Notes under the pieces: model-generated | Database searches by the model: none | Told to the model about the DNA's origin: nothing | The model's input: the letters and a program-made list of their open reading frames with translations, nothing else | Made by a program: the position numbers and the translations under genes | Source: Candidatus Parcubacteria bacterium | Lineage (GTDB): Bacteria > Patescibacteriota > Minisyncoccia > Phycocordibacterales > UBA2100 | Direction: 5' to 3' | DNA length: 64,000 nt | NCBI GenBank assembly: GCA_041168925.1 | Contig: JBEEJY010000010.1 | Span: 12,430-76,429 of the forward strand | In this document: one piece after another, positions 1 through 64,000 of the stretch | Layout: every line of letters begins with the position of its first letter | Position numbering within the stretch: position 1 is the stretch's first letter

Positions 1-1
1 A

Positions 2-325
2 CTCCTCGCGGCGGGCTTCGGCGCGCTCATCACGCCGCACTCGAAGGCCGCAGCCTATGCGGCGGCCGCCATATCGGGCGCCGCGGTCGTCATCTACGCG
101 ACGTGGGGGATCTCCGGATACCTTGACGTGGGAGCGGTCGCTTTTGTCCTGCGGCTCGCGGTCGCGCTCGTCTTTCTGTTTGCCTTCTACTTCAGCATGA
201 AAACGGTGCGGGCGTTCGCCCTGCACCAGGTGGGGCGCCGCGATGAACCAGACGAATTCGAGACAGAAGCGGAGAAAGCGGAAGACGAGCGATACGAAGG
301 AGAGAAACACCGACCCGAACAATAA
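2..325 (+). CDS. 3' fragment of a membrane protein gene that starts upstream of the window (hydrophobic C-terminal region, acidic tail)
   Basis: Open frame from position 2 (frame of ORF 128..325) encodes hydrophobic TM-like segments (...AAAISGAAVVIYATWGISGYL...AVAFVLRLAVALVFLFAFYF...) then an acidic tail; no start codon inside the window. Confidence 0.35.
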   Translation, partial: LLAAGFGALITPHSKAAAYAAAAISGAAVVIYATWGISGYLDVGAVAFVLRLAVALVFLFAFYFSMKTVRAFALHQVGRRDEPDEFETEAEKAEDERYEGEKHRPEQ

Positions 326-333
326 GAGCCGCC

Positions 334-924
334 ATGCCACGGAAGATTTTTTTGTTATTGGGGCATCCGGATAAGAGCGGCTTTTGCGGCGAGATCGCGG
401 ATGCGTACGAATCCAGCGCTCGAGCCGCCGGCCACCAGATAGAGCGCATGAATCTGGGAGATATGCAGTTCGACCCGATTTTGCATAAGGGCTATCGCGC
501 CATGCAGGAGCTCGAGCCGGACCTCAAGCGTTTCCAGGAGCTCGTCACCGCGTGCGATCATTTTGTGATCGTGTACCCGGTGTGGTGGGTCAGCATGCCC
601 GCGCTCCTGAAAGGCCTCTTCGACCGCGCGTGGCTTCCCGGTTCCGCGTTTCGCTACATCAAAACAAAAACGGGAACAAGGACCATTTTCTGGCACCGCC
701 TTTTTCGAGGGAAGACCGCGCGTATTTTCATGACAAGCGGCACGCATCCGCTGTTAGTCCGCTTTTTGCCAGGCAACGTCAACGCCCAACTCAAATGGGG
801 TATTTTGTGGTTTGCCGGCTTTTCGGTTCGTACGAAATGGTTCGGTCCTGCCGAAAACATTCCGGAGGGACGCAAAGTGCGCTGGCTCGCCTGCGCGCGC
901 GAGCTCGGAAAAGCAGGGAAATAG
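334..924 (+). CDS. NAD(P)H-dependent oxidoreductase, flavodoxin-like fold (MdaB/KefG-type quinone reductase family)
   Basis: N-terminal IFLLLGHPDKSGFCGEIADAY... and DHFVIVYPVWWVSMPALLKGLFDRAW motifs are typical of the Flavodoxin_2/NAD(P)H dehydrogenase (quinone) family. Confidence 0.75.
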   Translation: MPRKIFLLLGHPDKSGFCGEIADAYESSARAAGHQIERMNLGDMQFDPILHKGYRAMQELEPDLKRFQELVTACDHFVIVYPVWWVSMPALLKGLFDRAWLPGSAFRYIKTKTGTRTIFWHRLFRGKTARIFMTSGTHPLLVRFLPGNVNAQLKWGILWFAGFSVRTKWFGPAENIPEGRKVRWLACARELGKAGK

Positions 925-968
925 CGCGACAGGCGCGACGTTGACTAGGAGCTCTGCCGCAGTAGAGT

Positions 969-1766
969 GTGCCTCTTAGGGGAGCCAGCGTTTCAAACAT
1001 GAAAATATCGACCGGCTCGACGTTATTGAGGATTTTTGCCATCTTCTCGCTATTGACAATAACCGTCGGTATTGTCTCAGCGAGCGAAGTGGGGCAGAAT
1101 GCCAGCCCCACCTTTTGCGAACGATTCCCGGCGCTTTCTCGTTTTCCTGTCTGTCAGCCGCCGCCCCCTCCACCTCCTCCGACGGATGCGTGTCCCAACG
1201 TCCCCGGCAATCAAACATCGCGGCCCTGTGCGGATGATCGATGCAAAGAGCAGGGAGGGATATGGCACGGCGATTCCTGCGAGTTCCCGACACCCCCTCC
1301 GCCGTCTGATAATAATAGCGGCAGGGGACATGACTTGTGTCAGCGATACATCGAATCCGCTTCGCGTATCGCCCCGCCGGAGTCGTGCGACATTTGCCCA
1401 AACGTCTCGGGTGTTCAACTGCAAGGCGACTGCGTGGATAAGATTTGCGCGGACGATGGCGGCACCTGGAGCGAAAACTCGTGCGTCATGCCGCCACTAG
1501 ATATTTGTCCGAACGTTCCCGGTGACCAAGCCGAAGGGCCGTGTGCCGATGAGCAATGCAGCGAGCAGGGGGGTACATGGAATGACACATCATGCGTGAT
1601 GCCTCCGGTTAGTTCCGCGCAGTGTTCGGACGGTCTAGACAACGACGCGGACGGGAAAATAGATTTCCCGGCAGACGGCGGATGTTCGAGTGCTAGCGAT
1701 GATTCAGAGACAGGCTCGGGGGGAGGTGCGGCCGGCGGTAGCGGTGGCCGCGTGATTGCCAATTGA
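969..1766 (+). CDS. secreted Cys-rich repeat protein (3x CPNVPG..PCADD.C.EQGG.W....C repeats) with a C-terminal MopE-like C.DG.DND.DG motif
   Basis: Signal-peptide-like N-terminus (MKISTGSTLLRIFAIFSLLTITVGIVSA, from the internal Met near 999). Three about 35-aa Cys-rich repeats, a poly-Pro linker, and C-terminal CSDGLDNDADGKIDFPADGGC resembling the putative metal-binding MopE-type motif. True start may be the internal Met. Confidence 0.6.
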   Translation: MPLRGASVSNMKISTGSTLLRIFAIFSLLTITVGIVSASEVGQNASPTFCERFPALSRFPVCQPPPPPPPPTDACPNVPGNQTSRPCADDRCKEQGGIWHGDSCEFPTPPPPSDNNSGRGHDLCQRYIESASRIAPPESCDICPNVSGVQLQGDCVDKICADDGGTWSENSCVMPPLDICPNVPGDQAEGPCADEQCSEQGGTWNDTSCVMPPVSSAQCSDGLDNDADGKIDFPADGGCSSASDDSETGSGGGAAGGSGGRVIAN

Positions 1767-1796
1767 TGTGCACGCAATAGTTGGTAGGATAGTCCG

Positions 1797-2894
1797 ATGT
1801 CTTTGAGCATCGGCATTGTAGGTCTGCCAAATGTCGGGAAATCCACGCTTTTCAATGCGCTTACGCGCAAGGGCGTGCTTATCGCGAATTACCCGTTCGC
1901 GACCATCGATCCGTCGGTCGGGGTGGTTGCCGTACCTGATTTTCGCCTGGATAGGCTCGCAGAAATGTCACATTCCGAAAAAAAAGTGCCGGCCGCGGTG
2001 GAATTCGTCGATATCGCGGGTCTCGTCAAAGGAGCTTCGGAAGGGGAGGGTCTCGGCAATCAATTCTTGCAGCACATTCGCGAAGTGGATGCTATAGCAG
2101 AAATCGTGCGCATCTTCGACGACGAGGACATTCACCATGTTGCAGGCAACGTGGATCCGCGCTACGACATCGAGATAATCGACCTCGAACTCGTGCAGGC
2201 CGACAAGCAAACGGCGGAAAAGCGCCTCGAGCGCGTAGAACGTGACGCCAAAGGCGCGGATAAGGATCTCGTGACGGAGCGCGACGCGCTGCGCAAGCTC
2301 GTTCCTGCGCTGGCGCAGGGAAAGCCGGCGCGCAGCATCGCGCTCGACGAGAAAGAAAAAATAGCAGCCAAGAGCCTGCATCTTCTCACGATGAAACCGA
2401 TCTTGTATGTCCTCAATCGGAAAAGCGGCGCGCTCAATATTGACGCGGAAAACGGGCCTCGCTGGCGCGAGCTCAAAGCGCATCTTGATTCCACCGGCGC
2501 CGCGTACGTGCTCGTCGATGCGGGAGTCGAGAACGAGCTTGGCGACGTGCATGCAGACGAAAAAGCGGACTTCCGGCGCGAGCTTGGCGTATCGAGCGAC
2601 GGGCTAGACGACCTTATCAAAGCGGGATACAAACTGCTCGACCTTATCTCCTTCCTCACGACCGGCGAGAAAGAGAGCCGAGCGTGGACGATTCCGCGCG
2701 GCTCGAGCGCTCCCGATGCCGGCGCGGCTATCCACACCGACTTTCGCGACAAATTCATTCGCGCGGATGTTATCCGGTGGGATCGATTAGCCGAGTGCGG
2801 CTCGTGGGCGAAAGCTCGCGAGAAGGGCCTCGTGCGTACCGAGGGAAAGGAGTATATCGTGCAAGACGGCGACGTGATGGAGTTCAAGATATAG
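1797..2894 (+). CDS. ychF: ribosome-binding ATPase YchF (Obg-family GTPase)
   Basis: G1 motif GIVGLPNVGKSTLFNALT, a central coiled-coil insertion, and a C-terminal TGS domain (...REKGLVRTEGKEYIVQDGDVMEFKI) are typical YchF. Confidence 0.95.
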   Translation: MSLSIGIVGLPNVGKSTLFNALTRKGVLIANYPFATIDPSVGVVAVPDFRLDRLAEMSHSEKKVPAAVEFVDIAGLVKGASEGEGLGNQFLQHIREVDAIAEIVRIFDDEDIHHVAGNVDPRYDIEIIDLELVQADKQTAEKRLERVERDAKGADKDLVTERDALRKLVPALAQGKPARSIALDEKEKIAAKSLHLLTMKPILYVLNRKSGALNIDAENGPRWRELKAHLDSTGAAYVLVDAGVENELGDVHADEKADFRRELGVSSDGLDDLIKAGYKLLDLISFLTTGEKESRAWTIPRGSSAPDAGAAIHTDFRDKFIRADVIRWDRLAECGSWAKAREKGLVRTEGKEYIVQDGDVMEFKI

Positions 2895-2897
2895 ACG

Positions 2898-2927
2898 AAC
2901 CCCGGGCGCTATGCCCGGGGTTTGAAG
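2898..2927. terminator. GC-rich perfect hairpin (CCCCGGGCGCTATGCCCGGGG) between convergent ychF and the 2948..3322 ORF
   Basis: 8-bp perfect inverted repeat with a 5-nt loop directly after the ychF stop, followed by GTTTG. Likely a bidirectional terminator, though the T-tract is weak. Confidence 0.45.
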
Positions 2928-2947
2928 ACGAAGTACGCACGCCGCGT

Positions 2948-3322
2948 TTAGCAGCGAAGTACCTGTTCGACCAGCGATTGGGTCGCAAGCACCTGCTTGC
3001 TCGCTTTGGTCAACAGGTGCTTCTGGAACAGAGTGTCGAGCTTGATCGCAGCAAGATCGAGCGTCCGGCCCTGTCCCGCGGCGCATACTCTTGCGCTCAC
3101 CCTGATGCTGCCATCATTCGAGCGGCAGACGGAAAAATCGCGCAGCAGCTTGCACTTCTGGACCTCATCTTCGAGAGCATCGATTTGGCCGTAGGTGATC
3201 GTCGCGCTGAATTCGGGCTGAACCCAGGCGCCGATCACGACACTGATGAGCTCCTTTCCCAGCCCATCTCTTGAGAACACCACGGTGGCAGTTGTCGGTA
3301 AGTTTCGATGACGCGGCATCAT
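2948..3322 (-). CDS. hypothetical protein (124 aa)
   Basis: Strong RBS GGAGGAAATGATG upstream of the start, GC3-rich codon usage matching neighbours, convergent with ychF. No recognisable domain. Confidence 0.5.
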   Translation of the reverse strand: MMPRHRNLPTTATVVFSRDGLGKELISVVIGAWVQPEFSATITYGQIDALEDEVQKCKLLRDFSVCRSNDGSIRVSARVCAAGQGRTLDLAAIKLDTLFQKHLLTKASKQVLATQSLVEQVLRC

Positions 3323-3423
3323 TTCCTCCTTGAGCGTAAACTGTCCGGTGGATCGTTACTATACAACGAAAATCTCTGCTTGCCAAGGATGGCCACGTGC
3401 GCTCGTCGCGCTATACTTTCCGT

Positions 3424-4386
3424 ATGGACAAACCAAAAGTGACCCCGAAGGATTTCTTTTTGTGGTTCGCGGCGATGCTATTTTTGTATGCGGGCGTTTT
3501 CAACTACGTCGCGCTCGTGTGGGATTACATCAACTACAGTTTCCCCGATCCGCTGCAGTACTATCCGAGCGACCCTTACCAGAGCGGCATCAGCTGGGAG
3601 ATGGCGTCGCTCATCGTGCTCGCGCCTCTTTTCCTCGTCCTCATGTGGTGGATACACCGATCCATCAAGGCCGATTCGACGCGCGGTGAAATCTGGATCC
3701 GTCGCTGGGCCCTGTACTTGACGCTCTTTGTCGCGGGAGTCACGATCGCCGTCGATCTGATCTACGTCTTGTACGCCTTTTTAAGCGGCACGGATCTCAC
3801 GGCCCGGTTCCTTCTCAAAGCGCTCGTCGTCCTTGCGGTCGCTGCGGTCGGCTTCATGCACTTTCTCGCCGATCTCTGGGGGTATTGGGAGCAATTCCCC
3901 GGTCGCAATCGTTTCGTCGCCCTCGCGACGGCTCTTCTCGTCGCGATCACGGTGATCGCGGGGTTTTTTATTGTCGGCACGCCGGCCCAAGCCCGGTTGT
4001 ACCGCTTTGACGAACAGAAGGTGAGCGACCTCACTTCGATCCAGTACCAAATCGTCAATTACTGGCAATCGAAGCAGAGATTACCCATATCTCTCAGTGA
4101 TCTGAATGATTCGATCTCGAATTTCACCGTCCCGAACGACGCCCAGAGCGGCAAACCCTACACCTACAAGATAACCGGAGCGCATTCGTTCCAGCTCTGC
4201 GCAACCTTCAATGCCGAAACGCACGGCAACAATCCAATCCTTGCGCGCCCGAGCGAGCCGATGGCGGTAGGGGAGGCGGGAAAACCGATAGCCGACAATT
4301 GGCTGCACGGCGCCGGAGAGGCGTGTTTTGACCGCGCCATAGACCCTGAGCGCTACCCGCCTTTCTCGAAGCAAAAGACCCTGTAA
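3424..4386 (+). CDS. polytopic membrane protein, DUF5671-like N-terminal TM domain plus a C-terminal soluble region
   Basis: Start chosen at MDKPKV (the track start at 3397 is GTG). Four to five TM helices, then a soluble region. TATACT box 6 nt upstream of the ATG. Confidence 0.55.
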   Translation: MDKPKVTPKDFFLWFAAMLFLYAGVFNYVALVWDYINYSFPDPLQYYPSDPYQSGISWEMASLIVLAPLFLVLMWWIHRSIKADSTRGEIWIRRWALYLTLFVAGVTIAVDLIYVLYAFLSGTDLTARFLLKALVVLAVAAVGFMHFLADLWGYWEQFPGRNRFVALATALLVAITVIAGFFIVGTPAQARLYRFDEQKVSDLTSIQYQIVNYWQSKQRLPISLSDLNDSISNFTVPNDAQSGKPYTYKITGAHSFQLCATFNAETHGNNPILARPSEPMAVGEAGKPIADNWLHGAGEACFDRAIDPERYPPFSKQKTL

Positions 4387-4431
4387 AACGGGCATTTTCG
4401 AGCGTCGAAGCCTGTGATAGGCTGATCTGCG

Positions 4432-7400
4432 ATGCACGGCTACGACCACAAGAAGATAGAGACCAAATGGCAAAAAGCGTGGGCGAAAAAGGGCCTCTAT
4501 AAAACATCCGATAAAGTAAAAGGGAAGGACAACTTTTACCTGTTGGTCGAATTCCCGTATCCATCCGGCAATCTCCACGTCGGGCACTGGTACGCCTTTT
4601 CCGTGCCCGACATTCTCGCACGCATGATGCGAATGCAGGGTAGGAACGTGCTCTATCCGATCGGTTTCGATGCGTTCGGCCTTCCGGCGGAAAATGCCGC
4701 GATCAAAAACAGGGTGAATCCGCGAAAGTGGACGCTGGGCAACATCGAATTCATGAAAAAGCAGATACGTTCGATGGGAACCTCATTCGACTGGTCGCGA
4801 GAAATCCTCACCTGCGATCCGGCATATTACAAGTGGACGCAATGGCTCTTCCTTCAATTTTTCAAGAGAGGTCTGGCGTATCAGAAAGAGACTCCCGCCA
4901 ATTGGTGCCCGAAAGACAAGACGGTGCTCGCCAACGAACAAGTCGTGGATGGCAAGTGCGAGCGTTGCGGCACGCAGGTAATCCAGAAAGAAATGCCGCA
5001 GTGGAATCTCAAGATAACCGACTACGCCGATCGGCTCATCAATGATCTCGACGCGCTTGACTGGCCGGAGCAGATAAAAGAATCGCAGCGCAACTGGATC
5101 GGCCGTTCCGAAGGATACGAAATCGATTTTCCTCTTGTTTTCGACGATGGCAAAAAGTACAAGTATGTTCTCTTGCACGGCTATACGGGACACGCGTCGG
5201 ATGCGCGGTGGCAGTGGATACGGCGCGAATTGGAAGCGCTGGGGCACGAGGTCATCATTCCCGAACTCCCGAATACCGATGATCCGAGCGAGGAAGAACA
5301 GGTCGAAGTGGCTTTACACGCTACAGAGTACGATGAACGGACGGTTCTCTTTGGCCACAGCCTCGGCGCGACGGTCGCGATGAAGGTTGTGGAAAAGCTT
5401 ACAGCTCCGATATCACGCCTCGTGCTAGCCGGAGCCGTGGTCAATCCGCGATTCAAAGACAAGAAACGGCCGTTCGAGAAGAAGTTCAGTTGGAGATTCG
5501 ACCCCGAAGCAATAAAAAAGAACGCGAAAAGCATTACGGTACTCCACGACCCGCGGGATTACGCGATCACCGAGAAACAAAGACAACTCATTGAAAACAT
5601 GCTCAATCTGAAGGCACGGCTATGCAGCACGACCGAGCCGCACTTTACGGGCGACAGGGAGCCGGATCTCCTCATGTGGCTGCGTCCGACCATCCGTGTT
5701 TTCACCACTCGCCCCGACACGCTCTATGGCGGCACTTTTCTCGTTCTCGCGCCCGAACATCCTTGGATCAAAGCGGCCCTGCAAAATGACGGACATCGTA
5801 AGTCCGTCATTTCAAACGAGGCAGAGATTCAACGCTACGTCGAGAATGCAGCGAAAAAGACAGAGCGCGAACGACAGGAGAGCAAGGAAAAGACGGGAGT
5901 TGAGCTGATGGGTGTGAAAGCCATCAATCCAACGACCGGAGCCGAAATACCGCTGTGGGTGGCCGACTACGCTCTGATGGGATTCGGCACTGGTGCGTTA
6001 TTTGGCGATGCGCACGACGCCCGCGACGTCGCCTTTGCGAAAAAGTACGGCATTCCGTTGAGGGAAACAATAGAGCCTTTGTTCATTCAGGAAACAGGGC
6101 TAGACAAAATTCGATCAGATGAGCCATTTACGGAGCGCAATTCCATTCACGCGTTCGTTAAGCATTGGTCGGACGAAAAGTACATGGCGGTGCACTATGT
6201 GCCGAGTGATATCAACGAGTGTGTGTCTGGTGGGATCGAAGAAGGTGAAGATGCGGTAACGGCGGCACAACGTGAGATACGTGAAGAGACAGGTTACAGT
6301 AAAGCGCGCTTCGTCAGGAAGTTGGGCAATCGAGTTCATGCGAAGTATTACAGCGTTGAACGCAAGAAGAACATGTTCGTGCATTTTACCCCACTCCTAT
6401 TCCAACTTGAAGATGATACTCAAGAGGAGATATCGGCGAGTGAAAAGGCGCGCCATGAGGTAAGTTGGCTTTCGAAGGAAGAGGTAGGGCGATTCTTCAA
6501 CCGGGACGATATCCGTCTGGGCTGGAGTCGCGTCGAGAATGATATTCCGTATGAGGGAAAGGGGATACTGTTCGACTCTGGAGAGTTCAGCGGGCTCACG
6601 AGCGATGAGGCGATGCCGAAGATCGGCGAGAAATTCGGACGACTGGTCAAACACTATCGCCTGCGCGATTGGATAGTATCGCGCCAACGCTATTGGGGAG
6701 TGCCCATACCGATCATTCATTGCGCAACGTGCGGCCCTGTTGCCGTGCCCGACAAAGACCTGCCCGTCAAATTACCGGAAGTCAGAGATTATCTGCCGGA
6801 CGGGAAGGGGAAATCGCCGCTCGCGAAGGTAATCAAATTCGTTCAGGTAAAATGTCCGCGCTGCAAGAGTTCGGCGCAGCGAGAAACCGACACGCTTGAT
6901 ACGTTCGTGGACTCGTCGTGGTATTTCTTGCGCTACACAGATCCAAAGAATAAAAAGAAATTCGCCGATGCAAATAAGATGGATCATTGGATGCCGGTCG
7001 ATCTCTACTCCGGCGGCGCGGAGCATACGACCATGCACGTGCTCTATTCCCGTTTCTGGCAGAAGGCGATGTTCGACCTCGGGCTCGTGAAAGACAAAGA
7101 GCCGTACGTGCGGCGCATGAATCGCTCCATCATTCTCGGGCCGGACGGCCAAAAAATGAGCAAATCGCACGGCAATGTCATCGATCCCGACGAAGTGGTC
7201 GCGCGGCTCGGGGCGGACACGGTGCGCATGTATCTCGCCTTCATCGGTCCGTACAGTGAGGTCTCCAGCTTCCCGTGGAATCCCGACGGAGTGGTCGGCG
7301 TCCGTCGCTTTCTCGAGCGGGTGTGGAATGCCGGCCAGAAATTGGCGGTGCAAGAGAAGCGAGTGGATGCGCTGCGACACATATTGCACAAGACCGTGAA

Positions 7401-7827
7401 AAAAGTCGGAGACGACATTATCGCGCTGAAATTCAATACCGCCATCAGTCAACTCATGATATTTCTCAACGCCGCGGAAAAAGAGAAAAAGATCGGCAAA
7501 GAACAGTGGGAAACGTTTTTGCGTCTCCTCGCGCCGTTCGCGCCGCACATGACAGACGAGCTCTGGCATTCCGCCGGCCGCAAACGATCCGTTCACATGG
7601 AATCGTGGCCGAAATACGACGAATCTCTCCTCAAAGACGAGCGAATGACGATGGCCGTGCAAATCAACGGCAAAACGAGAGGCGAGGTTACTCTCGCGAG
7701 CGATAGCGACAAGACGGTCCAAGAGCAGGCGGCGAGGTCGGTCGTCGCAACGCGCCTTCAGGGGAAAAACGTGCTGCGCGCGATCGTGGTGCCGGGAAGA
7801 CTCGTCAATTTTGTCGTCGCGGATTGA
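4432..7827 (+). CDS. leuS: leucyl-tRNA synthetase with two extra domains: a YdeN/RBBP9-like alpha/beta serine hydrolase (about 5128..5690) and a Nudix hydrolase (about 6110..6545)
   Basis: HVGH (HIGH) motif, NWIGRSEG, TTRPDT, GTG..HD.RD editing motifs, KMSKS, and an anticodon-binding C-terminus. It is 1131 aa versus about 800-880 typical. Inserted segments contain GHSLG/HGY (serine hydrolase) and a perfect Nudix box GGIEEGEDAVTAAQREIREETGY. Confidence 0.9.
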   Translation: MHGYDHKKIETKWQKAWAKKGLYKTSDKVKGKDNFYLLVEFPYPSGNLHVGHWYAFSVPDILARMMRMQGRNVLYPIGFDAFGLPAENAAIKNRVNPRKWTLGNIEFMKKQIRSMGTSFDWSREILTCDPAYYKWTQWLFLQFFKRGLAYQKETPANWCPKDKTVLANEQVVDGKCERCGTQVIQKEMPQWNLKITDYADRLINDLDALDWPEQIKESQRNWIGRSEGYEIDFPLVFDDGKKYKYVLLHGYTGHASDARWQWIRRELEALGHEVIIPELPNTDDPSEEEQVEVALHATEYDERTVLFGHSLGATVAMKVVEKLTAPISRLVLAGAVVNPRFKDKKRPFEKKFSWRFDPEAIKKNAKSITVLHDPRDYAITEKQRQLIENMLNLKARLCSTTEPHFTGDREPDLLMWLRPTIRVFTTRPDTLYGGTFLVLAPEHPWIKAALQNDGHRKSVISNEAEIQRYVENAAKKTERERQESKEKTGVELMGVKAINPTTGAEIPLWVADYALMGFGTGALFGDAHDARDVAFAKKYGIPLRETIEPLFIQETGLDKIRSDEPFTERNSIHAFVKHWSDEKYMAVHYVPSDINECVSGGIEEGEDAVTAAQREIREETGYSKARFVRKLGNRVHAKYYSVERKKNMFVHFTPLLFQLEDDTQEEISASEKARHEVSWLSKEEVGRFFNRDDIRLGWSRVENDIPYEGKGILFDSGEFSGLTSDEAMPKIGEKFGRLVKHYRLRDWIVSRQRYWGVPIPIIHCATCGPVAVPDKDLPVKLPEVRDYLPDGKGKSPLAKVIKFVQVKCPRCKSSAQRETDTLDTFVDSSWYFLRYTDPKNKKKFADANKMDHWMPVDLYSGGAEHTTMHVLYSRFWQKAMFDLGLVKDKEPYVRRMNRSIILGPDGQKMSKSHGNVIDPDEVVARLGADTVRMYLAFIGPYSEVSSFPWNPDGVVGVRRFLERVWNAGQKLAVQEKRVDALRHILHKTVKKVGDDIIALKFNTAISQLMIFLNAAEKEKKIGKEQWETFLRLLAPFAPHMTDELWHSAGRKRSVHMESWPKYDESLLKDERMTMAVQINGKTRGEVTLASDSDKTVQEQAARSVVATRLQGKNVLRAIVVPGRLVNFVVAD

Positions 7828-9354
7828 TCAGATCTTGAATACTTCGGGGCCCTCGCTCGTGTCTTTGAGGGCATAGCCTTTGCCCTCAAGCGCCGCGCGC
7901 AGCTCGTCGGCGCGCGGCCAATCCTTGGCCGCGCGCGCTTCCTCGCGATCCCTCATCAGTGCGCGAACGTCTTCTGGCAAGTCGGCGAGCGTAACGGGAA
8001 TCTCGCTCTCGGAAGCGGCGAGTCTTTTTGCCTGCTCGTCGGGCTCGAGGAGATTCAAACCGAGCACGCGGTCGAAATCGAGCAGCGTCGCAAGCACTTC
8101 AGCTTTGAGGAGAGAAGCATCTTTCGTCATCTCCCACAGCACGGCGAGCGCACCGGGCGTGTCGAGATCGTCGTTGATACGCTCGGTGAATTTGCTCTTC
8201 CACGACGCGGCAGGGGAGGACGGCGGCTCCGCAATCGACAGCCGAAGCGAGAGAATCTTCCCGTACGCCGTTTGCGCCGCCGCAAGCGCTTCCCACGTAA
8301 AGTTCGAGTTCGTCCGGTAGTGCGCGCCAAGCAGAAGATACCGCAGCGAGAGGGGATGAAAGCCGCGCTCCACGATATCGGATAGATACACGATATTTCC
8401 TTCGGATTTCGCGATTTTGGCGCCCTCGAGCTGGAGATGAGCCCGGTGAAGCCAGAAACGGCTCAACGGACGCTTGCCGGTGGCGCATTCGGATTGCGCG
8501 ATCTCGTTGTTGTGGTGAATAGGAATATGCTCGATCCCGCCGGTGTGAATATCGATTTGGGCGCCGAGCACGGCGCGAATCATCGCGGAGCATTCGATAT
8601 GCCAGCCGGGAAAGCCCCTGCCCCACGGCGAATCCCAGCCGATCTTTTTGCCGGATTTCCAAAGGAGAAAATCCGTCGGATGGCGCTTGGAATCGTCCTT
8701 GCCGACGCGGGCGCCCTCTTTCAAACCTTCCAGCCGCACCTTGCCGAGTTTACCGTAATCGCTGAAGCGCGACGTATCGAAATAAACGCCGTGCGCGCCC
8801 CTGTACGCGTATCCCTTCTCCTCGAGGGTCTTGATCATCGCGATTTGCGCGGGAATGTAATCACTCGCGCGGGGAAATGCGATCTTTTCGACTTCAATAT
8901 TAAGGGCGCGAATGTCTTCGAGAAAAAGGTTGGCGTATTTCTCGCCGAGCGCGCGCATGTTCGCGAGAGTAGGGGAAAGACCCTCCCGCTTGAGACCTCT
9001 GGTCATCTTGTCTTCGCCCTCGTCGGCGTCCGATGTGAGGTGGCCAAAGTCGGTGAAGTTGATCGCCTGCTTCACGGTATAGCCGTTGTACTCGAGCATT
9101 CTGCGAAGCACGTCGGTAAAAACGAACATCGAAAGATTCCCGATATGCTGGCGGCCGTAAACCGTGGGCCCGCAGTTGTACATGCGCACCTCTTTTGTAT
9201 GAGCGGGCAGGACGAATTCTTGCAGCTCGCCGCCGAGCGTGTTGTGCAGACGCACAGATACGCCATTGCCAGAGCGTTTTTTTTGCGTCCACGCGGCCGC
9301 CGCGTCGATCATCATGACATACAGCGAACCGACGAATTCGAGTAACGACGACAT
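7828..9354 (-). CDS. cysS: cysteinyl-tRNA synthetase
   Basis: NCGPTVYG..HIGN (HIGH-class), WHIECS, and KMSKS-like KIAKSEGN motifs with a DALR-like C-terminus. Start placed at MSSLLEF; the track ORF extends to an alternative upstream start at 9414. The stop codon abuts the leuS stop (TGAtca). Confidence 0.9.
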   Translation of the reverse strand: MSSLLEFVGSLYVMMIDAAAAWTQKKRSGNGVSVRLHNTLGGELQEFVLPAHTKEVRMYNCGPTVYGRQHIGNLSMFVFTDVLRRMLEYNGYTVKQAINFTDFGHLTSDADEGEDKMTRGLKREGLSPTLANMRALGEKYANLFLEDIRALNIEVEKIAFPRASDYIPAQIAMIKTLEEKGYAYRGAHGVYFDTSRFSDYGKLGKVRLEGLKEGARVGKDDSKRHPTDFLLWKSGKKIGWDSPWGRGFPGWHIECSAMIRAVLGAQIDIHTGGIEHIPIHHNNEIAQSECATGKRPLSRFWLHRAHLQLEGAKIAKSEGNIVYLSDIVERGFHPLSLRYLLLGAHYRTNSNFTWEALAAAQTAYGKILSLRLSIAEPPSSPAASWKSKFTERINDDLDTPGALAVLWEMTKDASLLKAEVLATLLDFDRVLGLNLLEPDEQAKRLAASESEIPVTLADLPEDVRALMRDREEARAAKDWPRADELRAALEGKGYALKDTSEGPEVFKI

Positions 9355-9361
9355 GAAAGCG

Positions 9362-10299
9362 CTACAGCCACTTCCTATACCGGAAATACCAGAGCATTCC
9401 GACTCCCGCGACAAAGACGCTGCCGACGATCACCCAAAAGCCGTTGGGAATGTTGCTGATCGGATTGCTTACCGTGTTGACGTCGAAGATCGCGACGAAG
9501 AGCGATAGCGGAAAAGTGAGGAGCGCCATGATGGTAAGGATGCGCATCGTTTCGTTTTGCTTCGTCGTGAGCAGAGAGTCGTTGGTCTCGCGAAGTTCAT
9601 GGAGAGATTCGATCTCCCTCATGACGTGATTGTGGACCCGGTAGTATTCGTCGGAAAGGGCACGGACGTAGGGCGCGAACGATTCGCCGAAGAATTGCGC
9701 GCCTACCGTCTCGAATTCGCGCAGCACGTCGCGATGAGGCTCAATGCGCTGTCGGAGACTCAAGAGATCGCGGGCGTTGCGCGAGATCGTCTCGACCATC
9801 TGCACTTCGTGTCCGCTGAAAATATGCTCTTCGATGATTGCAAGCTCATGTCTGATGTATTCGACCTCGTGCTCGACTGACTGGTAGAGTTTCTTGAGCA
9901 TGTAGTAGAACATGTAGCCTGCGTGATCGCCGAGGTTGCTCTTGTCGAGCAGAGAATTAACTTCGAAAACCTTCGAGAATTTGTGCAGCGGATCGATCGT
10001 TTCGTAATGAGTCGTCACTAGGTACTTCTTGCCGATCAGGAAATCCACTTCCTGCTCCCGAGTTTTGTGGCTGTGGCGCAGGGCGGGAAAGTGAAGCACG
10101 AGGTATAGGTAGTCGCCGTGATACTCCGCGTGCGGCTTGGTCGAGGGAAGCAAGAGTTCTTCGGCGACGAGCGGCTCGACGCCGAACTCATTGACGATAT
10201 CTTGTACTTCGTCGCGGGTGGGGGATTCAAGGTCGATCCACACCAAGCCGTTATGCTGGTAGCGGCTATGCATTCGAAAAGTATACCGCCACTCTTTCA
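9362..10299 (-). CDS. corA: CorA-family divalent cation transporter with a non-canonical D-V-N in place of the G-M-N signature
   Basis: CorA-like cytoplasmic domain plus 2 C-terminal TM helices (MRILTIMALLTFPLSLFVAIFDVN...GFWVIVGSVFVAGVGMLWYFRYRKWL). Start chosen at MKEWRY; the upstream part of the track ORF is Arg-rich and would overlap the cysS start region. Confidence 0.75.
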
Positions 10300-10362
10300 T
10301 AGTCACTAGGGCTGCCTCGCACAAAGTGGCCAACGGGTATGAGATATGGGATAATCCCCGCA

Positions 10363-11619
10363 ATGTATACAATCGCGCGCAAGCAGATACCGCTCGCGCT
10401 CGCCGTTTTGTGCGGAGCGGCGATAGCGCTTGTGGCATTCGGGGCAGGGCTCGTATTCGCGCCGAGAATGCCCGATGGCGTGATGCCGACTCTTTCAGGC
10501 GGGAGTGCTCCTCCGCAAGATGTCGATTTTTCACCGGTGTGGAAAGCGTGGGGCGTGATAAACGATAAATTCGTCCCGGCCGCGGTCGCAACGTCGACAA
10601 AAGTCGCGACTTCCACCGAAGAGATGAATCAGGAAAAAGTATGGGGCATGATCGAAGGATTGGCCGCTTCACTCAATGATCCGTATACCTTTTTCCTTCC
10701 GCCGCCGGAAAACCAGCAATTCACCGACGACATGAGCGGCGCATTCGAAGGTGTCGGCATGGAGATCGCGGTACGCGATCAAGTCCTCACGGTCGTTTCG
10801 CCCCTCAAGGGCACTCCCGCAGAAAAAGCCGGGCTCAAGAGCAAGGATCAGATACTGAAGATCGACGGAGAATCGACCCAGGGACTTGATGTGAATGCGG
10901 CGGTGCGGAAGATCCGAGGGCCAAAGGGAAGCATCGTGACGCTCACCGTGTTTCGATCAGGATGGAGCGAGCCGAGGGAGATTAAGGTCATGCGCGACGT
11001 GATCAACGTGCCGACGCTTTCAACGACGGCGCGCGAGGACGGGGTCTTCGTCATTCAGCTCATGAGCTTTACCGCAAATTCTCCGGAGCTTTTCCGCAAC
11101 GCGCTTCGTGAATTCGTGCGGTCGGGCGATACCAAGCTCGTTCTCGATTTGCGCGGAAATCCCGGCGGCTATCTCGAGGCGGCGGTCGAGATGGGAAGCT
11201 GGTTCTTGCAAAGCGGCAAGGTGATCGTCACGGAGGATTATGCCGGACATGCGCCCAATATCGTCCATCGAAGCCTCGGCTACGACATTTTCAATAAGAA
11301 TTTGCGCATGGTCGTGCTCGTCGATCACGGCTCGGCATCCGCGGCGGAAATACTTGCGGACGCCCTGCATCACTATCGCATCGCAACAATGGTAGGAGAC
11401 AACACCTTCGGCAAGGGATCGGTGCAAGAGCTCGTCGACATCGCAAACGGGAGCGCGCTCAAGATCACGGTCGCCCGCTGGCTCGGGCCCGATGGCGAAC
11501 AGATACCGCGGGAAGGAATCATTCCCGACGTGCGCGTAGAGTTTACGGACAAGGACAAGGAAACGGGGAGGGATCCGCAGATGGATCGCGCCGTGGAGAT
11601 ACTGAGAAACGGCCTGTGA
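10363..11619 (+). CDS. ctpA: C-terminal processing peptidase, S41 family (PDZ + peptidase S41)
   Basis: Signal-anchor N-terminus, a PDZ region (GMEIAVRDQVLTVVSPLKGTPAEKAGLKSKDQILKIDG), an S41 core (LVLDLRGNPGGYL...VLVDHGSASAAEILADAL) and a GKGS motif. Confidence 0.8.
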   Translation: MYTIARKQIPLALAVLCGAAIALVAFGAGLVFAPRMPDGVMPTLSGGSAPPQDVDFSPVWKAWGVINDKFVPAAVATSTKVATSTEEMNQEKVWGMIEGLAASLNDPYTFFLPPPENQQFTDDMSGAFEGVGMEIAVRDQVLTVVSPLKGTPAEKAGLKSKDQILKIDGESTQGLDVNAAVRKIRGPKGSIVTLTVFRSGWSEPREIKVMRDVINVPTLSTTAREDGVFVIQLMSFTANSPELFRNALREFVRSGDTKLVLDLRGNPGGYLEAAVEMGSWFLQSGKVIVTEDYAGHAPNIVHRSLGYDIFNKNLRMVVLVDHGSASAAEILADALHHYRIATMVGDNTFGKGSVQELVDIANGSALKITVARWLGPDGEQIPREGIIPDVRVEFTDKDKETGRDPQMDRAVEILRNGL

Positions 11620-12047
11620 AAGTGATTCTCCTTAAAGACGTGGGCGGAGTGGGGCGGCGTGATGAGGTACGCGAAGTTTCCGACGGCTACGCGTTCAACT
11701 TCCTGATAGCGCGCGGACTGGCGGTGCAGGCGACTTCGGAGGCGCTTGCTCGGCATGAGAAAAACGTAAGCGCGTCTGCCGCAAAACGCGCGGCCGATGA
11801 AGAACGGCTCGCAAAATCTATCCGGGCGCTCGAAGGCAAACGAATCGAGCTTACCGTGCGCGCGACCGAGAAAGGAGGGCTTTTCAAATCAATCGGCGCG
11901 GACGAGATTCAAAAGGCGCTTGGCGATATTCCTCAAGACGCCATTGTGCTTCAGAAACCCATCAAATCGACAGGGGAGCACCAGGTAACGATTCGCGCCT
12001 CGGGCGCGGAGGCGCATATCAGCATCGCCGTAAGCGCGATTAAATGA
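11616..12047 (+). CDS. rplI: 50S ribosomal protein L9
   Basis: [25 protein letters not shown]-terminus typical of L9. 4-nt overlap with the upstream gene. Confidence 0.9.
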
Positions 12048-12312
12048 CGTCGACGACGGCTCTTCGCTTGGAGCGGCCGTCGAAATTGGTCTTACGAGTC
12101 GAGCGAAAGTGCACAACGCCCGCGATGCGTGCGAAAAGCGTGTGGTCTTTCCCCATGCCGATATTTCTACCCGGCACGATAGCCGTGCCGCGCTGCCTGA
12201 CGATGATCTCGCCGATAGCCACTTTTTGGCCGTCTGAGCGCTTTACGCCGAGATACTTCGGGTTTGAGTCATTGAGGTTTTTAGCTGTCCCGCCTGCTTT
12301 GGTTGTTGCCAT
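12040..12312 (-). CDS. rpmA: 50S ribosomal protein L27
   Basis: [35 protein letters not shown]...GKDHTLFA is the L27 signature. No adjacent rplU. Confidence 0.9.
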
Positions 12313-12332
12313 AGTGTTTTATGATTACGTGC

Positions 12333-12695
12333 ATGCCAAATATACAGGAAATATGGCTGGAAATCAAGGGTGTGGGGCGTGAGGCCGTCGCACAGTGGGG
12401 GCTTATCGCTATCGTGATACTGCTCGGCATCAGCTCCTTCGAACTCGGCCGGCTTTCAGCTCTGGAGTCCGCAACGCCGGTGCTTTCCATCACGTCTACG
12501 CATCTCGCGCCGCACCCCCGTCAGCTTGTCCAAGGAGGCTTGTACGTGGCCTCGCGTTCCGGGAGCGTCTATTACTATCCGTGGTGTACGGGGGCGACGA
12601 AGATTCTTCCGGCGAATCAGGTCTGGTTTGCCGATGAGAGCGCCGCGGTGCGCGCAGGCTATAGAGCGGCGAAGAACTGCAAAGGAATGGAGTAA
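12333..12695 (+). CDS. small membrane-anchored protein with a conserved C-terminal Y..PWC...GYRAAKNC motif (resembles Ada-type metal-binding/zinc-ribbon motifs but has only 2 Cys)
   Basis: One N-terminal TM helix; C-terminal VYYYPWCTGATKILPANQVWFADESAAVRAGYRAAKNC. Start at MPNIQEI assumed. Confidence 0.45.
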   Translation: MPNIQEIWLEIKGVGREAVAQWGLIAIVILLGISSFELGRLSALESATPVLSITSTHLAPHPRQLVQGGLYVASRSGSVYYYPWCTGATKILPANQVWFADESAAVRAGYRAAKNCKGME

Positions 12696-12742
12696 GGATT
12701 GTGTCGTTTGGGCATACTCTCTCGCGGAGATATACTGTTCGT

Positions 12743-13378
12743 ATGTTGGTCGTCGACGTGGAAGCATCGGGCACCGAAGCCTCAAAGCACTCCATCGTGA
12801 GCGTCGGGGCGCTCGATCTGGCGAATCCTTCCAATCGATTTTACGAGGAATGCCGCACGTGGGATGGAGCGCATATCATGGACGAGGCGCTCGCGGTGAA
12901 CGGATTCACGAAAGGCCAGATCACCGACCCCCAAAAACAGAGCGAGGCCGATCTCGTGCATGCTTTTCTGCGCTGGAGCGATGCGCTCGATGAGCGTACG
13001 CTCGCCGGACAGAACGTTTCTTTCGATCGCGATTTTTTGAAGGCAGCCGCCGAACGTGCCGGACACACCGAGTGGCCGTTCGCGTACCGGACCATCGATA
13101 CGCACACGCTCTGCTACATGCACATGGTACAGCGCGGCCTGCAACCTCCGACGATTCACAAGCGAAGCGCGCTCGACCTGGATTCGATTCTCAACTACTG
13201 CGGGATTCCCGAGGAGCCAAATCCGCACAACGCACTCACCGGAGCGCTTTCGCACGCGGAAGTCATCGCGCGGCTTTTGTATGGAAGAAAATTGCTGCCG
13301 GAATTCGCACAGTTCGAGATTCCGTGGAAAAATAGTGCGTCGTTTAGGGCAATACCCCGCAGGGGAGAGGGGGTATAG
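12743..13378 (+). CDS. DnaQ-like (DEDDh) 3'-5' exonuclease
   Basis: Exo I motif MLVVDVEASGTE, an internal DRDFL motif, and Exo III-like HNALTGALSHAE. Start at MLVVDVE assumed. Confidence 0.7.
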   Translation: MLVVDVEASGTEASKHSIVSVGALDLANPSNRFYEECRTWDGAHIMDEALAVNGFTKGQITDPQKQSEADLVHAFLRWSDALDERTLAGQNVSFDRDFLKAAAERAGHTEWPFAYRTIDTHTLCYMHMVQRGLQPPTIHKRSALDLDSILNYCGIPEEPNPHNALTGALSHAEVIARLLYGRKLLPEFAQFEIPWKNSASFRAIPRRGEGV

Positions 13379-13469
13379 CGACAATGCGTAGCAGATCCAC
13401 TTTGCATACGGAAAAGAGATAACAAATACCGCGGCCTGTATTTTTTCTTGCTCAAGCGCCGCAAAAGAG

Positions 13470-13640
13470 CGTTGCGCAATTCACGTGCACTCGTGGTGTA
13501 ATACTTGTGGATATCGGGGCGGCGAGATGTGAAGCGTCGCACAATATATCTTTTGCGACGTATACATACGTATACGATCGGAAAAGATTCGCACGATTGT
13601 GCGGACTGAGCCGTTGTACAGTCGCACAATCGTGCCAAAA
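13470..13640 (+). promoter_or_regulatory. promoter/operator region packed with palindromes (TTGCGCAA, CACGTG, 2x CGCAC-N4-GTGCG, GTCGCA-N12-TGCGAC) upstream of the 13640 gene
   Basis: -35/-10 candidate TTGCGC-N19-TGTAATACT near 13473-13506. Two near-identical 14-bp palindromic sites at about 13590-13603 and 13623-13636, spaced about 33 bp. Confidence 0.4.
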
Positions 13641-14299
13641 TGATGCGCGACACCTTCATGGGACACAAGGAAGAGATCAGACGGATTCTCACGTCCCCCG
13701 AACGACGTGTCTTCCGAAAGCTCTCGACACCCCGGAAGATCCAAGATTACCTGGATGGCCTCCCTATCAACTTTGAGCTCTCGGGGGAGTCGAATTACTC
13801 TCCGAGGCGCGTGTTGAGCGCAAAGAAAGCGCATTGTCTCGAAGGCGCCGTGTTCGCGGCGGCCGTATTGGCCTACCACGGCAGGAAGCCGTTTTTGATG
13901 GATTTTCGCACGACGCCGAAGGATGATGATCACGTGGTCGCGCCGTTTGTTGAAAAAGGACTGTGGGGCGCGATAAGTAAAACGAATCACGCGATTTTGC
14001 GCTGGCGCGATCCGATCTATCGCTCGCCACGCGAGCTCGCGATGTCGTATTTTCACGAGTATCTCGAGTGGGATGGCCGCAAATCGCTCCGGGAGTATTC
14101 CGCGCCTTTTGACCTCACGCGGTACGCGCCTCACGAGTGGGTGATCGCCGAAGAAGACCTCGATTGGCTCGTCGAAGCGCTCGACGAGGCACGCCACTTC
14201 CCTATTGCGCCGAAAAAAATCTTGCGGCAGACGCGCCGCGCCGATGCAATCCAACTTTGCGCGATGAAATTAACCGAATGGAAGAAACCCTACAAGTAG
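13640..14299 (+). CDS. hypothetical protein with a transglutaminase-like Cys-His-Asp core (putative cysteine peptidase)
   Basis: KAHCLEGAVFAAAVLAYHGRKPFLMDF ... DDDHVVAPF resembles the transglutaminase-like/papain-like catalytic core. Weak assignment. Confidence 0.45.
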   Translation: MMRDTFMGHKEEIRRILTSPERRVFRKLSTPRKIQDYLDGLPINFELSGESNYSPRRVLSAKKAHCLEGAVFAAAVLAYHGRKPFLMDFRTTPKDDDHVVAPFVEKGLWGAISKTNHAILRWRDPIYRSPRELAMSYFHEYLEWDGRKSLREYSAPFDLTRYAPHEWVIAEEDLDWLVEALDEARHFPIAPKKILRQTRRADAIQLCAMKLTEWKKPYK

Positions 14300-15591
14300 T
14301 TGAGCGGATTGAGATAGCCCGAAAGCGGCGCGACGGGCATGACTGCGCTTGAGCACGAAGTCGATTTGTTGGTCGCGGAACCGAGCTTGATGATCTGCGT
14401 TGCCGCCGTCACATAGACGCCGAAGTGCAGGTGCGGGCCGGTTGCGTAGCCGGTTTCGCCGCTGTAACCGAGGATCTGGCCGGTAGAAACCGACTGCCCC
14501 TCGGAAACGGCGATCTGCGAAAGATGCGCATACATGGTACTCAAGCCATTGCTATGCTTCACCATCACCCATTTGCCGAAACTGTAGCAGCCGCGAACCT
14601 GATCGGTGTTACCGGTGCCGATGACGGTGCCCGAAAGCGCGGCAAGTATCGGAGTGCCGATCGTCGCCGCGAGATCGATGCCGTTGTGGCCTTTTCCATT
14701 GTACGCGCCCGACATCGCAAACGGCGTGTTGCCGAAGTATTGCGTAATCCTGACCTGTTCGAGAGGCCACTGCAAGATGCCCTTGCCGGCCGGAGTGATA
14801 TCGGAAGGGTTGATCGCGACATTGAATTTCGCCTTGAGATCGGACAGCGCCGCCTCCAGAGCAGCCTCTTGAGACTTTTTTTGCTTGATGATGGCCTGGT
14901 AATTGGCCTCTTGATTCTTCGTTTCGGCAAGCAGGTCGTTCTGCGTTTTCTTGGTCGCGCTGAGGGAGCCCTGCTGCGCGACGAGCGTGCCTTTTTGTTT
15001 CTCGAGCTGCGCTTTTTTATCTTCGGTTTTTGTCTTGGTATCGGTTAGAGATCGTTTCTGTGTCGCGAGCTCGTCGATCTGCCCGTTGATGGCGGCGTGG
15101 AGAGATGCGCTTTGGTCCACCTCGCGCCACGCGTCGCCTACGGTATTACCCGCAAGGATCTGGACGATGAGCGGCTGATCCTCGATGTCCGACAGGCGGC
15201 GGATCGACTCCCCGAGACCCGCTTTGTCGGTCGCGATCGAAGATTCTTTGTCGGCGATACCGGCGGAGAGTTGCTGGATTTCGAGCTGTGTCGACCCGAT
15301 TTTATTTTTAGTGACGTTGATCGAAGCGGAGGTTTTCTTCAGCGAGAGATCGATTTGAGAAAGCGTATTTTGGAGCGTTTGTTTCTTTCCCGACACCGCT
15401 TCGAGCTGCTTTTGGTACTGCGCGATCTCTTTATCAAGCTGCTCGATCGCCGCATTGTGCACGTCGATTTGGCGTTGTAGATCATCCGCGGTCTGCGACG
15501 TGGTTGTGGCGCTTTGCGCAAAAAGAAGCACCGGCACGATAAGGAACGGGAGCATAAGCGCTCCAGCGCGTATTCTTCCATCACTCCTCAT
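14290..15591 (-). CDS. M23 family peptidase with an N-terminal coiled-coil (EnvC/murein hydrolase activator-like)
   Basis: Signal peptide, a long Q/K/E-rich coiled-coil, and a C-terminal M23 domain (GHNGIDLAA...YAHLSQ...HLHFGVY). Start overlaps the gltX stop by 4 nt. Confidence 0.8.
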   Translation of the reverse strand: MRSDGRIRAGALMLPFLIVPVLLFAQSATTTSQTADDLQRQIDVHNAAIEQLDKEIAQYQKQLEAVSGKKQTLQNTLSQIDLSLKKTSASINVTKNKIGSTQLEIQQLSAGIADKESSIATDKAGLGESIRRLSDIEDQPLIVQILAGNTVGDAWREVDQSASLHAAINGQIDELATQKRSLTDTKTKTEDKKAQLEKQKGTLVAQQGSLSATKKTQNDLLAETKNQEANYQAIIKQKKSQEAALEAALSDLKAKFNVAINPSDITPAGKGILQWPLEQVRITQYFGNTPFAMSGAYNGKGHNGIDLAATIGTPILAALSGTVIGTGNTDQVRGCYSFGKWVMVKHSNGLSTMYAHLSQIAVSEGQSVSTGQILGYSGETGYATGPHLHFGVYVTAATQIIKLGSATNKSTSCSSAVMPVAPLSGYLNPLNYL

Positions 15592-16928
15592 ACGGGCAGC
15601 GCTCGGAGAGCCGCGTCTATCCGGCGGAGCGTCGAATCTTTGCCGATGATCGACGCGACCACGAATGGATCCGGAGAGCGCTCTTTTCCAGTGAGCGCAT
15701 AGCGCAGCGGCCAGAGCACCGCACCACGGCCATGTTCGCTCGCATAGTCCCAGAGGGCGTCTTTGATCGCCGTCTCGCTTTCAAAATCGACGCCATCAAG
15801 CGCGCCAATCGCGTATCGCAGATGATTTTCAGCCTCATTAGCGCTGGATTTCCTTTCGGGTATCTTGCTCGCATCGAGCTTCGGATCCGCGAAAAAGAAA
15901 TCGTACTCCCCCGATTCGACCAAGGAGGCAAGCTGGTCCGTCGAATGGATCGATTGAGAAAGCAAGGAAGCGATGCGTTCCGCGATGGGAGGATCGCACG
16001 CGATGCCGCGCGATTCCAGACCCGCGCGCAGCGTCGGCATATAGTAGGCGATGAAACCGGCTCGCGGCATCGCGCGGAGGTATTCCCGGTTGAACCAGTT
16101 GAGCTTTTCGATGTCGAAGATTGCTCCGCTTTTGTGCAGATCCTTCAGATCGAACTCTTCCACCATTTCCTGCAGGCTGATCAGCTCGCGCTGCGATGGC
16201 GGCGTCCAGCCGAGCACCGCGAGATAATTGAGAAGCGCGGGCGCAAGGTAGCCCTTGGAGCGATAATCTCGCACGGCGACGTCACCCGTGCGCTTGGAGA
16301 GCTTGGCGCGCTCTGGAGACAGATGGAGCGGATAGTGAGCATACGCCGGGCGCGATACGCCGAGCGCCTCCTGGATAAGAATCTGCCGCGGCGTGTTCGA
16401 GATGTGGTCCTCGCCGCGGATGACGTGGGTAATTCCCATATCGGCATCATCGACGACGACCGCGAGATGGTAGAGCGGGTCATCGGCCGATCGAGCAATC
16501 GCGAAATCCTTGAGTTCGGCCGTATCGAAAGTGATATCGCCGCGGATCAGATCGCGAAAGGTCACCTTTGTGCCGGGATTCTTAAGGCGTATAACCGCAA
16601 CGCGCGTTCCGGGATCCTTCTTGCTCTCCTCATCGGAGGAGTACGCCTTCCCTTCTGCGATAAGTTTCTCGATCGCCGCGCGATACGCGGCCGTGCGCTC
16701 GGATTGCCGATGAAACTCGTCCCAAGAAAGGCCGAGCCAGTGCAGTTGTTCGATGATATCTTCCTCGAATTCGACGCGGCTGCGTTCTTTGTCCGTGTCT
16801 TCGCTTCGAAAGATGATCGCGCCATCGTTCTTTTTCGCGAATAGGTAGTTCAGTATCGCCATGCGGGCCGTGCCGACGTGGCAGTACCCTGTAGGGCTCG
16901 GAGGCAGTCTGACTCGAACGGAGGACAT
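15588..16928 (-). CDS. gltX: glutamyl-tRNA synthetase
   Basis: N-terminal VRLPPSPTGYCHVG (HIGH region) and KLSKR (KMSKS-like); class I GluRS architecture. Confidence 0.9.
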   Translation of the reverse strand: MSSVRVRLPPSPTGYCHVGTARMAILNYLFAKKNDGAIIFRSEDTDKERSRVEFEEDIIEQLHWLGLSWDEFHRQSERTAAYRAAIEKLIAEGKAYSSDEESKKDPGTRVAVIRLKNPGTKVTFRDLIRGDITFDTAELKDFAIARSADDPLYHLAVVVDDADMGITHVIRGEDHISNTPRQILIQEALGVSRPAYAHYPLHLSPERAKLSKRTGDVAVRDYRSKGYLAPALLNYLAVLGWTPPSQRELISLQEMVEEFDLKDLHKSGAIFDIEKLNWFNREYLRAMPRAGFIAYYMPTLRAGLESRGIACDPPIAERIASLLSQSIHSTDQLASLVESGEYDFFFADPKLDASKIPERKSSANEAENHLRYAIGALDGVDFESETAIKDALWDYASEHGRGAVLWPLRYALTGKERSPDPFVVASIIGKDSTLRRIDAALRALPV

Positions 16929-16929
16929 A

Positions 16930-18072
16930 TCAGACGGGTTCGTGCCCGATCGCGATATCGAGCAAGACTTGCGCCAGCTTTCGCGCGGCTTCCGGCCGCG
17001 CGAAAGCGCGAGCGGCCTCGGCCATCGATGCGCGCATCGTCTGATCGCTCATGAGGCGGGTCACCTCGGCGACGAGCAGGTGCGGCGTCAGGTTGTGCTG
17101 TTCGATGACTATCGCCCCTCCCGCGCGCGCATAGGAAAATGCGTTCTCCGTTTGATCATGCGAGACGTCTTCCGGAATCGGAACGAGGATCGCCGGTATG
17201 CCCCAGCTCGCAATCTCGAAAATGGTACCCGATCCCGCCCGCGCGATAATGAGATCCGTGATCCCCGCGGCCATGCGAAGCGCGAGCGTGTTCAAAAGAC
17301 CGAATATCTTGTAACGAAGCGCGAAACGGGAATCCTTGAGGATCACGCCCGAGAGCCTGCCCACCTCTTCGACGTTGGCATTCCCCGCTTGATGGACGAC
17401 GTTGTATTCCTGCAAGAGCGACGGGAGAGCGTCCAGTACAACTTCATTGATGGCGCGCGCGCCTTGGGAGCCGCCCATGATAAAGATCGTCGGAACCCCG
17501 GTATCTAGTTTGAGGAATTCATGGCCGCCCTCGGGGCTTCTCGTTACGATCTCTTTACGAATCGGATGGCCGATACTCGCTATTTTGCCCCGCACTTTCT
17601 CGGGGAATTTCTTGGCGGCGTCGGCATGCGCCAACCCGATCCATACGGAGAATTTCGACGACCAGAGGGAGACCCTACCGGGCGTCGCGTCGGCATCGTA
17701 GATCACCACCGGGATTTTTAGGATGCGCGCCGCCGATAGAGTCGGAAACGCCGCATAGCCTCCAGTTGAAAAGATGACGTCGGGATACAGTCGAAAAAGA
17801 AGAAAAATTGAGCGAATGATGCCCGCGACGCTTAAGAATAGCGTCACCACGTTCAACAAACTCGGGTAGCGACGCAATTTTCCGGCGGGAGAACTGACAT
17901 ACTGGATGTCATGCTCAAGCAGCGCCTCGGCGTCGAAAGCCGGCGGACCGACGTAAAGCAGCTCTGGCTCGATAAGCGTCCGCTCTTTGCAAATATCCTC
18001 GATCGCTTCCGCGACCGCGATCAGCGGGTAAAAATGTCCCCCGGTACCGCCTCCAACAAGCACAATGCGCAT
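16930..18072 (-). CDS. murG: UDP-N-acetylglucosamine--N-acetylmuramyl-(pentapeptide) pyrophosphoryl-undecaprenol N-acetylglucosamine transferase
   Basis: MRIVLVGGGTGGHFYP N-terminus and GT-B fold (GGSQGA) are typical MurG. Confidence 0.9.
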   Translation of the reverse strand: MRIVLVGGGTGGHFYPLIAVAEAIEDICKERTLIEPELLYVGPPAFDAEALLEHDIQYVSSPAGKLRRYPSLLNVVTLFLSVAGIIRSIFLLFRLYPDVIFSTGGYAAFPTLSAARILKIPVVIYDADATPGRVSLWSSKFSVWIGLAHADAAKKFPEKVRGKIASIGHPIRKEIVTRSPEGGHEFLKLDTGVPTIFIMGGSQGARAINEVVLDALPSLLQEYNVVHQAGNANVEEVGRLSGVILKDSRFALRYKIFGLLNTLALRMAAGITDLIIARAGSGTIFEIASWGIPAILVPIPEDVSHDQTENAFSYARAGGAIVIEQHNLTPHLLVAEVTRLMSDQTMRASMAEAARAFARPEAARKLAQVLLDIAIGHEPV

Positions 18073-18358
18073 GGTAGCGCTCATTTTATCACGCTACAGG
18101 GAGCGCGTGGAATCTCTATACGCATGTCCGTCATTTCTTTTGCTTCTCGCAGAAGATCAACGAAGCATCGATAATCCTCGTCTACGATCGAAGATCGTGA
18201 ACCTGCCAACGGCACGATTGAGGACGTGGTACACATGACCGCCAACATCAACACGAGCGACACGAACCATGCAAATACTATACCACGCGGTCGATCAATT
18301 AATTGTGCCCGTCCCCGTTACTCGTTACTTTGTCCCCGTTACTTTACAATAGAGCATT

Positions 18359-20017
18359 ATGGCGCACTGGCGCATCACAGCGGTTGTCATCCTCTCTTTC
18401 CTCGCAAGCGCCATTTTTGCTTTTGCCTCCGCTCCCGCCGCTCCGCCGCTGCCGCTCACCGCGACATGCAACGCCGCCGGCACGCAGGCGACGCTCAATT
18501 GGACACCGGTTGCGGGTGCCGATCATTACTGGCTGCGGGTCAATGACTATCTCACTCCTGATTGCTCGTCGCCGACCGTGACGGGCCCCAACGGCTACTG
18601 CACGAGCGGAGTCGATTACGTCAACGATGTCGCCCAGCCCGGCGTGACGGTGAACGTGCCGACCGATCGCAATCTCGTCTGGTGGGTGCACTCGGTTTCG
18701 AGTACAGGTGAATACAGCGAGCAGACGACGTTTGATTTTACATGCTATCCGCCGCAACCTGCTGCGCCTCCCGCCCTATCGATCAGCGCCTCACCTGCTA
18801 CGATCGGGGCGGGACAGTCCTCGACAATCTCGTGGAGCGCGAGCAACTATTACAGCTGTACCATCGGCGTCTTTCCGGCGCCGAATTACACGATCTTCAA
18901 TTATTCGCCACCGTGGAGCGGCAGCAATACCACGGGTCCGCTCTCAACGAATAAGACATACACTCTGTCGTGTTTGGACACCAACAACCAATACAGCTAT
19001 TCGTCCTCGACCGTCGTCACCGTTATTCCCGCTCCGACATGCGCGGTGACAATCAGCCCCACATCGTATAATGCCCCCGCTTCCGCGACTCTCTCGTGGT
19101 CTTCATCAAACGCAGCAAGCTTCTACATCAACTCCGTAGGATACGTCGGCGCCTCCGGTTCGACGACGGTCTCACCCTCGGCTTCCACCGACTACAGCGG
19201 CACGGTGACAGGTCCCGGCGGTTCCGCGACGTGCCCCGCGACACTCACTGTCCATCCCTCCTGCACCTTCAATGGTCAAACCGTCACGCACGGATCATCC
19301 GTTACCGCATACCAAGCCGCGACTGTCCCGTACGGCTCCTCCTGTGCCTCGCAAGTTCGCACCTGCACCGAAGGAACACTCTCAGAGTCGTATCAGTATC
19401 CCTCCTGCGCTGTCAGCCCTCCTGCAAATTGCACGCTCGACGGCGCGACCGTTCTCCACGGCCAATCCCGAACGTTCTATTCAAAACAAACCGCGCCCGT
19501 GGGCCAGCTTTGCTCGGCACTGGGCCAGTCACGCACCTGTACCGACGGATCGCTCTCCGGCTCTCCCTCATACCAGTACGCGTCCTGCTCCTGCACGCCC
19601 TCCGCCGCCTACTCCTGCTCCGCCAGCAACATTATACAAACGAGCACGGACGCTTCCTGCACCGTCACCGCGAACCCGAGTTATGCGACCTGCGTCTCGC
19701 CTCAGTTTTGCTCACCAGGTTCATCGGCGTGCCTCGACGCGGCGATCACAGTCTCGCAGCATCTTGCCGTCCGTCCACAATTAGTACAACAGGGGTCCAG
19801 CGCCAAAGTCTATTGGCAGGTTTCGAACGCATCCCACTGCTCGGTCACCGGCTCAAACGGCGATGCATGGAATTTTGCCGCGTCAGGTGAGGCAGGTGTA
19901 GCAACAAGTCCGATCAATCAGCAGACGACGTATACGCTCGCGTGCACTGCCTTTAACGGCTCGCACATCAACGAATCTCAAGTCGTCAATGTCGTGCCCG
20001 CGTTTCAGGAAATCTGA
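18359..20017 (+). CDS. secreted S/T/C-rich modular surface protein (FN3-like N-domain, repeated S.S.SWS.SN and C...G.TV.HG.S.T.Y...C repeats)
   Basis: Signal peptide. Internal repeats SCTFNGQTVTHGSS...RTCTEGTLS / NCTLDGATVLHGQS...RTCTDGSLS and 3x TISWSASN-type repeats. Encoded on the opposite strand inside the otherwise conserved ftsW-murG interval. Confidence 0.55.
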   Translation: MAHWRITAVVILSFLASAIFAFASAPAAPPLPLTATCNAAGTQATLNWTPVAGADHYWLRVNDYLTPDCSSPTVTGPNGYCTSGVDYVNDVAQPGVTVNVPTDRNLVWWVHSVSSTGEYSEQTTFDFTCYPPQPAAPPALSISASPATIGAGQSSTISWSASNYYSCTIGVFPAPNYTIFNYSPPWSGSNTTGPLSTNKTYTLSCLDTNNQYSYSSSTVVTVIPAPTCAVTISPTSYNAPASATLSWSSSNAASFYINSVGYVGASGSTTVSPSASTDYSGTVTGPGGSATCPATLTVHPSCTFNGQTVTHGSSVTAYQAATVPYGSSCASQVRTCTEGTLSESYQYPSCAVSPPANCTLDGATVLHGQSRTFYSKQTAPVGQLCSALGQSRTCTDGSLSGSPSYQYASCSCTPSAAYSCSASNIIQTSTDASCTVTANPSYATCVSPQFCSPGSSACLDAAITVSQHLAVRPQLVQQGSSAKVYWQVSNASHCSVTGSNGDAWNFAASGEAGVATSPINQQTTYTLACTAFNGSHINESQVVNVVPAFQEI

Positions 20018-20104
20018 TCGCAAAATAGTAGACGTTGCCGTACTAACACACTTCGAGGTGAAGCACGATGTTCAATCACCGGCGCGAGCAATTACCCAAG
20101 GGGG

Positions 20105-20152
20105 TAATGGCGGGGTAATGAGGACAGGCACCATTTCAGGACTTCGGCCATC
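20105..20152 (+). repeat. about 48-bp direct repeat, copy A, flanking the PIN toxin/antitoxin cassette
   Basis: gggtaatgaggacaggcaccatttcaggacttcggccatcctggattc is about 85% identical to copy B at 20868..20915. Confidence 0.6.
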
Positions 20153-20200
20153 CTGGATTCCCGAGCGCCGACTCAAGTTCATGCCGCTTCACCATTCTTT

Positions 20201-20647
20201 CTATAGATCCATTTCGGCAAGCCGAATCAAATCTCCCGGCTTTACGATTTTGAGACCTTTTTGATTTGCTATCCGTATGATCTTCTCGCTGAAAAATTCA
20301 TTATCGAGCGTGAGTAAATATTCGGCATTCCGCAGTGCCGACGCAAGGATCGGCGCGTCCTTTTTTGAGATATGTCGAAACAGTTTCGCAACGTCTCGCT
20401 TCGAGGGATTAGGCAATACTCGAATACCCGCAAATCCAATGAGGAGAAATAGAGTAGCAGAGAGGTGCGCGAACCGCTGTAATTTGCCGTCCAACACATC
20501 TCTTACTTCTTCGAGTACGTATTCGTTGATGAGGAGGACAAAACCTGAGTGTTTTTCCCGCAGCGCGTATGCGCTCCCGCCATCGGCGGAAAGCAACGCC
20601 GCAATAAGTACACTTGAGTCGACGAAGACACGAGGCCTATTTTCCAT
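20201..20647 (-). CDS. vapC: PIN-domain toxin (VapC-like)
   Basis: VFVDSSVLIAAL start and conserved acidic residues of the PIN fold. Start overlaps the end of a small upstream ORF (antitoxin-like). Confidence 0.8.
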   Translation of the reverse strand: MENRPRVFVDSSVLIAALLSADGGSAYALREKHSGFVLLINEYVLEEVRDVLDGKLQRFAHLSATLFLLIGFAGIRVLPNPSKRDVAKLFRHISKKDAPILASALRNAEYLLTLDNEFFSEKIIRIANQKGLKIVKPGDLIRLAEMDL

Positions 20648-20813
20648 AGCGCGACTTGAATGTCTTCGCGCGCGCCCTTTTCATCGCCGGTCGGATTATT
20701 TTCCAGTTTCGTTCGTCAATCGAAAAATCAGGCCGCTTGATGACCGACCGTTTAAGCAGTTTGATTTCCGCCTCGATTTTGCCGATGCGTTCCTGCACAT
20801 TCGCTTTGTTCAT
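20637..20813 (-). CDS. putative antitoxin (58 aa), not in the supplied ORF track
   Basis: ATG at about 20813 (revcomp of catatacggc): MNKANVQERIGKIEAEIKLLKRSVIKRPDFSIDERNWKIIRPAMKRARAKTFKSRYGK. Its stop overlaps the vapC start by about 11 nt, the classic antitoxin-toxin arrangement. Confidence 0.45.
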   Translation of the reverse strand: MNKANVQERIGKIEAEIKLLKRSVIKRPDFSIDERNWKIIRPAMKRARAKTFKSRYGK

Positions 20814-20867
20814 ATACGGCAGTATAGCAACATCCTCGATGAAAACAATATGGCCCGGGAGAAAAAT

Positions 20868-20915
20868 AGGGTAACGGAGACAGGCACCATTTCAGGGCTT
20901 CGATCGTCCCGGATT
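20868..20915 (+). repeat. about 48-bp direct repeat, copy B, flanking the PIN toxin/antitoxin cassette
   Basis: gggtaacggagacaggcaccatttcagggcttcgatcgtcccggattc. See copy A. Confidence 0.6.
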
Positions 20916-20978
20916 CAGCAACCCGAAAGTTTCTTTAACTCGAAGTATTGTATCGCGTTGGCGAGGGTTATCAGCGCG

Positions 20979-22076
20979 TTATCTATGTCGGCTGCGCGAT
21001 ACATTAAGAAGGATGCCGGCGCTTGCGAGCGAGACGAGCATCGCCGAGCCGCCTTGGGATACGAAAGTCAGCGGAATACCCGTGAGAGGTGCCAAACCGA
21101 GCATGGAGGAGATGTTGATGAATGCCTCCGAGACAAGGTAGGTCGAGATGCCGACCGCAAGGAGGCCTCCGAACGCATCGTGTGTCCGCGCCGCGACGAC
21201 GAAGCCCCGAAGCGCGAGGAAGAGAAAGAGCCCGACGATCCCGACCGAACCGACGAAACCGAGCTCCTCGGATGCGACCGCGAAAATCGAATCTCCCATC
21301 GGCTCCGGCAGATAGGTGAATTTTTGCACGCTCTGTCCGAATCCCCTTCCGGTAAGGCCGCCGGAGCCGATCGCGATGAGCGATTGACGTATCTGATAGC
21401 CTTCCGCCAGCCGTCCTTCCGACGGATAGAAAAAAGTCATGACTCGATCTCGCACGTACGGTCGCTCGAAGGCGAGCGCGCCGAGCGCAAGCAAGGCGAT
21501 TATGATGATGAGCGCGATGTCGCGCCAGCGCGCGCCGGCCGAGAAAAAGATCGCTGCGATACTCGCGCATATGACGCCGAGCGTCCCCATGTCTGGTTGC
21601 AGCAAAAGGATGAGTCCCGGCAGTAAGAGGAGCGCAAGAAAACCGCAAGCACCCCAAAGGATGCTCGCCGCGCGCTCGCGTATCGTCGCGAAATAGGCGG
21701 CAGCCATGATGATAGTCGCGAGTTTGAGCAGCTCCGATGGTTGAAAAGACATGCCGGCGAGGATGAGCCAGCGCCTTCCGCCGCCGTGCGAGGCGCCGAG
21801 ATGCGGTATAAAAACTGCCGCAGTCGCAAGGAGGGCAAGCCCGAAAAAGTACGGCGCTATCGGCCGCCACCGGCGGTAGTCGATAAGCGCGCCGCATACC
21901 AGCAAAAATGACCCCGCGCCGATGCCGAGAACGACGTGCCCGAACGCGACGGAAGCGATGCTTACTCCCCCTCGGGCGAGGATCCCGAACGCCGCGGAGG
22001 CGAAGATCAGCCCGCCGCCGATGACGAGGATCGCGATCAGGAGCACCAACGTCTTGTCCACTCCGGCGCGTCGCAT
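20979..22076 (-). CDS. ftsW: cell division/peptidoglycan glycosyltransferase FtsW (SEDS family)
   Basis: 10-TM SEDS protein (ASEELGFVGS.. region), positioned between mraY and murG. Confidence 0.85.
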   Translation of the reverse strand: MRRAGVDKTLVLLIAILVIGGGLIFASAAFGILARGGVSIASVAFGHVVLGIGAGSFLLVCGALIDYRRWRPIAPYFFGLALLATAAVFIPHLGASHGGGRRWLILAGMSFQPSELLKLATIIMAAAYFATIRERAASILWGACGFLALLLLPGLILLLQPDMGTLGVICASIAAIFFSAGARWRDIALIIIIALLALGALAFERPYVRDRVMTFFYPSEGRLAEGYQIRQSLIAIGSGGLTGRGFGQSVQKFTYLPEPMGDSIFAVASEELGFVGSVGIVGLFLFLALRGFVVAARTHDAFGGLLAVGISTYLVSEAFINISSMLGLAPLTGIPLTFVSQGGSAMLVSLASAGILLNVSRSRHR

Positions 22077-22081
22077 GGATC

Positions 22082-23137
22082 TTACCTGGCAAGCGCGATT
22101 ATGACGCCGGCGAATGCGAGAACGATCGAAAGTACCCAGTAGCGCATCACGATTTTCGGGCCCGGCCAGCCGATCGCTTCAAAGTGGTGGTGGAGCGGCG
22201 CGATGCGCAAGAGTTTGCGTCCGAAGTATTTCTTCGAGAGCACCTGCGCGACGTCGGAGAGCACCGTGACGACGAGCAGCCCGCCGATGATCGGCAGCAC
22301 CGCAATGCCGACGCCGTCTCCCGGAGTATCTGTCAAAAACGCGACCGTCCCGATCGCGAGCGTAAGTCCCATCGTACCGGTATCGCTCATGTAGAAGCGC
22401 GCAGGCGGGATATTGAACCACAAAAATGCAAGCAATCCGCCGAGGACAGAAGCCGTGAAAGCGGCGAGGTCGATTTGCTGCTGGCTAAACGCGATGATGG
22501 TATACGAGGCGAAGATCGACGCAAAAACGCCCCCGGAAAGGCCGTCGATGCCGTCGATGACGCCGGAGGCGTAGAGCGAAAGCGAAACGAATATAAACAG
22601 AGGGATAATGAGCCATCCGATCTCGAGCGGAGCGCCGAATGGAATGCCGATTGACGTTACGTCGAGCTTTGCGAAGAACCACCAGCCGATGCAGGCCGAA
22701 AGCAGAACGACGATAAGAAGCCGCAGACGCAGACGAAGCCCTTTACCATCCGGCCGTATCACGAGGAGATCGTCCGCAAGCCCCACGAGAGCGCCGACGA
22801 GCAGCGTCGCGAGCGGAAGCCATGTCTGGCTTCGACTCAAGAAGTTTAGAGACGAGAGATAGGGCGATGGTATGAGCCCGAGCAGCGCGATACCGAAGAT
22901 CGTGAGCAATACGCTCGCCCAGACGACGATCCCTCCCATGCGCGGTGCCCTGACTTCGTTCTCGATGTGGAGCCGGTTGAACTCGCGCGCGATCGTGCCA
23001 TCGAGCGCCTCTTTGCCCGGCCGCTTTTTCCATGCTCTGTACGTATAGAGGTAATGCGCGACGATCGGCGTGATGCCGATTCCGATCGCGAATGAGAGCG
23101 CCGCCGGAATGAGGATCTTGACGATGGGAGAGATCAT
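22082..23137 (-). CDS. mraY: phospho-N-acetylmuramoyl-pentapeptide transferase
   Basis: MraY motifs (NLTDGLDGL-like GVIDGIDGLSGG, multiple TM helices). The gap to ftsW is 5 nt. Confidence 0.9.
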   Translation of the reverse strand: MISPIVKILIPAALSFAIGIGITPIVAHYLYTYRAWKKRPGKEALDGTIAREFNRLHIENEVRAPRMGGIVVWASVLLTIFGIALLGLIPSPYLSSLNFLSRSQTWLPLATLLVGALVGLADDLLVIRPDGKGLRLRLRLLIVVLLSACIGWWFFAKLDVTSIGIPFGAPLEIGWLIIPLFIFVSLSLYASGVIDGIDGLSGGVFASIFASYTIIAFSQQQIDLAAFTASVLGGLLAFLWFNIPPARFYMSDTGTMGLTLAIGTVAFLTDTPGDGVGIAVLPIIGGLLVVTVLSDVAQVLSKKYFGRKLLRIAPLHHHFEAIGWPGPKIVMRYWVLSIVLAFAGVIIALAR

Positions 23138-23143
23138 GCGGGT

Positions 23144-24067
23144 TTAGCGCTTCGCGATGCGGTCTTCAATCGCCGCGACGAGCCGCTTCATGTCTTCGAA
23201 CCGACCGTCGTCGGAGGAGTGCAGTATCACCGCGACGATCGGGTGCGCGGGCCCGATGTCGAACGCGACAGCCAAGTTGCCTCCGGCGAGATCGGTCGTC
23301 CCCGTTTTGCCCATCATGAGTCCGTGAATCTCTCCGAGCGCCTTATCGGTGTTCTTGGCCGTCGCCCGTTCGCCCTCTTCCGAGGTGAGCAGCATGCCGT
23401 TTTTCGTGGTGGCGACGAACAAATCCGGATGATTGAGCGCGGCATATGCGAAAATCTCAGCGGTTTCTCTCGCCGTACCGAATGCCCCCGCCTGCGTCGG
23501 AGAAATATCGAGACCGCTCACGTTGAGAAAGTATGTGCGCGTAAGGCCGAGCTCCCGTACCAGCGCATTCATCCGGTAGAGCGCGGCGCCGCCTGCCGGA
23601 GCGGCCGGATACCGCTTGCGGATCGCCTCGTCGGAAGCGGCGGCGATAAGCTCCGCCCCCTCGTTCGAAGAGTTCACGAGCATAAAATTCATGAGATCTC
23701 TCGAACGCCACGTCGATCCATCCGGGAATCGCTTCACTGCTCCGTCGGGAGTCGCGTGGGGAGGTATCGCGATGAGGGTGTCGGGCGCGAGAAAGTCCGA
23801 GACGGCGAGCGCGAGCACCACTTTGGCGAGCGACGCGAGCGGCAGTTGTGCTCCGGGATTTTTCGCGAAGAGCACCTCTCCCGTCGTCGTGTCGAAGGCA
23901 AAACCGCCCGTCGCCCCGATGTCGAGATCGATCGGCTGAGTCGCGATCGCCGCAGCGGCAGCCTGTCCGCCGGCGAGCGCTCTGCCGTTTTGCGTGAGGT
24001 AAGCGGTCGTCCCTATCGCGCTCGCGACAAACAGGAGCGCGAGCGAGGCAAGCCCAACCACGCGCAT
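23144..24067 (-). CDS. D-alanyl-D-alanine carboxypeptidase (serine-type, S11/PBP5-like)
   Basis: SxxK (ASLAKV), SxN (NSSNEG) and KTG (GKTGTT) active-site motifs. Start at MRVVGLASL (signal peptide) assumed. Confidence 0.8.
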   Translation of the reverse strand: MRVVGLASLALLFVASAIGTTAYLTQNGRALAGGQAAAAAIATQPIDLDIGATGGFAFDTTTGEVLFAKNPGAQLPLASLAKVVLALAVSDFLAPDTLIAIPPHATPDGAVKRFPDGSTWRSRDLMNFMLVNSSNEGAELIAAASDEAIRKRYPAAPAGGAALYRMNALVRELGLTRTYFLNVSGLDISPTQAGAFGTARETAEIFAYAALNHPDLFVATTKNGMLLTSEEGERATAKNTDKALGEIHGLMMGKTGTTDLAGGNLAVAFDIGPAHPIVAVILHSSDDGRFEDMKRLVAAIEDRIAKR

Positions 24068-24098
24068 GGCTGTCGGACTTGCGTTAACGCTTTGCGGG

Positions 24099-24662
24099 TC
24101 ACTCGGCATAGGACGATTCGGCGCCGGGCTTTTCATGAGCTTCGAAGGAGGCGAGTTCGGCGCGGATCGCGGCGTACTCCGGCAAGTCGGCCGCCTGACC
24201 AACGCCAAGGTGCGCGAGCAGCTCTACCGTCGGACGGTAGAGGTATTCGCGCCCGTCTTCCGGGTTTCCCGCGCGCTCGAGCAAGCCGCGCGCCATGAGG
24301 GTGCGGATCGTCGAACTCGTATTGACGCCCCGGATGTAGTCGATCTGAGAGCGGGTGGAGGGTCCGCGATAGAGCACGATAGAGATGACTTCAAGGCCCG
24401 CCTCGCCGATTTCCTGCCCCAACTCGTTTTCGCGAGCCCTCCGCACAGCTTGCGCGGCATCGGGCGCGATCGCGAGCGCCGCTGAAGTGTCGGTGAGGAT
24501 GAGCGCGAGCCCGCGCCCCGAAAGGCGCGAAGAAAGTTCGGTGAGCGCCGGTGCGAGCTCGCTTTCTTCAATGCCGAGTGCATGAGCGAGTTTCTTGCGG
24601 GAAAGCGGGCCTCCTTCGGAGAAAAGAAAAGCTTCCGCCTGTGATGAGAGATCGGTCATCAT
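24099..24662 (-). CDS. scpB: segregation and condensation protein B
   Basis: Tandem winged-helix ScpB pattern (EAFLFSEGGPLS..., SQIDYIRGVNTSSTIRTLMARGLLE). Confidence 0.85.
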   Translation of the reverse strand: MMTDLSSQAEAFLFSEGGPLSRKKLAHALGIEESELAPALTELSSRLSGRGLALILTDTSAALAIAPDAAQAVRRARENELGQEIGEAGLEVISIVLYRGPSTRSQIDYIRGVNTSSTIRTLMARGLLERAGNPEDGREYLYRPTVELLAHLGVGQAADLPEYAAIRAELASFEAHEKPGAESSYAE

Positions 24663-24667
24663 ATAAT

Positions 24668-25396
24668 TCAGACTCCGAATTTCGGAGCGCCGGCAACGCC
24701 CTCGGACTCGATCGTGATGTCTTCAAAAAGACGCTCCTGGGTGACGCTCGCGGATCCGGAGCGCACCAATTCGAGCATCGCGAGAAAATAGACGATGACG
24801 TCGTGCCTGTTTCTCGATTTCGTGAGCTCCGAAAATCGCGCGCGGAACGCTCCGACGAGGCGCTTTTTGAGCTGATCGATCACGTCCTCGAGCGCGAGTA
24901 CCGGGACGACGGCCGCCTGCGCGATCCTTTCGGGTTTCGGCAATATCTCGATGAGTTTTCGCGCGGCGCGCGCGATTTTCTCAATCGAGGCGTCCGCCGG
25001 GCTAAAGATCGTTTCTCCGGATGGAGCGCGCCGCGCGAAGGAAAGCGGGTGCGCACCCCACGAGCCGCGAAGCAGCTTCGCGCACCTGCGGATGAGACGC
25101 AGCCGCGCCAGACGTCGTTCAAGCTCCTCGACCGATTCACGCTCGTCGCTCGAGAGTTCGAGCGTCGGCAGGAGCGCTCGCGATTTGATGAGCAGCAGCG
25201 TGGAGGCGATAAGGACGAACTGCGCGGTTTCTCCGAGCGGGAGCCGCGCCAATTTTTCAATATACGCGAGATAAGAATCGGCGACCTCGGCAAGCGAAAT
25301 CTCCGAGATCGATAGCCGGCGCTCCTCGATGAGATCGAGGAGTTTCTCGAGAGGACCCTCGAAATGCCCGGTCGCGATCTGAAAGGAATTATTCAT
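24668..25396 (-). CDS. scpA: segregation and condensation protein A
   Basis: FEGPLEKLLDLIEERRLSISEISLAEVADSYLAY matches the ScpA/kleisin N-terminus; followed by scpB. Confidence 0.85.
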   Translation of the reverse strand: MNNSFQIATGHFEGPLEKLLDLIEERRLSISEISLAEVADSYLAYIEKLARLPLGETAQFVLIASTLLLIKSRALLPTLELSSDERESVEELERRLARLRLIRRCAKLLRGSWGAHPLSFARRAPSGETIFSPADASIEKIARAARKLIEILPKPERIAQAAVVPVLALEDVIDQLKKRLVGAFRARFSELTKSRNRHDVIVYFLAMLELVRSGSASVTQERLFEDITIESEGVAGAPKFGV

Positions 25397-26729
25397 GATC
25401 GGGTTCGACCGTTTCCGACAGGCGGCTGTCGATGCGAGTCATGTCGCGCGGGAAGGAAGTCGCCTCTTTCACGTTTTGAAACTCGAGCATGCGCGCCGTG
25501 AATCGCTCAAGCCCGGTCGAGCATCCGCCGTGCGGCGGCATACCGTATTTGAAAGCCTGGAGGTAGAACTGGAATTTTTTCGGATCGAGACCGCGCGATT
25601 CGATGCGTCTTACGAGCTCCGAGTGGTCGTGGATGCGCTGAGCGCCGCTGTTTATTTCGAGTCCTTTGAAGAGAAGATCGAATCCGCGGGAATAGGGAGC
25701 TTCGGCGGGATCCTCGTACGTATAGAAGGCTCGTTTCGATGTCGGAAAGCGGGTGATGAACACGAAGTCCGATCCCCTTTCTCTCTTCGACCATTCGCAA
25801 ATTCCCCGCTCGTCTTCTGGCTCCATATCAAGTGCTTCTTCTTTGCCAAGAATCTCCCGCGCTTCTTTTAGCGTGAGAATTGGGAACGACCCATCTGGTA
25901 TAACTGCTGCATCGACTCCAAATCGCGCAAATATATCCCGATGCTTTTCTTTTACTTCTTGTACGACATCACGAATTGCACGCTCGAGGATTGCCATCGG
26001 CTCGCGCTCGCTCTCGATGAAGCCCATCTCGAAATCTATGCACGTCGCCTCGGACAGGTGGCGCGTCGTCGCGCTCTTTTCCGCGCGAAAGATCTTCGCG
26101 ACGGTAAACGCCCTCTCGAACGGGCCCACCATGATCTGCTTGTAAAACTGCGGGCTCGTGGCGAGAAAAGCGGTCGCGTCGTTGAAATATTCCACTTTGA
26201 ATGCCGCCGCACCTCCTTCCGCGTCGCCGCCCACGAGTGCGGGAGCGACGAATTCGGTGAATCGTTGCTCCTTCAATGAACGACGATAGGCGTCGAGTAT
26301 CGAAGATTGAAGCGTAAAAATGTCTCGAGCCCGCTGACCTCGTAGCGTAAGCGGCAGATTGTCGAGATGCGTCTCGAGGTTGAGATCGGCCGTCAGCTCG
26401 AAGGGAAGCGTCTCGGCGGCGCTCAAAATGCGCATAGCATCAACTTTCAATTCGATGTCGCCATTCTGTTTCCCCTCCTGTATATTCTTCTGCGGGCGCT
26501 TGTTCACCGTACCCTCGACGACAACCGCCGATTCGACGGTCGTTTCCTTCGCGACAGCCATTGCGCCGCTCGTCGGCAATACGACGCCCTGCACTATTCC
26601 GGAGACATCGCGGAAATCGAAGAAGACCATTTTGCCCTGGTCGCGGCGTACGGTCACCCACGCATTGATGGTCGCACTCTTCCCTACGTGTTCTTTGAGG
26701 TCTCCGATGAATGTTCGCTCCATATTCAT
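25389..26729 (-). CDS. class IIb aminoacyl-tRNA synthetase, AsnRS/AspRS type (446 aa; asnS or archaeal-type aspS not distinguishable by eye)
   Basis: N-terminal OB-fold anticodon-binding domain, motif 2 FRAEKSATTRHLSE, and motif 3 GGCSTGLERFT. Confidence 0.85.
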   Translation of the reverse strand: MNMERTFIGDLKEHVGKSATINAWVTVRRDQGKMVFFDFRDVSGIVQGVVLPTSGAMAVAKETTVESAVVVEGTVNKRPQKNIQEGKQNGDIELKVDAMRILSAAETLPFELTADLNLETHLDNLPLTLRGQRARDIFTLQSSILDAYRRSLKEQRFTEFVAPALVGGDAEGGAAAFKVEYFNDATAFLATSPQFYKQIMVGPFERAFTVAKIFRAEKSATTRHLSEATCIDFEMGFIESEREPMAILERAIRDVVQEVKEKHRDIFARFGVDAAVIPDGSFPILTLKEAREILGKEEALDMEPEDERGICEWSKRERGSDFVFITRFPTSKRAFYTYEDPAEAPYSRGFDLLFKGLEINSGAQRIHDHSELVRRIESRGLDPKKFQFYLQAFKYGMPPHGGCSTGLERFTARMLEFQNVKEATSFPRDMTRIDSRLSETVEPDHE

Positions 26730-27667
26730 ATCGCAACGCCGACCGCTTTTCGCACGGACACCATCTTCTCTTTGGCCTGCGCACTCGCCCGCTCGGCACC
26801 GTCTTTGAGAATAGCCTTCACGTCGGCATCGGAGACACTCGCCCGCTTCTCGCGCATCGGGGCGATCAGAGCCTCGATGTCCTCGGTAAGGGCTTCTTTA
26901 AGAGATTTGTAGTTCCCGCGATTCGCTTCATAGAGTCTCGAGAGTTCTTCATCGTCGCGGAAGAGTCTGTGAATCGCGTAGACGTTTTCCGGACGCTCCC
27001 CAGCCGAGTCAGTGACTATACTCATCACAGCGCTCGCGATATCGTCTTTCGCGCCAAAGAGCGGGATCGTATTGCCGTAGCTTTTGCTCATTTTCTTGCC
27101 GTCAGTCCCCGGTACTGTCGCTACGCCTTCAAGTATCTGTTCTTTTGGCTCTTTGAATGTCTCGCCAAAAGCGGCGTTGAATTTCGCGGCGGCTTCACGC
27201 GCGTACTCCACGTGTTGCCGCTGGTCGGCGCCCACGGGGACGACGTCGGTGTCGTAGAGCAGGATGTCGGCGGCCATGAGCATCGGGTAGGTAAAAAGAC
27301 CGGCATTTGCTTCCAAACCTTTCGCCACCTTGTCTTTGTACGCATGTGCCTGCTGCAAGAACGGGACGGTGACGAGACAATCGAATACCCAGGCAAGTTC
27401 GGTATGCGCAGAAACCGCCGATTGCTGAAAAAGGACCGTCTTTTTCTGATCGAGACCGACCGCCACGTAATCGCGCACGACCTCGAAAATGTTTTTGCGC
27501 AGTTCTTCCGGTTTGCGAAGCGACGTGAGCGCGTGGTAATCGGCCACCATGACCATTCCGTCGTTCCCCCGCAGAAGCTCGACGGTCTGTTTTAGGGCGC
27601 CGAAATAGTTCCCGATGTGCAGCGCGCCGGAAGGCTGCAGGCCCGTGAACAGGCGTTTTTTGGCCAT
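26726..27667 (-). CDS. trpS: tryptophanyl-tRNA synthetase
   Basis: TGLQPSGALHIGNYFGA (HIGH) and KMSKSYGN motifs, 313 aa. Confidence 0.9.
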   Translation of the reverse strand: MAKKRLFTGLQPSGALHIGNYFGALKQTVELLRGNDGMVMVADYHALTSLRKPEELRKNIFEVVRDYVAVGLDQKKTVLFQQSAVSAHTELAWVFDCLVTVPFLQQAHAYKDKVAKGLEANAGLFTYPMLMAADILLYDTDVVPVGADQRQHVEYAREAAAKFNAAFGETFKEPKEQILEGVATVPGTDGKKMSKSYGNTIPLFGAKDDIASAVMSIVTDSAGERPENVYAIHRLFRDDEELSRLYEANRGNYKSLKEALTEDIEALIAPMREKRASVSDADVKAILKDGAERASAQAKEKMVSVRKAVGVAI

Positions 27668-27768
27668 ATTCGGTGATTATAGCAAGTAAATTGCGTCTTC
27701 ACTATAAACAATCCAGCGTCCCGCAGGTCAAGGCATGCTAGCCATAAGCGGCAGACTCCGACAAAGGA

Positions 27769-28089
27769 CTACAATTTGAATACTTTGCGCAATATCAGAT
27801 CGACTCGGGCACATACGGCTTTTTCGGCCATGCCTAGCTCACCGAGCACTATCAGCTTTTGCAGTGTCGCGACCTTGTCCACCTTTATCACGGAATCGAC
27901 TTTGAGACCGTTCGCTTTCGTCGCACGAATTGGGACATCGAATGGCCCTCTCTTTGTGCTGATGGACGACACGAACGCGACGATGCAATCCTCTCCCCTC
28001 GAGACATACAACACGAGAGCGGGCCGTACTTTTTGCCCTGACAGGTCGGTAAACGGGAACGGCACAAGGACAAGCCGCCCTTTACCCAT
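27769..28089 (-). CDS. MazF/PemK-family toxin (mRNA interferase)
   Basis: RLVLVPFPFTDLSGQKVRPALVL is the PemK/MazF signature. Overlaps the upstream antitoxin by about 8 nt. Confidence 0.8.
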   Translation of the reverse strand: MGKGRLVLVPFPFTDLSGQKVRPALVLYVSRGEDCIVAFVSSISTKRGPFDVPIRATKANGLKVDSVIKVDKVATLQKLIVLGELGMAEKAVCARVDLILRKVFKL

Positions 28090-28333
28090 AGCGCTTCTTC
28101 AAGTCCGAAACGGAATACAGTTCAGGCTCTCGAGAGAGAAAATCGAACGAACGTGAATACGCGTTGACGTTGGTGATGTCGTTCAGTGAATCGTTGTAAC
28201 TCTGCGGGAAGCCGATGAGCACTGCATCGATATCGCGACGTCTTCCTATCCCAAAGACTTCGCCGCGGTATCGCGCGCGGTTCACGATCTCTTTGATGTA
28301 TTTCCGAGCATTGGTGGTTGAAAGTACTTTCAT
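28082..28333 (-). CDS. Phd/YefM-type antitoxin
   Basis: MKVLSTTNARKYIKEIVNRA...GEVFGIGRRRDIDAVLI matches the Phd/YefM family. The track ORF starts at an upstream TTG; the ATG at about 28333 is preferred. Confidence 0.6.
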   Translation of the reverse strand: MKVLSTTNARKYIKEIVNRARYRGEVFGIGRRRDIDAVLIGFPQSYNDSLNDITNVNAYSRSFDFLSREPELYSVSDLKKRYG

Positions 28334-28367
28334 GTACACAGTGTACAAACCCGGCTTATGGTGTCAA
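28334..28367 (-). promoter_or_regulatory. promoter TTGACA-N16-TACACT-N6-ATG with a 13-bp perfect palindrome GTACACAGTGTAC overlapping the -10 and the start (autoregulatory operator candidate; leaderless)
   Basis: Seen on the minus strand immediately upstream of the Phd/YefM ATG; the -35 overlaps the hisK-like gene stop. Confidence 0.5.
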
Positions 28368-29182
28368 GTTGCGGGAAGCTCGACGATGAATTTCGCGCCC
28401 TTGCCTTGCCCATCGGACTCCGCACGGATCGTGCCGTTGTGATTTTCCACCACCTGCTTCGCGATAAATAGCCCGTACCCGGTCGAATGAACGTTGACCT
28501 TGATCGAATCCTTGCCGTGCCCGCCTTCGGTAAAAAGGCGTGCCATGTCTTCTTCGGTAATACCGACTCCTGTGTCCTCCACGCGAAAAACGATAGTCTT
28601 TTCTCTTCGCGACAGTTCGACTTTTATCGAGCCGCTCGGCGTATACTTAATGGCATTGTCTATCAGATTGCGGAGGACATGCTCGCGTATTTTTTCCGCA
28701 TCGCCTTCCAGCTGGTAGTCTCCATCTTCTATATTCACGTCGAAGCCGAGCCGTTTATCATAAGCAGCAGGCCGCAGCTCGTTGATTTCATTCAAAAGCG
28801 CCGCCTTGAGGTCGAATCGCGCTTTTTTGAACGTCACCGTCCCCTTCTTCAAATTCGACGCGTCCAGGATGTCCATTACCGTCGCCACGCCTTTGCGCAT
28901 CTCCGCGAGCGCCTCGACCGCGAGCCGCTTCACGCCGTCGGGGATCGCGCCGACGTCTCCTTCCGCAATTTCGGAGAACGCCGCCTCACCTTTCGTCAGG
29001 TAACCTTTGATCTCGTGGCTGATGAAGTGCAGCAGATTTTCCTGCTGCGCGTTCGCAATCTCGAGCTCTTGTTTGAGTCGGGCGAGTTCGAGCGAGTGCT
29101 TGTAGACTATCTCGTTGGCGGCCTTCAGCTCCGCCTCATAATCCTCGTGCGTCTTATCGGCTTGCCCGCCGGCATCGGCCAT
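28364..29182 (-). CDS. cytoplasmic sensor histidine kinase (HisKA + HATPase_c, no TM or sensor domain)
   Basis: H-box FISHEIKGYL, N-box NLIDNAIKYT, G-boxes DTGVGI and GYGLFIAK. No cognate response regulator in the window. Confidence 0.8.
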   Translation of the reverse strand: MADAGGQADKTHEDYEAELKAANEIVYKHSLELARLKQELEIANAQQENLLHFISHEIKGYLTKGEAAFSEIAEGDVGAIPDGVKRLAVEALAEMRKGVATVMDILDASNLKKGTVTFKKARFDLKAALLNEINELRPAAYDKRLGFDVNIEDGDYQLEGDAEKIREHVLRNLIDNAIKYTPSGSIKVELSRREKTIVFRVEDTGVGITEEDMARLFTEGGHGKDSIKVNVHSTGYGLFIAKQVVENHNGTIRAESDGQGKGAKFIVELPAT

Positions 29183-29191
29183 ACGGGATAT

Positions 29192-29443
29192 TTATGCTTT
29201 TAGAGCAATGCCGGCTTTCTGCGCGATCTGCTTGATCCACCGTTCGTGTCTGCTAATCTGCCCACTTATCGCAGCATACCCCAACAGCAGTTTGTCAACG
29301 GTACTGGCGAGTTTATCGAACCCTAGCATGAGGTCATGAATTGACTTCTTGATCTCGACAAGTTCTTCTCGAACTATTTTTCTGACACCTTCCTTCGTCG
29401 GAAAGAGGTGCATCAACTTATCGATGTCTTTATTCGTCAGCAT
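29192..29443 (-). CDS. hypothetical small protein (83 aa), immediately upstream of the histidine kinase
   Basis: ORF preceded by GGTATACTGGCGGC-ATG (the same promoter-like block as the RelE antitoxin). No recognisable domain. Confidence 0.4.
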   Translation of the reverse strand: MLTNKDIDKLMHLFPTKEGVRKIVREELVEIKKSIHDLMLGFDKLASTVDKLLLGYAAISGQISRHERWIKQIAQKAGIALKA

Positions 29444-29586
29444 GCCGCCAGTATACCATTTCCCTATACCGCGCGCAGGCTTGAAGGAATCTCGGCGGGA
29501 GAAAGACCCGCGAGAAACGGTGCCGCCGCCTCCCTGCAGACCTCGTGCGAAGCTCGGCCGAACAGCCGCTCATACTGCGCGACGCA
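29441..29586. repeat. about 145-bp direct repeat, copy 1 (49 bp identical, then about 75% identical); contains a 48-aa ORF whose C-terminal 38 aa mimic the C-terminus of the 30124..31281 membrane protein
   Basis: Copy 2 at 30101..30246. In the shared coding frame the divergent part has about 15 synonymous versus 5 conservative non-synonymous differences. Confidence 0.7.
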
Positions 29587-29591
29587 GCGTA

Positions 29592-29879
29592 CTAGTGATC
29601 TTCTGACCATGGCCCTCGCCGTTCATCGCGGATGTGCAGTATCTGAACTTCCGTACGGTCAACCTGATAGTAGACGTGGTAAGGATACGGGGCGATATGA
29701 AGTTCGTGCACTCCTTTTTCTTCCGTTTGAGGCGCTACTAGAGGAAATTCCGAAAGCAACGCGATGCGGTGTTCGATGGTTTTTTTCACTCCACGAGCCG
29801 CCTGCGGCGCAGGCTGATCTATGTAACGATAGATCGCCTCAAGATCACGCCGCGCCCGCGGCGTGTATCGCACTCTCAT
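29592..29879 (-). CDS. RelE/ParE-family toxin
   Basis: ...YHVYYQVDRTEVQILHIRDERRGP matches the RelE/ParE fold signature. 4-nt overlap with the upstream antitoxin. Confidence 0.8.
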   Translation of the reverse strand: MRVRYTPRARRDLEAIYRYIDQPAPQAARGVKKTIEHRIALLSEFPLVAPQTEEKGVHELHIAPYPYHVYYQVDRTEVQILHIRDERRGPWSEDH

Positions 29880-30103
29880 ACTCCATGGCGTTTGAAGAAA
29901 GCATTCATGCTTTTATCACTTACAAATTGACCGCGCCTCGCTTGCGCCAATCCCTCGCGTATTGCTGCACGAGTCTCGGCGTCGAGAGGTATCGGGGCTT
30001 TTTGCCTCGATGCTATCGAAAAGAGTATCGCCGCTGCCTCGTTTTGGTCGTCCGCTGATAATCTCTTAGCCCTAGCGATTGCCCGCTCTAATAGCTTGGT
30101 CAT
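29876..30103 (-). CDS. antitoxin of the RelE/ParE module (ParD/addiction-module-component-like, 75 aa)
   Basis: Small alpha-helical protein (MTKLLERAIARAKRLSADDQNEAAAILFSI...) whose stop overlaps the toxin start. Confidence 0.6.
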   Translation of the reverse strand: MTKLLERAIARAKRLSADDQNEAAAILFSIASRQKAPIPLDAETRAAIREGLAQARRGQFVSDKSMNAFFKRHGV

Positions 30104-30246
30104 GCCGCCAGTATACCATTTCCCTATACCGCGCGCAGGCTTGAAGGAACTTCATCAGGAGAAAGGCTTGCGATGAGAGGTGCCGCGGCTTCTCTGCACA
30201 CCTCATGCGAGGCTCGGCCGAAGAGCCGCTCGTATTGCGCAACGAG
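30101..30246. repeat. about 145-bp direct repeat, copy 2 (covers the last about 40 codons and stop of the 30124..31281 gene plus the antitoxin promoter and start)
   Basis: See copy 1. Confidence 0.7.
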
Positions 30247-31281
30247 CTTGTCGAGAGCCGCCTTCGGGTCATCTGCTTGTATGACCGCAGCTTTCTGTTG
30301 CATGTTGATCGACATACCAGGCACTTTTCCTGCTTCGCTCCACGCCAGAGGGCCGATGACGAGAGATTGCTCAGTGATTATTTTAGATGCGAGTTGGTTA
30401 AAAATAGCCGAAGCCACGCTAAGAACGCCGGAAGTCTTCACTTCAGGGTAAGAGGTTTTTATTGCATTGAACGTGATCGAGAGCTGGACGAGGCTCGCCG
30501 CCATGAAGACGTACGCGAGCATGTAGAAGGTATCTGTAATGCCACCAACGACGAACGTGCCCTGATTGGCCTGATAGAGGAAGGTGAAGTCGGAAATGTA
30601 TTGCATAACGAGAGCCACGATGAATCCCATCATCGGAAAACGCATGATGCCTCCGAGGGTGCGCCAGGTCAGCAATAGCGCGAGGATGGCTGCGGAGATG
30701 TAGAGCGCATCGCCGAGCGGATATCCGAGATCAAGAAATATCTTAAGCGGCTGCGACCAATCGAATTGGTACCCGCGCAAGAATACGAAGAACGAGAGCA
30801 AGAGCATGAAGAGCGGCACCACCAAGCCCTGCGTAATGTTCTCCAGAGAGCGCAGTGCGTTGCGGGCGCCGCCAGCTTTCGCCAAAAGCAGCGCCCCGTA
30901 GACGTAGAGCGGGATGGTCGAGAAAAATCCGAGGTCGGCTATCGAAGGATAGGGTAGCTCGCCACCGGTAATAGTGTAGTAACTCGATATGCATTGTCCG
31001 AAGAGTTCGCCGCACAATCCGAGTGCAAAGGCAATGCTGGCGCGACCGATGACACTATTCCACCCGCCCCACAAGCGGCTATAGAAAAGTCCGCACACAA
31101 CACCAACAAGTGCAAGCATCTGGTAGGAAGCGCCCCATATCTCGATGTCAAGGTCGAGATTAGGGAAGTTCGCGGAGAAGAAAAGGAGTACGAGCCGCCA
31201 CGCAACGACTACGGCGAAGAGACCAACGAGAAGAAGGCCTGCCGTGCTCTTCAGAAATTGCCCTACGGTCGAGTCGAACAT
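30124..31281 (-). CDS. polytopic membrane protein of unknown function (385 aa, about 8-9 TM)
   Basis: Many hydrophobic helices. The C-terminal soluble tail (...VAQYERLFGRASHEVCREAAAPLIASLSPDEVPSSLRAV) is the sequence duplicated in the repeat. Confidence 0.6.
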   Translation of the reverse strand: MFDSTVGQFLKSTAGLLLVGLFAVVVAWRLVLLFFSANFPNLDLDIEIWGASYQMLALVGVVCGLFYSRLWGGWNSVIGRASIAFALGLCGELFGQCISSYYTITGGELPYPSIADLGFFSTIPLYVYGALLLAKAGGARNALRSLENITQGLVVPLFMLLLSFFVFLRGYQFDWSQPLKIFLDLGYPLGDALYISAAILALLLTWRTLGGIMRFPMMGFIVALVMQYISDFTFLYQANQGTFVVGGITDTFYMLAYVFMAASLVQLSITFNAIKTSYPEVKTSGVLSVASAIFNQLASKIITEQSLVIGPLAWSEAGKVPGMSINMQQKAAVIQADDPKAALDKLVAQYERLFGRASHEVCREAAAPLIASLSPDEVPSSLRAV

Positions 31282-31343
31282 ACTCTTGTCAGTGCATTAT
31301 GGTGCGTCTCTCCGGAGGGTCAAGCACAGGGAGCGCACAAGGA

Positions 31344-32201
31344 TCACTTTACGTGGACTTGAAAATTCTGGTATCCGTGTCCAAATTTGTAGCGTACTCG
31401 AACCTCGATCTCCTCCCCCTTCGAGACCTTGCGCTCCGGCAACGGGATAGCGACAGGCGCGTTGACGGATATGGTGCTTTCAAGAAAACGTTCGCTGCCT
31501 ACCGCAGCGCGGCTCGAGAGCCAAAGCGCGTTCATGACCCCGCCCTGTACTACCTTGAGGCGGATCGCGCGGTCGAAGAGCTCCTCGTTGTTCTTATTGA
31601 AATGAATGTGATTGAGCGACACCGTCTCGGTAAGTTCAGCGACCTTGATGTTCTTAAATATCTTCCAGACGTGCAGTATCATTTTCATATGCAATCCGAA
31701 AAGATTGAAGTCCGCGTTCACGAGTGAAATAGATGTCTCTTGGCTTCCCGGTAGAAAAACAGTGTCGGCGCGAACGGCTCCTTGAGCGAGTAGATTATTG
31801 GCAGCTTGCACCTGCATTTCATCCACCATGCCAGAGCTCAACATCTCCATCGTGACAATGTCGAATCTCATCGAAGGATCGAACCGATGCGTGCGTGCGT
31901 CGCCTACAAGCAATTCTATCTTGTCTTCGAAACCATTGTTCTTGAAATTTTCTTTCGCGATGCCCGCGACGAAAGGGTCGAACTCAAGCGCCACGACCTT
32001 TTTGGCACCTGCGCGCGCCGCAAGCAAGGCCAGAATGCCTGAACCGGTGCCGACATCAAGTACAGTGTGTTCCGGGCGCACGACATCGCGTATCGCGGTC
32101 TCGAACACCTCTGCTTTCTCCGGGTCAAAGAGACATTGACCGACGAAGTCGATGGAACTGAAGGCCTTGTCTTCCATCGGCAACATGCCATCGTTCTTCA
32201 T
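31344..32201 (-). CDS. class I SAM-dependent methyltransferase, PRMT-like (protein arginine N-methyltransferase-type)
   Basis: Motif I VLDVGTGSGILALLAARAGAKKVVALE, a post-I acidic residue, a double-E-loop-like DIVTMEMLSSGMVDE, and a C-terminal beta-barrel-like region. Confidence 0.65.
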   Translation of the reverse strand: MKNDGMLPMEDKAFSSIDFVGQCLFDPEKAEVFETAIRDVVRPEHTVLDVGTGSGILALLAARAGAKKVVALEFDPFVAGIAKENFKNNGFEDKIELLVGDARTHRFDPSMRFDIVTMEMLSSGMVDEMQVQAANNLLAQGAVRADTVFLPGSQETSISLVNADFNLFGLHMKMILHVWKIFKNIKVAELTETVSLNHIHFNKNNEELFDRAIRLKVVQGGVMNALWLSSRAAVGSERFLESTISVNAPVAIPLPERKVSKGEEIEVRVRYKFGHGYQNFQVHVK

Positions 32202-32216
32202 ACTGAAAAGTATAAC

Positions 32217-33125
32217 TCACGAGAGGCTCACTTTATATTTTTTCAAGAACTCCATCGGCCGGTACGCTAATTTTGAGCGGCGCAGGCCCTCCACGCCGAG
32301 ATCCTGCTCAAAATTGATGTAGACGACACCCAACACCTCAAGATGCTTTGATTTCTCTTGTATAAGAAAATCGTATATGCCCTTGTACCGTACGTCGCCC
32401 TTTTGAAAGTGGCTAATACCGTATTGGTCTTGAAGTACCTCATCGATACTGAAAGCCCGAACAGCATTCCCTTCGAATACTGCAGTCACCACGAGCTTGT
32501 GCGTACCGGCGGTCTCGAAAAGCCGCCCGACCGCAGCTTCTTCATGTGCAAGTTCGTACGTTTTGTTCGCACCGATCTTATTGCTTTCCCAGGTACGAAT
32601 GACCCCGACGAGGCTGTGCTGCACCCCCCTGTCGGCGAGATCTGCAACCTCAGCGCGAGCGCTTGGATACTCGCGCGTGAAAGTATTCACGAAATTGCGG
32701 CTCCTCTTGAAATCTCCACCGAGGAATCTCGCATGCTCCGAGACTTTATAGAGATAATCAAAGTTGTCGCGGTCTTCTTCGACACGCAGCACGGAAGAGC
32801 GTATATCTTTAATCGAAATTTCGGGCATCAATTTCAACGTCGTCGGAAAACGCTCCGTCTTGCAGTAGTCGATGAGGACTCGCGCGGTACGCTCTGTTTC
32901 AACTTCGCCCAAGAACGAAAGGAACGTTTCGCCCGTGCTGTAATCCGTAAATCGCACGACCAAGTTGTGGTTGAGCTCGGAAATCATCCGTTTGCCGCTC
33001 GTATCCCATGCCCAGAGCGAGGTGAAATTGAAGTCGGAATACGGCGGATAGCGGTGCGTATGCACTTCGACCGACTCGCGGTCGGACACATCGACGACCT
33101 TGAACTCGGGAAATTGCGGTATCAT
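32217..33125 (-). CDS. DUF2156/LPG_synthase_C-like protein (homolog of the C-terminal aminoacyl-transferase domain of MprF-type aminoacyl-phosphatidylglycerol synthases)
   Basis: Start at MIPQFPEF; the track ORF's N-terminal 154 aa are Arg-rich and overlap the upstream gene. YPPYSDFNFTSLWAWD and the later KGIYDF motifs are typical of the family. Confidence 0.6.
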   Translation of the reverse strand: MIPQFPEFKVVDVSDRESVEVHTHRYPPYSDFNFTSLWAWDTSGKRMISELNHNLVVRFTDYSTGETFLSFLGEVETERTARVLIDYCKTERFPTTLKLMPEISIKDIRSSVLRVEEDRDNFDYLYKVSEHARFLGGDFKRSRNFVNTFTREYPSARAEVADLADRGVQHSLVGVIRTWESNKIGANKTYELAHEEAAVGRLFETAGTHKLVVTAVFEGNAVRAFSIDEVLQDQYGISHFQKGDVRYKGIYDFLIQEKSKHLEVLGVVYINFEQDLGVEGLRRSKLAYRPMEFLKKYKVSLS

Positions 33126-33697
33126 GCGCGCTTGCCGCGGACAATGAAATACGCGATGGCGGTATTCGCAATGAAAAGATACAAAGGATACAACGCTACA
33201 GCGAAGACCCATTGATCTATCGCGAAAACGTTGAGCAGACTTGCCGAAGCGGCGAAAAACCACGCGCTTTTGCTCTCGGTCGAAGGGCGCTGATACGATT
33301 TGTATATCGTCGGAAGAAGCGCAATGAAATCGACGGCGATGTTCATGTATAGAGCAAGAATCGGCGAGTTGAAAAACCACCACACGAGCCCTGCAAGCAA
33401 TGCTCCTAAAACCGATACACGATCGAGCAAACTCAGCGTGACGGGACCATCGCCGTACTTGATGGAGAGCACACCGGTGATGACGAAGCACAGCGTGTAA
33501 ACGAGCGGGAGCCACATCGTGGCTCGAGCACCCGACGCGTAATAGCTCGCGGTAAGCATGCCGGTCACTACGGCGAGTATCCACCACGTGACTCTATCCG
33601 GCTTCGTGTTACGATTGAGAATGCTTACGATGTATACTGCACAAGACGCGAACTCGAGTAATCCGGCAGCTATCCCAAAAAAAGCTTGAAGGGTCAC
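33122..33697 (-). CDS. small polytopic membrane protein (about 191 aa) co-transcribed with the DUF2156-like gene
   Basis: GTG start (VTLQAFFGIAAG...) overlapping the upstream speH stop by 4 nt; its stop overlaps the downstream start by 4 nt. About 5-6 TM helices. Confidence 0.45.
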   Translation of the reverse strand: MTLQAFFGIAAGLLEFASCAVYIVSILNRNTKPDRVTWWILAVVTGMLTASYYASGARATMWLPLVYTLCFVITGVLSIKYGDGPVTLSLLDRVSVLGALLAGLVWWFFNSPILALYMNIAVDFIALLPTIYKSYQRPSTESKSAWFFAASASLLNVFAIDQWVFAVALYPLYLFIANTAIAYFIVRGKRA

Positions 33698-34086
33698 ACG
33701 ATATTGCGCTCGGGATATTTGAGGCCGCGTTCGACGAGTGTCATTTCGACGTCGTCGAGTTTGAATTTCTTTTTTAAGAAATCGACAAAAAAATTCGCGT
33801 CGATGCCGTTCTTGCAGGTGTAGATGTCGGCCGTTAGGAATTTGCGCTTCGGGAAGGTGTGGATGCTTATGTGGCTTTCGGCGATGACGACGAAGCCGCT
33901 CCAGCCGCCGGGGTCCTTCATGTGGTTGTCCGGCGCGCGGTAGACCTGCGGCTTCCCGAGCCGGTACATTTTCATTAGGTCGCACAACTCGTCGAGGCAG
34001 CCGCGAACCAACTTCCTGTCATCGAGTAATACAGGACTTCCTCCGTAGCCGTCCACCATCACATGCTCACCGAAATGCATTGCCAT
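33694..34086 (-). CDS. speH: S-adenosylmethionine decarboxylase proenzyme (pyruvoyl-dependent, SpeH/class 1)
   Basis: Self-cleavage motif VVIAESHISIHTFPK (ES|H), about 130 aa. Start at MAMHFGEH assumed. Confidence 0.75.
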   Translation of the reverse strand: MAMHFGEHVMVDGYGGSPVLLDDRKLVRGCLDELCDLMKMYRLGKPQVYRAPDNHMKDPGGWSGFVVIAESHISIHTFPKRKFLTADIYTCKNGIDANFFVDFLKKKFKLDDVEMTLVERGLKYPERNIV

Positions 34087-34224
34087 AGTTGACATATCTG
34101 TATCACGCATTGGATAGTATGTCCATTCGGTTGTCCCCATCGAGATTGACAAGATGCTGCGTGGATTGTACTTTGATAGTGGTCAATAGGCCACGAAATT
34201 CAACGCGAGAGAAAGGAAAGCGCG

Positions 34225-35355
34225 ATGAGAATCGTCTTCTTTGTCACCATCGTAATGGGTGCGTTGCTTTATGCCATGCCCTCGTTCGGCGATGATATCG
34301 CCGACTGCAACAGCAGAGCGCCGGATCGCGTGGTGCGCGGGTGTACGCGCATCATCACGCAAAGAGTCGCCTCGAATGTCGAGTTGAGCAAAGCTTACGT
34401 CAGCAGAGGCAACGCCTACGTCCAGATGAAGAAGGTGGGCGAGGCAAGGGCGGACTTCCTGACCGCGACCAGGCAAAATCCGAAAAACGCCTTTGCTTGG
34501 TATCTGCTCGGATGGGTGGATATCGACCGCGACAACACCGCCGCCGTCGCCAACCTGACAAAGGCAATCGAATTGGAACCGAGCAACGCGTACTATCGCC
34601 TCGACCTCGGCGTCGTTCATGCCCGCCAAGGGCGTACCGATCTCGCCATCCAGCAGTACACGCGGGCTATCTCGCTCAACCCCGCGTATGCGCTCGCCTA
34701 CTACAATCGCGGCTTGGCATACGCCATGCTCGACAACTACAGTTCCGCCGTTAGCGACCTTACGGAAGCTATCGGCAGAAATCCGCAGTTCGCGCGCGCC
34801 TACGTGTTCCGGGCGAAATACAACGTCAAGCTCGGCAACTTCAACCTTGCGCTGCCCGACCTCAACGAAGCGATCAGGCTGGATCCGGTCAACGATGATG
34901 CGTATTTCCAGCGAGGACGCGTCCATTCTATTTTCAGCCGGCACGATCTCGCCATCGCGGACTACACGAAGAGTATCGAACTGTTCCCGGATGGATCCGG
35001 CGCCTACAGCAACAGGGGTATCGCCCACATCAAAAAGGGTGAATATGATCTGGCGCTGCTGGATCTCGACAAATCGCTCGCCATTGATCCCAATAATGCG
35101 TTCTCGCGGTACAATCGCGCGATTGTGTACGCTATCAAGCGCAACTACCGCATCGCATTAAGCGACATCAACGACGCGATCAACCTCCGTCCCGAGCATG
35201 CGAGCCAGGTGTACGTACGCAGCATCATACGATCGGCGCTCGGCGATTCTTCGGGAAGCGAGGGCGATCGAGCGCACGCCATGCAACTCGATCCGAAGCT
35301 TGGCGAGGCAGTCGGAAAAGAAGCCAGCCCGATAGACTATTTCGCCAAACGCTGA
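34225..35355 (+). CDS. secreted tetratricopeptide-repeat (TPR) protein
   Basis: Signal peptide, then about 9 tandem TPR units (AYYNRGLAYAMLDNYSSAVSDLTEAI...). Confidence 0.8.
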   Translation: MRIVFFVTIVMGALLYAMPSFGDDIADCNSRAPDRVVRGCTRIITQRVASNVELSKAYVSRGNAYVQMKKVGEARADFLTATRQNPKNAFAWYLLGWVDIDRDNTAAVANLTKAIELEPSNAYYRLDLGVVHARQGRTDLAIQQYTRAISLNPAYALAYYNRGLAYAMLDNYSSAVSDLTEAIGRNPQFARAYVFRAKYNVKLGNFNLALPDLNEAIRLDPVNDDAYFQRGRVHSIFSRHDLAIADYTKSIELFPDGSGAYSNRGIAHIKKGEYDLALLDLDKSLAIDPNNAFSRYNRAIVYAIKRNYRIALSDINDAINLRPEHASQVYVRSIIRSALGDSSGSEGDRAHAMQLDPKLGEAVGKEASPIDYFAKR

Positions 35356-35494
35356 TCTCATGGCTGCTCTTTTTGACGATCAGAGGCCCGCGCGACTGCG
35401 CGGGCCTCAACTTTACTGCAAGAGAAAATGGCCCGGAGAAATACCTCCGGGCCGTCAGCAGCGGAATAATCCGCCTCAATACCGTCCGCCAACA

Positions 35495-35821
35495 CTAACG
35501 CAGGCAGAGGAATCGCTTGATGACGCTTTCGTCTGCCGTCGCGATGTAGTATCGGGTAGTCGCGATGATGGGAACGGAGCGAGAACCGAACGCCTCGTAG
35601 AGACGCTGCCACCCGGCTTTGTCGTAGAAGTCGGAGACGACGTTTACGTACTCGTACGGGATGCCCCGTTTCTCCAGAAAACGCCGCGCGGATTTGCAGT
35701 AGGGGCACCAATTGCCACCGCCGACGACGTAGACCTTGGCATAATTGCACTCCGCGCTCGCCGCGCGCCCACTCACAAAGAGCAGTGCCGCCGTCACTAC
35801 GGCTATCACGATCGCTTTCAT
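35495..35821 (-). CDS. glutaredoxin-like protein with an N-terminal signal peptide/anchor (CPYC active site)
   Basis: MKAIVIAVVTAALLFVSGRAASA leader and a thioredoxin-fold core with WCPYCK. Start at MKAIVI assumed. Confidence 0.6.
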   Translation of the reverse strand: MKAIVIAVVTAALLFVSGRAASAECNYAKVYVVGGGNWCPYCKSARRFLEKRGIPYEYVNVVSDFYDKAGWQRLYEAFGSRSVPIIATTRYYIATADESVIKRFLCLR

Positions 35822-35892
35822 GACTTCACCTCCTTCCGGTTGTCTTGAAGCGTACGTGCACAGTATCATAGAAGAATAGAAGAAAGAGAATC

Positions 35893-35915
35893 CCCGCCGA
35901 ATCGATCGGCGGGGT
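35893..35915. terminator. perfect hairpin CCCCGCCGAatcgaTCGGCGGGG downstream of the S1 protease gene
   Basis: 9-bp GC-rich stem; a second compound hairpin (ATGAAGCGCG...CGCGCTTCAT) overlaps the protease stop. Confidence 0.5.
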
Positions 35916-35946
35916 CGTGCTTGAACAGAGCTGATATGAAGCGCGA

Positions 35947-37044
35947 TCAGCGCATACGGGCTTTGCCCGTAGCCGACCGGCGCGCTTCATCTTGCAGTAT
36001 CTTCAGTATCTGGTATTGGGGCGACGATACGGCCTGCCACCACGCATACGGAGCAGACAAGAGAGAGGCGTGCGTGCTTGCGTACCCCGTCCATCCCGAA
36101 GTCGTGCCGACATGGAACCACTTCTTTTTCTTGGTGTTGCTCATGAGAAGCAACGGCCCTCCGCTGTCGCCTCCGACGGTAGGATTTGTGCCGTTGGAGC
36201 CAGGCCCCGCCTGCCACACCCACGGAACTCTATAAGGCGGCGGACTCGCCTGCGACCTGCTTGAGCCATCCGTCGAGACGGAAGTGCCGTTAAGATAGTC
36301 GCCGGAGATGATCGAGAGTTTCGACCATCTGCGGGTGGAATCGATCGTGCAGGTATACAGTTTCCCCGGAGTCATGCAGCCGTGTCCTCCGAAGCCGACG
36401 ACGACATTTTCAGAAAGCGTGCGATCGAATCTTTTCCAGAAGATCTTTTCGGCAGCTTCGATCGCCTCACTCGTCAGGGCCCAATCGCGCTTGTTACTCA
36501 TGGATTTGGTGATCGGGCCCATGAGATCGAGCACCGAATGCGCATAGACCTTAAGGTCGATGTAGCGTTCGGTCACGAGATAGGCGACGTCCATGGGCGC
36601 GAACTGCGCGAACATTCCGTTGAGCGCGCGTGTCTTCGCTTTTTGCGTATCGGAAGGGTCGTCTTCCTGCGGGCGAGGCATTCCGAGCCAAACCGCCAAG
36701 TAACGCGGCATCGCCGGCTCCCATGTCGCGCGAACGGCGTTCGTTGCGCTTTCAACACCGTGGCGGTCGACATATTTCACGCGCACGGCCTGCGCGAGGT
36801 TTATGGCCACGATTTCGCGGCCATTTTCCGTCCTTATGGTGGGACGCATTACGCAGTGCGCAGCCGTGACGACTAATCCGCCGTCGATGACCGAGCTGCT
36901 GCACGGCCACTGTATTCCGTCGCCGTAGTCGCTGAAGATTTGTACCACGAACGGAAAATGCCCGTCCCACGCCTCTCCTTCGAGGGCATATGCCGGGCTA
37001 GAGAATGCGAGAGCGGCAAGCATGCCGCGAACGTATCTCATCAT
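35947..37044 (-). CDS. secreted trypsin-like serine protease (S1 family)
   Basis: Signal peptide; catalytic His in VVTAAHCV and catalytic Ser in GDSGGPLL. Start at MMRYVRG assumed. Confidence 0.8.
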   Translation of the reverse strand: MMRYVRGMLAALAFSSPAYALEGEAWDGHFPFVVQIFSDYGDGIQWPCSSSVIDGGLVVTAAHCVMRPTIRTENGREIVAINLAQAVRVKYVDRHGVESATNAVRATWEPAMPRYLAVWLGMPRPQEDDPSDTQKAKTRALNGMFAQFAPMDVAYLVTERYIDLKVYAHSVLDLMGPITKSMSNKRDWALTSEAIEAAEKIFWKRFDRTLSENVVVGFGGHGCMTPGKLYTCTIDSTRRWSKLSIISGDYLNGTSVSTDGSSRSQASPPPYRVPWVWQAGPGSNGTNPTVGGDSGGPLLLMSNTKKKKWFHVGTTSGWTGYASTHASLLSAPYAWWQAVSSPQYQILKILQDEARRSATGKARMR

Positions 37045-37149
37045 GTGAAAGATCCTCTTTCCCTGCGGCACACCATTGTGCCGCTCGCACCACGATTCAC
37101 TGTACACGAAACACGCTCGCAACTCTAGCTTCCAAAAGAGAGCAGCGCT

Positions 37150-37653
37150 TCAGCTTCGAGCGAAGGCCAAACCTGCATACGCGACGAGAAGCCACCAAAA
37201 ACGATAGGATTCGGCGAACACTGCTTGCACCTGCGGTCCGAAGTGCCATAGCGCGGTGAGCTGCGGGATCTGCAGCCAGACGATGATGAGCACGATCGCG
37301 CCGCAAAGACCGGCGATAAGCGCGGGAAGCGGGCCGCCCGAATCGGCAAAGGTAAAAACGATCCGGTGGATCACAAAGTAAAGCAGCACAAACATCGCGC
37401 CGAAAATGGCGAGTTCCTTGTATGCGCTGACGAATCCGGCGAGCATTGGCCCGATGTATGCCGCCTTCGCGAGAAGTTGCTCAAGCATGAGCGCGGTCGG
37501 GAGCACGAGGGCAAGGGTTGCCGCGCGCGCCGGACCATTGCGAAGGGCGTCGAACGCCAAGAGCCCCGCGACTCCTGCGACAATAAACCAATCAGTCGGC
37601 CAATGTGCAAGCAAGCTTGAAGCCTGCAGAAAGGAGGTTGTAGCGATATCCAT
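37150..37653 (-). CDS. hypothetical membrane protein (167 aa, 4-5 TM)
   Basis: Hydrophobic helices throughout; no recognisable motif. Confidence 0.45.
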   Translation of the reverse strand: MDIATTSFLQASSLLAHWPTDWFIVAGVAGLLAFDALRNGPARAATLALVLPTALMLEQLLAKAAYIGPMLAGFVSAYKELAIFGAMFVLLYFVIHRIVFTFADSGGPLPALIAGLCGAIVLIIVWLQIPQLTALWHFGPQVQAVFAESYRFWWLLVAYAGLAFARS

Positions 37654-37734
37654 GTTGTAACCGTTGTAGACGTTTTATCCGTTCTAATAGCCGGCGTCTA
37701 TAACGTTTACAACGATTATAACGTATAGAACGTG

Positions 37735-38823
37735 CTAGAGTCCTTCTGTCTTTAATTTTTCAACAAGTTCGCGCTGCTGTCTCGAAAGTTTTTTCGGGAA
37801 TTGCACATCAACGCGCACCAGCAGATCGCCGCGCGAGCCACGTCCGTGGGGAATCCCTTTTCCCCGAACGCGAAGAATCTCGCCGTGTTCCACGCCGGCA
37901 GGGATAGTCAGGGATTCCTCACCGTCGAGCGTCTTTATGCGGTACTCGCCTCCGAGCAGCGCTTCCGTGAGCCGGATAGAGAGCGAAGTGAGCAGGTTGT
38001 TGCCATCGCGAGAAAATCTCGGATCCTGCTTTACGTGGAGCTTTACATAGAGATCGCCCGCGCCCGCGCCCGGCACTGCCTCGCCGCGCCCGGGCATACG
38101 GATCATCTCTCCGTCTTCAACGCCGGCAGGTACGACGACGCGAACCTCTTCTTGTCGTTTACGCACACCGTCGCCCCGGCACGCTTCGCACGGGTGTTCG
38201 GGCGATTCGCCGCGACCCTTGCAGCGGGGGCACTGGCGCGAAGAAGTGAAGGTGCCGAAGAAAGAGTTTCGCGTCTCGCGTATCTCTCCCTTGCCGTTGC
38301 AGCTCGCGCAGGTGATCATTTTCGATCCCTTCTTCGCGCCCGTGCCCTCGCACACGTCGCACACGGCCATCTTGCTGATGAGGACACGGCGATCAGTGCC
38401 GAATACCGCCTCGCGGAATGTCAGCTCGATATCGATAGAGATATCGCGCCCGCGCGCTCGCGCCCCGCGCGATCCGGCACCGAATATGTCGCCGAATATG
38501 TCTCCGAGATCGAATTCGAACGCCTGCCCGTTCTGCCCCTGGAAACCCTGAAAGCCTCCGGCGCGCGCGAAATCGGAGAAATCGAAACCGCCGAATCCTC
38601 CCTGCGGTCCGCCTCCCGCGAACGTTTTTCCGTACGTGTCGTATTCCGTCCGCTTTTTCTTGTCGGAGAGCACCGCGTATGCCTCGCTCACCTCCTTGAA
38701 TTTTTTCTCATCCCCGCCTTTCTTATCGGGGTGATATTTGTGCGCGAGCTTTCGAAAAGCGGTCTTAATCTCCTCTTCGCTCGCCGTTTTCGTCACGCCG
38801 AGAATCGAGTAATAGTCTTTCAT
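37735..38823 (-). CDS. dnaJ: molecular chaperone DnaJ
   Basis: J domain with HPD (KYHPDK), a G/F region, and four CxxCxGxG zinc-finger repeats. Confidence 0.95.
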
Positions 38824-38884
38824 GTCCGGAGATTATATAGGCGCTATTTTGAAAAGCAAAAGCCCGTCTTGCGCAGACTCTCTG

Positions 38885-40747
38885 CTATTCTTTTGGCGGT
38901 TCTTCCGGCGGTTTGCCCGACTGGCCGGATTGATCGTCTTGAGGAGGCTTCTGCTGCATCGCCTGGCCAATCGCTTGCATGGCGTTCGAGAGCGCATCGG
39001 CGGAAGATTTGATGACGGACGGATCGGAGCCGCCGCGCGCCGATTTGAGCGCATCGATTTTTTCCTGGACGTTCTTCCTGATATCCTCGCTCACCTTCTC
39101 GCCGTGCTCTTTGAGCGCCTTCTCGGCCGTATAAACGAGCTGATCCGCCGCATTCTGCGCCTCGACGAGATCGTGTTTCTTTCTATCCGCTTCGGCGTTC
39201 ATCTCGGCGTCTTTGCGCATCTTTTCAATATCCGCGTCTGTAAGTCCCGACGACCCCTCGATACGGATGGACTGCTCTTTGCCGGTCGTCTTGTCTTTCG
39301 CCTTCACGGTGAGAATGCCGTTGGCGTCGATGTCGAACGAGACCTCGATTTGCGGCATGCCGCGCGGCGAGGGCGGGATGCCGTCGAGATTGAAGCGGCC
39401 GAGCGATTTATTATCGCCAGCCATCGGACGCTCGCCCTGAACGACGTGTATTTCGACCGACGGTTGATTATCCGAGGCGGTAGAGAAGACCTGTGAGCGC
39501 GAGGTCGGAATGGTCGTGTTGCGCTCGATCAATTTCGTCGCCACGCCCCCCATCGTCTCAATACCAAGCGAGAGCGGTATAACGTCGAGCAAAAGCACAT
39601 CTTTCACGTCTCCTTGCAAAATACCGCCTTGGATCGCCGCGCCGATAGCGACGACTTCATCGGGATTGACCGACATGTTGGGCTTTTTCTTGAAATATTC
39701 CTCGACGGCTTTTTGCATCGCCGGCATGCGAGTCTGCCCGCCGACAAGCACGACCTCGTTAATGTCCCCCACCTTAAAAGGAGATGCTTCCATCGCGCGC
39801 TTTGCTATGCTCATCGCGCGTTCCAGAAATTCTCCCGCGATCTCTTCGAGCTTCGCCCGCGTCATTTTGATGAGCAAGTGGCGCGGACCTGATGAATCAG
39901 ACGTAATGAATGGGATGTTGATCTCCGTCTCGAGCGCCGTCGAGAGCTCGATTTTCGCCTTTTCAGCGGCTTCATCGAGACGCTGGCGGGCAAGCGCATC
40001 GTTGCGTACGTCGATGCCGCTCTCTTTTTTGAATTCGTCGGCGAGCCATCCCATGATCTTTTGATCGATGTCCTTGCCGCCGAGGTGCGCGTCTCCGTCG
40101 GTCGAGCGCACCTCGATCACGTCATCCCCCACTTCGAGCACGGAAATATCGAAGGTGCCGCCTCCGAAATCGAATACCACGATCTTTTCGTTTTTTTTCT
40201 TGTTGAACCCGTACGCGAGCGCGGCTGCGGTCGGTTCATTGATGATGCGCTTCACGTCGAGCCCCGCGATCTTTCCGGCGTCCTTTGTCGCCTGGCGTTG
40301 CGAATCGTTGAAGTACGCCGGGACGGTAATGACCGCCTCCGTGATCGCCTCGCCGAGACGCGCTTCGGCATCCTGCTTCAGTTTTTGCAAAATCATCGCC
40401 GAGATCTCCTCGGGACGATACCACTTGTCTCCCATTTTCACCTCGATTCCGCCGTTGGAGGCTTTTTGGACGTCGAACGGCACCGCCTTGACGTCTTTTT
40501 GCACAGCGGGCTCGTCAAACGTATGACCGATAAACCGCTTGATCTGGTAGACGGTGTTCTTAGGATTCGTGACGGCCTGCCGTTTTGCCAGAAGGCCGAC
40601 CAGTCGTTCTCCCGTCTTCGACGCGGCGACGATCGAGGGGGTGGTGCGTGCCCCTTCCGCGTTTTCGAGAATTTCCGGCTCGCCACCTTTGACGATCGCC
40701 ATCGCGGAGTTGGTGGTACCGAGATCTATGCCGAGTATTTTTGACAT
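38885..40747 (-). CDS. dnaK: molecular chaperone DnaK (Hsp70)
   Basis: [18 protein letters not shown], and a full Hsp70 ATPase plus substrate-binding domain with a C-terminal lid. Confidence 0.97.
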
Positions 40748-40777
40748 ATAAAATTAGAAGTTATTGATGAGGCAATC

Positions 40778-40808
40778 ATTATATATGCTCATGAAGGGCG
40801 TGTGTCAA
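40778..40808 (-). promoter_or_regulatory. sigma70-type promoter TTGACA-N17-TATATAAT in the grpE-dnaK intergenic region; no CIRCE element seen
   Basis: Perfect -35 and near-consensus -10 read on the minus strand, about 35 nt upstream of the dnaK ATG. Confidence 0.5.
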
Positions 40809-40818
40809 CCTCGATTAG

Positions 40819-41355
40819 TTACTTTTTTACGATGACCTGCGCTGAGCGCAAGATGCGTTCGCCCGAGCGATAGCCGTAGCGCAAGATTCGTGCAACGGTT
40901 CCCGACTCGCCAGGTACGTCATCGCGCTCTTCGACCGCCTCGTACGTCGCGTGGTCGAATTTCTCGCCAACCTTGCCGTAGCGCTCGATGCCGTGAGAGC
41001 GAAGTGCGCCCAAAAGTTGGCTCTGCACGGCCTCCATGCCGCTCCGAAAGCCGTCGGAGACACTGACCCACGCTTCGCTTCCGGCCGCCATATCGAAAGA
41101 ATCGAGCGCGGGGATGATGTCGTGCACGAGCGCTTCACGGAGCATCTCGGCCGTGCGCCTTGCACCCATTTCGGCGTCTTTTTTGGCGTTTATCGAGTCG
41201 GCTTTGCACCGCTGCCAACCGTCGAGGTACTCCTTCCGCTCTTTTCTTATCTTTTCTAACTCCGCCCTGATCTTCTTAAGCTTCGCTTGCGCAGCGGCAA
41301 CGTCTCCTAATTCTTCCTCGGGCTCGAAATCAAGATTCTCATGCTCTTCATTCAT
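40819..41355 (-). CDS. grpE: nucleotide exchange factor GrpE
   Basis: Acidic N-terminus, a coiled-coil, and a C-terminal GrpE beta-domain. Upstream of dnaK-dnaJ. Confidence 0.9.
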   Translation of the reverse strand: MNEEHENLDFEPEEELGDVAAAQAKLKKIRAELEKIRKERKEYLDGWQRCKADSINAKKDAEMGARRTAEMLREALVHDIIPALDSFDMAAGSEAWVSVSDGFRSGMEAVQSQLLGALRSHGIERYGKVGEKFDHATYEAVEERDDVPGESGTVARILRYGYRSGERILRSAQVIVKK

Positions 41356-41361
41356 GAGGCG

Positions 41362-41391
41362 AGTATATCAAATCCGCGATGGGACAATCAA
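41362..41391 (-). promoter_or_regulatory. promoter TTGATT-N18-TATACT-N6-ATG for grpE (leaderless-type spacing)
   Basis: Read on the minus strand between the rpsI stop and the grpE start. Confidence 0.45.
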
Positions 41392-41398
41392 AATGTCG

Positions 41399-41794
41399 TT
41401 AGCGCTTGCTCCACTGCGGAGCCCTTCGCGCGGCCTTGAGGCCGAACTTTTTGCGCTCTTTGGCGCGCGGGTCGCGTTTGAGAAAGCCGCGAACCTTGAG
41501 ATCCTTGCGCTGCTCGGGGACGAGCTCGGCGATCGCGCGCGAAATGCCGTGGCGCACGGCTTCAGCCTGCGCTTTGTGTCCGCCGCCGGAGACCCTAGCG
41601 GATACGGCGTAGCTTGCACCGAGCACTTGAAGCGGCGCGAAGGCAGTTTTTACCATTTGTTCAAGGGGGAAATACTCCTGCGCGCTCTTGCCATTCACGG
41701 TGAGTGAGGCACTCTTGGAGTCCGAAATGCGCACGCGTGCTGTCGCTGTCTTTCTTCGCCCCACCGCTTCGGTATATCGGTTTTCTTTTGCCAT
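41399..41794 (-). CDS. rpsI: 30S ribosomal protein S9
   Basis: C-terminal ...KRDPRAKERKKFGLKAARRAPQWSKR is the S9 signature. Confidence 0.9.
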   Translation of the reverse strand: MAKENRYTEAVGRRKTATARVRISDSKSASLTVNGKSAQEYFPLEQMVKTAFAPLQVLGASYAVSARVSGGGHKAQAEAVRHGISRAIAELVPEQRKDLKVRGFLKRDPRAKERKKFGLKAARRAPQWSKR

Positions 41795-41803
41795 AGTTGT
41801 ATA

Positions 41804-42163
41804 TTATTCCGTTATCGTTAGATTTTTCAAACGGGCAACAAGCATCGTATTGCGAGGAAGCATGCGGCGCACAGCTCGGCGGATCGCTTCTCCTCTACCG
41901 CGTCGAGCGGTGAGCGATGCCAGCGATTCGACTTTCTGGCCGCCCGGATACCCGGAATAGGTGACATACATTTTCCCCGTGCGCTTTTTCTCTCGGATAG
42001 AGAGCTTGCCGGCATTCGAGATCTCTACCTTGACGCCGGAATTCTTGTGTGGCACGTAATCGGCGCGCATCTTGCCCATAAGCGCTTTCGCCGCTTCGGC
42101 GGCGACGCGCCCGATGCTCTTGCCTGCGGCGTCGATCGTGTACGTGGTATCGGAAAGTTTCAT
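41804..42163 (-). CDS. rplM: 50S ribosomal protein L13
   Basis: Pattern ...YSGYPGG...RRMLPRN..L; adjacent to rpsI. Confidence 0.85.
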   Translation of the reverse strand: MKLSDTTYTIDAAGKSIGRVAAEAAKALMGKMRADYVPHKNSGVKVEISNAGKLSIREKKRTGKMYVTYSGYPGGQKVESLASLTARRGRGEAIRRAVRRMLPRNTMLVARLKNLTITE

Positions 42164-42176
42164 ATCCTTCGGCAGA

Positions 42177-42521
42177 TTACTTGATGAATTCGATGCGGGC
42201 TGATTCGATCGCGCGTTTGCCCACTCGCCCCAAGCGGACGATACGCGTATACCCGCCCGTACGCTTCGCGAATTGCTCGTTCATGCCATAGAGCATCTTT
42301 GCCGCCCCTCCGAGCTCGACAACGACGGCTCGACGAGAAGCGAGCGTGCCGTCTTTCGTCTTCGTGACAAGTCGTTCGATAAACGGCCGGAGCTCTTTCG
42401 CTTTTGCGACGGTGGTCATGATGCCATCGTGCATCACGAGCGAGCGCGCGAGGCTGCGCAAAAGCGCCACGCGCTGGCGCTTCACGCGGTGAAATTTCCT
42501 GTTGGCTTTGTGGTGCCGCAT
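42177..42521 (-). CDS. rplQ: 50S ribosomal protein L17
   Basis: MRHHKANRKFHRVKRQRVALLRSLA; follows rpoA. Confidence 0.9.
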   Translation of the reverse strand: MRHHKANRKFHRVKRQRVALLRSLARSLVMHDGIMTTVAKAKELRPFIERLVTKTKDGTLASRRAVVVELGGAAKMLYGMNEQFAKRTGGYTRIVRLGRVGKRAIESARIEFIK

Positions 42522-42523
42522 AT

Positions 42524-43501
42524 CTATTTATCGGATCGCAGAGTGAGCCCCATGTTGGAGAGCGCGCGCTTGATGTCTTGCAGCCCCTTCTGGCCGAGAC
42601 CTTCGATCGAGAGGAGATCGTCCTCGCGCTTGCGTACCAGACCGCCTACCGTTCTGATCGAGGCGTTGTCGAGCGCTTGCTCGACGCGCTGAGGAAGTCC
42701 GAGTTCGCCGATTCGCGTCTTCAGGACCTCCGCGTCGAGAGCAACACCCTTCTCCTCCCTGCCGGCACGGCCGGTCTCCGGTATGCCGAGCAATGCTTCG
42801 GGAGCCTCGTCTTCTTTGAAGCCGACGACCGCTTTCAGCTGGTGAATCATGGTCGCGATCGAAGTCTCAAGCGCCTCGCGCGGAGGAAGCGTGCCGTCGG
42901 TCTCGATCGTGATGCGCAACCGGTTGAAATCGGTACGATCTCCGACGCGCATGTTCTCGACTTCGTAGTTGACGCGGCGGATCGGCGAGAAGATCGCATC
43001 GAGCGCTATCGTGCCGATTTCGACGCGTTCTTTCTGGTGCGCTTCCTTCGGGATATAGCCCAATCCGCGCTCCGCGCGCAGTTCCATTTCGAAATTCGTC
43101 TTGCCCGTGATGTCGGCTATATGACTCTCGGGATTCAGTATCTCCACCTGTCCGGGGAGTTTGAGATCGGCCGCAACGGCCGTCTTCGGACCTCTCGCCG
43201 AAAGCGTGATCGTCTGCGGCTCGTCGGTGAGCAATTTGAGACGGATCTTCCGGACGTTGAGGAGAATCGTTACCACGTCTTCTTTAACGCCTTCGATCGT
43301 TGAAAATTCGTGCGCGACGCCCGGAATCTTGACATGCGTTACGGCAGCGCCCGGGAGAGAGGAGAGAATGATGCGACGAAGGCTGTTGCCGAGCGTGTAG
43401 CCATAGCCGGGATACAGCCCGTCTATTTCATATACGCCGCTTCGTTCCGATTCGGAAACGATGCGCGGCTTACTGGGCAGAGCAATGTGATAATCAAGCA
43501 T
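42524..43501 (-). CDS. rpoA: DNA-directed RNA polymerase subunit alpha
   Basis: N-terminal domain ([28 protein letters not shown]) plus the C-terminal alpha-CTD. Confidence 0.95.
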   Translation of the reverse strand: [325 protein letters not shown]

Positions 43502-43578
43502 AGGATGATGGACCTGTTGGAGTATCCTACTAATAAAACCCGCTGTTTCGACGCAGCGTAAAGGCGGCTAGTGTACCA

Positions 43579-44190
43579 TTATCTGCTGTAGAATTCAAAC
43601 ACCGTCGGATAATCAAGGCCTGCCTCCATGGGACTGTACCCCGGCTCCACCGTCACCTCGGCCGTAAGGAGATCGAGGTTGACCGTGAGCCACTGCGGTA
43701 CTGTTCGTCCGAGCTCTTCCTTCTTCTCCGACAGCGCGGCATAGAGAGGGCTCGTGCGATTCCCCTCCCGGATCGCGATGATGTCCCCTTTCTTCACTCG
43801 GTAGGAAGGCGTCGTGATCCGCTTCCCGTTGATCGTGAAGTGTCCGTGGGAAACGGCCTGCCGCGCGGCGCGGCGCGTGAGAGAAAAACCGGCACGATAC
43901 ACGGCTGAGTCGGCGCGCATTTCGAGCGCGCGATGCAGACTCGCCGACGGATCTTTCTCGGCGAACGCGAGTTTCGCGTAGTTCGAGAGCTGGCGCTCCG
44001 AGAGGCCGTAGGTGTAGCGTACGCGCTGCTTTTCGAGCAGTTGCCTGCCATAATCGCTGCCGCTGCGCCCGCCGCGCTTTTTCCCGGAAAAGCGGGCTTC
44101 GGAGAGCGCGAATTTCTGCGACTGCGTTTTTTCAAAGACGGCCGCGCCGAGGCGTTTCGCGATCTTGAATTTGGATTTGACGAGCAACAT
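43579..44190 (-). CDS. rpsD: 30S ribosomal protein S4
   Basis: S4 domain (...SRRAARQAVSHGHFTINGKRIT...). Confidence 0.9.
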   Translation of the reverse strand: MLLVKSKFKIAKRLGAAVFEKTQSQKFALSEARFSGKKRGGRSGSDYGRQLLEKQRVRYTYGLSERQLSNYAKLAFAEKDPSASLHRALEMRADSAVYRAGFSLTRRAARQAVSHGHFTINGKRITTPSYRVKKGDIIAIREGNRTSPLYAALSEKKEELGRTVPQWLTVNLDLLTAEVTVEPGYSPMEAGLDYPTVFEFYSR

Positions 44191-44202
44191 ACGAAATACG
44201 AA

Positions 44203-44637
44203 CTAGACGCGCCTGGGTTTTGGCGGGCGCGGGCCGTTGTGCGGAATCGGCGTGTCGTCCGCGATCTTGGTGACATCGATTCCCTTGCCGGCAAAGCCGC
44301 GCAGAGCCGACTCCCGGCCCGCGCCCACGCCGCGAATCACCACATCCACCTCCTTCAGCCCGATTATCGCCGCCTTGTCGCCGACGAGCTCGCCCACTTT
44401 CGCCGCGGCAAACGGCGTTCCCTTTTTCGCGCCGGAAAATCCAAGAGCGCCCGAAGAAGACCACGCCACGGCGTTGCCCTGCTTGTCGGTGAGAAGGACC
44501 TTTGTGTTATTGTACGTCGCGTGAATATGGAGCGTGCCGGCCGCGATGTTTTTCTTCGCGACGCGCGCGAGCGACCGAGATTTGAGTCCCTGATCGACCG
44601 TGCCGCCGCTTTTTCTGATGATGCGCTTTTTTCCCAT
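44203..44637 (-). CDS. rpsK: 30S ribosomal protein S11
   Basis: ...TYNNTKVLLTDKQGNAVAWSSSG... matches the S11 signature. Confidence 0.9.
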   Translation of the reverse strand: MGKKRIIRKSGGTVDQGLKSRSLARVAKKNIAAGTLHIHATYNNTKVLLTDKQGNAVAWSSSGALGFSGAKKGTPFAAAKVGELVGDKAAIIGLKEVDVVIRGVGAGRESALRGFAGKGIDVTKIADDTPIPHNGPRPPKPRRV

Positions 44638-44640
44638 GGT

Positions 44641-45021
44641 TTATGTTTTCTCGAGTTTGCGGCGGCCGCTGGTCATCGTTTTGCGGACGTTGCCGCGTAC
44701 CGTGCGAGAATTGGTCTTGGTACGCTGCCCGCGAGCGGGGAGATGCTTCGCGTGCCGAGTACCGCGATGCGCCTTGATGTCTTTGAGACGCCGGATATTG
44801 CCGCTGATGAATCGCCGGAGTTCGCCCTCCACGCTGAATTTCTCGATCGCCTCGCGAAGCGCGGTCTCCTCTTTGGGGGAAAGTTCTTTAGGCCGTTTGC
44901 CAAAATCGATGCCGAGTTGCTCGAGCGTCGATTTCGCGCGAGGACGTCCGACGCCGTAAACGGCCGTCAGCCCGATCTCGAGCCGCTTTTCTTCCGGTAT
45001 GGTAATGCCTGCGATTCTCAT
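44641..45021 (-). CDS. rpsM: 30S ribosomal protein S13
   Basis: MRIAGITIPEEKRLEIGLTAVYGVG. Confidence 0.9.
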   Translation of the reverse strand: MRIAGITIPEEKRLEIGLTAVYGVGRPRAKSTLEQLGIDFGKRPKELSPKEETALREAIEKFSVEGELRRFISGNIRRLKDIKAHRGTRHAKHLPARGQRTKTNSRTVRGNVRKTMTSGRRKLEKT

Positions 45022-45045
45022 GATCGTACTTTGAATAATAACGCC

Positions 45046-45159
45046 TTACCCTTGCCGTTGTTTATGGCGAGGATTCTTGCAGATAACCCACAGCCGCCCG
45101 CGGCGCTTCACGGTGCGACAATGCGTGCAGATCTTCTTGACGGAGGATTTCACTTTCAT
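45046..45159 (-). CDS. rpmJ: 50S ribosomal protein L36 (37 aa; below the ORF-track length cutoff)
   Basis: Hand translation gives [37 protein letters not shown], the C..C..C..H zinc ribbon of L36, lying between infA and rpsM. Confidence 0.85.
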
Positions 45160-45170
45160 GGTGGTCGGGG

Positions 45171-45377
45171 TTAGAAGCGTCGCGTAATGCGCGCTCTGCC
45201 GCCGTACGGATCAAGCCGCAATTCGACGCGATCGCCGACGAGCACTTTTATCCGGTGCAAACGCATTTTACCCGCGAGGTACGCAAGCACGGTCTCGCCG
45301 TTCTTGAGCTTCACGTTAAAAAGGGTGTTTGGGAGCGCCTCGTCGACGACACCCTCCGCAACCTCTGGCTCATGCAT
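45171..45377 (-). CDS. infA: translation initiation factor IF-1
   Basis: S1-like OB fold [31 protein letters not shown]...[12 protein letters not shown]. Start at MHEPEV assumed. Confidence 0.9.
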
Positions 45378-45422
45378 ATCTGCGCGACGAAATATAGCAG
45401 CGGAAGGATGCCGAGTCAACCC

Positions 45423-46814
45423 TCATTCGGTGATCTTCGGCTCAATGACGCTCACCCGGATCTTCGAGGCATCCGGGAAGGTCGACCGCCAGAACGGTTC
45501 GATGCGCGCATGCGCTTCTTCGACGCTCGGAAAGCCGTTGACGATGACCTGGAACGCTCCCTGATCGCGGCCGGCGAGAGCCGCCGCGAGCGCTTTTTCA
45601 TCCACTTTCCAAATAAGAGTCGCGTTGCCGGTTAGAGCAAGCTGGATCGGATCCGATCCGTAATTCGGAGAACCGATGAGGCTCCCGCTGAAATCTTTGC
45701 CCGGCACGAGTCTCACGCTCGCCTCGGAATCGGCATCTGCCGCGGATGTGTGCGCGATCGCCGAGGCAAGCGCGCCATTATCGAAAATTGCCGTTTCGAC
45801 GCGTGCTTTCTCGCCGATCCGAACTCCGCTCTTTTCAGTACCGTTAGGAAGCGAGGTGTATGTGATGCGCGTGAGGCCCGGCACGATGATGCTTGTATCG
45901 CCGGCACTCACCGCCGCGCGCGCCTTGATCTCGAGCCTGCCGCGGATCGTCGCGCGCGCGGTATCTACGGCACCGGGAGCGGTGCCCGGTTCTTCGCCGA
46001 CGAATCCTCCCGACATCGCCCGATCGGAGCGTGCCGTGACTCCCGTATACATGGCGGCGTTCGACTTCAGGCCGGGCAGCGTGAATTTCGCCGTCGGCCC
46101 GATGTTGTATTTCTCGCCGACCTGGTCGGCCACGACCGACGCGCGCAGCTCTCCCGGCACCGACCCCTTTTTCCCCGGAATCGTGACGTCCTGCGCTATG
46201 CGGTAGATGAGTCCTCCGGGCGCTTCAAAGCGCGTCGATTTCACGAGATTGACCGGCGCGCCGGAGTAGTTGTTGACGATCGTGATCGCCCCGGAAGCTT
46301 TGCGCTCGGCATGCGTCGTCCCCTGCGAAGGAACGACTTCGGAATCCTCCGCGTCTGCCGTTTTCACGGTGTAGGTGAGCGTCCCCGGAGGCGCGCCCTC
46401 CGACGGATATGCGGTGAGCGGAATTGCTTCGGTGAGCACGAGCGCATGCGACTTCGGCGTAACCGTTACGCTCGTTGGCCGTAATGCGACGAACGCCAGC
46501 GCGCCCACGGCGAGCGCGAGAATGCCGGCGACGAGCCACATCCAAAAGCGTCTCCTGCGGGGGCCGACGGGTCCTCCTATCGGCGGACGGCCTGGCGGGG
46601 GCACGAGGCGCGGACGAGGGGTGCGGACCGGAGCGATGTTGCGTATACCGCGAGCCGGTGAATCGGTCTCCGCGGTGACTCGTATCGGGATATGGGTATT
46701 TTCGGAGCTATCGGCTGCGATATCTGATACTTCCGTGGAACGCTGCGCCGCGTGACGAGCATGATCGTCGCCGCCTCCGACGGGCGTTATGTCCTGAAAG
46801 TAATCGTTTGCCAT
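45423..46814 (-). CDS. hypothetical bitopic membrane protein (Pro/Arg-rich cytoplasmic N-terminus, one TM helix, large extracytoplasmic beta-rich domain)
   Basis: Start at MANDYF assumed, which avoids overlap with the upstream gene. No recognisable domain. Confidence 0.45.
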   Translation of the reverse strand: MANDYFQDITPVGGGDDHARHAAQRSTEVSDIAADSSENTHIPIRVTAETDSPARGIRNIAPVRTPRPRLVPPPGRPPIGGPVGPRRRRFWMWLVAGILALAVGALAFVALRPTSVTVTPKSHALVLTEAIPLTAYPSEGAPPGTLTYTVKTADAEDSEVVPSQGTTHAERKASGAITIVNNYSGAPVNLVKSTRFEAPGGLIYRIAQDVTIPGKKGSVPGELRASVVADQVGEKYNIGPTAKFTLPGLKSNAAMYTGVTARSDRAMSGGFVGEEPGTAPGAVDTARATIRGRLEIKARAAVSAGDTSIIVPGLTRITYTSLPNGTEKSGVRIGEKARVETAIFDNGALASAIAHTSAADADSEASVRLVPGKDFSGSLIGSPNYGSDPIQLALTGNATLIWKVDEKALAAALAGRDQGAFQVIVNGFPSVEEAHARIEPFWRSTFPDASKIRVSVIEPKITE

Positions 46815-46827
46815 CCTCTCCAGTATA

Positions 46828-48000
46828 TCAAGCTCTGATGCCGCGTCTGTCTTCGATGTTGACAAGTGCGATGCCGAGCGAGAGCGCCGCGTCTGGAACG
46901 ACCCCGTGCTCGGGTACGACCCATCGCGAAAGATCGGGAAGCGAGACGGTGACGATCGTGAAAGGCCGCGTCGTTTGCGTAAATTGACCGAAGTCGATGC
47001 GGGAAAAGAAGCCGGTAAGCCACGACAAGAGGTCGGGGTGGCCTACGAGCACGAGCCGGTTCGGAAGCCGGCGATGAGCCGCGCATTGCGTCATAGCCTC
47101 CCCGAAAATGCGCACGAGCTCCGACTCGGCGGCCGCGAGCGAAGTCTGGAGCGCTTCGCAAGCCGCGCTCGAGCACTGATCGCGCGAGAGCATGCGCATG
47201 AGCGTAAGCGTCTCTTCCGGCATGCCCGACGGCGCGATGCGCTTCAAGATGCTTTTCATCCCCTCGGAGATAAACGCATGCTCGCTCGGCGCGCCCGCGC
47301 GCACGGCGCACAAATTCGTCCCCTCGCTCCCCATATCGACGATGAAGTAATCGTCTTCGGGTGCCGGCAGCTCCCGCAGGACGGTGAGGAGCGCGCGGAT
47401 CGACGAGCGCATCGCGGGCTCGCTTTGCGGGAATATTTTTTGCACCGATTGAAGCGCGTACTGCCGGGCGCTCGCATTGCACTCGCTCACAAGCGCGAGC
47501 GTGCGAAGCGAATGCGCTTTCTTCCCCACCGGCGCGCCCGTGGGATAGCCGTTGAGCTCCACTCGCACGACACTTGCTTCAAGCAAAGTATTGCGATCGA
47601 TATCCTTTTCCTCGGCCAGCGCTTTTTGCGCGAGTTCGCCGATCATGGACGACGTGATCGTAGTCTCGCTTTCGAATTTCATGCTTGCTCGCGCCGTGCG
47701 GGATCTGCTCCACGGCGCTCGCACGATGAGGTAGAGCGAATCGAACGCCCGAGCCTTCTTTCCGGCGCGCTCCGCATACTCTTTCAGCATTTGCGCGCCC
47801 GTCTTTTCCACCTCCTCGGCGATGCCTTTGAGCGTCGCGTCTTCGCTTCGCTCCTCGAGCGGAAGAATGGCGCGACGAGCCGCAAATACTCGCGCGGGCT
47901 CGTCGGGGCGCATATGCGCGATGCCGATCGCGGCAGTCCCGCTCCCGATATCAGCAACGGCAAAAACTTTCTCACCTCGTTTCCCAAAGAGGTTGAACAT
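46828..48000 (-). CDS. actin-like ATPase (ASKHA superfamily; FtsA/PilM/Ppx-GppA-like), function unresolved
   Basis: Phosphate-1 motif VFAVADIGSGTAAIGIA and a second DMGSEGTNL-type motif. Confidence 0.45.
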   Translation of the reverse strand: MFNLFGKRGEKVFAVADIGSGTAAIGIAHMRPDEPARVFAARRAILPLEERSEDATLKGIAEEVEKTGAQMLKEYAERAGKKARAFDSLYLIVRAPWSRSRTARASMKFESETTITSSMIGELAQKALAEEKDIDRNTLLEASVVRVELNGYPTGAPVGKKAHSLRTLALVSECNASARQYALQSVQKIFPQSEPAMRSSIRALLTVLRELPAPEDDYFIVDMGSEGTNLCAVRAGAPSEHAFISEGMKSILKRIAPSGMPEETLTLMRMLSRDQCSSAACEALQTSLAAAESELVRIFGEAMTQCAAHRRLPNRLVLVGHPDLLSWLTGFFSRIDFGQFTQTTRPFTIVTVSLPDLSRWVVPEHGVVPDAALSLGIALVNIEDRRGIRA

Positions 48001-48022
48001 CGCAGCCAGTATAGCAAGGATT

Positions 48023-49912
48023 TCAAACCAAGACCGCTTTTATGCGGCGCACGCCTGCGGCTACCGCCTCCTCCTTCTGTATCTTGAACGTACCCTGCAA
48101 CTGCGAAGTATTCTGTACATGCGGCCCGCCGCAAAATTCGATTGAAAATGCGCTCGCGAGCGGACCCACGGAATATACCGTCACGCGGTCGGGATATTTC
48201 GCTCCGAATTCGCGCTCCGCGCCGAGTTTCTCCGCCTCGTCTTTCGCCATTTCGGTGCGGATGACCGGGATACCTTCCTGTATCTTTTCATTGACGATAC
48301 GCTCCACTTCGGCGACTTGCTCCTTCGTCATCTTCTCGCCGTGAGAGAAATCGATACGCAACCGCTCCTGCGTGATATTGCTGCCGCGCTGCTTCACGTG
48401 AGGTCCAAGAACGATTTGCAGGGCCTTGAGCAGAAGGTGGTGCGCGGTGTGCAAGCGCGTGGTTTTTTCCGAGGCGTCTGCGAGCCCGCCCTTGAACTTT
48501 TGCTCGCTTCCTGATCGCGACATGTCCTGATGCTTTTTCATCAGCTCGCGAAAACCGGCTTCATCGACGCTGGTCCCGCGCTCTTTGGCTAACTCCGCCG
48601 TCATCTCGAATGGAAATCCGTACGTGGTGAATAAGACATACGCTTCTCGCGCTTCCACGCGTCCGGTCGAAGCGATCTTCTCGAACTCTTTCATCCCCTT
48701 TTCGAGTGTGCGCGCAAACTGCACCTCTTCTTTCCAGATCTCATTCCTGATGAGCTCGTACGCTTCTTCGCTCGAGAGCTCCGGATACGCCTGCTTGTAT
48801 TTCTCGATCGCGACGACAGCACAGCGCACCAGCATGCTGTCTTCTCGCTTTTCGGCGCTGATGCCGAGCTTTTGCGCATGCTGCGAAGCACGACGAATGA
48901 GACGGCGAAGCACGTAGCCGCGCTCGGTGTTGGACGGCCGCACGCCGTCGCCGAGCATAAAGGTGGCCGCGCGCATATGATCGGCGACGATACGAAAACT
49001 GCGCTTGTAGCGGGAATCGTCGTACTCCTTGCCGGAAAAGTGCCCGAGAAGCGCGATCAAGTCCGCGAAGGCATCGATGCCAAACATGTCCCCGTCGCCG
49101 CGCGCCGCCATCGCGATGCGCTCCAACCCGCCCCCGAAATCCACGTTCTGCTTCGGCAAGAGCGCGAACGAGCCGTCTTCTTTTTTGAGGTACTGCATGA
49201 ACACGGAATTGCCTATCTCCAGGAATCGTCCGCAGTCGCAATTGGGATGGCACTCCGCACCGAACCTCAAATCGTGCGGCGTACCGAAATCATAAAAGAC
49301 CTCCGAGTCGGGCCCGCCAGGCTCGCCCGCAGGCATGTTCTCCGGCACGCCCGATCGGCTCCACCAATTCTTCTTCGCGTCGTAGTAAAAAATCCGCCCC
49401 TCCCGCATGCCGAGGCGGTAGCCGTCGGCTTCGCTGCCAATCTCGACTATTTTTGCTTCGATGCCTTTGTCGGTGAAAAGATCTTGCCATATCTGCGCGG
49501 ATTCGGTATCGCGCGGCACATTGTTTTTCTCATCGCCGATGAATGCCGTGACGTAAAGATTCTTCGGATCGAGGCCTACTTCTTCCGTCAGGAACTGGAA
49601 AAACCACGGCAGCTGTTCCTTCTTGAAATAATCGCCGAGCGACCAGTTGCCGAGCATCTCGAAAAAGGTCGTGTGCCTGTTGTCGCCCACTTCCTCGATA
49701 TCTTCCGCGCGGAAACTTTTCTGGCTGTCGGCGAGCCGGCTTCCCTTCGGGTGCGGCGCGCCCAAGAGATACGTGATGAGCGGCTGCATGCCGCTTCCGG
49801 TGAAAAGGGTGGTGGGGTCGTTCTGCGGCACAAGCGAAGCCGACGGTATCACCGTGTGCCCCCGCGCCTTGAAAAAATCGAGGTATTTCGAGCGGATTTC
49901 GTTAATCGTCAT
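48023..49912 (-). CDS. alaS: alanyl-tRNA synthetase, short form (catalytic + tRNA-recognition + editing domains; no C-Ala domain)
   Basis: N-terminal class II motifs, the editing-domain HxxxH (HTAHHLLLKAL), and a C-terminal GGPHV. It is 629 aa versus about 870 typical. Confidence 0.9.
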   Translation of the reverse strand: MTINEIRSKYLDFFKARGHTVIPSASLVPQNDPTTLFTGSGMQPLITYLLGAPHPKGSRLADSQKSFRAEDIEEVGDNRHTTFFEMLGNWSLGDYFKKEQLPWFFQFLTEEVGLDPKNLYVTAFIGDEKNNVPRDTESAQIWQDLFTDKGIEAKIVEIGSEADGYRLGMREGRIFYYDAKKNWWSRSGVPENMPAGEPGGPDSEVFYDFGTPHDLRFGAECHPNCDCGRFLEIGNSVFMQYLKKEDGSFALLPKQNVDFGGGLERIAMAARGDGDMFGIDAFADLIALLGHFSGKEYDDSRYKRSFRIVADHMRAATFMLGDGVRPSNTERGYVLRRLIRRASQHAQKLGISAEKREDSMLVRCAVVAIEKYKQAYPELSSEEAYELIRNEIWKEEVQFARTLEKGMKEFEKIASTGRVEAREAYVLFTTYGFPFEMTAELAKERGTSVDEAGFRELMKKHQDMSRSGSEQKFKGGLADASEKTTRLHTAHHLLLKALQIVLGPHVKQRGSNITQERLRIDFSHGEKMTKEQVAEVERIVNEKIQEGIPVIRTEMAKDEAEKLGAEREFGAKYPDRVTVYSVGPLASAFSIEFCGGPHVQNTSQLQGTFKIQKEEAVAAGVRRIKAVLV

Positions 49913-49977
49913 TAAGATAAAGTAGCCTGTATGCAGGTTTTGCGCAATAGATAAGAGCGCGCTACTATGCGCCGCAC

Positions 49978-51249
49978 ATGAAGTACAACCTCCATACGCT
50001 CAAAAACGGTCTGCGCATCGTGCTCGCGCCGATGCCGGGCAATAAGACAGCGACAGTCATCGTGATGTCGGGCACCGGCTCGCGCTATGAAGACGAGAAG
50101 GAGAATGGGCTCGCGCACTTCTTGGAGCACATGTTTTTCAAAGGCACCAAGAAACGGCCAAGCGCCAAGGCGATAAGCGAGGAGCTGGATGCCGTCGGTG
50201 CCGTTTACAACGCCTTCACCGCCAAGGAGCGCACCGCCTACTACGCCAAAGTCTCCGCCCGTTACCTCGATACCGCGCTCGACGTCATCTCCGATATCTT
50301 CGTCAATTCCCTCCTGCCGGAAAAAGAGATAACGAAAGAGCGCGGTGCCATCATCCAGGAGATAGATATGTATGAGGACATGCCGATGCGCACGGTTGAT
50401 AATGTATTCGACGAAATGCTCTTCGGCAAAGAGCATCCGCTCGGCCGCACCATCCTCGGGCCCAAAGAGAACATCCGCACCTTCACACGAAAAGATTTCG
50501 CCGCCTACCTCAAGCGCAACTACACGTCGCTCAATACAGTGGTCTGCATCGCCGGTTCTTTCGACGAAAAAAAGGTACTGGCGAAAATAACGAAAGATTT
50601 TGGCGGCTTGAAGCATGGCAACCCGCCCGATTTCATCCGCTTCGCTCCCGAGCAGGACAAGCCGCGGGTCATGATAAAAGAAAAGCAAACGGACCAGACG
50701 CACTTCATGCTCGGCGTCCCGGCCTTCCCCTACCTCCACAAAGACGAATTCGCCCTCGCGGTGCTCTCGGCCATCCTCGGCTCTGGCATGTCGAGCCGCC
50801 TTTTTCTCGAAGTGCGCGAGAAGCGCGGGCTCGCATACTCCGTCCACTCATGGGTGGAGCGCTATCCTGATACCGGAACTTTCGTCGTCCAGGCAGGTGT
50901 CGAGCATGCGAAGCTGGAGCAGACGGTGAAGACTATCCTTGGTGAGTTCAAGAAAATTAAGAGGACGAAAGTATCGGCGGCAGAGCTCGCGAAGGCGAAG
51001 CAATTCATCAAAGGCACGATGACGCTCTCGCTCGAGACGAGTGATGAGATAGCGCAGCACGCAGCGAGCGCTATGATAAATATCGGCCGTGTACGCCCGC
51101 TCGAAGAAATCATCAAAGGCATCGACGGCGTCACCGCCGCCGAAGTCCAACGCGTCGCCCGCGACCTTCTCCAGACCAACCGCCTCAACCTCGCCATCAT
51201 CGGCCCGCATATCTCGAAAGCCAGTCTTGTTTCTCTACTGAAAGTCTAA
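49978..51249 (+). CDS. M16-family zinc peptidase (insulinase-like)
   Basis: Inverted zincin motif HFLEHMFFKGT plus a downstream E; two-lobed M16 architecture. Confidence 0.85.
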   Translation: MKYNLHTLKNGLRIVLAPMPGNKTATVIVMSGTGSRYEDEKENGLAHFLEHMFFKGTKKRPSAKAISEELDAVGAVYNAFTAKERTAYYAKVSARYLDTALDVISDIFVNSLLPEKEITKERGAIIQEIDMYEDMPMRTVDNVFDEMLFGKEHPLGRTILGPKENIRTFTRKDFAAYLKRNYTSLNTVVCIAGSFDEKKVLAKITKDFGGLKHGNPPDFIRFAPEQDKPRVMIKEKQTDQTHFMLGVPAFPYLHKDEFALAVLSAILGSGMSSRLFLEVREKRGLAYSVHSWVERYPDTGTFVVQAGVEHAKLEQTVKTILGEFKKIKRTKVSAAELAKAKQFIKGTMTLSLETSDEIAQHAASAMINIGRVRPLEEIIKGIDGVTAAEVQRVARDLLQTNRLNLAIIGPHISKASLVSLLKV

Positions 51250-51313
51250 ACCTCTTCAGATTCTTCCGAGAGATTTTTTTAGGATGCCGGCTATGCACAG
51301 AGTTCGCTCCGGC

Positions 51314-51357
51314 GAGGTACACTAAATGTATGCTATAGCATATATTTAGTGTACCTC
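51314..51357. repeat. 44-bp AT-rich near-perfect palindrome GAGGTACACTAAATGTATGCTATAGCATATATTTAGTGTACCTC (TACACT-N8-GCTATAGC-N8-AGTGTA core)
   Basis: Lies between the convergent M16 peptidase and ung genes. Shares the core architecture with two elements flanking the PaaX-like gene. Confidence 0.6.
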
Positions 51358-51410
51358 TCTTGCGCGCGAATCTGCCCTTCTTACCTCATGACGAACACTC
51401 TTACTCTCAG

Positions 51411-52091
51411 CTACAACCAGTCAATCGGCTCTTTCTCGTACTTTTTTAAATATTCGTTGGCGCGGCTGAACGGCTTGGAGCCGAAAAAGCCGCTGAAGGC
51501 GGAAAAGGGCGAGGGGTGCGCGGATTCGATGACGCAATGCTTCTCGCGGTCGATGTACGCGCCTTTCTGCTTGGCGTAGTTGCCCCATAAGATGAAGACG
51601 AGATTTCCTTTTTCTTCCGACAACGCGCGGATGACGGCGTCGGTAAATTTTTCCCATCCCTTCCCCTGATGCGAGCCCGCGGTTCGAGCCTTCACTGTAA
51701 GCGTTGCATTCAATAAGAGCACTCCCTGTTTCGCCCAGCGTTCTAAATCCCCCGTCCGATGAACTAATTTCTGACCGAGATCGCTCTCGATCTCTTTAAA
51801 AATATTCTGGAGCGAGGGCGGCAACGCGACACCTTCGCCGACAGCAAAGCAAAGCCCATTGGCCTGTCCCGGCCCGTGGTACGGGTCTTGCCCCAAGATG
51901 ACGACCTCGACTTTGTCGAACGGGGTAAGCTCGAAGGCGCGAAAGATATTTTTCGGCGCAGGATACACGATCGCGTGCCGGTATTCCTCTTTGACGAATT
52001 TCCGGAGTTCGCTGAAATATTCCTGCCCGAATTCATCCTGCAGCACCTTCTTCCACGACGATTCTATCTTGACGTCCGTCTCGCCACTCAT
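51411..52091 (-). CDS. ung: uracil-DNA glycosylase, family 1
   Basis: GQDPYHGPGQANGLCF (water-activating loop) and C-terminal HPSPFS motifs. Confidence 0.9.
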   Translation of the reverse strand: MSGETDVKIESSWKKVLQDEFGQEYFSELRKFVKEEYRHAIVYPAPKNIFRAFELTPFDKVEVVILGQDPYHGPGQANGLCFAVGEGVALPPSLQNIFKEIESDLGQKLVHRTGDLERWAKQGVLLLNATLTVKARTAGSHQGKGWEKFTDAVIRALSEEKGNLVFILWGNYAKQKGAYIDREKHCVIESAHPSPFSAFSGFFGSKPFSRANEYLKKYEKEPIDWL

Positions 52092-52093
52092 GC

Positions 52094-53422
52094 TTACCAG
52101 ATCTCACTCGGAGCAACGTTGTTTGATTTGGTCGCGGAAAGAGGCATGCCGTCCTTGGTCGGTTTTTTCGGCCACTTGTCTATCACTTTCGTCTTCAAGC
52201 CGATGCGATTCAGCACTTTGATAAAAGGGTCGGGGTCGAGCTCTTCGGCATTGACCATGGTGTGTGGCGCCCAAATCCCCTTCGCGACGAGGATGGCGGC
52301 TGCGATGGGCGGTACGCCGGCGGTGTAGGAGATGGCCTGCGACTCGACTTCCCTGTAGCACTTGGCGTGGTCGCAGTTGTTGTAGATGAATACCTCGCGC
52401 CACTTCCCATTCTTCCACCCCTTCACGAGGTCGGCGATGCACGTCCAGCCCGTGTACGTCTTTGCGAGCGATGCCGGGTCGGGCAAAACGGCTTTCAGCA
52501 CTTTGAGCGGCACCACCTTGACCCCCTCGGCGGTCGTGACCGGCTTTTCGGAGAGCATGCCGAGATTGCGCAGCACACCAAAGACATTGAGATAGTGATC
52601 GCCGAAGCCCATCCAGAAGCGGATACTCTTGGCATCAATATTTTTCGAAAGTGAATGCAGTTCATCGTGGCCGTTGAGGTAGACCGGGCGCGAGCCGACG
52701 ACCGGGAAGGTGTAGTCCCACCGCTCGCTATGTACCGGGCGTACGACCCATTTGCGATTGATCCACGTCCACACTTTCTTGAACTCGCGGAAATTTATCT
52801 CCGGGTCGAAGTTGGTGGCGAAATATTTGCCATGGCTGCCGGCATTGACGTCGAGAATGTCTATCGTGTCTATCTTGTCGAAATAATTTTTCTTCGCAAG
52901 CGCCGCCCATACATTGACGACGCCCGGGTCGAAACCGATACCGAGGATGGCGTTGATGCCCGCTTTTTTACAAGCAGCCCGTTTCTTCCATTCATAATTC
53001 GCGTACCATGGCGGATCTTCTGCGACTTTGGTCGGATCTTCGTGGATGGCGGTGTCCATGTAGGTTACCGGGCGGCCGTTCACCTCTTTTGCACGGATAC
53101 ACGCCTCCAAGACCGACATATTGATGTAAGCCGTGCCGAGATTGATCACGATGGACGAATTCGTGTCCTTGATGAGTTTCGTCATCGCGGAAATGTTCAT
53201 CGCATCTATCTCTCGCGAGTAGAGCTTCGCATTCTTATCTTTCTTGCTCCCCTTGCGTTTGATGCTGGCGATGATGGCGTCGGCTTTGGCGCGCTTGCGC
53301 GAGGCGATGCAGATATCTCCGAGGACGTCGTTGTTTTGCGCCGCTTTGTGTGCGGCCACATGAGCGACGGCACCCGCGCCCACAATCAGTACGTTTGGTT
53401 TTGTGTTTTTCATGACCTGCAA
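52094..53422 (-). CDS. carboxynorspermidine synthase/dehydrogenase (saccharopine dehydrogenase family)
   Basis: Rossmann fold VLIVGAGAVAHVAAHKAA and a saccharopine dehydrogenase-like C-terminus; adjacent to the carboxynorspermidine decarboxylase gene. Confidence 0.75.
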   Translation of the reverse strand: MQVMKNTKPNVLIVGAGAVAHVAAHKAAQNNDVLGDICIASRKRAKADAIIASIKRKGSKKDKNAKLYSREIDAMNISAMTKLIKDTNSSIVINLGTAYINMSVLEACIRAKEVNGRPVTYMDTAIHEDPTKVAEDPPWYANYEWKKRAACKKAGINAILGIGFDPGVVNVWAALAKKNYFDKIDTIDILDVNAGSHGKYFATNFDPEINFREFKKVWTWINRKWVVRPVHSERWDYTFPVVGSRPVYLNGHDELHSLSKNIDAKSIRFWMGFGDHYLNVFGVLRNLGMLSEKPVTTAEGVKVVPLKVLKAVLPDPASLAKTYTGWTCIADLVKGWKNGKWREVFIYNNCDHAKCYREVESQAISYTAGVPPIAAAILVAKGIWAPHTMVNAEELDPDPFIKVLNRIGLKTKVIDKWPKKPTKDGMPLSATKSNNVAPSEIW

Positions 53423-53434
53423 ACTGTCGACCTT

Positions 53435-54592
53435 CTAACCGGTAACCGCTCCCAGGCTTCCCTCGAAATCATCGTAGGTAAATTCTCGTACGACGTCAAC
53501 AGCGCCGTCGAGCCGCTTCACGACTATCGAGGGCATCTGCACGCCGTTGAACCAGTTCATCTTCACCATGGTGTAGCGCGCCGCTTGATCGAACACGACA
53601 TAATCGCCGACTTTCAACGGCTCCGGGAGGTCATAGGTGCCCCATATGTCTCCCGCAAGACAGGTATTACCAGCGACCATGAAGCGATTCGGACCCGTCG
53701 CTTTCTCGGCGAGCGTCGCATCTTCGTGATAGACGAGATTATCGAGCATATGCGTCTCCACGGCCGCGTTTATGATGGCAATTTTGAGCTCGTTCTCGAC
53801 GATGTCTTGCACCTGCGTCACCAGAAATCCGGTGCCGAGCACCGACGCCTCGCCAGGCTCTAAGTAAACTTGTACGTCATAGTCGGTCGCGAATTTCTTC
53901 AGCCGGTCGCAGAATTTATCGAGCGGATAGCCTTCGTCGGTAAACGCGATACCGCCGCCGAGCGATACCCACTCCATTTTTTTAAGAAGCGGCCCGTATC
54001 TCTCCCCAATCGTATCGACGATTTTTGAAAACGCATTAAAATCCGTGTTCTCGCAATTTACGTGGAACATAAGCCCCTGTATCTTGTCTGCGACCTTCTC
54101 GATGGCCGCGATGTCCTTCACCCCAAGACGGCTCGCCTTGCGCGCCGGATCAGCGAGATCGAAGTGCGAGTGGCTCACGCCCGGATTGGCCCGCAACCCA
54201 AGATTCTTTCCTTTCACATCCGGATAAAACCGCTCCAGCTGCGAAACGGAATTGAAGATTATCTTGTCGGCAAAGGTTTTAAGCTCGTCTATGTCTTTTT
54301 GCGACCACGCGACGCTGTAGCCTTGCGTCTCGCCACCGAATTTCTCATGCCCCAGGCGCGCCTCGTAGAGCGCGCTCGAAGTAGTCCCGGCCATGTACTT
54401 GCTCATGAGTGGGAAAACAGACCACGTCGAGAAGCATTTGAGCGCTAAAACCGCTTTCGCGCCGCTTTTGTCCCGAACATATTTCATCTTTTCCATGTTC
54501 TTCAGGAGCCGCGCCTCATCGAGCAGATAGTATGGCGTCTGCAATTCCTTGTGCGCTTTCACAAAATCCCAAATCGATTCTTCTTTTGACAT
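53435..54592 (-). CDS. nspC: carboxynorspermidine/carboxyspermidine decarboxylase (PLP-dependent, fold type III)
   Basis: ODC/DapDC-like TIM barrel with a PLP lysine region (AVLALKCF) and a C-terminal beta domain; paired with the dehydrogenase upstream. Confidence 0.8.
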   Translation of the reverse strand: MSKEESIWDFVKAHKELQTPYYLLDEARLLKNMEKMKYVRDKSGAKAVLALKCFSTWSVFPLMSKYMAGTTSSALYEARLGHEKFGGETQGYSVAWSQKDIDELKTFADKIIFNSVSQLERFYPDVKGKNLGLRANPGVSHSHFDLADPARKASRLGVKDIAAIEKVADKIQGLMFHVNCENTDFNAFSKIVDTIGERYGPLLKKMEWVSLGGGIAFTDEGYPLDKFCDRLKKFATDYDVQVYLEPGEASVLGTGFLVTQVQDIVENELKIAIINAAVETHMLDNLVYHEDATLAEKATGPNRFMVAGNTCLAGDIWGTYDLPEPLKVGDYVVFDQAARYTMVKMNWFNGVQMPSIVVKRLDGAVDVVREFTYDDFEGSLGAVTG

Positions 54593-54676
54593 CGTTCGCA
54601 CTATATCACATAGTGTCTCGCAGTCCTGTTCCGGTTGGCCGGCAGGCGGACTAACACAAATTCTGACAGGTGTATC

Positions 54677-55183
54677 ATGCGAGCCTTGGAAACGGTCAAC
54701 CTGAAGGGGAGCACCGTGAGCGTATCGATCGGCGTGATTACCCCGGCGACGGACATTGCGATCTTCGGTGCGTGGGCTTATTTCCTGACCGCGTGGTCAT
54801 GGGGACGCGGCTATCCGGTTGGCTCCTTTGAGGAAATCGTTCGGATGCAATTCGCGATCACTGCGATGATCGAGGATGAGCCAATCGGCTTCGGCGGCAT
54901 CAACCTAACGGCCAATAACGACAACTCGAACGAGTTCGTGCAATGGTTCTCCGCATGGGTCGTTGCTCCGCAATTTCAACGGCGAGGTATCGGGAGAATT
55001 ATTCACCGACACTGCATCGATAGAGCGGTCGATCAACCCGGGCCCATTCGCGCAACTTCCGAATCGTTCCACATGCACCCATTCTTTATCAAAGAAGGAT
55101 GGGCGATCATCCAAGACAAGGAGACGGCCCGGAACGAAGCCGGAAAGCCGATGTACGTCTATGGTTTTTCCCGCGGCGAATAG
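54677..55183 (+). CDS. GNAT-family N-acetyltransferase
   Basis: Motif A VVAPQFQRRGIGRII. Start at MRALETV assumed. Confidence 0.7.
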   Translation: MRALETVNLKGSTVSVSIGVITPATDIAIFGAWAYFLTAWSWGRGYPVGSFEEIVRMQFAITAMIEDEPIGFGGINLTANNDNSNEFVQWFSAWVVAPQFQRRGIGRIIHRHCIDRAVDQPGPIRATSESFHMHPFFIKEGWAIIQDKETARNEAGKPMYVYGFSRGE

Positions 55184-55240
55184 CTGCCGCCGCTAGGGCA
55201 GCCTACAAACACGACCTCCGCGCGATGTGCGGAGGTCGAT

Positions 55241-56230
55241 TTATTTTTGGTGAGACTTGATCGCTCTCATGATTAGAAACTTCGATTCGTAGTGATACGG
55301 AGGATTCGCTTTCGAATATGATTCTCGCGGAATTCTGCTCCGCCAAAATCGCGTTGCATACCCCCGGAAAAGGCGGTTCAGCATTCTCTCTGCGGATTGG
55401 TTTGTATATGCTTTTTCGCCGGGAATGACGTAGGGTTTGCCATCGAATCGGTCCCGCTTGATGTCCGTGGCGAAATCGATGAGTGCTGTTCCATTAGGCT
55501 TGAGCACTCTGTCTATCTCGGAGGCAATGTGTTTGAGTGTGCGCAGAGGAAAGATGTGGAGAGTCCCCACGCAGAAGACGCCGTCCATAGAATTTGCCAC
55601 TATTGGAAATCGTCGAGCGACATCGAAGACTTTCGTTGTGAACTTTCTCTTGTACTTTCGCGATATATTGCGCAGCGACTTCTCAAGGGCGTTCGGATCG
55701 ATATCCGAAGCAATGAGTGAATTAACCGTCCTCAGAAGCAACGCATTGCACCTCCCGTCTCCAGCCGTTAGATGGAGCCACGCACCCTTCACTCGCAGCG
55801 TGTTAATAACCTCCACGGTCTTCGGATCCTCTAAACCCCAGATGGATCGTCTTCCTGTTTTGAGATAATCGATGTGCTCGATATGGTGGTGCAGTCTTTT
55901 CTTATGACGAGAATCTTCGGGTGTTGTATGTGATACTTCATCACTAATCTTGTTTAATCCACTGGCCGCGAAAGCGCCTTCTGATTTCAGCATCGCTTGT
56001 TTTCTGAGCGTGCCGCCTCTGTTGTAGCTCCCAAGCGAACCATCGGAGCGGATGACACGATGGCAAGGGATGCTCTCATCGTAATTGGTGAGCATGATGG
56101 CACCGACGGCGCGCGCGGCCTTCGGATTGCCCGCTCTTGCGGCGACTTCTTTGTAGGTCATTGACTTCCCTTTCGGGATTTTTCTCACCACATTTCGCAC
56201 TTTGTCTGCAAACGTCTTCATGCTCGTCAT
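55241..56230 (-). CDS. fusion protein: N-terminal MGMT-type DNA-binding domain (PCHRV active-site motif) + C-terminal class I SAM-dependent methyltransferase
   Basis: N-terminal 90 aa match the O6-alkylguanine-DNA alkyltransferase C-domain (TYKEVAARAGNPKAARAVG...IPCHRVI). The C-terminal region has the Rossmann motif I LHLTAGDGRCN and the post-II motif LKPNGTALIDF. Confidence 0.6.
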   Translation of the reverse strand: MTSMKTFADKVRNVVRKIPKGKSMTYKEVAARAGNPKAARAVGAIMLTNYDESIPCHRVIRSDGSLGSYNRGGTLRKQAMLKSEGAFAASGLNKISDEVSHTTPEDSRHKKRLHHHIEHIDYLKTGRRSIWGLEDPKTVEVINTLRVKGAWLHLTAGDGRCNALLLRTVNSLIASDIDPNALEKSLRNISRKYKRKFTTKVFDVARRFPIVANSMDGVFCVGTLHIFPLRTLKHIASEIDRVLKPNGTALIDFATDIKRDRFDGKPYVIPGEKAYTNQSAERMLNRLFRGYATRFWRSRIPRESYSKANPPYHYESKFLIMRAIKSHQK

Positions 56231-56266
56231 TCTAACATAATCGCATGCGTATGCGTGAATTCGATG

Positions 56267-56302
56267 TATACTATATCTTTGCTATAGCATAGTTTTAGTA
56301 TA
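56267..56302. repeat. 36-bp AT-rich palindromic element TATACT-N8-GCTATAGC-N8-AGTATA overlapping the start codon of the PaaX-like gene (divergent promoter region)
   Basis: Part of an about 45-bp direct repeat with the element at 56888..56923. Confidence 0.6.
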
Positions 56303-56871
56303 TGGGAGAAATTGAACGGAGGGGAAAATTAAGGAGGCGAAGGAGGAACATTAAGAATGCCCTGCTGACGGCGATTCAACTTGCGGCAGTTGTCGGTGTC
56401 GCCGTCGCTGCGCCGAATCTGCCGCAAGCCCTTTATAAGACAGGTCTACTGAAGATACGCGGGGATGGCGCGGTTATAAGTCGCTCACGAAGAAACTTGT
56501 TGAGGCGACGTCTACTAAAAGAAGAAAAGGGATTTCTCGTATTGACACGCGCTGGGCAAAGAGAACTGCTTCGGATTGAGCTCGGTGAACGGCGATTGAA
56601 ATCTTTTCGATGGGATGGACGATGGCGTGTACTTATCTTTGATATCCCAGAATACAGAAAGAAAGACCGAGAGAAATTGCGTCGCACGCTCCGGAGCGTC
56701 GGATTCGAGCATTTACAGGACAGCGTCTGGATCTATCCTTATGACTGCGAAGATTTTGTGGCTCTTTTGAAGGCAGATTTCAAAATTGGGAAGGACATGC
56801 TGTATATGATTGTGGAGGAACTCGAGGGAGATTCGACGCTCCGGAAGCAATTCAACCTTCGAAACCGCTAG
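56302..56871 (+). CDS. PaaX-like transcriptional regulator (wHTH + PaaX_C/Cas2-like C-terminal domain)
   Basis: C-terminal WDGRWRVLIFDIPEYRKKDREKLRRTLRSVGFEHLQDSVWIYP matches the PaaX C-domain pattern; the N-terminal half is helix-rich. Flanked on both sides by the palindromic element. Confidence 0.5.
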   Translation: MGEIERRGKLRRRRRNIKNALLTAIQLAAVVGVAVAAPNLPQALYKTGLLKIRGDGAVISRSRRNLLRRRLLKEEKGFLVLTRAGQRELLRIELGERRLKSFRWDGRWRVLIFDIPEYRKKDREKLRRTLRSVGFEHLQDSVWIYPYDCEDFVALLKADFKIGKDMLYMIVEELEGDSTLRKQFNLRNR

Positions 56872-56887
56872 CAGTATCGATTCCGAT

Positions 56888-56923
56888 GTATACTGATTTC
56901 ATGCTATAGCATGGAGTTAGTAT
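56888..56923. repeat. 36-bp AT-rich palindromic element TATACT-N8-GCTATAGC-N8-AGTATA downstream of the PaaX-like gene (between convergent genes)
   Basis: Same architecture as the elements at 56267..56302 and 51314..51357. Confidence 0.6.
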
Positions 56924-56956
56924 ACTGGGCGAGTCGGAACCGATGCCGTGAGATGA

Positions 56957-57769
56957 TCAGATACCGAGGGTCCCGGTGGATTTTGGATCGTTTCTCTTTC
57001 CATGAGCGGAGTGGAGCTGCAGCTCCTTACCTGCCGTCTCGCGGTAACGGCAGTATTCGCACTCCTCTTTTTTATCCGGCACGGAGTCGCTTTTTAAGCA
57101 GTGCGCGAGCCGCTCTATCAGCGGCTCGATCCAGTCCGTGTCGCCTTTGTGGGAAATCACTCTGACGTCGAACTCGAGCTTGCCGTCGAACGAGGGCGCA
57201 TCGCTGTTTCCGTTGACGTAGACGAAATATGCGGTCGGCGAAACTTTTTCTCCGATGCCGCGCAAGAGCCATTGGTAGATCTCTACCTGTCGTTTGTATC
57301 CTTGCTGCCAGTATCCTTCGATCGTAACCTCCTCTTTTTTCGAGGTCGCTTTGTAGTCGACGACATGCAACTGACCATCGGGTGTTACCCACACGTCGTC
57401 GAGTCCGCCCCGGAAAATAAATCCGGTTTGGCGGTGATGAAATTGTACGCCGCGGCGAAACGCGTCGCGCCACTCATCCAGCCGATCGTCTTTGAGCGGT
57501 ATGGCATCGATCTTGTACGCTTTCATGAGCGGATGCGCCTCCCCTTTGGCGCGGTGAATGTCGAATTCCCGTTTTAAGAGTTCATCGACGGCGTTGTTGA
57601 GGGAAAACGCCGGAAAAGACGGCCGAGCGATCCCAAGTCGCACGTCGAGGTAAAAACACCTCGGACATTCGTGAAAAAGATCGATTTTCGAGCGGCTTAT
57701 GCGAAACGGCTCCGGCGAACTCGGATCGTAAAGGTTACGGGTCCGTTTGGCGTAGAGCTTGGGAGGCAT
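56957..57769 (-). CDS. Cas4-like/RecB-family PD-(D/E)xK nuclease with Cys cluster (DUF83-type), not CRISPR-associated here
   Basis: N-terminal Cys (HECPRCFY), the D-x-K motif in VVDYKATSKK, QxxxY (QVEIYQWLL), and a C-terminal C-x12-C-x2-C (CLKSDSVPDKKEECEYC). Confidence 0.6.
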   Translation of the reverse strand: MPPKLYAKRTRNLYDPSSPEPFRISRSKIDLFHECPRCFYLDVRLGIARPSFPAFSLNNAVDELLKREFDIHRAKGEAHPLMKAYKIDAIPLKDDRLDEWRDAFRRGVQFHHRQTGFIFRGGLDDVWVTPDGQLHVVDYKATSKKEEVTIEGYWQQGYKRQVEIYQWLLRGIGEKVSPTAYFVYVNGNSDAPSFDGKLEFDVRVISHKGDTDWIEPLIERLAHCLKSDSVPDKKEECEYCRYRETAGKELQLHSAHGKRNDPKSTGTLGI

Positions 57770-57789
57770 TCCGCGAGTATAGCACTCGC

Positions 57790-58296
57790 CTAACTCATCG
57801 CACCTGGTGCGGTGTCGTGATTTTCATGGTGTTCGGTAAACCAGTGTTTGAAACGATTCTCCAGGTACCACATGCCGGTAAACATGATCAGGGAGAGAAT
57901 GGTGGAAAATACCGCGACCGCGTACATCCCGAAGCCGGCGGCCATGCCGATGGCGCTCACGATCCATAAGCCCGCCGCGGTCGTGATGCCGTGCGGCACG
58001 TCGCCGCGAAAGATGATGACTCCCGCGCCGATGAAACCGATACCGGTCGCCACCCCTGCTGCAAGCTGAAGCGGCTGGATGTTGACGATCCCAAGGTATG
58101 CCGAATCGACATAGTTGGAAATGAGAATGAAAAGACATGCGGCGAGCGCGACGAGGCCGAAGGTGCGCGTGCCGGCCGCTTGTTTGGCGAGAATGGCGCG
58201 CTCGGTACCGATGCATGCGCCAAGGGCCATGGCAAGCAAGAGCTTGCCGAACATGACGACTGTCGGGTCGATAAATTCAGCCGGCGTAGGTTGCAT
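57790..58296 (-). CDS. mgtC: MgtC/SapB-family membrane protein
   Basis: Four to five TM helices with the MgtC signature (ALGACIGTERAILAKQAAGTRTFGLVAL). Confidence 0.75.
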   Translation of the reverse strand: MQPTPAEFIDPTVVMFGKLLLAMALGACIGTERAILAKQAAGTRTFGLVALAACLFILISNYVDSAYLGIVNIQPLQLAAGVATGIGFIGAGVIIFRGDVPHGITTAAGLWIVSAIGMAAGFGMYAVAVFSTILSLIMFTGMWYLENRFKHWFTEHHENHDTAPGAMS

Positions 58297-58313
58297 ATGA
58301 GTCGACTATACCA

Positions 58314-59180
58314 TCAAATACCGCACAACTGTTTGGCTTCATCGAGAACATGGGGAATTTTATCGGGGCGTATGCCGAATTCCTTGAGCATATGCGGGGT
58401 CGTGACGCTTTTGCACAGCACGATGCGCCGGTCGAGGAAACGATGCTTCTCGCCATCGGAAAGCGTCGTGAGACAGGTAAGCGGATGCACCTTCCCCGCT
58501 TCGATCATATGGAAGAGGCCGCGATCGTGCGGATAATCCCAGCCGAGCAACGTAAGCCCCGAACACTGCGCGTAGCGGATCGCATTCCGAGTAAAGCGAG
58601 TGTTGGTCGCCAGCCATCCTTCATCGATACGCATCGATGCTTGTGGCGCCGCGTGGAGATCTTCGTAGCGCGCGCACACGTAGAGCGCATCTTTGATGTC
58701 GGTTTTGCCGGACGCATCATTGTGAAATTTTGCTTCGATGCCGACGCGTTTGCCGCCGCGCTCCGCGACCACGTCCACCTCGTGCGGCGCGCATCTGCCC
58801 GTGAGTGCAACGCCGGTGCGCACGTGCCAGCCCTGGGCGCGCAGCACTTCGGCGAGAAATTGCTCAAAAGGAAATCCCGAGGGGCCCAATGCGAAAACGG
58901 CGCGCTTGATCGAGTAGCGCGCGGCGACGGGCGTGACGTCCTCGCGCCTCAGTATCTCGAAGGCGCGCCGGTATATATCTTCGGTGTACATTCCCGGACG
59001 AAGTTCGCGCATCATGTGCGCGAGAATCTTCGCGCGTGCCGTCGAGGAGGCACCCGCTAGCTCGAGCGAATGCATGAGCTTGCCGGGATCAAACGGCTCT
59101 TGCTCGCCGTCGGCTTTGGTAATGACAAACTCGCGGCTCTGTCGCGTCGATGGCTGCGGACGTGAGGCTATCGTTGTCAT
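58314..59180 (-). CDS. ATP-cone domain fused to an Mrr-like restriction endonuclease (PD-(D/E)xK) domain
   Basis: The N-terminal region (FVITKADGEQEPFDPGKLMHSLELAG...KILAHMMREL...DIYRRAFEILRR) matches the ATP-cone as in NrdR. The C-terminal HEVDVVAERGGKRVGIEAKF carries the D..E.K catalytic motif of Mrr_cat. Confidence 0.6.
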   Translation of the reverse strand: MTTIASRPQPSTRQSREFVITKADGEQEPFDPGKLMHSLELAGASSTARAKILAHMMRELRPGMYTEDIYRRAFEILRREDVTPVAARYSIKRAVFALGPSGFPFEQFLAEVLRAQGWHVRTGVALTGRCAPHEVDVVAERGGKRVGIEAKFHNDASGKTDIKDALYVCARYEDLHAAPQASMRIDEGWLATNTRFTRNAIRYAQCSGLTLLGWDYPHDRGLFHMIEAGKVHPLTCLTTLSDGEKHRFLDRRIVLCKSVTTPHMLKEFGIRPDKIPHVLDEAKQLCGI

Positions 59181-59608
59181 GGTCTGGAAGAACCGCTTTT
59201 GCTCGCATAGGGTAAGACCACGATCGGCAGTCCTGCGCCGTTAAGCGACGCGACGAATTCAATGCCGGCGGCCGGTCCGAAAACGACCGCGTGGAACGAG
59301 CGCGGCGTTTCTTCCTTCGGGCAGTCCTTGATAGCGGGTTCGCGCCACGTCCGGAACGAAAGCATGAAGGTCGAAGTTGAAAGTGCCTCCGTATGCACGA
59401 TGAGTTCGTCGCACGGCGTGGGGACGGACACCATCCCGAAGAGATTGTGAACACCCGGCTGCAATTCGTCGCGGATCATGACCGATCCGAGCGCTCCTGA
59501 TTCCCGGGTATGGACGATGTTGCCGAGAAAAAGATAGCTGCCGTACGCGATCGCAGCGGCGAGAAACGCAAACCAAAGAAAAGGCCACACGATGTATCCC
59601 ATGCGCAT
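59177..59608 (-). CDS. small membrane-anchored hypothetical protein (143 aa)
   Basis: N-terminal TM helix; stop overlaps the start of the ATP-cone/endonuclease gene by 4 nt. Confidence 0.4.
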   Translation of the reverse strand: MRMGYIVWPFLWFAFLAAAIAYGSYLFLGNIVHTRESGALGSVMIRDELQPGVHNLFGMVSVPTPCDELIVHTEALSTSTFMLSFRTWREPAIKDCPKEETPRSFHAVVFGPAAGIEFVASLNGAGLPIVVLPYASKSGSSRP

Positions 59609-59632
59609 AGTATACCGCGCGCTTGCGCGGGC

Positions 59633-60691
59633 TTATGGCAGGTTCTCCCGCGAAATAATACCGCCGCCAAGACATTCATCGCCGCGGTAGAGTACGAGCG
59701 ATTGGCCGGGAGAGACGACATGCGGGCGACGAAATGTAAACACGGGGGGCGAGGCGTCCATAGAGAGAATGCCCTCGACAGGCTCTTCATGGTAGCGTGA
59801 CTGCGCGAAAAGCGATTCTTGGGAAAGCGCGGTCTCACCGACCCAGCGAAGTTGGGAAAGCGCGACACGCGAGCACGCCGCAACATCGCGCGTCCGCGCC
59901 ACCTGCAATACATTTTTCTCGACATTGATTCCGACCACGTAGTGCGGCTCGTTTCCGCCGCCCCCTGCGGTAAAACCGTGCCGCTGCCCGATCGTGTAGA
60001 GCGCCGCTCCTTCATGACGGCCGACGACGGAGCCGCTCTCGTCTACAACATCGCCTTGCGCGAGGGGAATGTAGCGCGAAAGGAAATCGCGCATCGAGAC
60101 ATCGCCGACGAAGCAAAGCCCCTGACTGTCCGGCCGATCCGCGTTTGGAAGCGCATAGCGGCGCGCAAGTTCGCGTACGCGCGATTTCAGCAGCGAACCG
60201 ACGGGGAACATCGCGTGCGCCAGCTCGTCCTGACCGAGTCGGTACAGAAAATAGGATTGGTCTTTCGCAGCGTCCGCCGCGCGCCGCAGGGCAAATGCGT
60301 CATTCCTTTCCTCGACGCGGGCATAATGCCCGGTCGCGACGATGTCGGCGCTTTCCGCGAGCGCCCAGCGCAGCAGCGCGCCGAATTTTATCTTTTCATT
60401 GCAGCGCACATCGGGGTTTGGCGTTATGCCTCGCGAATAGTCGGCAAGCATCGCATCGACGACTTCCCGCTGATACGCGGATGAGAGGTCTACCTCGCGA
60501 AATGGGATATCGAGCGCCGCGCACACGCGCAGCGCGTCGAGCCTGTCTTCTTTCCAGGTGCACTCCAAAAATTCAGGTCGCCAGATTTTTACAAACACGC
60601 CGGTGACGTCGTGCCCCTGCGCTTTGAGAAGCGCCGCCGAAACGGCGCTATCCACGCCGCCGGAAACCGCCGCGTATACGCGTTTCGCCAT
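59633..60691 (-). CDS. mnmA: tRNA-specific 2-thiouridylase MnmA
   Basis: PP-loop AVSGGVDSAV and a catalytic Cys region (ADRPDSQGLCFVG). Confidence 0.9.
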   Translation of the reverse strand: MAKRVYAAVSGGVDSAVSAALLKAQGHDVTGVFVKIWRPEFLECTWKEDRLDALRVCAALDIPFREVDLSSAYQREVVDAMLADYSRGITPNPDVRCNEKIKFGALLRWALAESADIVATGHYARVEERNDAFALRRAADAAKDQSYFLYRLGQDELAHAMFPVGSLLKSRVRELARRYALPNADRPDSQGLCFVGDVSMRDFLSRYIPLAQGDVVDESGSVVGRHEGAALYTIGQRHGFTAGGGGNEPHYVVGINVEKNVLQVARTRDVAACSRVALSQLRWVGETALSQESLFAQSRYHEEPVEGILSMDASPPVFTFRRPHVVSPGQSLVLYRGDECLGGGIISRENLP

Positions 60692-60703
60692 GTACGGACT
60701 ATA

Positions 60704-61771
60704 TCAAAAGTACCGCCGTTTATTCGAGAGCTGACAGGCGTAATTCTGGCAGTAGTGGGTCACGCCGGAGTGATCGGCAAGGAAATAGAGATAGTCGCTC
60801 TCGATCGGGTCGGCGGCGGCGAGGATTGAATCAAGCGACGGCGATCCGATCGGAGTCGGCGGTAAGCCTTTGTACCTGTAGGTGTTGTAGGGCGAGTCGC
60901 TCGTGAGATCCGCCATCGTGAGCTGGAAAGTCCCCTTGCCGAGCGTGTAGGCGAAAACGGCGTCGACCTGCAGGGGCATCTTGCGATCGATCCGATTCCA
61001 TAAGACTCCCGAGATGAGGCGGCGATCTTTCGTGTTGAACGCCTCGCGCTCGAGAATCGAGGCCATGATGATGAGCTCGGAGAGCGGACGAGACGAGCTC
61101 GCTATGTCGCCCTGTATCGTCGCGATATGCTGATCGAAATTCTGGCGCATCGTCTCAAGCACGATGTCCTCGGTCGCGTTGGGCAGGAAAAAGTACGTAT
61201 CGGGAAAAAGATACCCTTCTTCACCGCGCGCTTTCGCGAGAAACCGATCGCCGTCGAATCGCTCGAGCTGCGTCCCGTAGATCTTTGCCATTTCTCGAGT
61301 CGTTGCACCCTCGGGGACGCGTACTCTGACCGGCTCGAGTCCGTAGAGTCCCGTCGCGAGCGAATGCGCTACCGCGAAAATATCGAGCGGCTCCTTGAAG
61401 ATATAATCGCCGGCGTGTACCGCACGCTCGCGCCCCATCATCGTCACGAGCACGCGCAGCACGAAGGACGAGCGCACGACGCCCGCGTCGGCAAGCTCTC
61501 TTGTGACCTGTCCGAGAGATTCGCCCGTAGGCACCGATACGAGCGAATCGACCGGAAAGTTATCCGGCGGCCGCACGACATAGAGATAGACGAACGTGGC
61601 GAAAAATCCGGCCAGAATCAGGATCGCTATACTGCGCCGGTTGGAGTGCGGGCGCCATTTCTCCGACAAGTCGTCCAAAAGCGCGTGGCCGCGGTCGAAC
61701 ACCTGTTGTAAGAATTGCTCAAATGATTGCATAGCGAGATTATGAGCCGCCGGTACTTCGTTTCGATGCAC
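60704..61771 (-). CDS. mltG: endolytic murein transglycosylase MltG (YceG-like)
   Basis: N-terminal TM helix and a YceG domain (...DSPYNTYRYKGLPPTPIGSP...). Confidence 0.85.
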   Translation of the reverse strand: MHRNEVPAAHNLAMQSFEQFLQQVFDRGHALLDDLSEKWRPHSNRRSIAILILAGFFATFVYLYVVRPPDNFPVDSLVSVPTGESLGQVTRELADAGVVRSSFVLRVLVTMMGRERAVHAGDYIFKEPLDIFAVAHSLATGLYGLEPVRVRVPEGATTREMAKIYGTQLERFDGDRFLAKARGEEGYLFPDTYFFLPNATEDIVLETMRQNFDQHIATIQGDIASSSRPLSELIIMASILEREAFNTKDRRLISGVLWNRIDRKMPLQVDAVFAYTLGKGTFQLTMADLTSDSPYNTYRYKGLPPTPIGSPSLDSILAAADPIESDYLYFLADHSGVTHYCQNYACQLSNKRRYF

Positions 61772-61802
61772 TATACCGAAGACCGTCAGGCTTGCATAGA
61801 GA

Positions 61803-63215
61803 TTATTTCGGCAAATTGGGCGGCGGCTCGGCTTTCTTGGCCGGAATGCGCTGCAAGCCGGGCGCGACGATGGCGCTCGAAGGCGGATGCCACATGGTCG
61901 CGAGGATTTCGGTCGACATCATGTTGTGCGGCATGATCCAGGGCGAGTAAAAATGCGATCTCCTGCGGTAACAATCGAAAAATCGCCGCTGCATGAGCCG
62001 CCAGCGGATATCGCGAAAATCCTGCCACGGCCAATCGAACGGATTGCCCCAACGACGCGGACGCATTTGGTTGGCATACTGCGCGTTGCCGACAGGCCGC
62101 CAGATCCAGCGAACACCGGTGTAGCCCGCGCTGTTGAATTTGTCTGCATCGCTGATATAAACACCGCGCGCGCCGACGTTGAAAGGATGCTTGCTCATGT
62201 TGCGATCCATCGCCTCGATGAGTTGCGCATAGCGATACTGCGGCACGCGGGCCGATCGTCGCCACGGTTCTTTGTCGACATCTCCGACCGCCTCTTTTCG
62301 CAGCGCATTGATTTCGCGCTTGATGACGCCCTGATAGCGCGACTGCGTTTCCCACCACGGCTCGCCCGGAACGTGTTCGACGTCGCGACACATGGTGATC
62401 ACGAACTGAATCCACATCTGCTCGTCGGGCCGCAGAATACTCATGCGCTCGAGCACTTCCGCGAGCGGGTCGATCTTGTACTCCTCTTTCGGATCCTTGT
62501 CGAGCTCGAATTCCACATAGGTGCGAATGGGATACGCGTCATTGCGGGGTTCGAAACGCCAGTCGGTCGGAAAGCATTCTTGTTTTTCGGGATCAAAGCG
62601 GTATTTCGAGGCATAATCTTCCGCCTCGACAATCTCCACTTCGGGATAGTAGGCATAAAGCGCGGCTTCGACGTTGGGACGCCATTGTTTCCAACACCAA
62701 ATATAAAAATGCACGTCGCCGCCGAATGAGGCGATCTCGAGCGAGAAGATCGGCCGCACCTGGCCCTGCCAGATACGATTGAGAAAAGTCGTTTCGCCCG
62801 AGTCCGTCCATAGCTTCGAGAGGGCGTTTTCCATGGCGCGGGGAGAGCGCACGAGATCGCGCGAAAATCTCACCTCGAGCAAGAGCGTCTCGCGCTTGAA
62901 CAAAAAGACGCCGTGGGAATACCACACCCACACTTTCCACGCCGCGACCAGGAGCGCGATCGGAAGCCATACCGGCGCGGTACCAAGGAGCCACTCGAAT
63001 GCGAAAAGCGGTAGGTTGGGGATCATGTTCCAGAGTATGCCCATGAGCCCCCAAAAAAGTACCGAGAGAAACAGGCACCGGGAAATACCCCAATAATTGC
63101 CGAACAGGCCGTCCACGATGTGGTGGAAATTGAGACTCAAAAACTCTCCGACGAGACCGCGCAGATCGCCGGATCCGATCACGCCTTCCTGCTCGTATTC
63201 TTTGATAAACGCCAT
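61803..63215 (-). CDS. Trp-rich membrane protein of unknown function (470 aa)
   Basis: Two to three N-terminal TM helices, then a large W/R-rich soluble domain. No known motif recognised. Confidence 0.45.
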   Translation of the reverse strand: MAFIKEYEQEGVIGSGDLRGLVGEFLSLNFHHIVDGLFGNYWGISRCLFLSVLFWGLMGILWNMIPNLPLFAFEWLLGTAPVWLPIALLVAAWKVWVWYSHGVFLFKRETLLLEVRFSRDLVRSPRAMENALSKLWTDSGETTFLNRIWQGQVRPIFSLEIASFGGDVHFYIWCWKQWRPNVEAALYAYYPEVEIVEAEDYASKYRFDPEKQECFPTDWRFEPRNDAYPIRTYVEFELDKDPKEEYKIDPLAEVLERMSILRPDEQMWIQFVITMCRDVEHVPGEPWWETQSRYQGVIKREINALRKEAVGDVDKEPWRRSARVPQYRYAQLIEAMDRNMSKHPFNVGARGVYISDADKFNSAGYTGVRWIWRPVGNAQYANQMRPRRWGNPFDWPWQDFRDIRWRLMQRRFFDCYRRRSHFYSPWIMPHNMMSTEILATMWHPPSSAIVAPGLQRIPAKKAEPPPNLPK

Positions 63216-63281
63216 AGCGCAATCTTATCATTCCCGACGCATCGGGAAGGCGCTTGTCGACAGAGCTTGTCGACAGAGGGA

Positions 63282-63965
63282 CTATTTCGAAAGCGTGTAC
63301 TTCCCTTCCGGAGTCCGCGCAAACATCGAATGCTGCAAATTGACGGCGATGGTGGCGTCTTTGACATATCGCTCGCGCTTCACGCGATCCACGATCTCTT
63401 CGCGCGTGAGCGGACCTTCGCGCTTCAAAATACCGGCAATGACATCGCGCACGACTCCCGGCTCGTACCCCCATTCTTTCAGAGCATAGAGCCCGCGTCC
63501 GACGAGAACGAACCGGTTGTCTTTGATGAGTTCATTGTGGGTGGTCGCCGGATGCGTCTTGCGGCCGAAGAGTTTTTCGATCGATCGAGCGACTTCGGTG
63601 AAGTGCATCGGAGAGCCGTGGCGTTTGAGCGTGAGATAGGCGAAGTCGCGCGTGTTTTTGATCCGCACGTGAGGCGACTCCGAACGTCCCCACTCGCCGA
63701 GCGGGTTTTTACCGATGCGCTTGCTGATCGAGAGCCAGCGAGAGAGCACTTCGGTCGGACGGGGCTTCACCCCCTGCTGCCTCAGGTGCTTGTTGAAGAG
63801 TTCCACGAATTCTTCGTGCGGGATCAATTTGTTGGACTCGAGCGACTCGTAAAGATTCGAGAGTGACGCTTCCACCTGATCGGCGAGCGCTTCGTCGATA
63901 TGCCAGCGCGCTTTGAAATCCGCATCTTCCCGGCGGTCGTCAAACTGATGACCGACCGTGAGCAA
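63282..63965 (-). CDS. HARE-HTH (RpoE/delta-N-like winged helix) domain protein
   Basis: The C-terminal half has two wHTH units (MHFTEVARSIEKLF...DNRFVLVGRGLYALKEW; ...LTREEIVDRVKRER...) resembling HARE-HTH. Confidence 0.45.
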   Translation of the reverse strand: MLTVGHQFDDRREDADFKARWHIDEALADQVEASLSNLYESLESNKLIPHEEFVELFNKHLRQQGVKPRPTEVLSRWLSISKRIGKNPLGEWGRSESPHVRIKNTRDFAYLTLKRHGSPMHFTEVARSIEKLFGRKTHPATTHNELIKDNRFVLVGRGLYALKEWGYEPGVVRDVIAGILKREGPLTREEIVDRVKRERYVKDATIAVNLQHSMFARTPEGKYTLSK

Positions 63966-64000
63966 AAACGCGAGATGGCTGCGATCGGCCTCGTTCCCGG

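Follow-up and report, generated by a model that had tools for sequence, protein, structure and literature searches.

The known editing modules of aminoacyl-tRNA synthetases form a short list (CP1, YbaK/ProX, AlaX and DTD), and to our knowledge no member of the YdeN/RBBP9 family of serine hydrolases has an established deacylase activity. The human member, RBBP9, is an orphan hydrolase associated with cancer. Resistance to microcin C involves the serine hydrolase MccF, which cleaves an aminoacyl-nucleotide bond, and the GNATs MccE and RimL, which acetylate the alpha-amine. RBBP9 is an aminopeptidase that requires a free alpha-amine on its substrate and forms acyl-enzymes with individual hydrophobic amino acids (Leu/Ile, Met, Phe, Tyr or Trp) (PMC8866121); within the family, activity on such aminoacyl substrates is known for RBBP9 only. 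PMC7730578, citing Shenoy 2020, also lists RBBP9 as an activator of valacyclovir, the valyl ester of a nucleoside analogue. Foreign catalytic domains joined to synthetases are on record: the MetRS of Mycoplasma penetrans bears an appended aminotransferase supplying Met (PMC7694997), and NCBIfam contains a model for an IleRS with a GNAT domain (ileS_w_GNAT, NF040702). Our full-text literature searches retrieved neither a description of a LeuRS with an embedded hydrolase nor a report of an alpha/beta-hydrolase that deacylates aminoacyl-tRNA.

The window, i.e., the whole stretch of 64,000 nts that was analysed, comes from an uncultured Kaiserbacteria-like CPR bacterium and carries leuS, encoding a housekeeping LeuRS of bacterial type (Table 1). 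Its neighbours encode YchF, a DUF5671 protein, CysRS and CorA, and neither Rfam nor a tRNA scan gave a match anywhere in the window. A first-pass annotation of this DNA had described leuS as a continuous ORF of 1131 aa containing about 190 residues foreign to LeuRS. The ORF list agrees, with neither frameshift nor internal stop, and alignment to the Thermus thermophilus (Tth) LeuRS 1H3N, matched at E 1e-209, delimits a foreign segment of 185 aa (insert 1, at “site A”). Despite this segment and a second insert, the protein scores 919.5 bits against TIGR00396 (leuS_bact, cut-off 548.4). The alignment to 1H3N consists of four collinear blocks, in which residues 2-235, 421-548, 706-904 and 908-1129 correspond to Tth 2-236, 243-363, 376-580 and 637-876, respectively; the leucine-specific domain is missing, the match passing from Tth 580 to 637.

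Table 1. Features of the leuS gene; positions are those of the window and residues those of the LeuRS protein.
Feature	Position	Strand	Residues and remarks
leuS, bacterial-type leucyl-tRNA synthetase	4432..7827	+	1131 aa and TGA stop; single unbroken ORF
N-terminal half of catalytic (Rossmann) domain, ZN-1, first CP1 hairpin strand	4432..5136	+	1-235 = Tth 2-236
HVGH (HIGH motif)	4576-4587	+	49-52; kept in 120-121/121 homologues
Insert 1 (site A), YdeN/RBBP9-family (PF06821) alpha/beta serine hydrolase domain	5137..5691	+	236-420
His249-Gly250, HG motif	5176..5181	+	H in 115/115, G in 112/115 insert-bearing homologues
Nucleophile elbow G308-H-S310-L-G312 (GHSLG)	5353..5367	+	G308 114/115, S310 115/115, G312 115/115
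Acid motif D373-P-R-D376	5548..5559	+	Part of HDPRD 372-376; Asp at 373 in 113/115
Catalytic His404 (assigned by alignment)	5641..5643	+	Within PHF 403-405; H in 115/115
CP1 editing domain, first part	5692..6075	+	421-548; Tth 243-363; Pfam tRNA-synt_1_2 E 1e-42
T-rich motif TTRPDT	5704-5721	+	425-430
GTG motif	5986-5994	+	519-521
HDARD (HDxRD)	6013-6027	+	528-532
Insert 2 (site B), Nudix hydrolase domain in second CP1 loop	6076..6546	+	549-705; Pfam NUDIX E 6e-12
Nudix box GGIEEGEDAVTAAQREIREETGY	6229-6297	+	Intact
CP1 end, ZN-2 knuckle, C-terminal catalytic half	6547..7371	+	706-980; Tth 376-580, next match 637
ZN-2 knuckle HCATC...CPRC	within 6709-6876	+	
KMSKS	7153-7167	+	908-912; 121/121 homologues
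Anticodon-binding and C-terminal tRNA-binding domains	7372..7824	+	981-1131; Pfam Anticodon_1 E 1.5e-22; Tth 637-876

Insert 1 stands in place of Tth 237-242, the 6-residue loop of a CP1 hairpin, and is flanked by ...NWIGRSEGYEIDFPL and TIRVFTTRPDTLYG. It had previously been placed at 5128-5690, between a LeuRS motif and CP1; the region and its flanks were correctly described, but the limits given in Table 1 replace the earlier ones and the insert lies inside the first CP1 beta-hairpin, between positions ~21 and 22 of the Pfam tRNA-synt_1_2 model, rather than strictly before the domain. The linkers joining it to the hairpin are short, about 8 and 3 residues. In Pfam, insert 1 matches Abhydrolase_6 (E 1e-9) and Abhydrolase_1 (1e-7), while its match to PF06821 (Ser_hydrolase) is borderline, at 22.6-23.0 bits against a cut-off of 22 when the insert is searched alone and at 18.4 within the whole LeuRS. 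PF06821 is matched by 14 out of 15 diverse inserts, with a best value of 7e-11. A profile built from these 15 inserts retrieves YdeN (1UXO) at E 4e-24 over chain positions 5-170 of 192 and RBBP9 over its full length at E 2e-21, the next-best hydrolase reaching only 5e-7. AF2 predictions were made on the isolated inserts 1 and 2. The model of insert 1 (pLDDT 94.5, pTM 0.92) is placed by Foldseek at TM 0.84 to 1UXO and 0.81-0.82 to RBBP9 (9FCR, 7OEX), with the next folds at ~0.6; together, model and search describe a minimal, lid-less alpha/beta-hydrolase of family-typical size. The YdeN/RBBP9 identity proposed in the first-pass annotation is thus borne out by profile and structure comparisons, and an alpha/beta-hydrolase match is indeed returned by Pfam. 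Judged from its residues and predicted fold, insert 1 is very probably an active serine hydrolase of this family.

The motifs on which that first identification relied are all present, at residues 249-250 (HG, which we take to be the oxyanion-hole motif of alpha/beta hydrolases), 308-312, 372-376 and 403-405. In the HMM alignment to RBBP9, the putative triad S310, D376 and H404 corresponds to Ser75, Asp138 and His165. Among the 115 insert-bearing homologues, 100 have Asp and 15 have Glu at position 376, and the 15 invariant positions of the insert include H249, G250, G308, S310, G312, D373 and H404. The Ser and the His are kept in every class of copy, i.e., at site A, at a further LeuRS site (site C), in stand-alone proteins and in other hosts. 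Mean pairwise identity in the homologue alignment is 46% for the insert against 81% for the catalytic core. At the level of sequence, the predicted catalytic residues of insert 1 are hence strongly constrained despite the fast divergence of the domain around them.

A second foreign domain of the same gene, insert 2, had been overlooked in the first-pass annotation. Its 157 aa replace a 12-residue CP1 loop of Tth LeuRS. The box it carries reads G600-x5-E606-x7-R614-E615-I616-x-E618-E619-x-G621-Y622, which fits the pattern GX5EX7REUXEEXGU (PF00293). G600, R614, E615, E618, E619 and G621 are kept in 113-114 of 114 homologues, and the weaker positions are E606 (110/114), Y622 (109/114) and I616 (98/114). 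The AF2 model of insert 2 has a pLDDT of 97.0 and Foldseek returns Nudix structures, the nearest being a mix of Ap4A/NpnN hydrolases, RppH, MutT1, ADPRases and AvrM14. In subfamily searches (NCBIfam, PDB profile and Foldseek), every match was below the family cut-offs.

The editing site into which these domains are inserted is itself preserved. The CP1 motifs are kept in 118-121 of 121 homologues, with T426, T430, D529 and D532 in 120-121 of 121, and are also kept in the other LeuRS variants bearing the hydrolase. The sole carrier with a deviant T-rich motif (P0130, TTWPHT) still has HDQRD. Since nearly every carrier retains TTRxDT, GTG and HDxRD, the hydrolase is an addition to CP1 and not a substitute for it. 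The option of an alternative deacylase, raised initially, is therefore unsupported, and a hydrolase standing in for a dead CP1 was rejected.

The idea that the insertion is a single case does not survive the comparison with relatives. More than 100 protein clusters from NCBI, ENA, JGI and Logan share the layout, on contigs of up to 481 kb, and a 99%-identical protein is present in an independent JGI assembly. The two-insert LeuRS layout is widely conserved across related lineages. The presence of the insertion in related genomes, raised earlier as a point to be checked, is thereby established. Some close relatives are without one or both inserts, and one LeuRS that is 64% identical (L024) has neither; the insert states are interspersed on a neighbour-joining tree of the LeuRS core, computed without support values. 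The losses in close relatives indicate that the inserts are dispensable for LeuRS.

The sole formal ground for reading the fusion as an artefact or a selfish element (i.e., a chimera, a frameshifted or split gene, a pseudogene or an intein) is that the source is an assembly from an uncultured organism. Against this stand the continuous ORF, the same layout in the clusters and in the independent JGI copy, and the constraint on all catalytic motifs, and the probability of such an artefact is negligible. No Hint, intein or homing-endonuclease domain was found by Pfam in the leuS product, insert 1 does not differ from its flanks in GC or GC3, so that there is no break in composition, and no significant repeats flank it. 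Chimeric assembly, frameshift and intein were rejected on these data, and with them the chimeric or split leuS that the first-pass annotation had advised checking for.

The same hydrolase family recurs around LeuRS in other forms. LeuRS accounts for 46 of the 64 long (at least 260 aa) representatives bearing the domain, and a second insertion site in LeuRS lies after the first HCxxC of the ZN-2 knuckle. The hydrolase was inserted independently at two LeuRS positions, the CP1 hairpin and ZN-2. Of 9 informative contexts of stand-alone hydrolase genes, 6 have the gene adjoining leuS, and these show at least 3 distinct arrangements: the closest stand-alone homologues (P0121, P0138 and P0143) are 6-36 nts upstream of leuS, two others (P0153 and P0128) abut or overlap its 3′ end and are followed by Sua5, and the P0151 operon contains two Ser_hydrolase genes, a YbaK-type tRNA_edit gene, Ham1 and an archaeal-type leuS. 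By our estimate for a genome of ~800 genes, adjacency to one given gene has a chance of ~0.25% per case. No stand-alone hydrolase or Nudix gene was found within 4 kb of an insert-less or single-insert leuS in 37 GTDB loci, hence the adjacent-gene arrangement is limited to other lineages. Ham1 or Nudix genes adjoin the hydrolase in three contexts, and a Nudix domain and the hydrolase are fused in one stand-alone protein (P0260). Other hosts of the domain are ValRS, AlaRS, Fmt, GatA-like proteins and Kae1, as well as UvrA-like and SecA proteins, and there are fusions of it with peptidase S51, with IMPase and with GNAT. The non-LeuRS hosts are mostly enzymes handling aminoacyl-tRNA or adenylates.

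Taken together, it is probable that the hydrolase is functionally coupled to LeuRS and is not a mere passenger. We put at slightly under even chances that its substrate is an aminoacyl-adenosine-type species, on tRNA or on a nucleotide. On this reading, the most likely of those considered, insert 1 would be an accessory aminoacyl hydrolase acting with LeuRS, whose Ser310 would attack an aminoacyl carbonyl, the amino acid having a free alpha-amine and being linked to adenosine through an ester or an anhydride. Its substrate might be mis-acylated tRNA, attacked at the 3′ end, or a released non-cognate aminoacyl-adenylate or aminoacyl-nucleotide, so that a clearance of different specificity may be added beside the canonical CP1 pocket. 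The Nudix partner could remove by-products that the synthetase generates from nucleotides, such as Ap4A. A role on aminoacyl esters is made more plausible by the chemistry of RBBP9 and by the stand-alone homologues beside leuS, once with a YbaK-type deacylase. However, a tRNA-specific role is tentative given the UvrA-like and SecA hosts, which, with the S51, IMPase and GNAT fusions, fit a tRNA-centred role poorly. Other points against the proposal are the dispensability of the inserts, the unrelated passengers at site A, the lack of an obvious counterpart of the alpha-amine anchor of RBBP9, and the failure of the literature searches to retrieve an alpha/beta-hydrolase with such a deacylase activity. 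In its broadest form the proposal is tentative, and we consider it rather unlikely: hydrolases of the YdeN/RBBP9 type, frequently accompanied by a nucleotide pyrophosphatase (Nudix or Ham1), would be an unrecognised modular partner of synthetases both in CPR bacteria and in archaea of the DPANN kind, serving quality control by clearing aminoacyl-adenosine species at the synthetase. These might be the ends of mis-acylated tRNAs, aminoacyl-adenylates or aminoacyl-nucleotides that have strayed, and possibly antibiotic mimics, by a route that would be the third beside built-in editing of the CP1 type and free-standing trans-editing factors.

The domain, and likewise the Nudix, could instead be an autonomous small enzyme, e.g., a general esterase or aminopeptidase, housed in a permissive loop and mechanistically unlinked to leucylation or editing; its adjacent N- and C-termini would let it sit in surface loops of large housekeeping proteins in streamlined CPR and DPANN genomes, with co-expression as the gain. 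We consider this unlikely, although several observations are in its favour. Besides the UvrA-like and SecA hosts and the S51, IMPase and GNAT fusions, site A elsewhere holds a GNAT with the hydrolase or an in-frame IS200-like Y1 transposase domain, and further inserts, of unassigned identity, are located after Q1051; such unrelated passengers suggest that the site A loop is permissive. Close relatives have repeatedly lost inserts with LeuRS staying intact, and the pairwise identity of the inserts (0.44-0.46) reflects a much faster divergence than that of the core (0.75-0.81). What this reading leaves unaccounted for is the preponderance of LeuRS among the long representatives, the two independent LeuRS sites and the repeated adjacency to leuS, including the archaeal-type operon with a YbaK-type deacylase, each case being so rare by chance.

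CPR bacteria generally lack amino-acid biosynthesis, and an RBBP9-like aminopeptidase could release N-terminal Leu, or another hydrophobic residue, from peptides that the cell scavenges, feeding the synthetase of an auxotrophic episymbiont. The aminopeptidase activity of RBBP9 and the Leu/Ile adducts trapped on its serine (PMC8866121) are in keeping with this, as are the fusion of one relative to peptidase S51 and the M. penetrans precedent (PMC7694997). Such a supply of substrate is nevertheless improbable: it leaves the Nudix/Ham1 partnership and the YbaK operon unexplained, the Fmt, GatA-like and Kae1 hosts use no free amino acids, and the insert occupies the editing domain, away from the synthetic site. 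By analogy with microcin C resistance, the hydrolase, the Nudix domain and, in some relatives, the GNAT might also form an antidote embedded in the target, inactivating aminoacyl-nucleotide antibiotics that mimic Leu-AMP. The set of inserts in CPR LeuRS (serine hydrolase, GNAT and Nudix) fits chemistries directed against aminoacyl-adenylate mimics, an IleRS-GNAT model exists in NCBIfam, and the RBBP9 family cleaves aminoacyl conjugates with a free alpha-amine. Deep and broad conservation throughout a whole lineage looks like housekeeping rather than resistance, and the neighbours of leuS in the window form no apparent resistance island, making this reading very improbable.

If accessory quality control is the correct reading, the YdeN/RBBP9 family, human RBBP9 included, would gain a physiological substrate class, and in any case the associations of the domain are the first genomic guilt-by-association clue to the natural substrates of this orphan family. 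Two further, apparently active hydrolase domains are to be set beside the short list of editing modules, and their recurrence at LeuRS sites, in other synthetases and in leuS operons points to an undescribed accessory translation quality control in CPR and DPANN, a very large and uncultured part of the tree of life.

Compared with YdeN of B. subtilis (1UXO) and human RBBP9 (2QS9, 7OEX and 9FCR), insert 1 has the same predicted lid-less fold of ~180 aa, the same triad positions and the HG motif. Whereas YdeN and RBBP9 are free proteins, insert 1 is embedded in a CP1 loop of LeuRS; it has in addition a near-invariant Asp373 and an invariant Glu410, its identity to them in Foldseek structure-based alignments is just 18-22%, and Glu108, the alpha-amine anchor of RBBP9, has no obvious counterpart conserved in the profile alignment. 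Compared with canonical LeuRS (T. thermophilus 1H3N/2BYT and E. coli 4AQ7), the core domains are collinear and HIGH, KMSKS, the T-rich motif, GTG and HDxRD are intact, but the window LeuRS has two foreign hydrolase domains and is without the leucine-specific domain. The proposed analogy with the trans-editing factors YbaK/ProXp (PF04073), AlaX and DTD is that of an extra hydrolase clearing wrong aminoacyl esters; their folds and mechanisms are unrelated, and none has a Ser-His-Asp triad. BPHL/valacyclovirase and MccF are likewise serine hydrolases and remove an alpha-amino-acyl group that is attached to a nucleoside or a nucleotide, but they belong to different families: BPHL, an alpha/beta hydrolase, is larger and has a lid, and MccF is a member of peptidase family S66. 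Neither is on a synthetase polypeptide. Finally, like the MetRS-aminotransferase of M. penetrans and the IleRS of NF040702, the window LeuRS joins a foreign catalytic domain to a synthetase in an organism with a reduced genome; it differs from them in the domain families involved and in having two internal CP1 insertions, and such insertions recur at more than one site and in more than one synthetase.

The leuS gene of this contig occupies one unbroken frame of 1131 codons, as the first-pass annotation had read it, and its product is a bacterial LeuRS by TIGR00396 (919.5 bits, cut-off 548). Among solved structures its closest match is T. thermophilus LeuRS (1H3N, hereafter Tth; E 1e-209), on which the query aligns in four collinear blocks, hence two segments have no LeuRS counterpart. 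The first of these, insert 1, is the serine hydrolase domain previously placed at 5128-5690: the foreign segment is there, and the 1H3N alignment moves its exact edges to those listed below. The second, insert 2, was absent from the first-pass annotation. The query also misses the leucine-specific domain, the alignment skipping from Tth 580 to 637 over about three query residues immediately before KMSKS. Motif coordinates were confirmed by re-translation.

Layout of leuS and its neighbours in the window
Feature	Position (nt)	Strand	Query residues	Tth residues	Remarks
leuS	4432-7827	+			bacterial LeuRS
Collinear block 1			2-235	2-236	
Insert 1 (hydrolase)	5137-5691	+	236-420	237-242	replaces six-residue hairpin loop just upstream of T-rich motif
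Collinear block 2			421-548	243-363	
Insert 2 (Nudix)	6076-6546	+	549-705	364-375	replaces these Tth residues
Collinear block 3			706-904	376-580	
Leucine-specific domain	~7141-7155		904-908	~581-636	missing from query
Collinear block 4			908-1129	637-876	
YchF	1797-2894				leuS neighbour
DUF5671 membrane protein	3397-4386				leuS neighbour
cysS (CysRS)	7828-9414	-			convergent with leuS, zero gap (frame end 7828, leuS stop 7827)
CorA	9362-10672	-			leuS neighbour

The listed cysS frame starts at an upstream TTG, and its N-terminus is probably about 55 residues too long. Neither tRNA genes nor Rfam families at the gathering threshold were found in the window (1-64000). The leuS gene is single-copy as far as the 64-kb window shows, and a GTDB scan found no assembly with two leuS loci.

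Insert 1 belongs to the YdeN/RBBP9 family, as had been suggested from its motifs. The Pfam search returned the expected alpha/beta-hydrolase families on query residues ~246-391 (Abhydrolase_6, E 1e-9), with a borderline match to PF06821 (Ser_hydrolase) for this single sequence; PF06821 was matched individually by 14 of 15 diverse inserts. A profile made from these 15 matched B. subtilis YdeN (1UXO, E 4e-24) and human RBBP9 (E 2e-21) over nearly their full length, the next alpha/beta-hydrolase following at 5e-7. The AlphaFold2 model of the isolated domain (pLDDT 94.5, pTM 0.92) is nearest to 1UXO (TM 0.84) and RBBP9 (TM 0.81-0.82), all other solved folds scoring about 0.6.

In an alignment of the query with 120 homologues, in which 115 sequences bear insert 1, this domain diverges fast (mean pairwise identity 0.46, versus 0.81 for the N-terminal catalytic half), and the whole catalytic set falls among its few invariant positions. 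These comprise His249-Gly250 (H 115/115, G 112/115), which we take to be the oxyanion-hole motif of alpha/beta hydrolases, the GxSxG elbow (G308 114/115, Ser310 and G312 115/115), Asp373 (113/115) and His404 (115/115), while position 376, aligned to Asp138 of RBBP9, is Asp or Glu in all 115. Such invariance indicates purifying selection on a predicted catalysis and no decayed remnant. The catalytic Ser and His also persist in copies placed elsewhere in LeuRS, in those embedded in other proteins and in free-standing ones.

The synthetase itself is intact. Of the 121 aligned sequences, 118-121 conserve HVGH, KMSKS and the motifs of the editing domain CP1 (TTRxDT, GTG and the Asp residues of HDxRD), and nearly every other LeuRS variant with the hydrolase keeps them too. 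The hydrolase therefore adds to CP1 without replacing it, which rules out half of the earlier suggestion of an extra or alternative deacylase, namely the alternative. A 1016-aa LeuRS (P0130, a representative from the insert-1 homologue search) reads TTWPHT in place of TTRPDT and retains HDQRD; of all hydrolase carriers, it alone hints at a changed editing pocket.

Insert 2 is a Nudix domain (Pfam E 6e-12; AlphaFold2 pLDDT 97.0) with a canonical Nudix box, G600-x5-E606-x7-R614-E615-I616-x-E618-E619-x-G621-Y622. The Gly/Arg/Glu core is conserved in 113-114 of 114 sequences, the other positions being slightly more variable (E606 110, Y622 109 and I616 98 of 114). Its neighbours in sequence and fold are mixed and single out no Nudix subfamily: uncharacterised MutT/Nudix proteins, MutT1/Rv2985, RppH, Ap4A hydrolases (3I7U, 4MPO, 4IJX), ADP-ribose pyrophosphatases and the AvrM14 decapping effector.

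More than 100 clusters of a large protein database share the query layout, with 58-99% identity, 100% coverage and the same LeuRS, abhydrolase and NUDIX Pfam content. Their sources are separate assemblies from NCBI, ENA, JGI and Logan, the longest contig measuring 481 kb, and most bear the name Candidatus Kaiserbacteria, Paceibacterota or Patescibacteria. Annotations vary between 'alpha/beta fold hydrolase', 'class I tRNA ligase family protein' and 'NUDIX domain-containing protein', and no curated family was found for the architecture. A chimeric assembly, a concern of the first-pass annotation, is ruled out by these clusters; together with the unbroken frame and the lack of a composition break or flanking repeats at insert 1 at the DNA level, they leave an artefact or an intein next to no probability. 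The window holds no other copy of insert 1.

Both inserts are present in 108 of the 121 aligned sequences, the hydrolase only in 7 and the Nudix domain only in 6, none lacking both. Among GTDB species representatives, 8 carry both, ~8 the hydrolase only, ~11 the Nudix domain only and several neither, including one LeuRS with 64% identity (locus L024). In a rough neighbour-joining tree of 771 LeuRS core columns, without support values, the insert states are interspersed within a Kaiserbacteria-like crown group and Nudix-only lineages are basal; this interspersion points to several gains and/or losses and to neither insert being indispensable. The GTDB scan also returned bacterial-type LeuRS (~35-53% identity to the query) from Promethearchaeota and uncultured-archaeon MAGs (loci L047-L062), for which horizontal transfer of leuS may account.

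Insert 1, searched exhaustively against 1.84 billion cluster representatives, had 980 matches at E<=1e-3; of the best 150, 64 reach a length of 260 aa or more, and LeuRS accounts for 46 of the 64. Mapped against insert-less LeuRS, the hydrolase occupies two positions: site A, the first CP1 beta-hairpin loop (most sequences), and site C, in the ZN-2 knuckle immediately behind its first HCxxC (P0130, P0164, P0162, P0181). The Nudix domain occupies three, after Q554 (most), Q452 (P0181) or Q208 (locus L012). Combinations include Nudix at site B, a later CP1 loop, or after Q452, each with the hydrolase at site C; GNAT with the hydrolase at site A; and Nudix-hydrolase-Nudix. The last is exemplified by the 1319-aa LeuRS of L012 (CAWKMY010000003.1, 4001-7957), in which one Nudix domain precedes CP1, the hydrolase fills site A and another Nudix domain lies at site B; P0174 and P0146 are further cases. 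The YdeN-like domain is also embedded in ValRS (P0186), AlaRS (P0208), archaeal Kae1 (P0165), a UvrA-like ABC ATPase (P0171) and SecA (P0154), as well as in methionyl-tRNA formyltransferase-like (Fmt-like, P0192) and GatA-like amidase (P0264) proteins, two fragmentary representatives identified by best hits below the family cut-off. Smaller fusions join it to Nudix (P0260), GNAT, IMPase or peptidase S51.

Other insertions were observed in LeuRS. A 998-aa fragment (P0159) has its hydrolase at the ZN-2 site, while its site A is taken up in-frame, oddly for a synthetase, by a Y1 transposase domain of IS200-like type (PF01797, E 5e-14). The 1318-aa P0223, with GNAT acetyltransferase and hydrolase at site A, and the 1163-aa P0158 share a 124-146-aa insert after Q1051, in the anticodon-binding/C-terminal region, without a Pfam match.

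The closest stand-alone homologues of insert 1 adjoin leuS. P0121 (46% identical; sequence checked) stops 6 nt ahead of an insert-less 809-aa leuS, P0138 36 nt ahead of an 801-aa leuS and P0143 24 nt ahead of a 957-aa leuS bearing only the Nudix insert. P0153 begins 2 nt past an 806-aa leuS and overlaps Sua5; in the same synteny, the tandem hydrolase P0128 overlaps the stop of an 805-aa leuS. P0151 lies in an operon of tightly overlapping genes encoding, in this order, two Ser_hydrolases, a YbaK/ProX-type tRNA_edit protein (E 8e-25), Ham1 and an archaeal-type LeuRS (TIGR00395, 751 bits, cut-off 648.5). This arrangement is that of locus L076 (GCA_020049755.1, JAHZTO010004402.1, 4001-8549), whose contig has archaeal-looking regulators. 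No synthetase adjoins P0144, P0243 or P0260, the last lying within a Ham1-Nudix-hydrolase cluster. Of the 9 informative contexts, 6 place the hydrolase next to leuS, in three or more arrangements and beside LeuRS of bacterial as well as archaeal type. So high a share greatly exceeds what chance would give, and no other evidence argues as strongly for the hydrolase working with LeuRS. It is thus likely that the two are functionally coupled and that the domain is no mere passenger.

Loci L077 and L080/L081 have the order (TatD)-IMPase-leuS-YdeN-like hydrolase (single or tandem)-Sua5/TsaC-MFS-SHMT-BacA, with Ham1 upstream of IMPase in L077 and TatD and a further class I synthetase upstream in L080; the hydrolase is thereby linked with leuS as well as with Sua5, the t6A enzyme. 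The 37 GTDB loci whose leuS carries one insert or none have no stand-alone copy within 4 kb, hence the neighbour arrangement belongs to other lineages.

RBBP9 is, to our knowledge, the only characterised member of the family. [quoted passage not shown] 2020, cited in PMC7730578). The 3′ end of aminoacyl-tRNA and the aminoacyl-adenylate are chemically exactly such species, on which ground we propose an accessory aminoacyl hydrolase. With very short linkers (~8 residues in, ~3 out) and a position a few residues ahead of the T-rich motif, insert 1 is probably held rigidly against CP1, where it would clear non-cognate aminoacyl-adenosine species beside the canonical pocket. By this analogy, an aminoacyl-adenosine-type substrate, tRNA or nucleotide, is plausible, if just short of probable; with Nudix, Ham1 and IMPase as recurring partners, it may be bound to tRNA or may be a small aminoacyl-nucleotide. 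Most cellular Ap4A stems from synthetases, and Ap4A hydrolases make up several of the nearest structures to insert 2; the proposed task of the Nudix domain is to clear away nucleotide by-products.

That insert 1 is instead a passenger in a permissive loop appears rather unlikely: UvrA and SecA host the same domain, site A of P0159 accepted a transposase domain, other inserts are of unassigned family and inserts were repeatedly lost, but the predominance of LeuRS among hosts, insertion at multiple sites and adjacency to leuS speak against it. An antidote to antibiotics mimicking aminoacyl-adenylates would fit the set of hydrolase, GNAT and Nudix domains and is suggested by an analogy with MccF and MccE, but is very improbable. 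Leucine supply, with insert 1 acting as an aminopeptidase, is quite improbable as well; it could draw on the aminopeptidase activity of RBBP9 (PMC8866121) and on the precedent of a MetRS-aminotransferase (PMC7694997), but would leave the Nudix, Ham1 and YbaK partners and the Fmt, GatA and Kae1 hosts unexplained.

In the full-text literature, of which coverage was incomplete, we found neither a LeuRS or other synthetase described with an insertion of YdeN/RBBP9 or Nudix type nor an alpha/beta-hydrolase described as an aminoacyl-tRNA deacylase. The LeuRS, hydrolase and Nudix families are all well known, and many sequences of this kind are already in public databases, where their automatic names are inconsistent. 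With its putative aminoacyl hydrolase and Nudix domain, the query LeuRS is classed among the synthetases with accessory catalytic domains.

Follow-up and report, generated by a model that had tools for sequence, protein, structure and literature searches.

The toxin-antitoxin (TA) pair that lies downstream of ftsW in this Kaiserbacteria-like Patescibacteria (CPR) genome is bracketed by two diverged direct repeats, and this bracket is best read as a known kind of insertion event that is seen here in a new setting. On balance, we favor the view that horizontal transfer brought in a type II TA cassette of ~710 nucleotides (nt), which was added without the help of a recombinase and whose addition duplicated sequence located downstream of ftsW. 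The entry of TA modules into conserved operons without a visible mobile element is poorly documented, and a diverged, target-derived repeat bracket is a concrete signature that can be scanned for; it is present at four of eight loci encoding homologous PIN-domain toxins and at an unrelated ParDE pair, and a fifth of the eight PIN loci contains piled-up 3’ relics. Read in this way, the locus extends ‘long target duplication’ from restriction-modification (R-M) systems to TA systems and CPR bacteria, and it suggests that one repeat copy is of donor and the other of recipient origin. If this is general, the donor and recipient copies would let gene flow among uncultivated lineages be traced, and such events would explain why addiction modules interrupt conserved gene clusters, among them dcw and str/S10. 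All positions given below are those of the window, the entire 64-kb stretch of DNA that was analyzed (64,000 nt), and the features discussed are listed in Table 1.

Table 1. Positions of genes, repeats and promoter element in the 64-kb window.
Feature	Position	Strand	Basis or remark
murG	16930..18084	-	Conserved gene at the other end of the variable spacer
552-aa Cys-rich repeat protein gene	18359..20017	+	No family match; separate spacer occupant
R1	20113..20160	.	40 nt past the PIN stop codon; repeat search, 18-mer scan, local alignment
PIN-domain toxin (VapC-like), 148 aa	20201..20647	-	Pfam match, homologue alignment
Candidate antitoxin, 58 aa	20637..20813	-	ORF list, JGI gene call, homologues, structure prediction
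Extended -10 element, TGCTATACT (candidate)	20821..20829	-	Inferred by eye from sequence; consensus scan silent
R2	20869..20916	.	Copy nearer ftsW; repeat search, 18-mer scan, local alignment
ftsW	20979..22076	-	Conserved gene upstream of the cassette; proposed homology anchor
ParDE downstream repeat, 144 nt	29441..29584	.	In-frame relic of an orthologous 3’ end
ParE toxin gene and 75-aa partner gene	29592..30103	-	29592-29879 and 29876-30103
ParDE upstream repeat, 144 nt	30101..30244	.	Last 40 codons of the 385-aa gene plus promoter

A PIN-domain toxin gene and its small partner

The toxin gene of the cassette was assigned to the PIN family in the preliminary description, and this identity is confirmed by a match to PF01850 above the cut-off (31.2 bits as compared to a cut-off of 23.6) and by an intact acidic tetrad (D10, E47, D97 and D115) that is invariant across 20 homologues. 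Based on what is known of the family, the protein would function as an RNase toxin. The arrangement resembles VapBC systems, as a PIN domain with an acidic tetrad is encoded in an operon together with a small upstream partner whose gene overlaps that of the toxin. However, it departs from VapBC in two respects: the toxin scores far under the NCBI equivalog cut-off for VapC (NF047959; 15.6 bits, cut-off 80) and just under that of TIGR00305 (27.6 bits, cut-off 29.15), and the partner is without a known VapB DNA-binding fold (RHH, AbrB, Phd/YefM or HTH). A PADLOC search returned no match.

The small partner ORF had been located correctly, and its overlap with the PIN gene is 11 nt, as described. 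Judged by sequence comparison, the 58-aa ORF is a real, conserved partner gene. Specifically, the JGI gene caller called it independently on the source contig, 75 cluster-representative homologues were retrieved that are mostly 56-60 aa in length, and at all seven of the other loci a homologous ORF of 52-57 aa precedes the PIN gene and overlaps it by 8 nt. The relationship to VapB, Phd or RHH antitoxins that was initially envisaged is unsupported in every test made. The protein matches no family in Pfam or NCBIfam, its profile recovers only coiled-coil matches among PDB sequences, and AlphaFold2 predicts a two-helix hairpin (pLDDT 89) for which a Foldseek search of the PDB found nothing. The partner is thus best described, with its fold taken from prediction, as an undescribed and unannotated family of candidate antitoxins, and from family knowledge it would be expected to neutralize the PIN toxin.

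Inspection of the sequence points to an extended -10 promoter that probably drives both genes. The candidate -10 element ends only 7 nt ahead of the antitoxin ATG, which suggests a leaderless or near-leaderless operon transcript. The composition of the pair is foreign (GC content 0.48-0.50, as compared to 0.58-0.63 in the flanks), in agreement with the earlier proposal that it forms a mobile TA unit.

Repeats that bracket the cassette

R1 and R2 are direct repeats of 48 nt whose starts are 756 nt apart and which are identical at 40 of 48 positions (83%). They share an exact 18-nt core, GACAGGCACCATTTCAGG; allowing up to three mismatches, this 18-mer occurs twice in the 64-kb window, as compared to 0.02 occurrences expected. 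Local alignment of the two copies yields a score of 32, whereas shuffled sequences gave a mean of 8.5 (sd 1.36) and a maximum of 15. The similarity between R1 and R2 is not due to chance, and local alignment does not reliably extend it outside the 48 nt. The preliminary description had already noted that repeats flank the cassette; the repeats are real, but the first copy, placed at 20105-20152, was off by 8 nt and the second, placed at 20868-20915, by 1 nt, and the identity of about 85% becomes 83% when measured. Its suggestion that they mark the cassette boundaries holds, as exactly the PIN gene and the 58-aa ORF lie between them, in a unique segment of ~710 nt that contains only these two TA genes. 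The bracketed structure is identical in four independent assemblies, and the bracket is therefore not an assembly artefact.

Further copies of the 48-bp repeat, which the preliminary description raised as a possibility, did not come to light. No third copy is present in the 64-kb window even with relaxed scoring, and exact scans of three public collections with the 18-nt core returned 27 metagenome, 17 genome and 1 viral matches, all of them single-copy and with unrelated flanks whose identity to the repeat is at the chance level. Nor is R found beside the homologous PIN cassettes at any of the seven other loci. The absence of R from the homologous loci and from the three collections argues that it is derived from the locus and is not carried by the element. 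It also makes it scarcely credible that R belongs to a REP- or MITE-like family of repeats scattered through intergenic regions, with the cassette flanked by two of them only by coincidence; the search covered 64 kb of the genome, which leaves room for additional members, but these would have to belong to a family with two copies in 64 kb, none in the collections, and neither terminal inverted repeats nor palindromic structure.

It is very unlikely that R is a functional cis element, i.e. a terminator or 3’-UTR element, an antitoxin operator or a small RNA. The placement of the copies is compatible with such a role, as both lie 3’ of minus-strand genes (62 nt after the ftsW stop codon and 40 nt after the PIN gene), and one G:C to A:T double change keeps a possible pairing of 3-5 bp. 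However, the stability of R as a folded RNA is no better than that of shuffles on either strand (z-scores of -0.56 to +0.61), no terminator-like site was found at R, and no Rfam family matches it at gathering thresholds or at E<=1. In addition, R2, which is separated from the antitoxin ATG by 55 nt, is positioned upstream of the -35 region and not over the promoter. R occurs in no homologous cassette, so it is not the operator of the PIN TA family.

Several known elements were considered for R and set aside. It was rejected as a tRNA T-arm on inspection, as the stem polarity and the loop do not fit, and as a dif/Xer site, as it has no dyad symmetry. The integron attC site was dismissed because R contains no RYYYAAC/GTTRRRY core pair and no hairpin. 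An origin of R from the end of a tRNA or tmRNA gene, as at integrase islands, was dismissed as well, because the window contains no such gene, Rfam gave no match, and tblastn with an XerC-like query found no tyrosine recombinase in the window.

Repeat brackets at other toxin-antitoxin loci

Among all short-range direct repeats in the window, the two strongest each enclose a TA pair. The second pair is ParDE, whose repeats are 85% identical overall and exact over their last 49 nt. The upstream copy, which is drawn from the 385-aa gene at 30124-31281, reaches the antitoxin ATG, and the downstream copy stops at the ATG of the next gene. The downstream copy has kept its reading frame and stop codon and differs by 14 synonymous third-position changes and five conservative replacements; several of its variant residues recur at matching positions in orthologues of the 385-aa gene, the closest of which (66% identity, at locus L070) is not syntenic. 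The 83-aa/HATPase pair in the window has no flanking repeats. A third short-range repeat family (at 51308, 56257 and 56879) was rejected as a cassette boundary, as it is palindromic and operator-like and surrounds a PaaX-like regulator gene.

A repeat bracket is also present at three of the seven other PIN loci (four of eight when the locus studied here is included). At L056, a unit of 60-75 nt comes after each of three TA cassettes; it reads as the 3’ end of a coding sequence (ending in ...AEPNPAGCTIPPGGL and a stop codon), and its conserved part differs only synonymously. At L061, the repeat is a 52-nt relic of the 3’ end of a convergent recombinase gene, with 11 of 13 mismatches at third positions, and at L059 a 92-nt relic directly follows the PIN stop codon, with third positions accounting for 13 of its 20 mismatches. 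Several rpsG 3’ relics are piled up upstream of the TA pair at L057, which is located between rpsG and fusA. When the ParDE, L061 and L059 copies are pooled, 41 of 55 mismatches fall at third positions, an excess with P = 5e-10 as compared to a share of 1/3 and P = 8e-6 as compared to a share of 0.45, the latter being our own estimate for in-situ decay of one copy. Because the coding-derived copies differ mostly at third positions, they look like orthologous sequence from different lineages. On this sequence evidence, the repeats in the parallel cases duplicate sequence of the local target, in many cases the 3’ terminus of the neighboring gene, and diverged orthologous copies of a target point to additive insertion mediated by recombination rather than to an att site borne by the element. 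The codon-phase argument is inapplicable to R1 and R2, as neither copy is coding sequence, and no periodicity is seen in the mismatches between them. By analogy, we infer that they have the same origin as the coding-derived repeats elsewhere, and the assignment of donor and recipient is made on the same footing.

In the additive insertion that we favor, R1 and R2 would be neither parts of the element nor recombinase sites; they would represent the stretch that follows ftsW, doubled by the insertion itself. The incoming DNA would have originated from a related lineage and carried the conserved flank together with the cassette. Homology could have guided its integration at the flank, with the other end attached by an illegitimate join (homology-facilitated illegitimate recombination, HFIR), or, alternatively, it could have entered as a circle through a single crossover within the shared stretch. 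The outcome would be a donor-type and a resident-type copy of the flank, one on each side of the cassette. The toxin would be held in check by the 58-aa antitoxin, which is encoded just upstream and would be translationally coupled to it, and the inserted, addictive TA pair would resist deletion. Several observations count against additive insertion: the identical core of 18 nt is short for a RecA-dependent crossover, the exact last 49 nt of the ParDE repeats would also fit a site-specific core or gene conversion, and flanking duplications are missing from L054, L065 and L066, among the seven other PIN loci, and from the PemK pair in the window.

We consider it unlikely that the recipient duplicated its own target, i.e. 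that a long staggered copy of its own 48 nt was made and then diverged in place by 17%. The coding parallels speak against this, as their third-position divergence and open frames are unexpected for the decay of a dead copy. Moreover, repeats published for such duplications are nearly identical (e.g. 44/46 and 47/47; PMC2853133), as compared to 71-88% here, and drift of 17% would require the insertion to be old, although the site of the cassette is occupied by a different toxin gene, that of PemK, in the closest relative (ERZ27297570; 77% FtsW identity). What self-duplication does account for is the general form of the locus, which fits the published criteria (repeats >30 bp that are locus-unique, no mobility gene and a low-GC insert), and the noncoding, phase-free mismatches of R1 and R2, which are compatible with in-situ drift.

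Site-specific recombination, in which R1 and R2 would be the attL and attR sites of a miniature cassette or decayed island whose recombinase is encoded elsewhere, also seems quite improbable, even though an exact core amid partial similarity (18 nt here and 49 nt in ParDE) is the classic att pattern. The L056 locus, where one shared unit follows each of three cassettes, resembles an integron array, and the L061 cassette adjoins a gene of the Phage_integrase family. However, the repeat differs from locus to locus and is copied from neighboring genes, such that a different attP would be needed each time. In addition, R forms no attC-type pair or stable hairpin, the 64-kb window contains no tRNA or tmRNA target and no tyrosine recombinase (tblastn with an XerC-like query), and viral contigs yielded neither the cassette nor the repeat, nor any homologue of the PIN protein. 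The proposal that the repeats are att-type scars, made in the preliminary description, is not borne out, as R does not travel with the cassette and contains no hairpin or attC-like core sites, and an XerC-like query recovered no recombinase in the window.

Patescibacteria have small genomes with few classical mobile elements. A wider reading, which we put forward tentatively and regard as possible but doubtful, is that additive recombination without a recombinase may be the main route by which TA cassettes spread among CPR bacteria, with the DNA taken up from related lineages and the exchange anchored in conserved housekeeping genes. Anchors would include ftsW, rpsG and tuf-rpsJ; after each insertion, a diverged duplicate of orthologous origin, matching either the 3’ end of the anchor or the spacer downstream of it, would stay behind. 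If true, these ‘xenologous long duplications’ would be a readable record of donors, and they could supply the direct repeats for later excision of the cassette as a circle and its re-insertion.

Relation to known insertion systems

Insertion of R-M gene complexes with long target duplication was reportedly described by Nobusato et al. in 2000. Furuta, Abe and Kobayashi (2010) documented R-M systems, mostly from naturally competent species, with target duplications at their flanks that exceed 30 bp and are unique to the locus (PMC2853133). These cases are defined by repeats >30 bp, an insert <20 kb, no mobility genes, a repeat that is not multi-copy and an empty site with a single copy (PMC2853133). 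At the ftsW locus, repeats of 48 nt enclose ~710 nt without mobility genes, and the repeat is not multi-copy within 64 kb and the three collections. The likeness to the R-M cases is broad: a selfish addiction module of deviant GC content is located between conserved genes without a mobility gene, and it is flanked by unique, target-derived repeats >30 bp that in many cases extend into the 3’ end of the gene next to them. However, the cargo here consists of type II TA genes and the host belongs to the Patescibacteria (CPR); identity between the repeats is 71-88%, short of the near identity in the R-M cases, and the coding-derived copies show synonymous-type divergence, implying two source lineages and not self-duplication. 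Furthermore, the R-M cases are defined by their empty target site, whereas the TA cassette is known from the occupied locus alone.

Sequential displacement of the HFIR type has been proposed by Kirchberger et al. (2017) for T6SS effector-immunity and Rhs/CDI orphan arrays, where it would leave orphaned 3’ ends (PMC5361080). As in those arrays, a conserved upstream gene would anchor the homology and modules would be added beside it without an integrase, with older material pushed downstream, as in the stacked relics at L056 and L057. Unlike the T6SS/Rhs arrays, the cargo consists of TA genes, and the anchors are of the housekeeping type (ftsW, rpsG, a recombinase gene and the 385-aa gene). In-frame copies with a synonymous bias, which serve as the test of an HFIR or xenologous origin, are found for ParDE, L061, L059 and L056, and R1 and R2 are noncoding. 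As for the T6SS/Rhs arrays, the mechanism is deduced from sequence alone.

In integrons, the small cassettes closest to the promoter frequently encode TA pairs, and each has a repeated unit behind it. The TA loci resemble integron or CALIN arrays in having a repeated unit of ~50-140 nt after each cassette, a likeness that is seen at L056. In contrast to such arrays, they contain no attC core sites or hairpin and no integron integrase was seen, and their repeated unit reads as the 3’ end of a gene and varies by locus.

The spacer between ftsW and murG

The preliminary description held that the ftsW-murG pairing is normally tight. In the clade, however, the gap measures 196 nt (empty), 555 nt (with a PemK toxin gene) or 809 nt (with a 218-aa gene). 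Synteny is otherwise conserved in these relatives, and the comparison of presence and absence that had been proposed reveals spacer content that differs among Kaiserbacteria relatives, none of which has the cassette at this site. The spacers of the other relatives do not align to R and are too diverged for intergenic alignment. A sliding-window search for the nearest neighbor of FtsW gave no clear breakpoint signal, the C-terminus being too conserved to discriminate, and no relics of ftsW or murG were found within the spacer. In another assembly that contains the identical PIN cassette, the right flank is the same and the left flank is different from ~47 nt upstream of the ATG.

The murG-ftsW interval (18085-20978) also contains the opposite-strand gene for a 552-aa protein. 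There are no flanking repeats around this gene or around the 2.9-kb interval as a whole. The protein, labelled adhesin-like in the preliminary description, matches no family; it has an N-terminal hydrophobic segment and Cys-rich repeats, and the GC content of its gene is host-like.

The PIN toxin and its 58-residue partner

Analysis of the ORFs confirmed the proposed arrangement, in which a small upstream ORF overlaps the PIN toxin gene by 11 nt (table). The toxin exceeds the Pfam PIN threshold (31.2 bits versus 23.6), falls just below TIGR00305 and far below the NCBI VapC equivalog, and retains D10, E47, D97 and D115, none of which varies across 20 homologues. The 58-aa ORF represents a genuine gene with the conserved partner role suggested for it, as an exhaustive profile-free search recovered 75 cluster representatives, nearly all of 56-60 aa, and an ORF of 52-57 aa is positioned directly upstream of the PIN gene, with an 8-nt overlap, in 7/7 other loci retrieved. 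Within the family alignment W37 and Y56 are invariant, a PDFxIDExNW motif is conserved and the C-terminus is basic. The protein matches no Pfam, NCBIfam or PADLOC family, and no test linked it to the VapB, Phd or RHH antitoxins; a profile search of PDB sequences gave coiled-coil matches only. AlphaFold2 confidently predicts a two-helix hairpin (pLDDT 89), for which Foldseek returned no match in the PDB. We infer that the pair functions in the manner of VapBC modules, with predicted toxicity and neutralisation and a partner outside the known VapB types. On the minus strand, TGCTATACT stops 7 nt short of the antitoxin gene's ATG, suggesting a candidate extended -10 promoter that would yield a leaderless or near-leaderless transcript; the element is not among the sites reported by a simple consensus promoter scan.

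Positions of the toxin-antitoxin (TA) cassettes, repeats and associated features (window coordinates unless a locus is named)
Feature	Position	Strand	Remarks
PIN protein gene	20201-20647	-	148 aa
58-aa ORF	20637-20813	-	overlaps PIN gene
R1	20113-20160		direct repeat search
R2	20869-20916		direct repeat search
552-aa protein gene	18359-20017	+	N-terminal hydrophobic segment, Cys-rich repeated modules
ParE/ParD-like pair	29592-30103	-	bracketed by 144-nt direct repeats, 85% identity
ParDE repeats	29441-29584, 30101-30244		downstream, upstream
385-aa gene	30124-31281		neighbours ParDE pair
Islet	27769-30103		between 385-aa gene and tRNA synthetase gene
Extended -10-like elements	20821-20829; about 29450-29458; about 30110-30118; near 18085-18095		last upstream of murG
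46-nt palindromic motif	51308-51353, 56257-56302, 56879-56924		three copies
PaaX_M gene	56302-56871		189 aa, Cas2-like domain
L050 34-nt direct repeat	7099-7132, 7152-7185		33/34 identical
L056 IS630-like element	12-1125		27-nt terminal inverted repeats
L057 TA pair	3442-3814		between rpsG and fusA
L057 44-nt direct repeat	2468-2511, 2973-3016		82% identical
L065 PIN region	1742-3892		between tuf and rpsJ

The ftsW-murG spacer is variably occupied

The window lies within a 108-kb JGI metagenome contig, and the proteins nearest to its FtsW come from Candidatus Kaiserbacteria and Parcubacteria. An insertion between ftsW and murG had been suspected, and comparison with relatives, which keep the order scpA-scpB-PBP-mraY-ftsW-[spacer]-murG-gltX-M23 peptidase, revealed that spacer content differs within conserved surrounding synteny. 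In one relative (L050, 71% FtsW identity) the spacer is a 196-nt empty gap; that of the closest relative (77% FtsW identity) carries a gene for a PemK-family toxin, and that of a third (L052) an unrelated gene of 218 aa. In the window it contains the TA pair together with a 552-aa opposite-strand gene. The GC content of the TA segment is 0.48-0.50, as compared to 0.58-0.63 for ftsW and murG. The 552-aa gene, which has host-like GC, no detected flanking repeats and no Pfam, NCBIfam or PADLOC match for its protein, is treated as a separate spacer occupant. In L050, a hairpin-containing stretch of 34 nt begins at the stop codon of ftsW and is directly repeated 53 nt on, and this could be the mark of an insertion once made at this hotspot and later lost.

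Locus-specific direct repeats bracket the PIN cassette

The window contains two 48-nt direct repeats, R1 near the PIN stop and R2 nearer ftsW, that are identical at 40/48 positions, are spaced 756 nt apart and exactly bracket the two minus-strand genes. The preliminary description had recognized this pair, with positions 8 nt off for the first copy and 1 nt off for the second. Local alignment, with gaps allowed, of the intergenic regions that hold R1 and R2 ends at the 48-nt limits with a score of 32 (shuffle mean 8.5, sd 1.36, maximum 15), and because the bracketed structure recurs with identical repeats in four independent assemblies, it is not an assembly artefact. An 18-nt core, GACAGGCACCATTTCAGG, is identical in both copies and has no third site in the 64-kb window at up to 3 mismatches (0.02 expected). 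Outside the locus, where a search for further copies had been suggested, the exact core was queried against three public collections and gave only chance-level, single-copy matches with unrelated flanks. R-like sequence is also absent from the homologous PIN cassettes searched, so the repeat is not element-borne.

Several other identities for the repeat were rejected. A tRNA/tmRNA search found no fragment of either, no Rfam family matched even at E<=1, folding of both strands gave z values from -0.56 to +0.61 and thus no stable hairpin, and a site scan reported no terminator-like site at R. With only two copies it is not a dispersed repeat within the window, nor, given the public collections, a widespread sequence. 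An integron cassette and a tRNA-targeting island were both rejected for the PIN cassette, because defining features of each were tested and not found. The proposal that the repeats are att-type sites is not borne out, as R is locus-specific and lacks attC-type core sites, and tblastn with an XerC-like query found no recombinase in the window; the copies are most likely duplicated target sequence. What stands of the proposed mobile unit is the TA cassette, its antitoxin gene and its repeat boundaries.

Gene-end relics at other TA cassettes

In a window-wide search, the two strongest short-range direct repeats in the 64 kb each bracket a TA pair, the other being ParE/ParD-like. Its upstream repeat spans the 385-aa gene's final 40 codons and a short promoter region through the ParD-like ATG, and the downstream repeat terminates at the next gene's ATG. 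Read in the 385-aa gene frame, the downstream copy keeps both frame and stop codon; the differences between the copies are 14 synonymous changes at third positions and no more than 5 replacements, all conservative, their final 49 nt are identical, and several variant residues of the downstream relic recur at matching positions in orthologues of the 385-aa gene. The divergence follows the pattern of two functional orthologues rather than that of a defunct copy decaying in situ. The surrounding islet holds the ParDE pair, an 83-aa ORF with a 272-aa HATPase_c protein gene, and a Phd-like/PemK pair; flanking repeats occur only around ParDE.

Comparable relics accompany homologous PIN pairs in other genomes. 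At L059, a 92-nt relic of an upstream 420-aa gene begins immediately 3' of the PIN stop and brackets the TA pair together with a methyltransferase gene (13/20 mismatches at third codon positions), and at L061 a convergent recombinase-family gene has a 52-nt relic of its 3' end on the opposite side of the cassette (11/13). Pooled with ParDE, 41/55 mismatches fall at third positions (P = 5e-10 versus a uniform expectation, and P = 8e-6 versus 0.45, our estimate for one copy decaying neutrally with the other under selection). At L056, a unit of 60-75 nt follows each of three consecutive TA cassettes (PemK, MNT/HEPN and PIN); it reads as a coding 3' end (...AEPNPAGCTIPPGGL*), and the differences in its conserved part are all synonymous. 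An IS630-like element (HTH and DDE_3 ORFs) lies directly upstream of this array and may have cut off its anchor gene. Homologous PIN pairs interrupt conserved ribosomal or translation neighbourhoods at L057 and L065. At L057 the pair separates rpsG from fusA, and three further rpsG 3'-end relics, one reading AHFAW*, are stacked between rpsG and the cassette. The L065 pair sits between tuf and rpsJ, with a 144-aa gene after tuf and an 88-aa gene ahead of rpsJ. Flanking duplication is frequent and not universal, since L054, L065, L066 and the window's PemK pair have none. L061 (2153-2340) and L063 (1-188) encode an identical PIN protein and share the right flank, and their unrelated left flanks diverge ~47 nt upstream of the antitoxin ATG, a polymorphism at the cassette boundary.

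Proposed additive insertion through local homology

These observations are best fitted by additive insertion via local homology, without an element-encoded recombinase. Incoming DNA from a related lineage would carry the conserved flank plus the cassette, and would either pair homologously in the flank and join illegitimately at the far end (homology-facilitated illegitimate recombination, HFIR) or, as a circular molecule, integrate through one crossover within the stretch of highest conservation; both routes would leave donor-type and resident-type flank copies, one on each side of the cassette. The duplicated stretch at R, which begins 62 nt downstream of ftsW, is noncoding and has mismatches without codon phase, so additive insertion would extend to the PIN cassette by analogy with the coding relics. 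A self target duplication, in which R1 and R2 were once identical and have since drifted apart, is a less likely alternative with which these phase-free mismatches are compatible.

The closest described phenomenon is the "insertion with long target duplication" of restriction-modification complexes, which have locus-unique direct repeats >30 bp that often overlap an adjacent gene 3' end, no mobility gene and deviant GC, most cases being in naturally competent species (PMC2853133). Second nearest is HFIR-type sequential displacement, a model put forward for the effector-immunity arrays of type VI secretion and for Rhs orphan arrays, where displaced 3' ends pile up (PMC5361080). Three features set the present case apart: it carries a type II TA pair, it lies in a CPR bacterium, and its duplicated copies have diverged in an orthologue-like way. 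The published long-duplication cases are defined by empty-site comparison. Neither the TA module nor its horizontal insertion is unusual; what would merit systematic follow-up is the bracket of diverged, target-derived repeats that recurs around TA cassettes in these genomes.

Other repeated motifs

Several genes, namely the antitoxin gene, the ParD-like gene, the 83-aa ORF and murG, have an extended -10-like element (TGnTATACT or GATAAAAT) that ends 6-10 nt ahead of their ATG, and such elements likewise occur upstream of murG and TA genes in relatives, which suggests that leaderless or near-leaderless transcripts are widespread. The 44-nt repeat of L057 precedes rpsL as well as rpsG and may serve the two as a common leader or regulatory element. 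Two of the three 46-nt palindromes (GTATACT...TGCTATAGCA...TAGTATA) flank the PaaX_M gene, and the motif looks like an operator or promoter of this regulator and not a cassette boundary.

Follow-up and report, generated by a model that had tools for sequence, protein, structure and literature searches.

The locus described here lies in a 64,000-nt stretch of DNA from a Candidatus Parcubacteria bacterium (the window, meaning the whole stretch that was analysed). All of the genes across the repeat region are on the minus strand (Table 1). The end of the gene for a 385-aa membrane protein is present twice, and a toxin-antitoxin (TA) pair lies between the two copies. The last ~94 residues of the membrane protein form an extremely conserved domain, which is encoded by a separate gene in most relatives: most homologues of the membrane protein are ~273 aa long and do not have the domain, and as a standalone protein of ~94 aa it is found in 658 database clusters. 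The repeated part corresponds to the last half of this domain, which in Parcubacteria is normally encoded just ahead of a histidine-kinase gene, either fused to the membrane protein or as a gene of its own behind it. The domain of the 385-aa protein has no match in Pfam or NCBIfam. Its AlphaFold model has a pLDDT of 92, and comparing the fold with solved structures gave nothing significant (there were weak H-NOX-like matches, with TM ~0.48 and E >1). The domain gene may encode a signalling component.

We predict that the TA pair is of type II and belongs to the ParE/RelE type. The toxin is above the curated thresholds of both Pfam PF05016 (53.6 bits, cutoff 23) and NCBIfam TIGR02385 (32.6 bits, cutoff 27.9), as expected from an earlier, sequence-only reading of this DNA, which had called it RelE/ParE. 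Its homologues are 94-97 aa long, so the gene appears to be full length. The putative antitoxin has no family match in Pfam or NCBIfam. However, a homologous pair is present in the same order on another contig, L092 (the antitoxins are 56% identical and the toxins 58% identical).

Table 1. Features at the locus, in window coordinates
Feature	Coordinates	Strand	Description
Second TA pair	27769..28348	-	Phd-like antitoxin and PemK/MazF toxin; inserted between kinase and TrpRS genes
Histidine kinase, 272 aa	28364..29182	-	Pfam HATPase_c; ancestral downstream neighbour of the membrane/domain gene
83-aa ORF	29192..29443	-	Function unknown; second occupant of the insertion site
Repeat copy 1	29441..29584	-	Remnant: last 39 codons of the membrane-protein gene, stop, spacer, ATG of the 83-aa ORF
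48-aa ORF	29464..29610	-	9 unrelated codons (ATG inside the end of the toxin gene) and the 39-codon remnant
Unique DNA between copies	29585..30100	-	516 bp: TA frames, from antitoxin codon 2 to ~7 nt beyond the toxin stop
ParE/RelE-family toxin, 95 aa	29592..29879	-	Pfam PF05016, NCBIfam TIGR02385
Putative antitoxin, 75 aa	29876..30103	-	ORF; overlaps the toxin start by 4 nt
49-bp block	30101..30149	-	Identical to 29441-29489; TGGTATACT 6 nt before ATG; GGTATA-N7-GGTATA direct repeat
Repeat copy 2	30101..30244	-	Working 3' end of the membrane-protein gene: 39 codons, stop, 21-nt spacer, antitoxin ATG
Membrane-protein gene, 385 aa	30124..31281	-	Hydrophobic membrane part (~275 aa) fused to the conserved C-terminal domain (~94 aa, roughly 30127-30408)

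A mosaic repeat of the gene end

A repeat search of the window reported a single long direct repeat, with two copies of 144 nt that are 85% identical and are spaced 660 nt apart. This is essentially the repeat of 145 bp (29441-29586 and 30101-30246) that had been read from the sequence. If one 1-nt gap is allowed, then the similarity may extend another 6-8 nt towards the toxin stop, which is a short stretch. Copy 1 corresponds to positions 51-94 of an HMM that we built for the domain (as matched on the identical contig L002).

On the minus strand, both copies terminate in the same 49 bp, TTCCTTCAAGCCTGCGCGCGGTATAGGGAAATGGTATACTGGCGGCATG. This block runs from the last 7 codons through the TAG stop and 21 nt of spacer to an ATG, which is the start codon of the antitoxin in copy 2 and of the 83-aa ORF in copy 1. 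The identity of these 49 bp had been noted before, and a search of the window found just the two copies, even if 3 mismatches were allowed (and no matches in 100 shuffles). In the 32 codons that precede the block, 22 of the 96 nucleotides differ (77% identity), and by codon position these differences number 4/1/17. Counted by codon, 17 differences are synonymous and 5 are conservative non-synonymous changes (F/L, L/I, G/S, A/D, and I/V). This is close to the ~75% identity and the ~15 synonymous versus 5 non-synonymous differences of the sequence-only reading, and the synonymous bias was upheld by codon-wise alignment: comparing copy 1 to copy 2 by the method of Nei and Gojobori gives dS ~0.93, dN ~0.06, and dN/dS ~0.065, and the synonymous excess is highly significant (binomial P = 1.4e-6). 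In the family alignment, copy 1 keeps every family-invariant residue of the repeated part. At this level of divergence, 49 consecutive identical bases would be improbable (P ~3e-6), so the repeat is a mosaic.

Copy 1 is 78% identical to copy 2 over 78 nt and 82% identical to a Kaiserbacteria gene, but because the synonymous sites are saturated, these values cannot order the relative ages. For the same reason, a search for the native copy by its nearest DNA neighbour among 174 fetched loci gave no answer.

The arrangement TGGTATACT-N6-ATG in the block is plausibly a leaderless start of the extended -10 type. We base this on inspection and on a comparison to L092, where TGATATACT-N8-ATG is at the same place before the homologous antitoxin. 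The block had been described as promoter-like, and the L092 counterpart supports this, but a plain sigma-70 scan of the 49 bp did not find a promoter. As for RNA elements, the repeat had no Rfam match at E up to 1, and the folding of the repeat and its boundaries was not unusual as compared to shuffles (z = 0.41).

Gene order and gene-end copies in other genomes

In a Kaiserbacteria relative, the gene order is membrane gene, kinase, TrpRS, AspRS, ScpA, ScpB, peptidase, and the window has the same order except for two inserts. By synteny, the kinase lies downstream of the membrane/domain gene in L004, L003, and L010. More broadly, among 86 distinct loci with at least 3 kb of downstream sequence, the kinase is downstream and on the same strand in 79; it is directly adjacent in about 70 and separated by inserts in about 10. 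Gene order thus indicates that the ancestral neighbourhood is the membrane protein followed directly by the histidine kinase. The 83-aa ORF is not ancestral and itself occupies the insertion site: L004 and most of the other loci lack it at this position, although a homologue (29% identical) lies directly after the domain gene in a distant genome (L145). Everything that now separates the domain gene from the kinase was inserted there: the ParE/RelE pair, the 39-codon remnant, and the 83-aa ORF. The sequence-only reading had proposed that a mobile TA module split an ancestral neighbourhood of membrane protein, 83-aa ORF, and kinase. The insertion of the TA pair stands, but the 83-aa ORF was not part of the original neighbourhood, and the TA pair does not appear to be self-mobile (see below). 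The other insert is the PemK pair, and we found no duplicate of the kinase gene end there.

Using the domain HMM, we found extra copies of the domain in 11 of the 174 fetched loci (including the structure in the window), always on the same strand as the gene. The truncated copies begin at HMM positions 16-68, and nearly all of them extend to the C-terminus of the domain. Remnants are absent from most relatives, and their arrangement differs between the two closest genomes. The closest relative that we found (membrane protein 66% identical) has a gene-end duplicate of the same kind, but the genes that it encloses are for a nucleoside hydrolase, a kinase-like protein, and an unknown protein, and none belongs to a TA system. 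Duplication of the gene end is thus not tied to the TA pair. This relative counts in part against the sequence-only reading, for which the same duplication without the TA genes in related genomes was a refuting observation.

The cargo at these loci is varied. It includes ParE pairs (in the window and in L068), two pairs of PIN toxins with RHH-type antitoxins (in L037; the second match is weak), and genes of the GNAT, NUDIX, HIT, ASCH, tRNA-editing, radical-SAM, kinase-like, and nucleoside-hydrolase types. No integrase or transposase is present in the cargo of the arrays that we checked. We did not find the same TA pair at this hotspot elsewhere: among the homologues with DNA at hand, the toxins are at most 64% identical and are on short contigs in unrelated contexts. 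Overall, the TA pair appears to have been carried passively into a recombination hotspot and not to be a self-mobile cassette.

Other remnants also differ from their genes mostly by synonymous changes (synonymous/non-synonymous: 14/2 in L130, 28/11 in L068, and 21.5/10.5 in L037). Across 9 comparisons there was no young, near-identical pair, and every pS was at least 0.4, which fits divergence that was already present on arrival. The remnants form a decay series, from intact to partly decayed (L003, L056, and the second remnant of L037) to frameshifted or truncated (L068 at 4679-4947, and L030). In L056, the 5' part of copy 3 follows copy 1 and its 3' part follows copy 2. In both L003 and L056, the homology ends at the stop codon, with no common block downstream.

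Origin of the second gene end

We think it likely that copy 1 has no function and is a scar left by recombination at a hotspot for insertions. It is a 5'-truncated copy in the same orientation, downstream of an intact gene, with non-homologous DNA in between, and the break points of such copies are not fixed. We propose that DNA of a diverged relative entered the junction between the domain gene and the kinase. At one end, the incoming DNA would have paired with the resident chromosome via the conserved domain sequence; the other end would have been joined illegitimately, within ~8 nt of the toxin stop codon. This is known as homology-facilitated illegitimate recombination or C-terminal displacement. 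The chromosome would then carry the last 39 codons in a resident and a donor version, on either side of the ParE/RelE pair. Each version would have diverged inside a working gene of its own lineage, which would explain why the differences are almost all synonymous. One of the two options in the sequence-only reading, that the cassette came from a diverged relative with its own orthologous gene end, is the best fit.

The identical 49 bp would be a later tract of gene conversion or crossover between the copies. The recombinant copy in L056 shows this kind of exchange directly, so a conversion tract is a reasonable source for the identity. The likely leaderless promoter lies within this tract, so the same signal would precede the start of the antitoxin and that of the 83-aa ORF.

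There is a weak hint from composition that the imported DNA was the working end plus the TA pair and that the remnant beside the 83-aa ORF is the displaced native end. Core genes have a GC3 of 0.64-0.68; copy 1 is above this range (0.72), and copy 2 (0.53) and the TA genes (0.49-0.52) are below it. The value for copy 2 is at the 16th percentile of core-gene windows, which is not significant. We did not find a donor allele or an empty-site relative among genomes whose nearest member has a 66% identical membrane protein, and exact look-ups of the membrane protein, the 83-aa protein, and the antitoxin returned only the same structure, with no empty-site haplotype. As a precedent, natural competence has been shown in Saccharibacteria, which are another lineage of Patescibacteria (PMC10633639).

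Three observations fit less well with the proposed displacement. First, no one-step model covers both the 49-bp identity and the 23% divergence beside it; either conversion or an unusual donor is needed. Second, the block ends exactly at both start codons and the insert is trimmed to the TA frames, which is tidier than random illegitimate joining, although compact genomes and selection for intact cargo can explain this. Third, in the L130 array the remnant that is farther away is the better preserved one, which conflicts with a simple rule that the newest unit is next to the gene.

An alternative is site-specific capture: a recombinase that is encoded elsewhere would use the conserved gene end, or the 49-bp block, as its attachment site, and small cassettes with no recombinase of their own would integrate there serially, much as at the attachment sites of integrons or prophages or in the manner of cis-mobilisable elements. 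Direct repeats of a gene's 3' end around an insert are the trace left by integrases that target gene ends, as at icd/icdC with prophage e14 (PMC13626634). Units are arrayed in L037, L056, L068, and L130, and the precise trimming of the insert to the TA pair, the ending of the identical block at two start codons, and the GGTATA-N7-GGTATA repeat would also be consistent with capture. However, the break points are spread over HMM positions 16-68, with no single core; in the window the repeat has its identical tract at the 3' edge, and no identical run near the 5' edge exceeds 11 nt; the homology in L003 and L056 stops at the stop codon, with no shared block beyond it; and the boundaries have neither inverted repeats nor unusual folding. 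Given also that the cargo of the arrays has no integrase or transposase, capture seems unlikely to us.

It is also improbable that the gene end was duplicated in place long ago and was kept similar, and open though unused, by repeated gene conversion from the working gene. Tracts of identity do give a mosaic pattern in the window (49 bp), in L003 (runs of 20-32 nt), and in L056 (the recombinant copy), and the tails of the remnants are closer to the resident gene than to the genes of other genomes. But the synonymous sites are saturated and there are only 5 replacements, all conservative, so that neutral evolution of the unconverted 96 nt after such a duplication is rejected (P ~4e-4). This agrees with the earlier argument that a simple duplication left to decay does not fit. 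Furthermore, a young, near-identical pair was seen in 0 of the 9 comparisons, and in-place duplication does not account well for the lack of remnants in most relatives or for the different arrangements in the two closest genomes.

A broader possibility, which we consider quite improbable, is that the conserved gene end, as a short sequence that stays nearly identical in distant lineages, is a dedicated site of capture and exchange. Small cassettes with their own promoters, in many cases TA pairs, would insert and stack there and would be traded between diverged genomes, perhaps by a recombinase acting in trans. The retained copies of the gene end would then be homology arms for the next exchange, and these ultra-small bacteria would have an integron-like system with no integron integrase.

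The 48-aa ORF that had been read in the remnant frame does exist, and it is probably a gene fragment rather than a gene. The other option in the sequence-only reading was that this ORF is under purifying selection. It might encode a real protein, consisting of just the C-terminal helices of the domain, that is translationally coupled to the toxin and perhaps modulates the neighbouring kinase. The frame is open, its ATG is 16 nt before the toxin stop, it retains all of the family-invariant residues of the repeated part, and dN/dS is low (~0.065). In L003 and L056, too, a frame with a start codon is open across the remnant, and the one in L003 is a called gene. However, any fragment that was freshly taken from a working orthologue would show an equally low dN/dS. 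The left ends of the remnants vary among the loci, so there is no conserved start or N-terminus, and other remnants are frameshifted or truncated (L068 and L030) or cut to 20-30 codons. Also, the ORF starts inside helix 56-71 of a domain that is predicted to be compact, so the fragment is not a folding unit, and the JGI gene calls have no gene at 29464-29610. We therefore consider a selected 48-aa protein to be very unlikely.

It is extremely unlikely that the structure is an assembly artefact, with two co-occurring strains fused via their shared 49-bp block. The source is a metagenome-assembled genome, and one short-read contig ends within the block: this Logan contig, from a third sample, has an identical membrane-protein gene and ends 4 nt past its stop codon. 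But a k=31 assembly graph is expected to break at a 49-bp exact repeat, and the whole structure was recovered at 100% identity in contigs from two separate JGI samples (L002; L173/L174). Besides, fusion via the block cannot yield the junction between the toxin gene and the remnant, and 49 bp is less than an ordinary read length.

We rejected two other candidates: silent cassettes for C-terminal variation (as in pilS or Rhs), because the copies encode nearly the same peptide; and the target-site duplication of a transposon, because the repeat is too long (144 bp) and too diverged (15%), and there is neither an inverted repeat nor a transposase.

Implications and comparison to known systems

This locus adds a further case to a kind of event that is already known, and it is of modest interest. 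In annotation, the 48-aa ORF is best recorded as a fragment of a gene, and the TA pair and the 83-aa ORF as inserts that interrupt a conserved pair of membrane sensor and kinase. Patescibacteria have tiny genomes with few recognisable mobile elements, and the junction of the domain gene and the histidine kinase gathers accessory genes in about one tenth of the genomes. Under the proposed displacement, the locus would be a concrete trace, and one that can be dated, of genes being exchanged among diverged Patescibacteria. Such a mechanism, if confirmed, would be a route for TA pairs and small enzymes into such genomes without integrases, and it would provide natural homology arms, of proven use, for genetics in this group.

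The closest parallels may be the Rhs loci and the arrays of type VI secretion (T6SS) effector and immunity genes in Vibrio cholerae, where displacement has been ascribed to homology-facilitated illegitimate recombination and where clean replacement by double homologous recombination is more common than scarred replacement (PMC5361080). As in those arrays, the event at our locus would be anchored on a conserved part of a gene, with the other end joined without homology and no integrase involved; older 3' pieces are pushed downstream as orphans in the same orientation, and arrays accumulate. In both cases the mechanism is inferred. In the Rhs and T6SS systems, the displaced ends are different toxin tips and the cargo is immunity genes, which has a clear selective logic. 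Here, in contrast, the ends encode almost the same peptide, and unrelated accessory genes (for TA pairs and small enzymes) make up the cargo.

The minimal mobile elements of Neisseria, which are naturally transformable, are variable cassettes without mobility genes that lie between conserved genes and are presumably exchanged by homologous recombination in the flanks. Our loci are similar in that varied cassettes are found between the same two conserved genes in different strains, but the minimal mobile element model alone does not yield duplicated gene ends.

The inserts also resemble integron cassettes, which are small, often promoter-less, frequently TA pairs, and in one orientation at one site. 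Unlike in integrons, there are no attC-like imperfect inverted repeats, as the repeats are coding sequence of the neighbouring gene, and neither intI nor another recombinase is among the genes of the locus.

Finally, prophage e14 in E. coli K-12 left a C-terminal pseudogene fragment of icd (icdC) that differs mostly by synonymous changes, along with a few conservative ones (PMC13626634, citing Hill et al. 1989). There too, the insert is flanked by the working gene end and a C-terminal fragment. But e14 has its own integrase and a fixed attachment core, whereas the 516-bp insert has no recombinase and the break points vary. The identical tract is also at the opposite (distal) edge of the repeat from that in icd, with the 11-nt run near the proximal edge.

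Repeat and its substitution pattern

All of the relevant genes are on the minus strand (see table), and in the gene direction, the Phd-like/PemK pair is followed by TrpRS and then AspRS. A repeat search identified a single long direct repeat (85% identity). Copy 2 is the working 3' end of the gene for the 385-aa membrane protein, and copy 1 (the "remnant") repeats the last 39 codons of this gene before the 83-aa ORF. The two copies end in 49 bp in common: the last 7 codons, TAG, a 21-nt spacer, and ATG. This block does not occur again in the window. Across the 32 codons before the block, 22 of 96 nucleotides differ, with 17 of the differences at third codon positions. By codon, there are 17 synonymous changes and 5 conservative non-synonymous changes (dS ~0.93 and dN ~0.06; P = 1.4e-6 for the excess of synonymous changes), so the mostly synonymous divergence described by the sequence-only reading stands, with small numerical corrections. 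A run of 49 identical bases beside 23% divergence is also unexpected (P ~3e-6). Contigs from two JGI samples carry the identical structure, and a Logan contig ends within the 49-bp block, precisely at the expected k=31 graph break, which confirms the repeat, and an assembly artefact is unlikely. The repeat sequence did not match any RNA family and its folding is not unusual.

Features of the locus (window positions)
Feature	Position	Strand	Remarks
Hydrophobic membrane protein, 385 aa	31281..30124	minus	
Conserved C-terminal domain	30127-30408	minus	also P0082-P0201
Repeat copy 2	30101-30244		
Repeat copy 1 (remnant)	29441-29584		
GGTATA-N7-GGTATA	30101-30135, 29441-29475		
75-aa ORF (putative antitoxin)	30103..29876	minus	
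ParE/RelE-family toxin, 95 aa	29879..29592	minus	PF05016, 53.6 bits; TIGR02385, 32.6 bits
Open 48-codon frame	29610..29464	minus	
83-aa ORF	29443..29192	minus	
Histidine kinase, 272 aa	29182..28364	minus	
Phd-like/PemK pair	28348..27769	minus	
Sigma-70-like promoter, TTGACA-16-TACACT	28367..28340		upstream of and belonging to the Phd-like/PemK pair; overlaps the kinase stop

The antitoxin and the 83-aa ORF are both behind the 49-bp block, which had been described as promoter-like. An ordinary -35/-10 promoter scan did not report the block, but it is plausible as a putative leaderless promoter, given the placement of a similar element in a related pair and the frequency of TANNNT in the window. 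Specifically, the block has TGGTATACT 6 nt upstream of the ATG, and a 58%-identical ParE pair on an unrelated contig, whose antitoxin begins at the equivalent residue, has TGATATACT 8 nt upstream of the antitoxin's ATG. In a list of 90 window ORFs (at least 150 aa, uncleaned of shadow frames), TANNNT is found 5-8 nt before the ATG in 22 and a Shine-Dalgarno-like motif is found 4-10 nt before the ATG in 8, which points to leaderless starts as a common feature of this genome. The identical block also contains a GGTATA-N7-GGTATA direct repeat that overlaps the -10-like element and could be a putative operator for the antitoxin.

Conserved domain and its junction with the kinase

Homologues of the membrane protein are mostly ~273 aa, without the last ~100 residues; homologues of ~370-385 aa that include them are a minority. 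In most Parcubacteria, this domain is a separate ~94-aa gene between the ~273-aa membrane protein and a histidine kinase, and it appears to be a hitherto undescribed part of a putative three-part sensor. The last 102 residues alone, as the query, matched 658 clusters, and the best matches were nearly all standalone ~94-aa proteins (from Paceibacterota, Zambryskibacteria, Colwellbacteria, and others). In an alignment of members with 56-74% identity to the domain in the window, LVAQYERLFGRASHEVCREA is near-invariant. Because the domain is so strongly constrained, working copies from two lineages would differ mainly at synonymous sites. No Pfam or NCBIfam model describes the domain. AlphaFold models it with confidence (pLDDT 92) as one long and one short helix, a beta hairpin, and two more helices, and the model has no significant match among solved structures in PDB (only weak H-NOX-like matches). 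We also note that GC3 is ~0.7-0.8 in the earlier part of the membrane gene and 0.41-0.53 from the start of the domain (30124-30470, the last ~110 codons), which is near the values for the toxin-antitoxin (TA) genes (0.49-0.52). This drop might reflect a longer imported tract or merely local composition.

In a Kaiserbacteria relative, the gene order is membrane gene, kinase (after a gap of 16 nt), TrpRS, AspRS, ScpA, ScpB, and peptidase. The window shares this order, plus two additions: the first (ParE pair, remnant, 83-aa ORF) separates the membrane gene from the kinase, and the second, the PemK pair, is between the kinase and TrpRS. Of 86 distinct loci for which 3 kb or more of downstream sequence was fetched, 79 have the kinase downstream on the same strand; it directly adjoins in ~70, and there are inserted genes in ~10. 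The 83-aa ORF therefore also occupies the junction and is outside the deep ancestral order, contrary to the proposal that it was part of the ancestral neighbourhood. A homologue (29% identity, E = 1e-6) lies immediately after the domain gene in a Staskawiczbacteria locus (L145, 10366-10623). This small protein family may occupy the junction recurrently. The PemK/MazF toxin and Phd-like antitoxin are a second inserted TA pair, relative to the Kaiserbacteria order, and this insertion left no duplicate of the end of the kinase gene.

Gene-end copies in other loci

The closest relative that we found, L003 (a 107-kb contig), has a membrane protein that is 66% identical to the window's. Its last ~47 codons are copied a second time 2.3 kb downstream of the gene, and the cargo between the copies is an unknown 166-aa gene, a nucleoside hydrolase, and a kinase-like gene, with no TA pair. 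When we ran our own HMM for the domain against six-frame translations of all 174 fetched loci, 11 had extra copies, every one on the gene's strand. The truncated copies start between HMM positions 16 and 68, and almost every one reaches the domain's C-terminal end. L037, L056, L068, L130, L030, and L090 have 5'-truncated fragments between cargo units, such as two PIN toxin pairs with RHH-type antitoxins in L037 (the second match is weak), or a ParE pair in L068, which has five copies, one of them frameshifted. We did not find any integrase or transposase among the cargo proteins that we checked. In L056, the 5' part of the third copy follows the first copy and its 3' part follows the second, so gene-end copies exchange sequence.

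L056 has its three copies inside 1.5 kb (3016-4538). The first two are each followed by an ORF (51 and 55 aa, homologous to each other), so the repeated unit at this locus extends to a downstream gene. L068 (1-7100) is the largest array that we saw: membrane gene, domain gene, tRNA-editing and radical-SAM genes, a full second domain gene (85% nucleotide identity; 28 synonymous and 11 non-synonymous changes), ASCH and HIT genes, a frameshifted near-full copy, a short remnant, the ParE pair, and a further decayed trace (LERLVAQYGRQYGG). Just upstream of the membrane gene in this array is the tail of an rve-type transposase-like ORF. In L090, a mid-domain partial copy (11401-11538; HMM positions 25-71) is fused in frame to the N-terminus of the 500-aa histidine kinase. 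In L164, a lone remnant (2474-2599; HMM positions 50-91) lies 7.4 kb upstream of the membrane gene, past the conserved upstream neighbours, which suggests rearrangement. The extra copies in L036 (115-3036) and L022 (678-4502) are full tandem paralogues: two or three full-length fused membrane-plus-domain genes, in tandem or flanking the kinase.

Origin of the repeat

The best-supported class of event is a homology-anchored insertion with one illegitimate joint, a mechanism put forward to explain C-terminal displacement in Rhs loci and immunity arrays of the Vibrio T6SS; in that account, clean double-homologous replacement is common and the scarred outcome is rare (PMC5361080). This junction shows the same split. 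The anatomy is that of displacement arrays, except that alternative toxin tips are absent. The anchor would be supplied by the conserved domain sequence, and the joint is within ~8 nt of the toxin stop. GC3 is 0.53 for the working end, 0.49-0.52 for the TA genes, 0.72 for the remnant, and 0.64-0.68 for core genes; this difference is not significant, but it hints that the working end may have travelled with the TA genes and that the remnant may be native, like the core genes. The 49-bp identity would have arisen later, as a conversion or crossover tract like that in L056; this requires a separate event, unless donor and recipient already had the block in common. Natural competence is documented in Saccharibacteria (PMC10633639) and we assume it for this organism.

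Alternatively, a circularised fragment could have integrated by a Campbell-type crossover inside the 49-bp tract. The geometry fits equally well, and prior identity of the block would likewise be required. It is very unlikely that the junction is a dedicated cassette-capture site.

Site-specific integration is disfavoured. A comparable case is icd/icdC around prophage e14, where the differences between a working end and a C-terminal pseudogene are synonymous or conservative (PMC13626634). The locus shares this anatomy and these kinds of change, but unlike e14, its insert lacks an integrase and a fixed core. Also, break points vary among loci, the cargo proteins that we checked include no recombinase, the window's identical tract is at the repeat edge opposite to that expected of an attachment core, and in L003 and L056 homology ends at the stop codon. 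This kind of recombination footprint is known; what the locus adds is a case in a new gene, from a phylum that has been little studied. Two by-products are of more interest: the uncharacterised conserved domain and the recurrent hotspot.

The excess of synonymous changes had also been suggested to reflect a real 48-aa ORF under purifying selection. We argue against this because the left ends of remnants differ among loci, some remnants are frameshifted or truncated, the remnant begins inside a helix (56-71) of the domain model, and JGI gene calls have no gene at the 48-codon frame. Instead, remnants form a series from fresh (the window, L130, L068, and the first remnant in L037) to partly decayed (L003, L056, and the second in L037) to broken, as is expected of non-functional pieces after arrival. 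Duplication in place, followed by neutral decay of one copy, is rejected: it predicts ~60% non-synonymous differences versus 23% in the window (P ~4e-4), L037, L068, and L130 reject it as well, and there is no young near-identical remnant pair, as pS is at least 0.4 in every pair, which fits copies that had already diverged when they came together.
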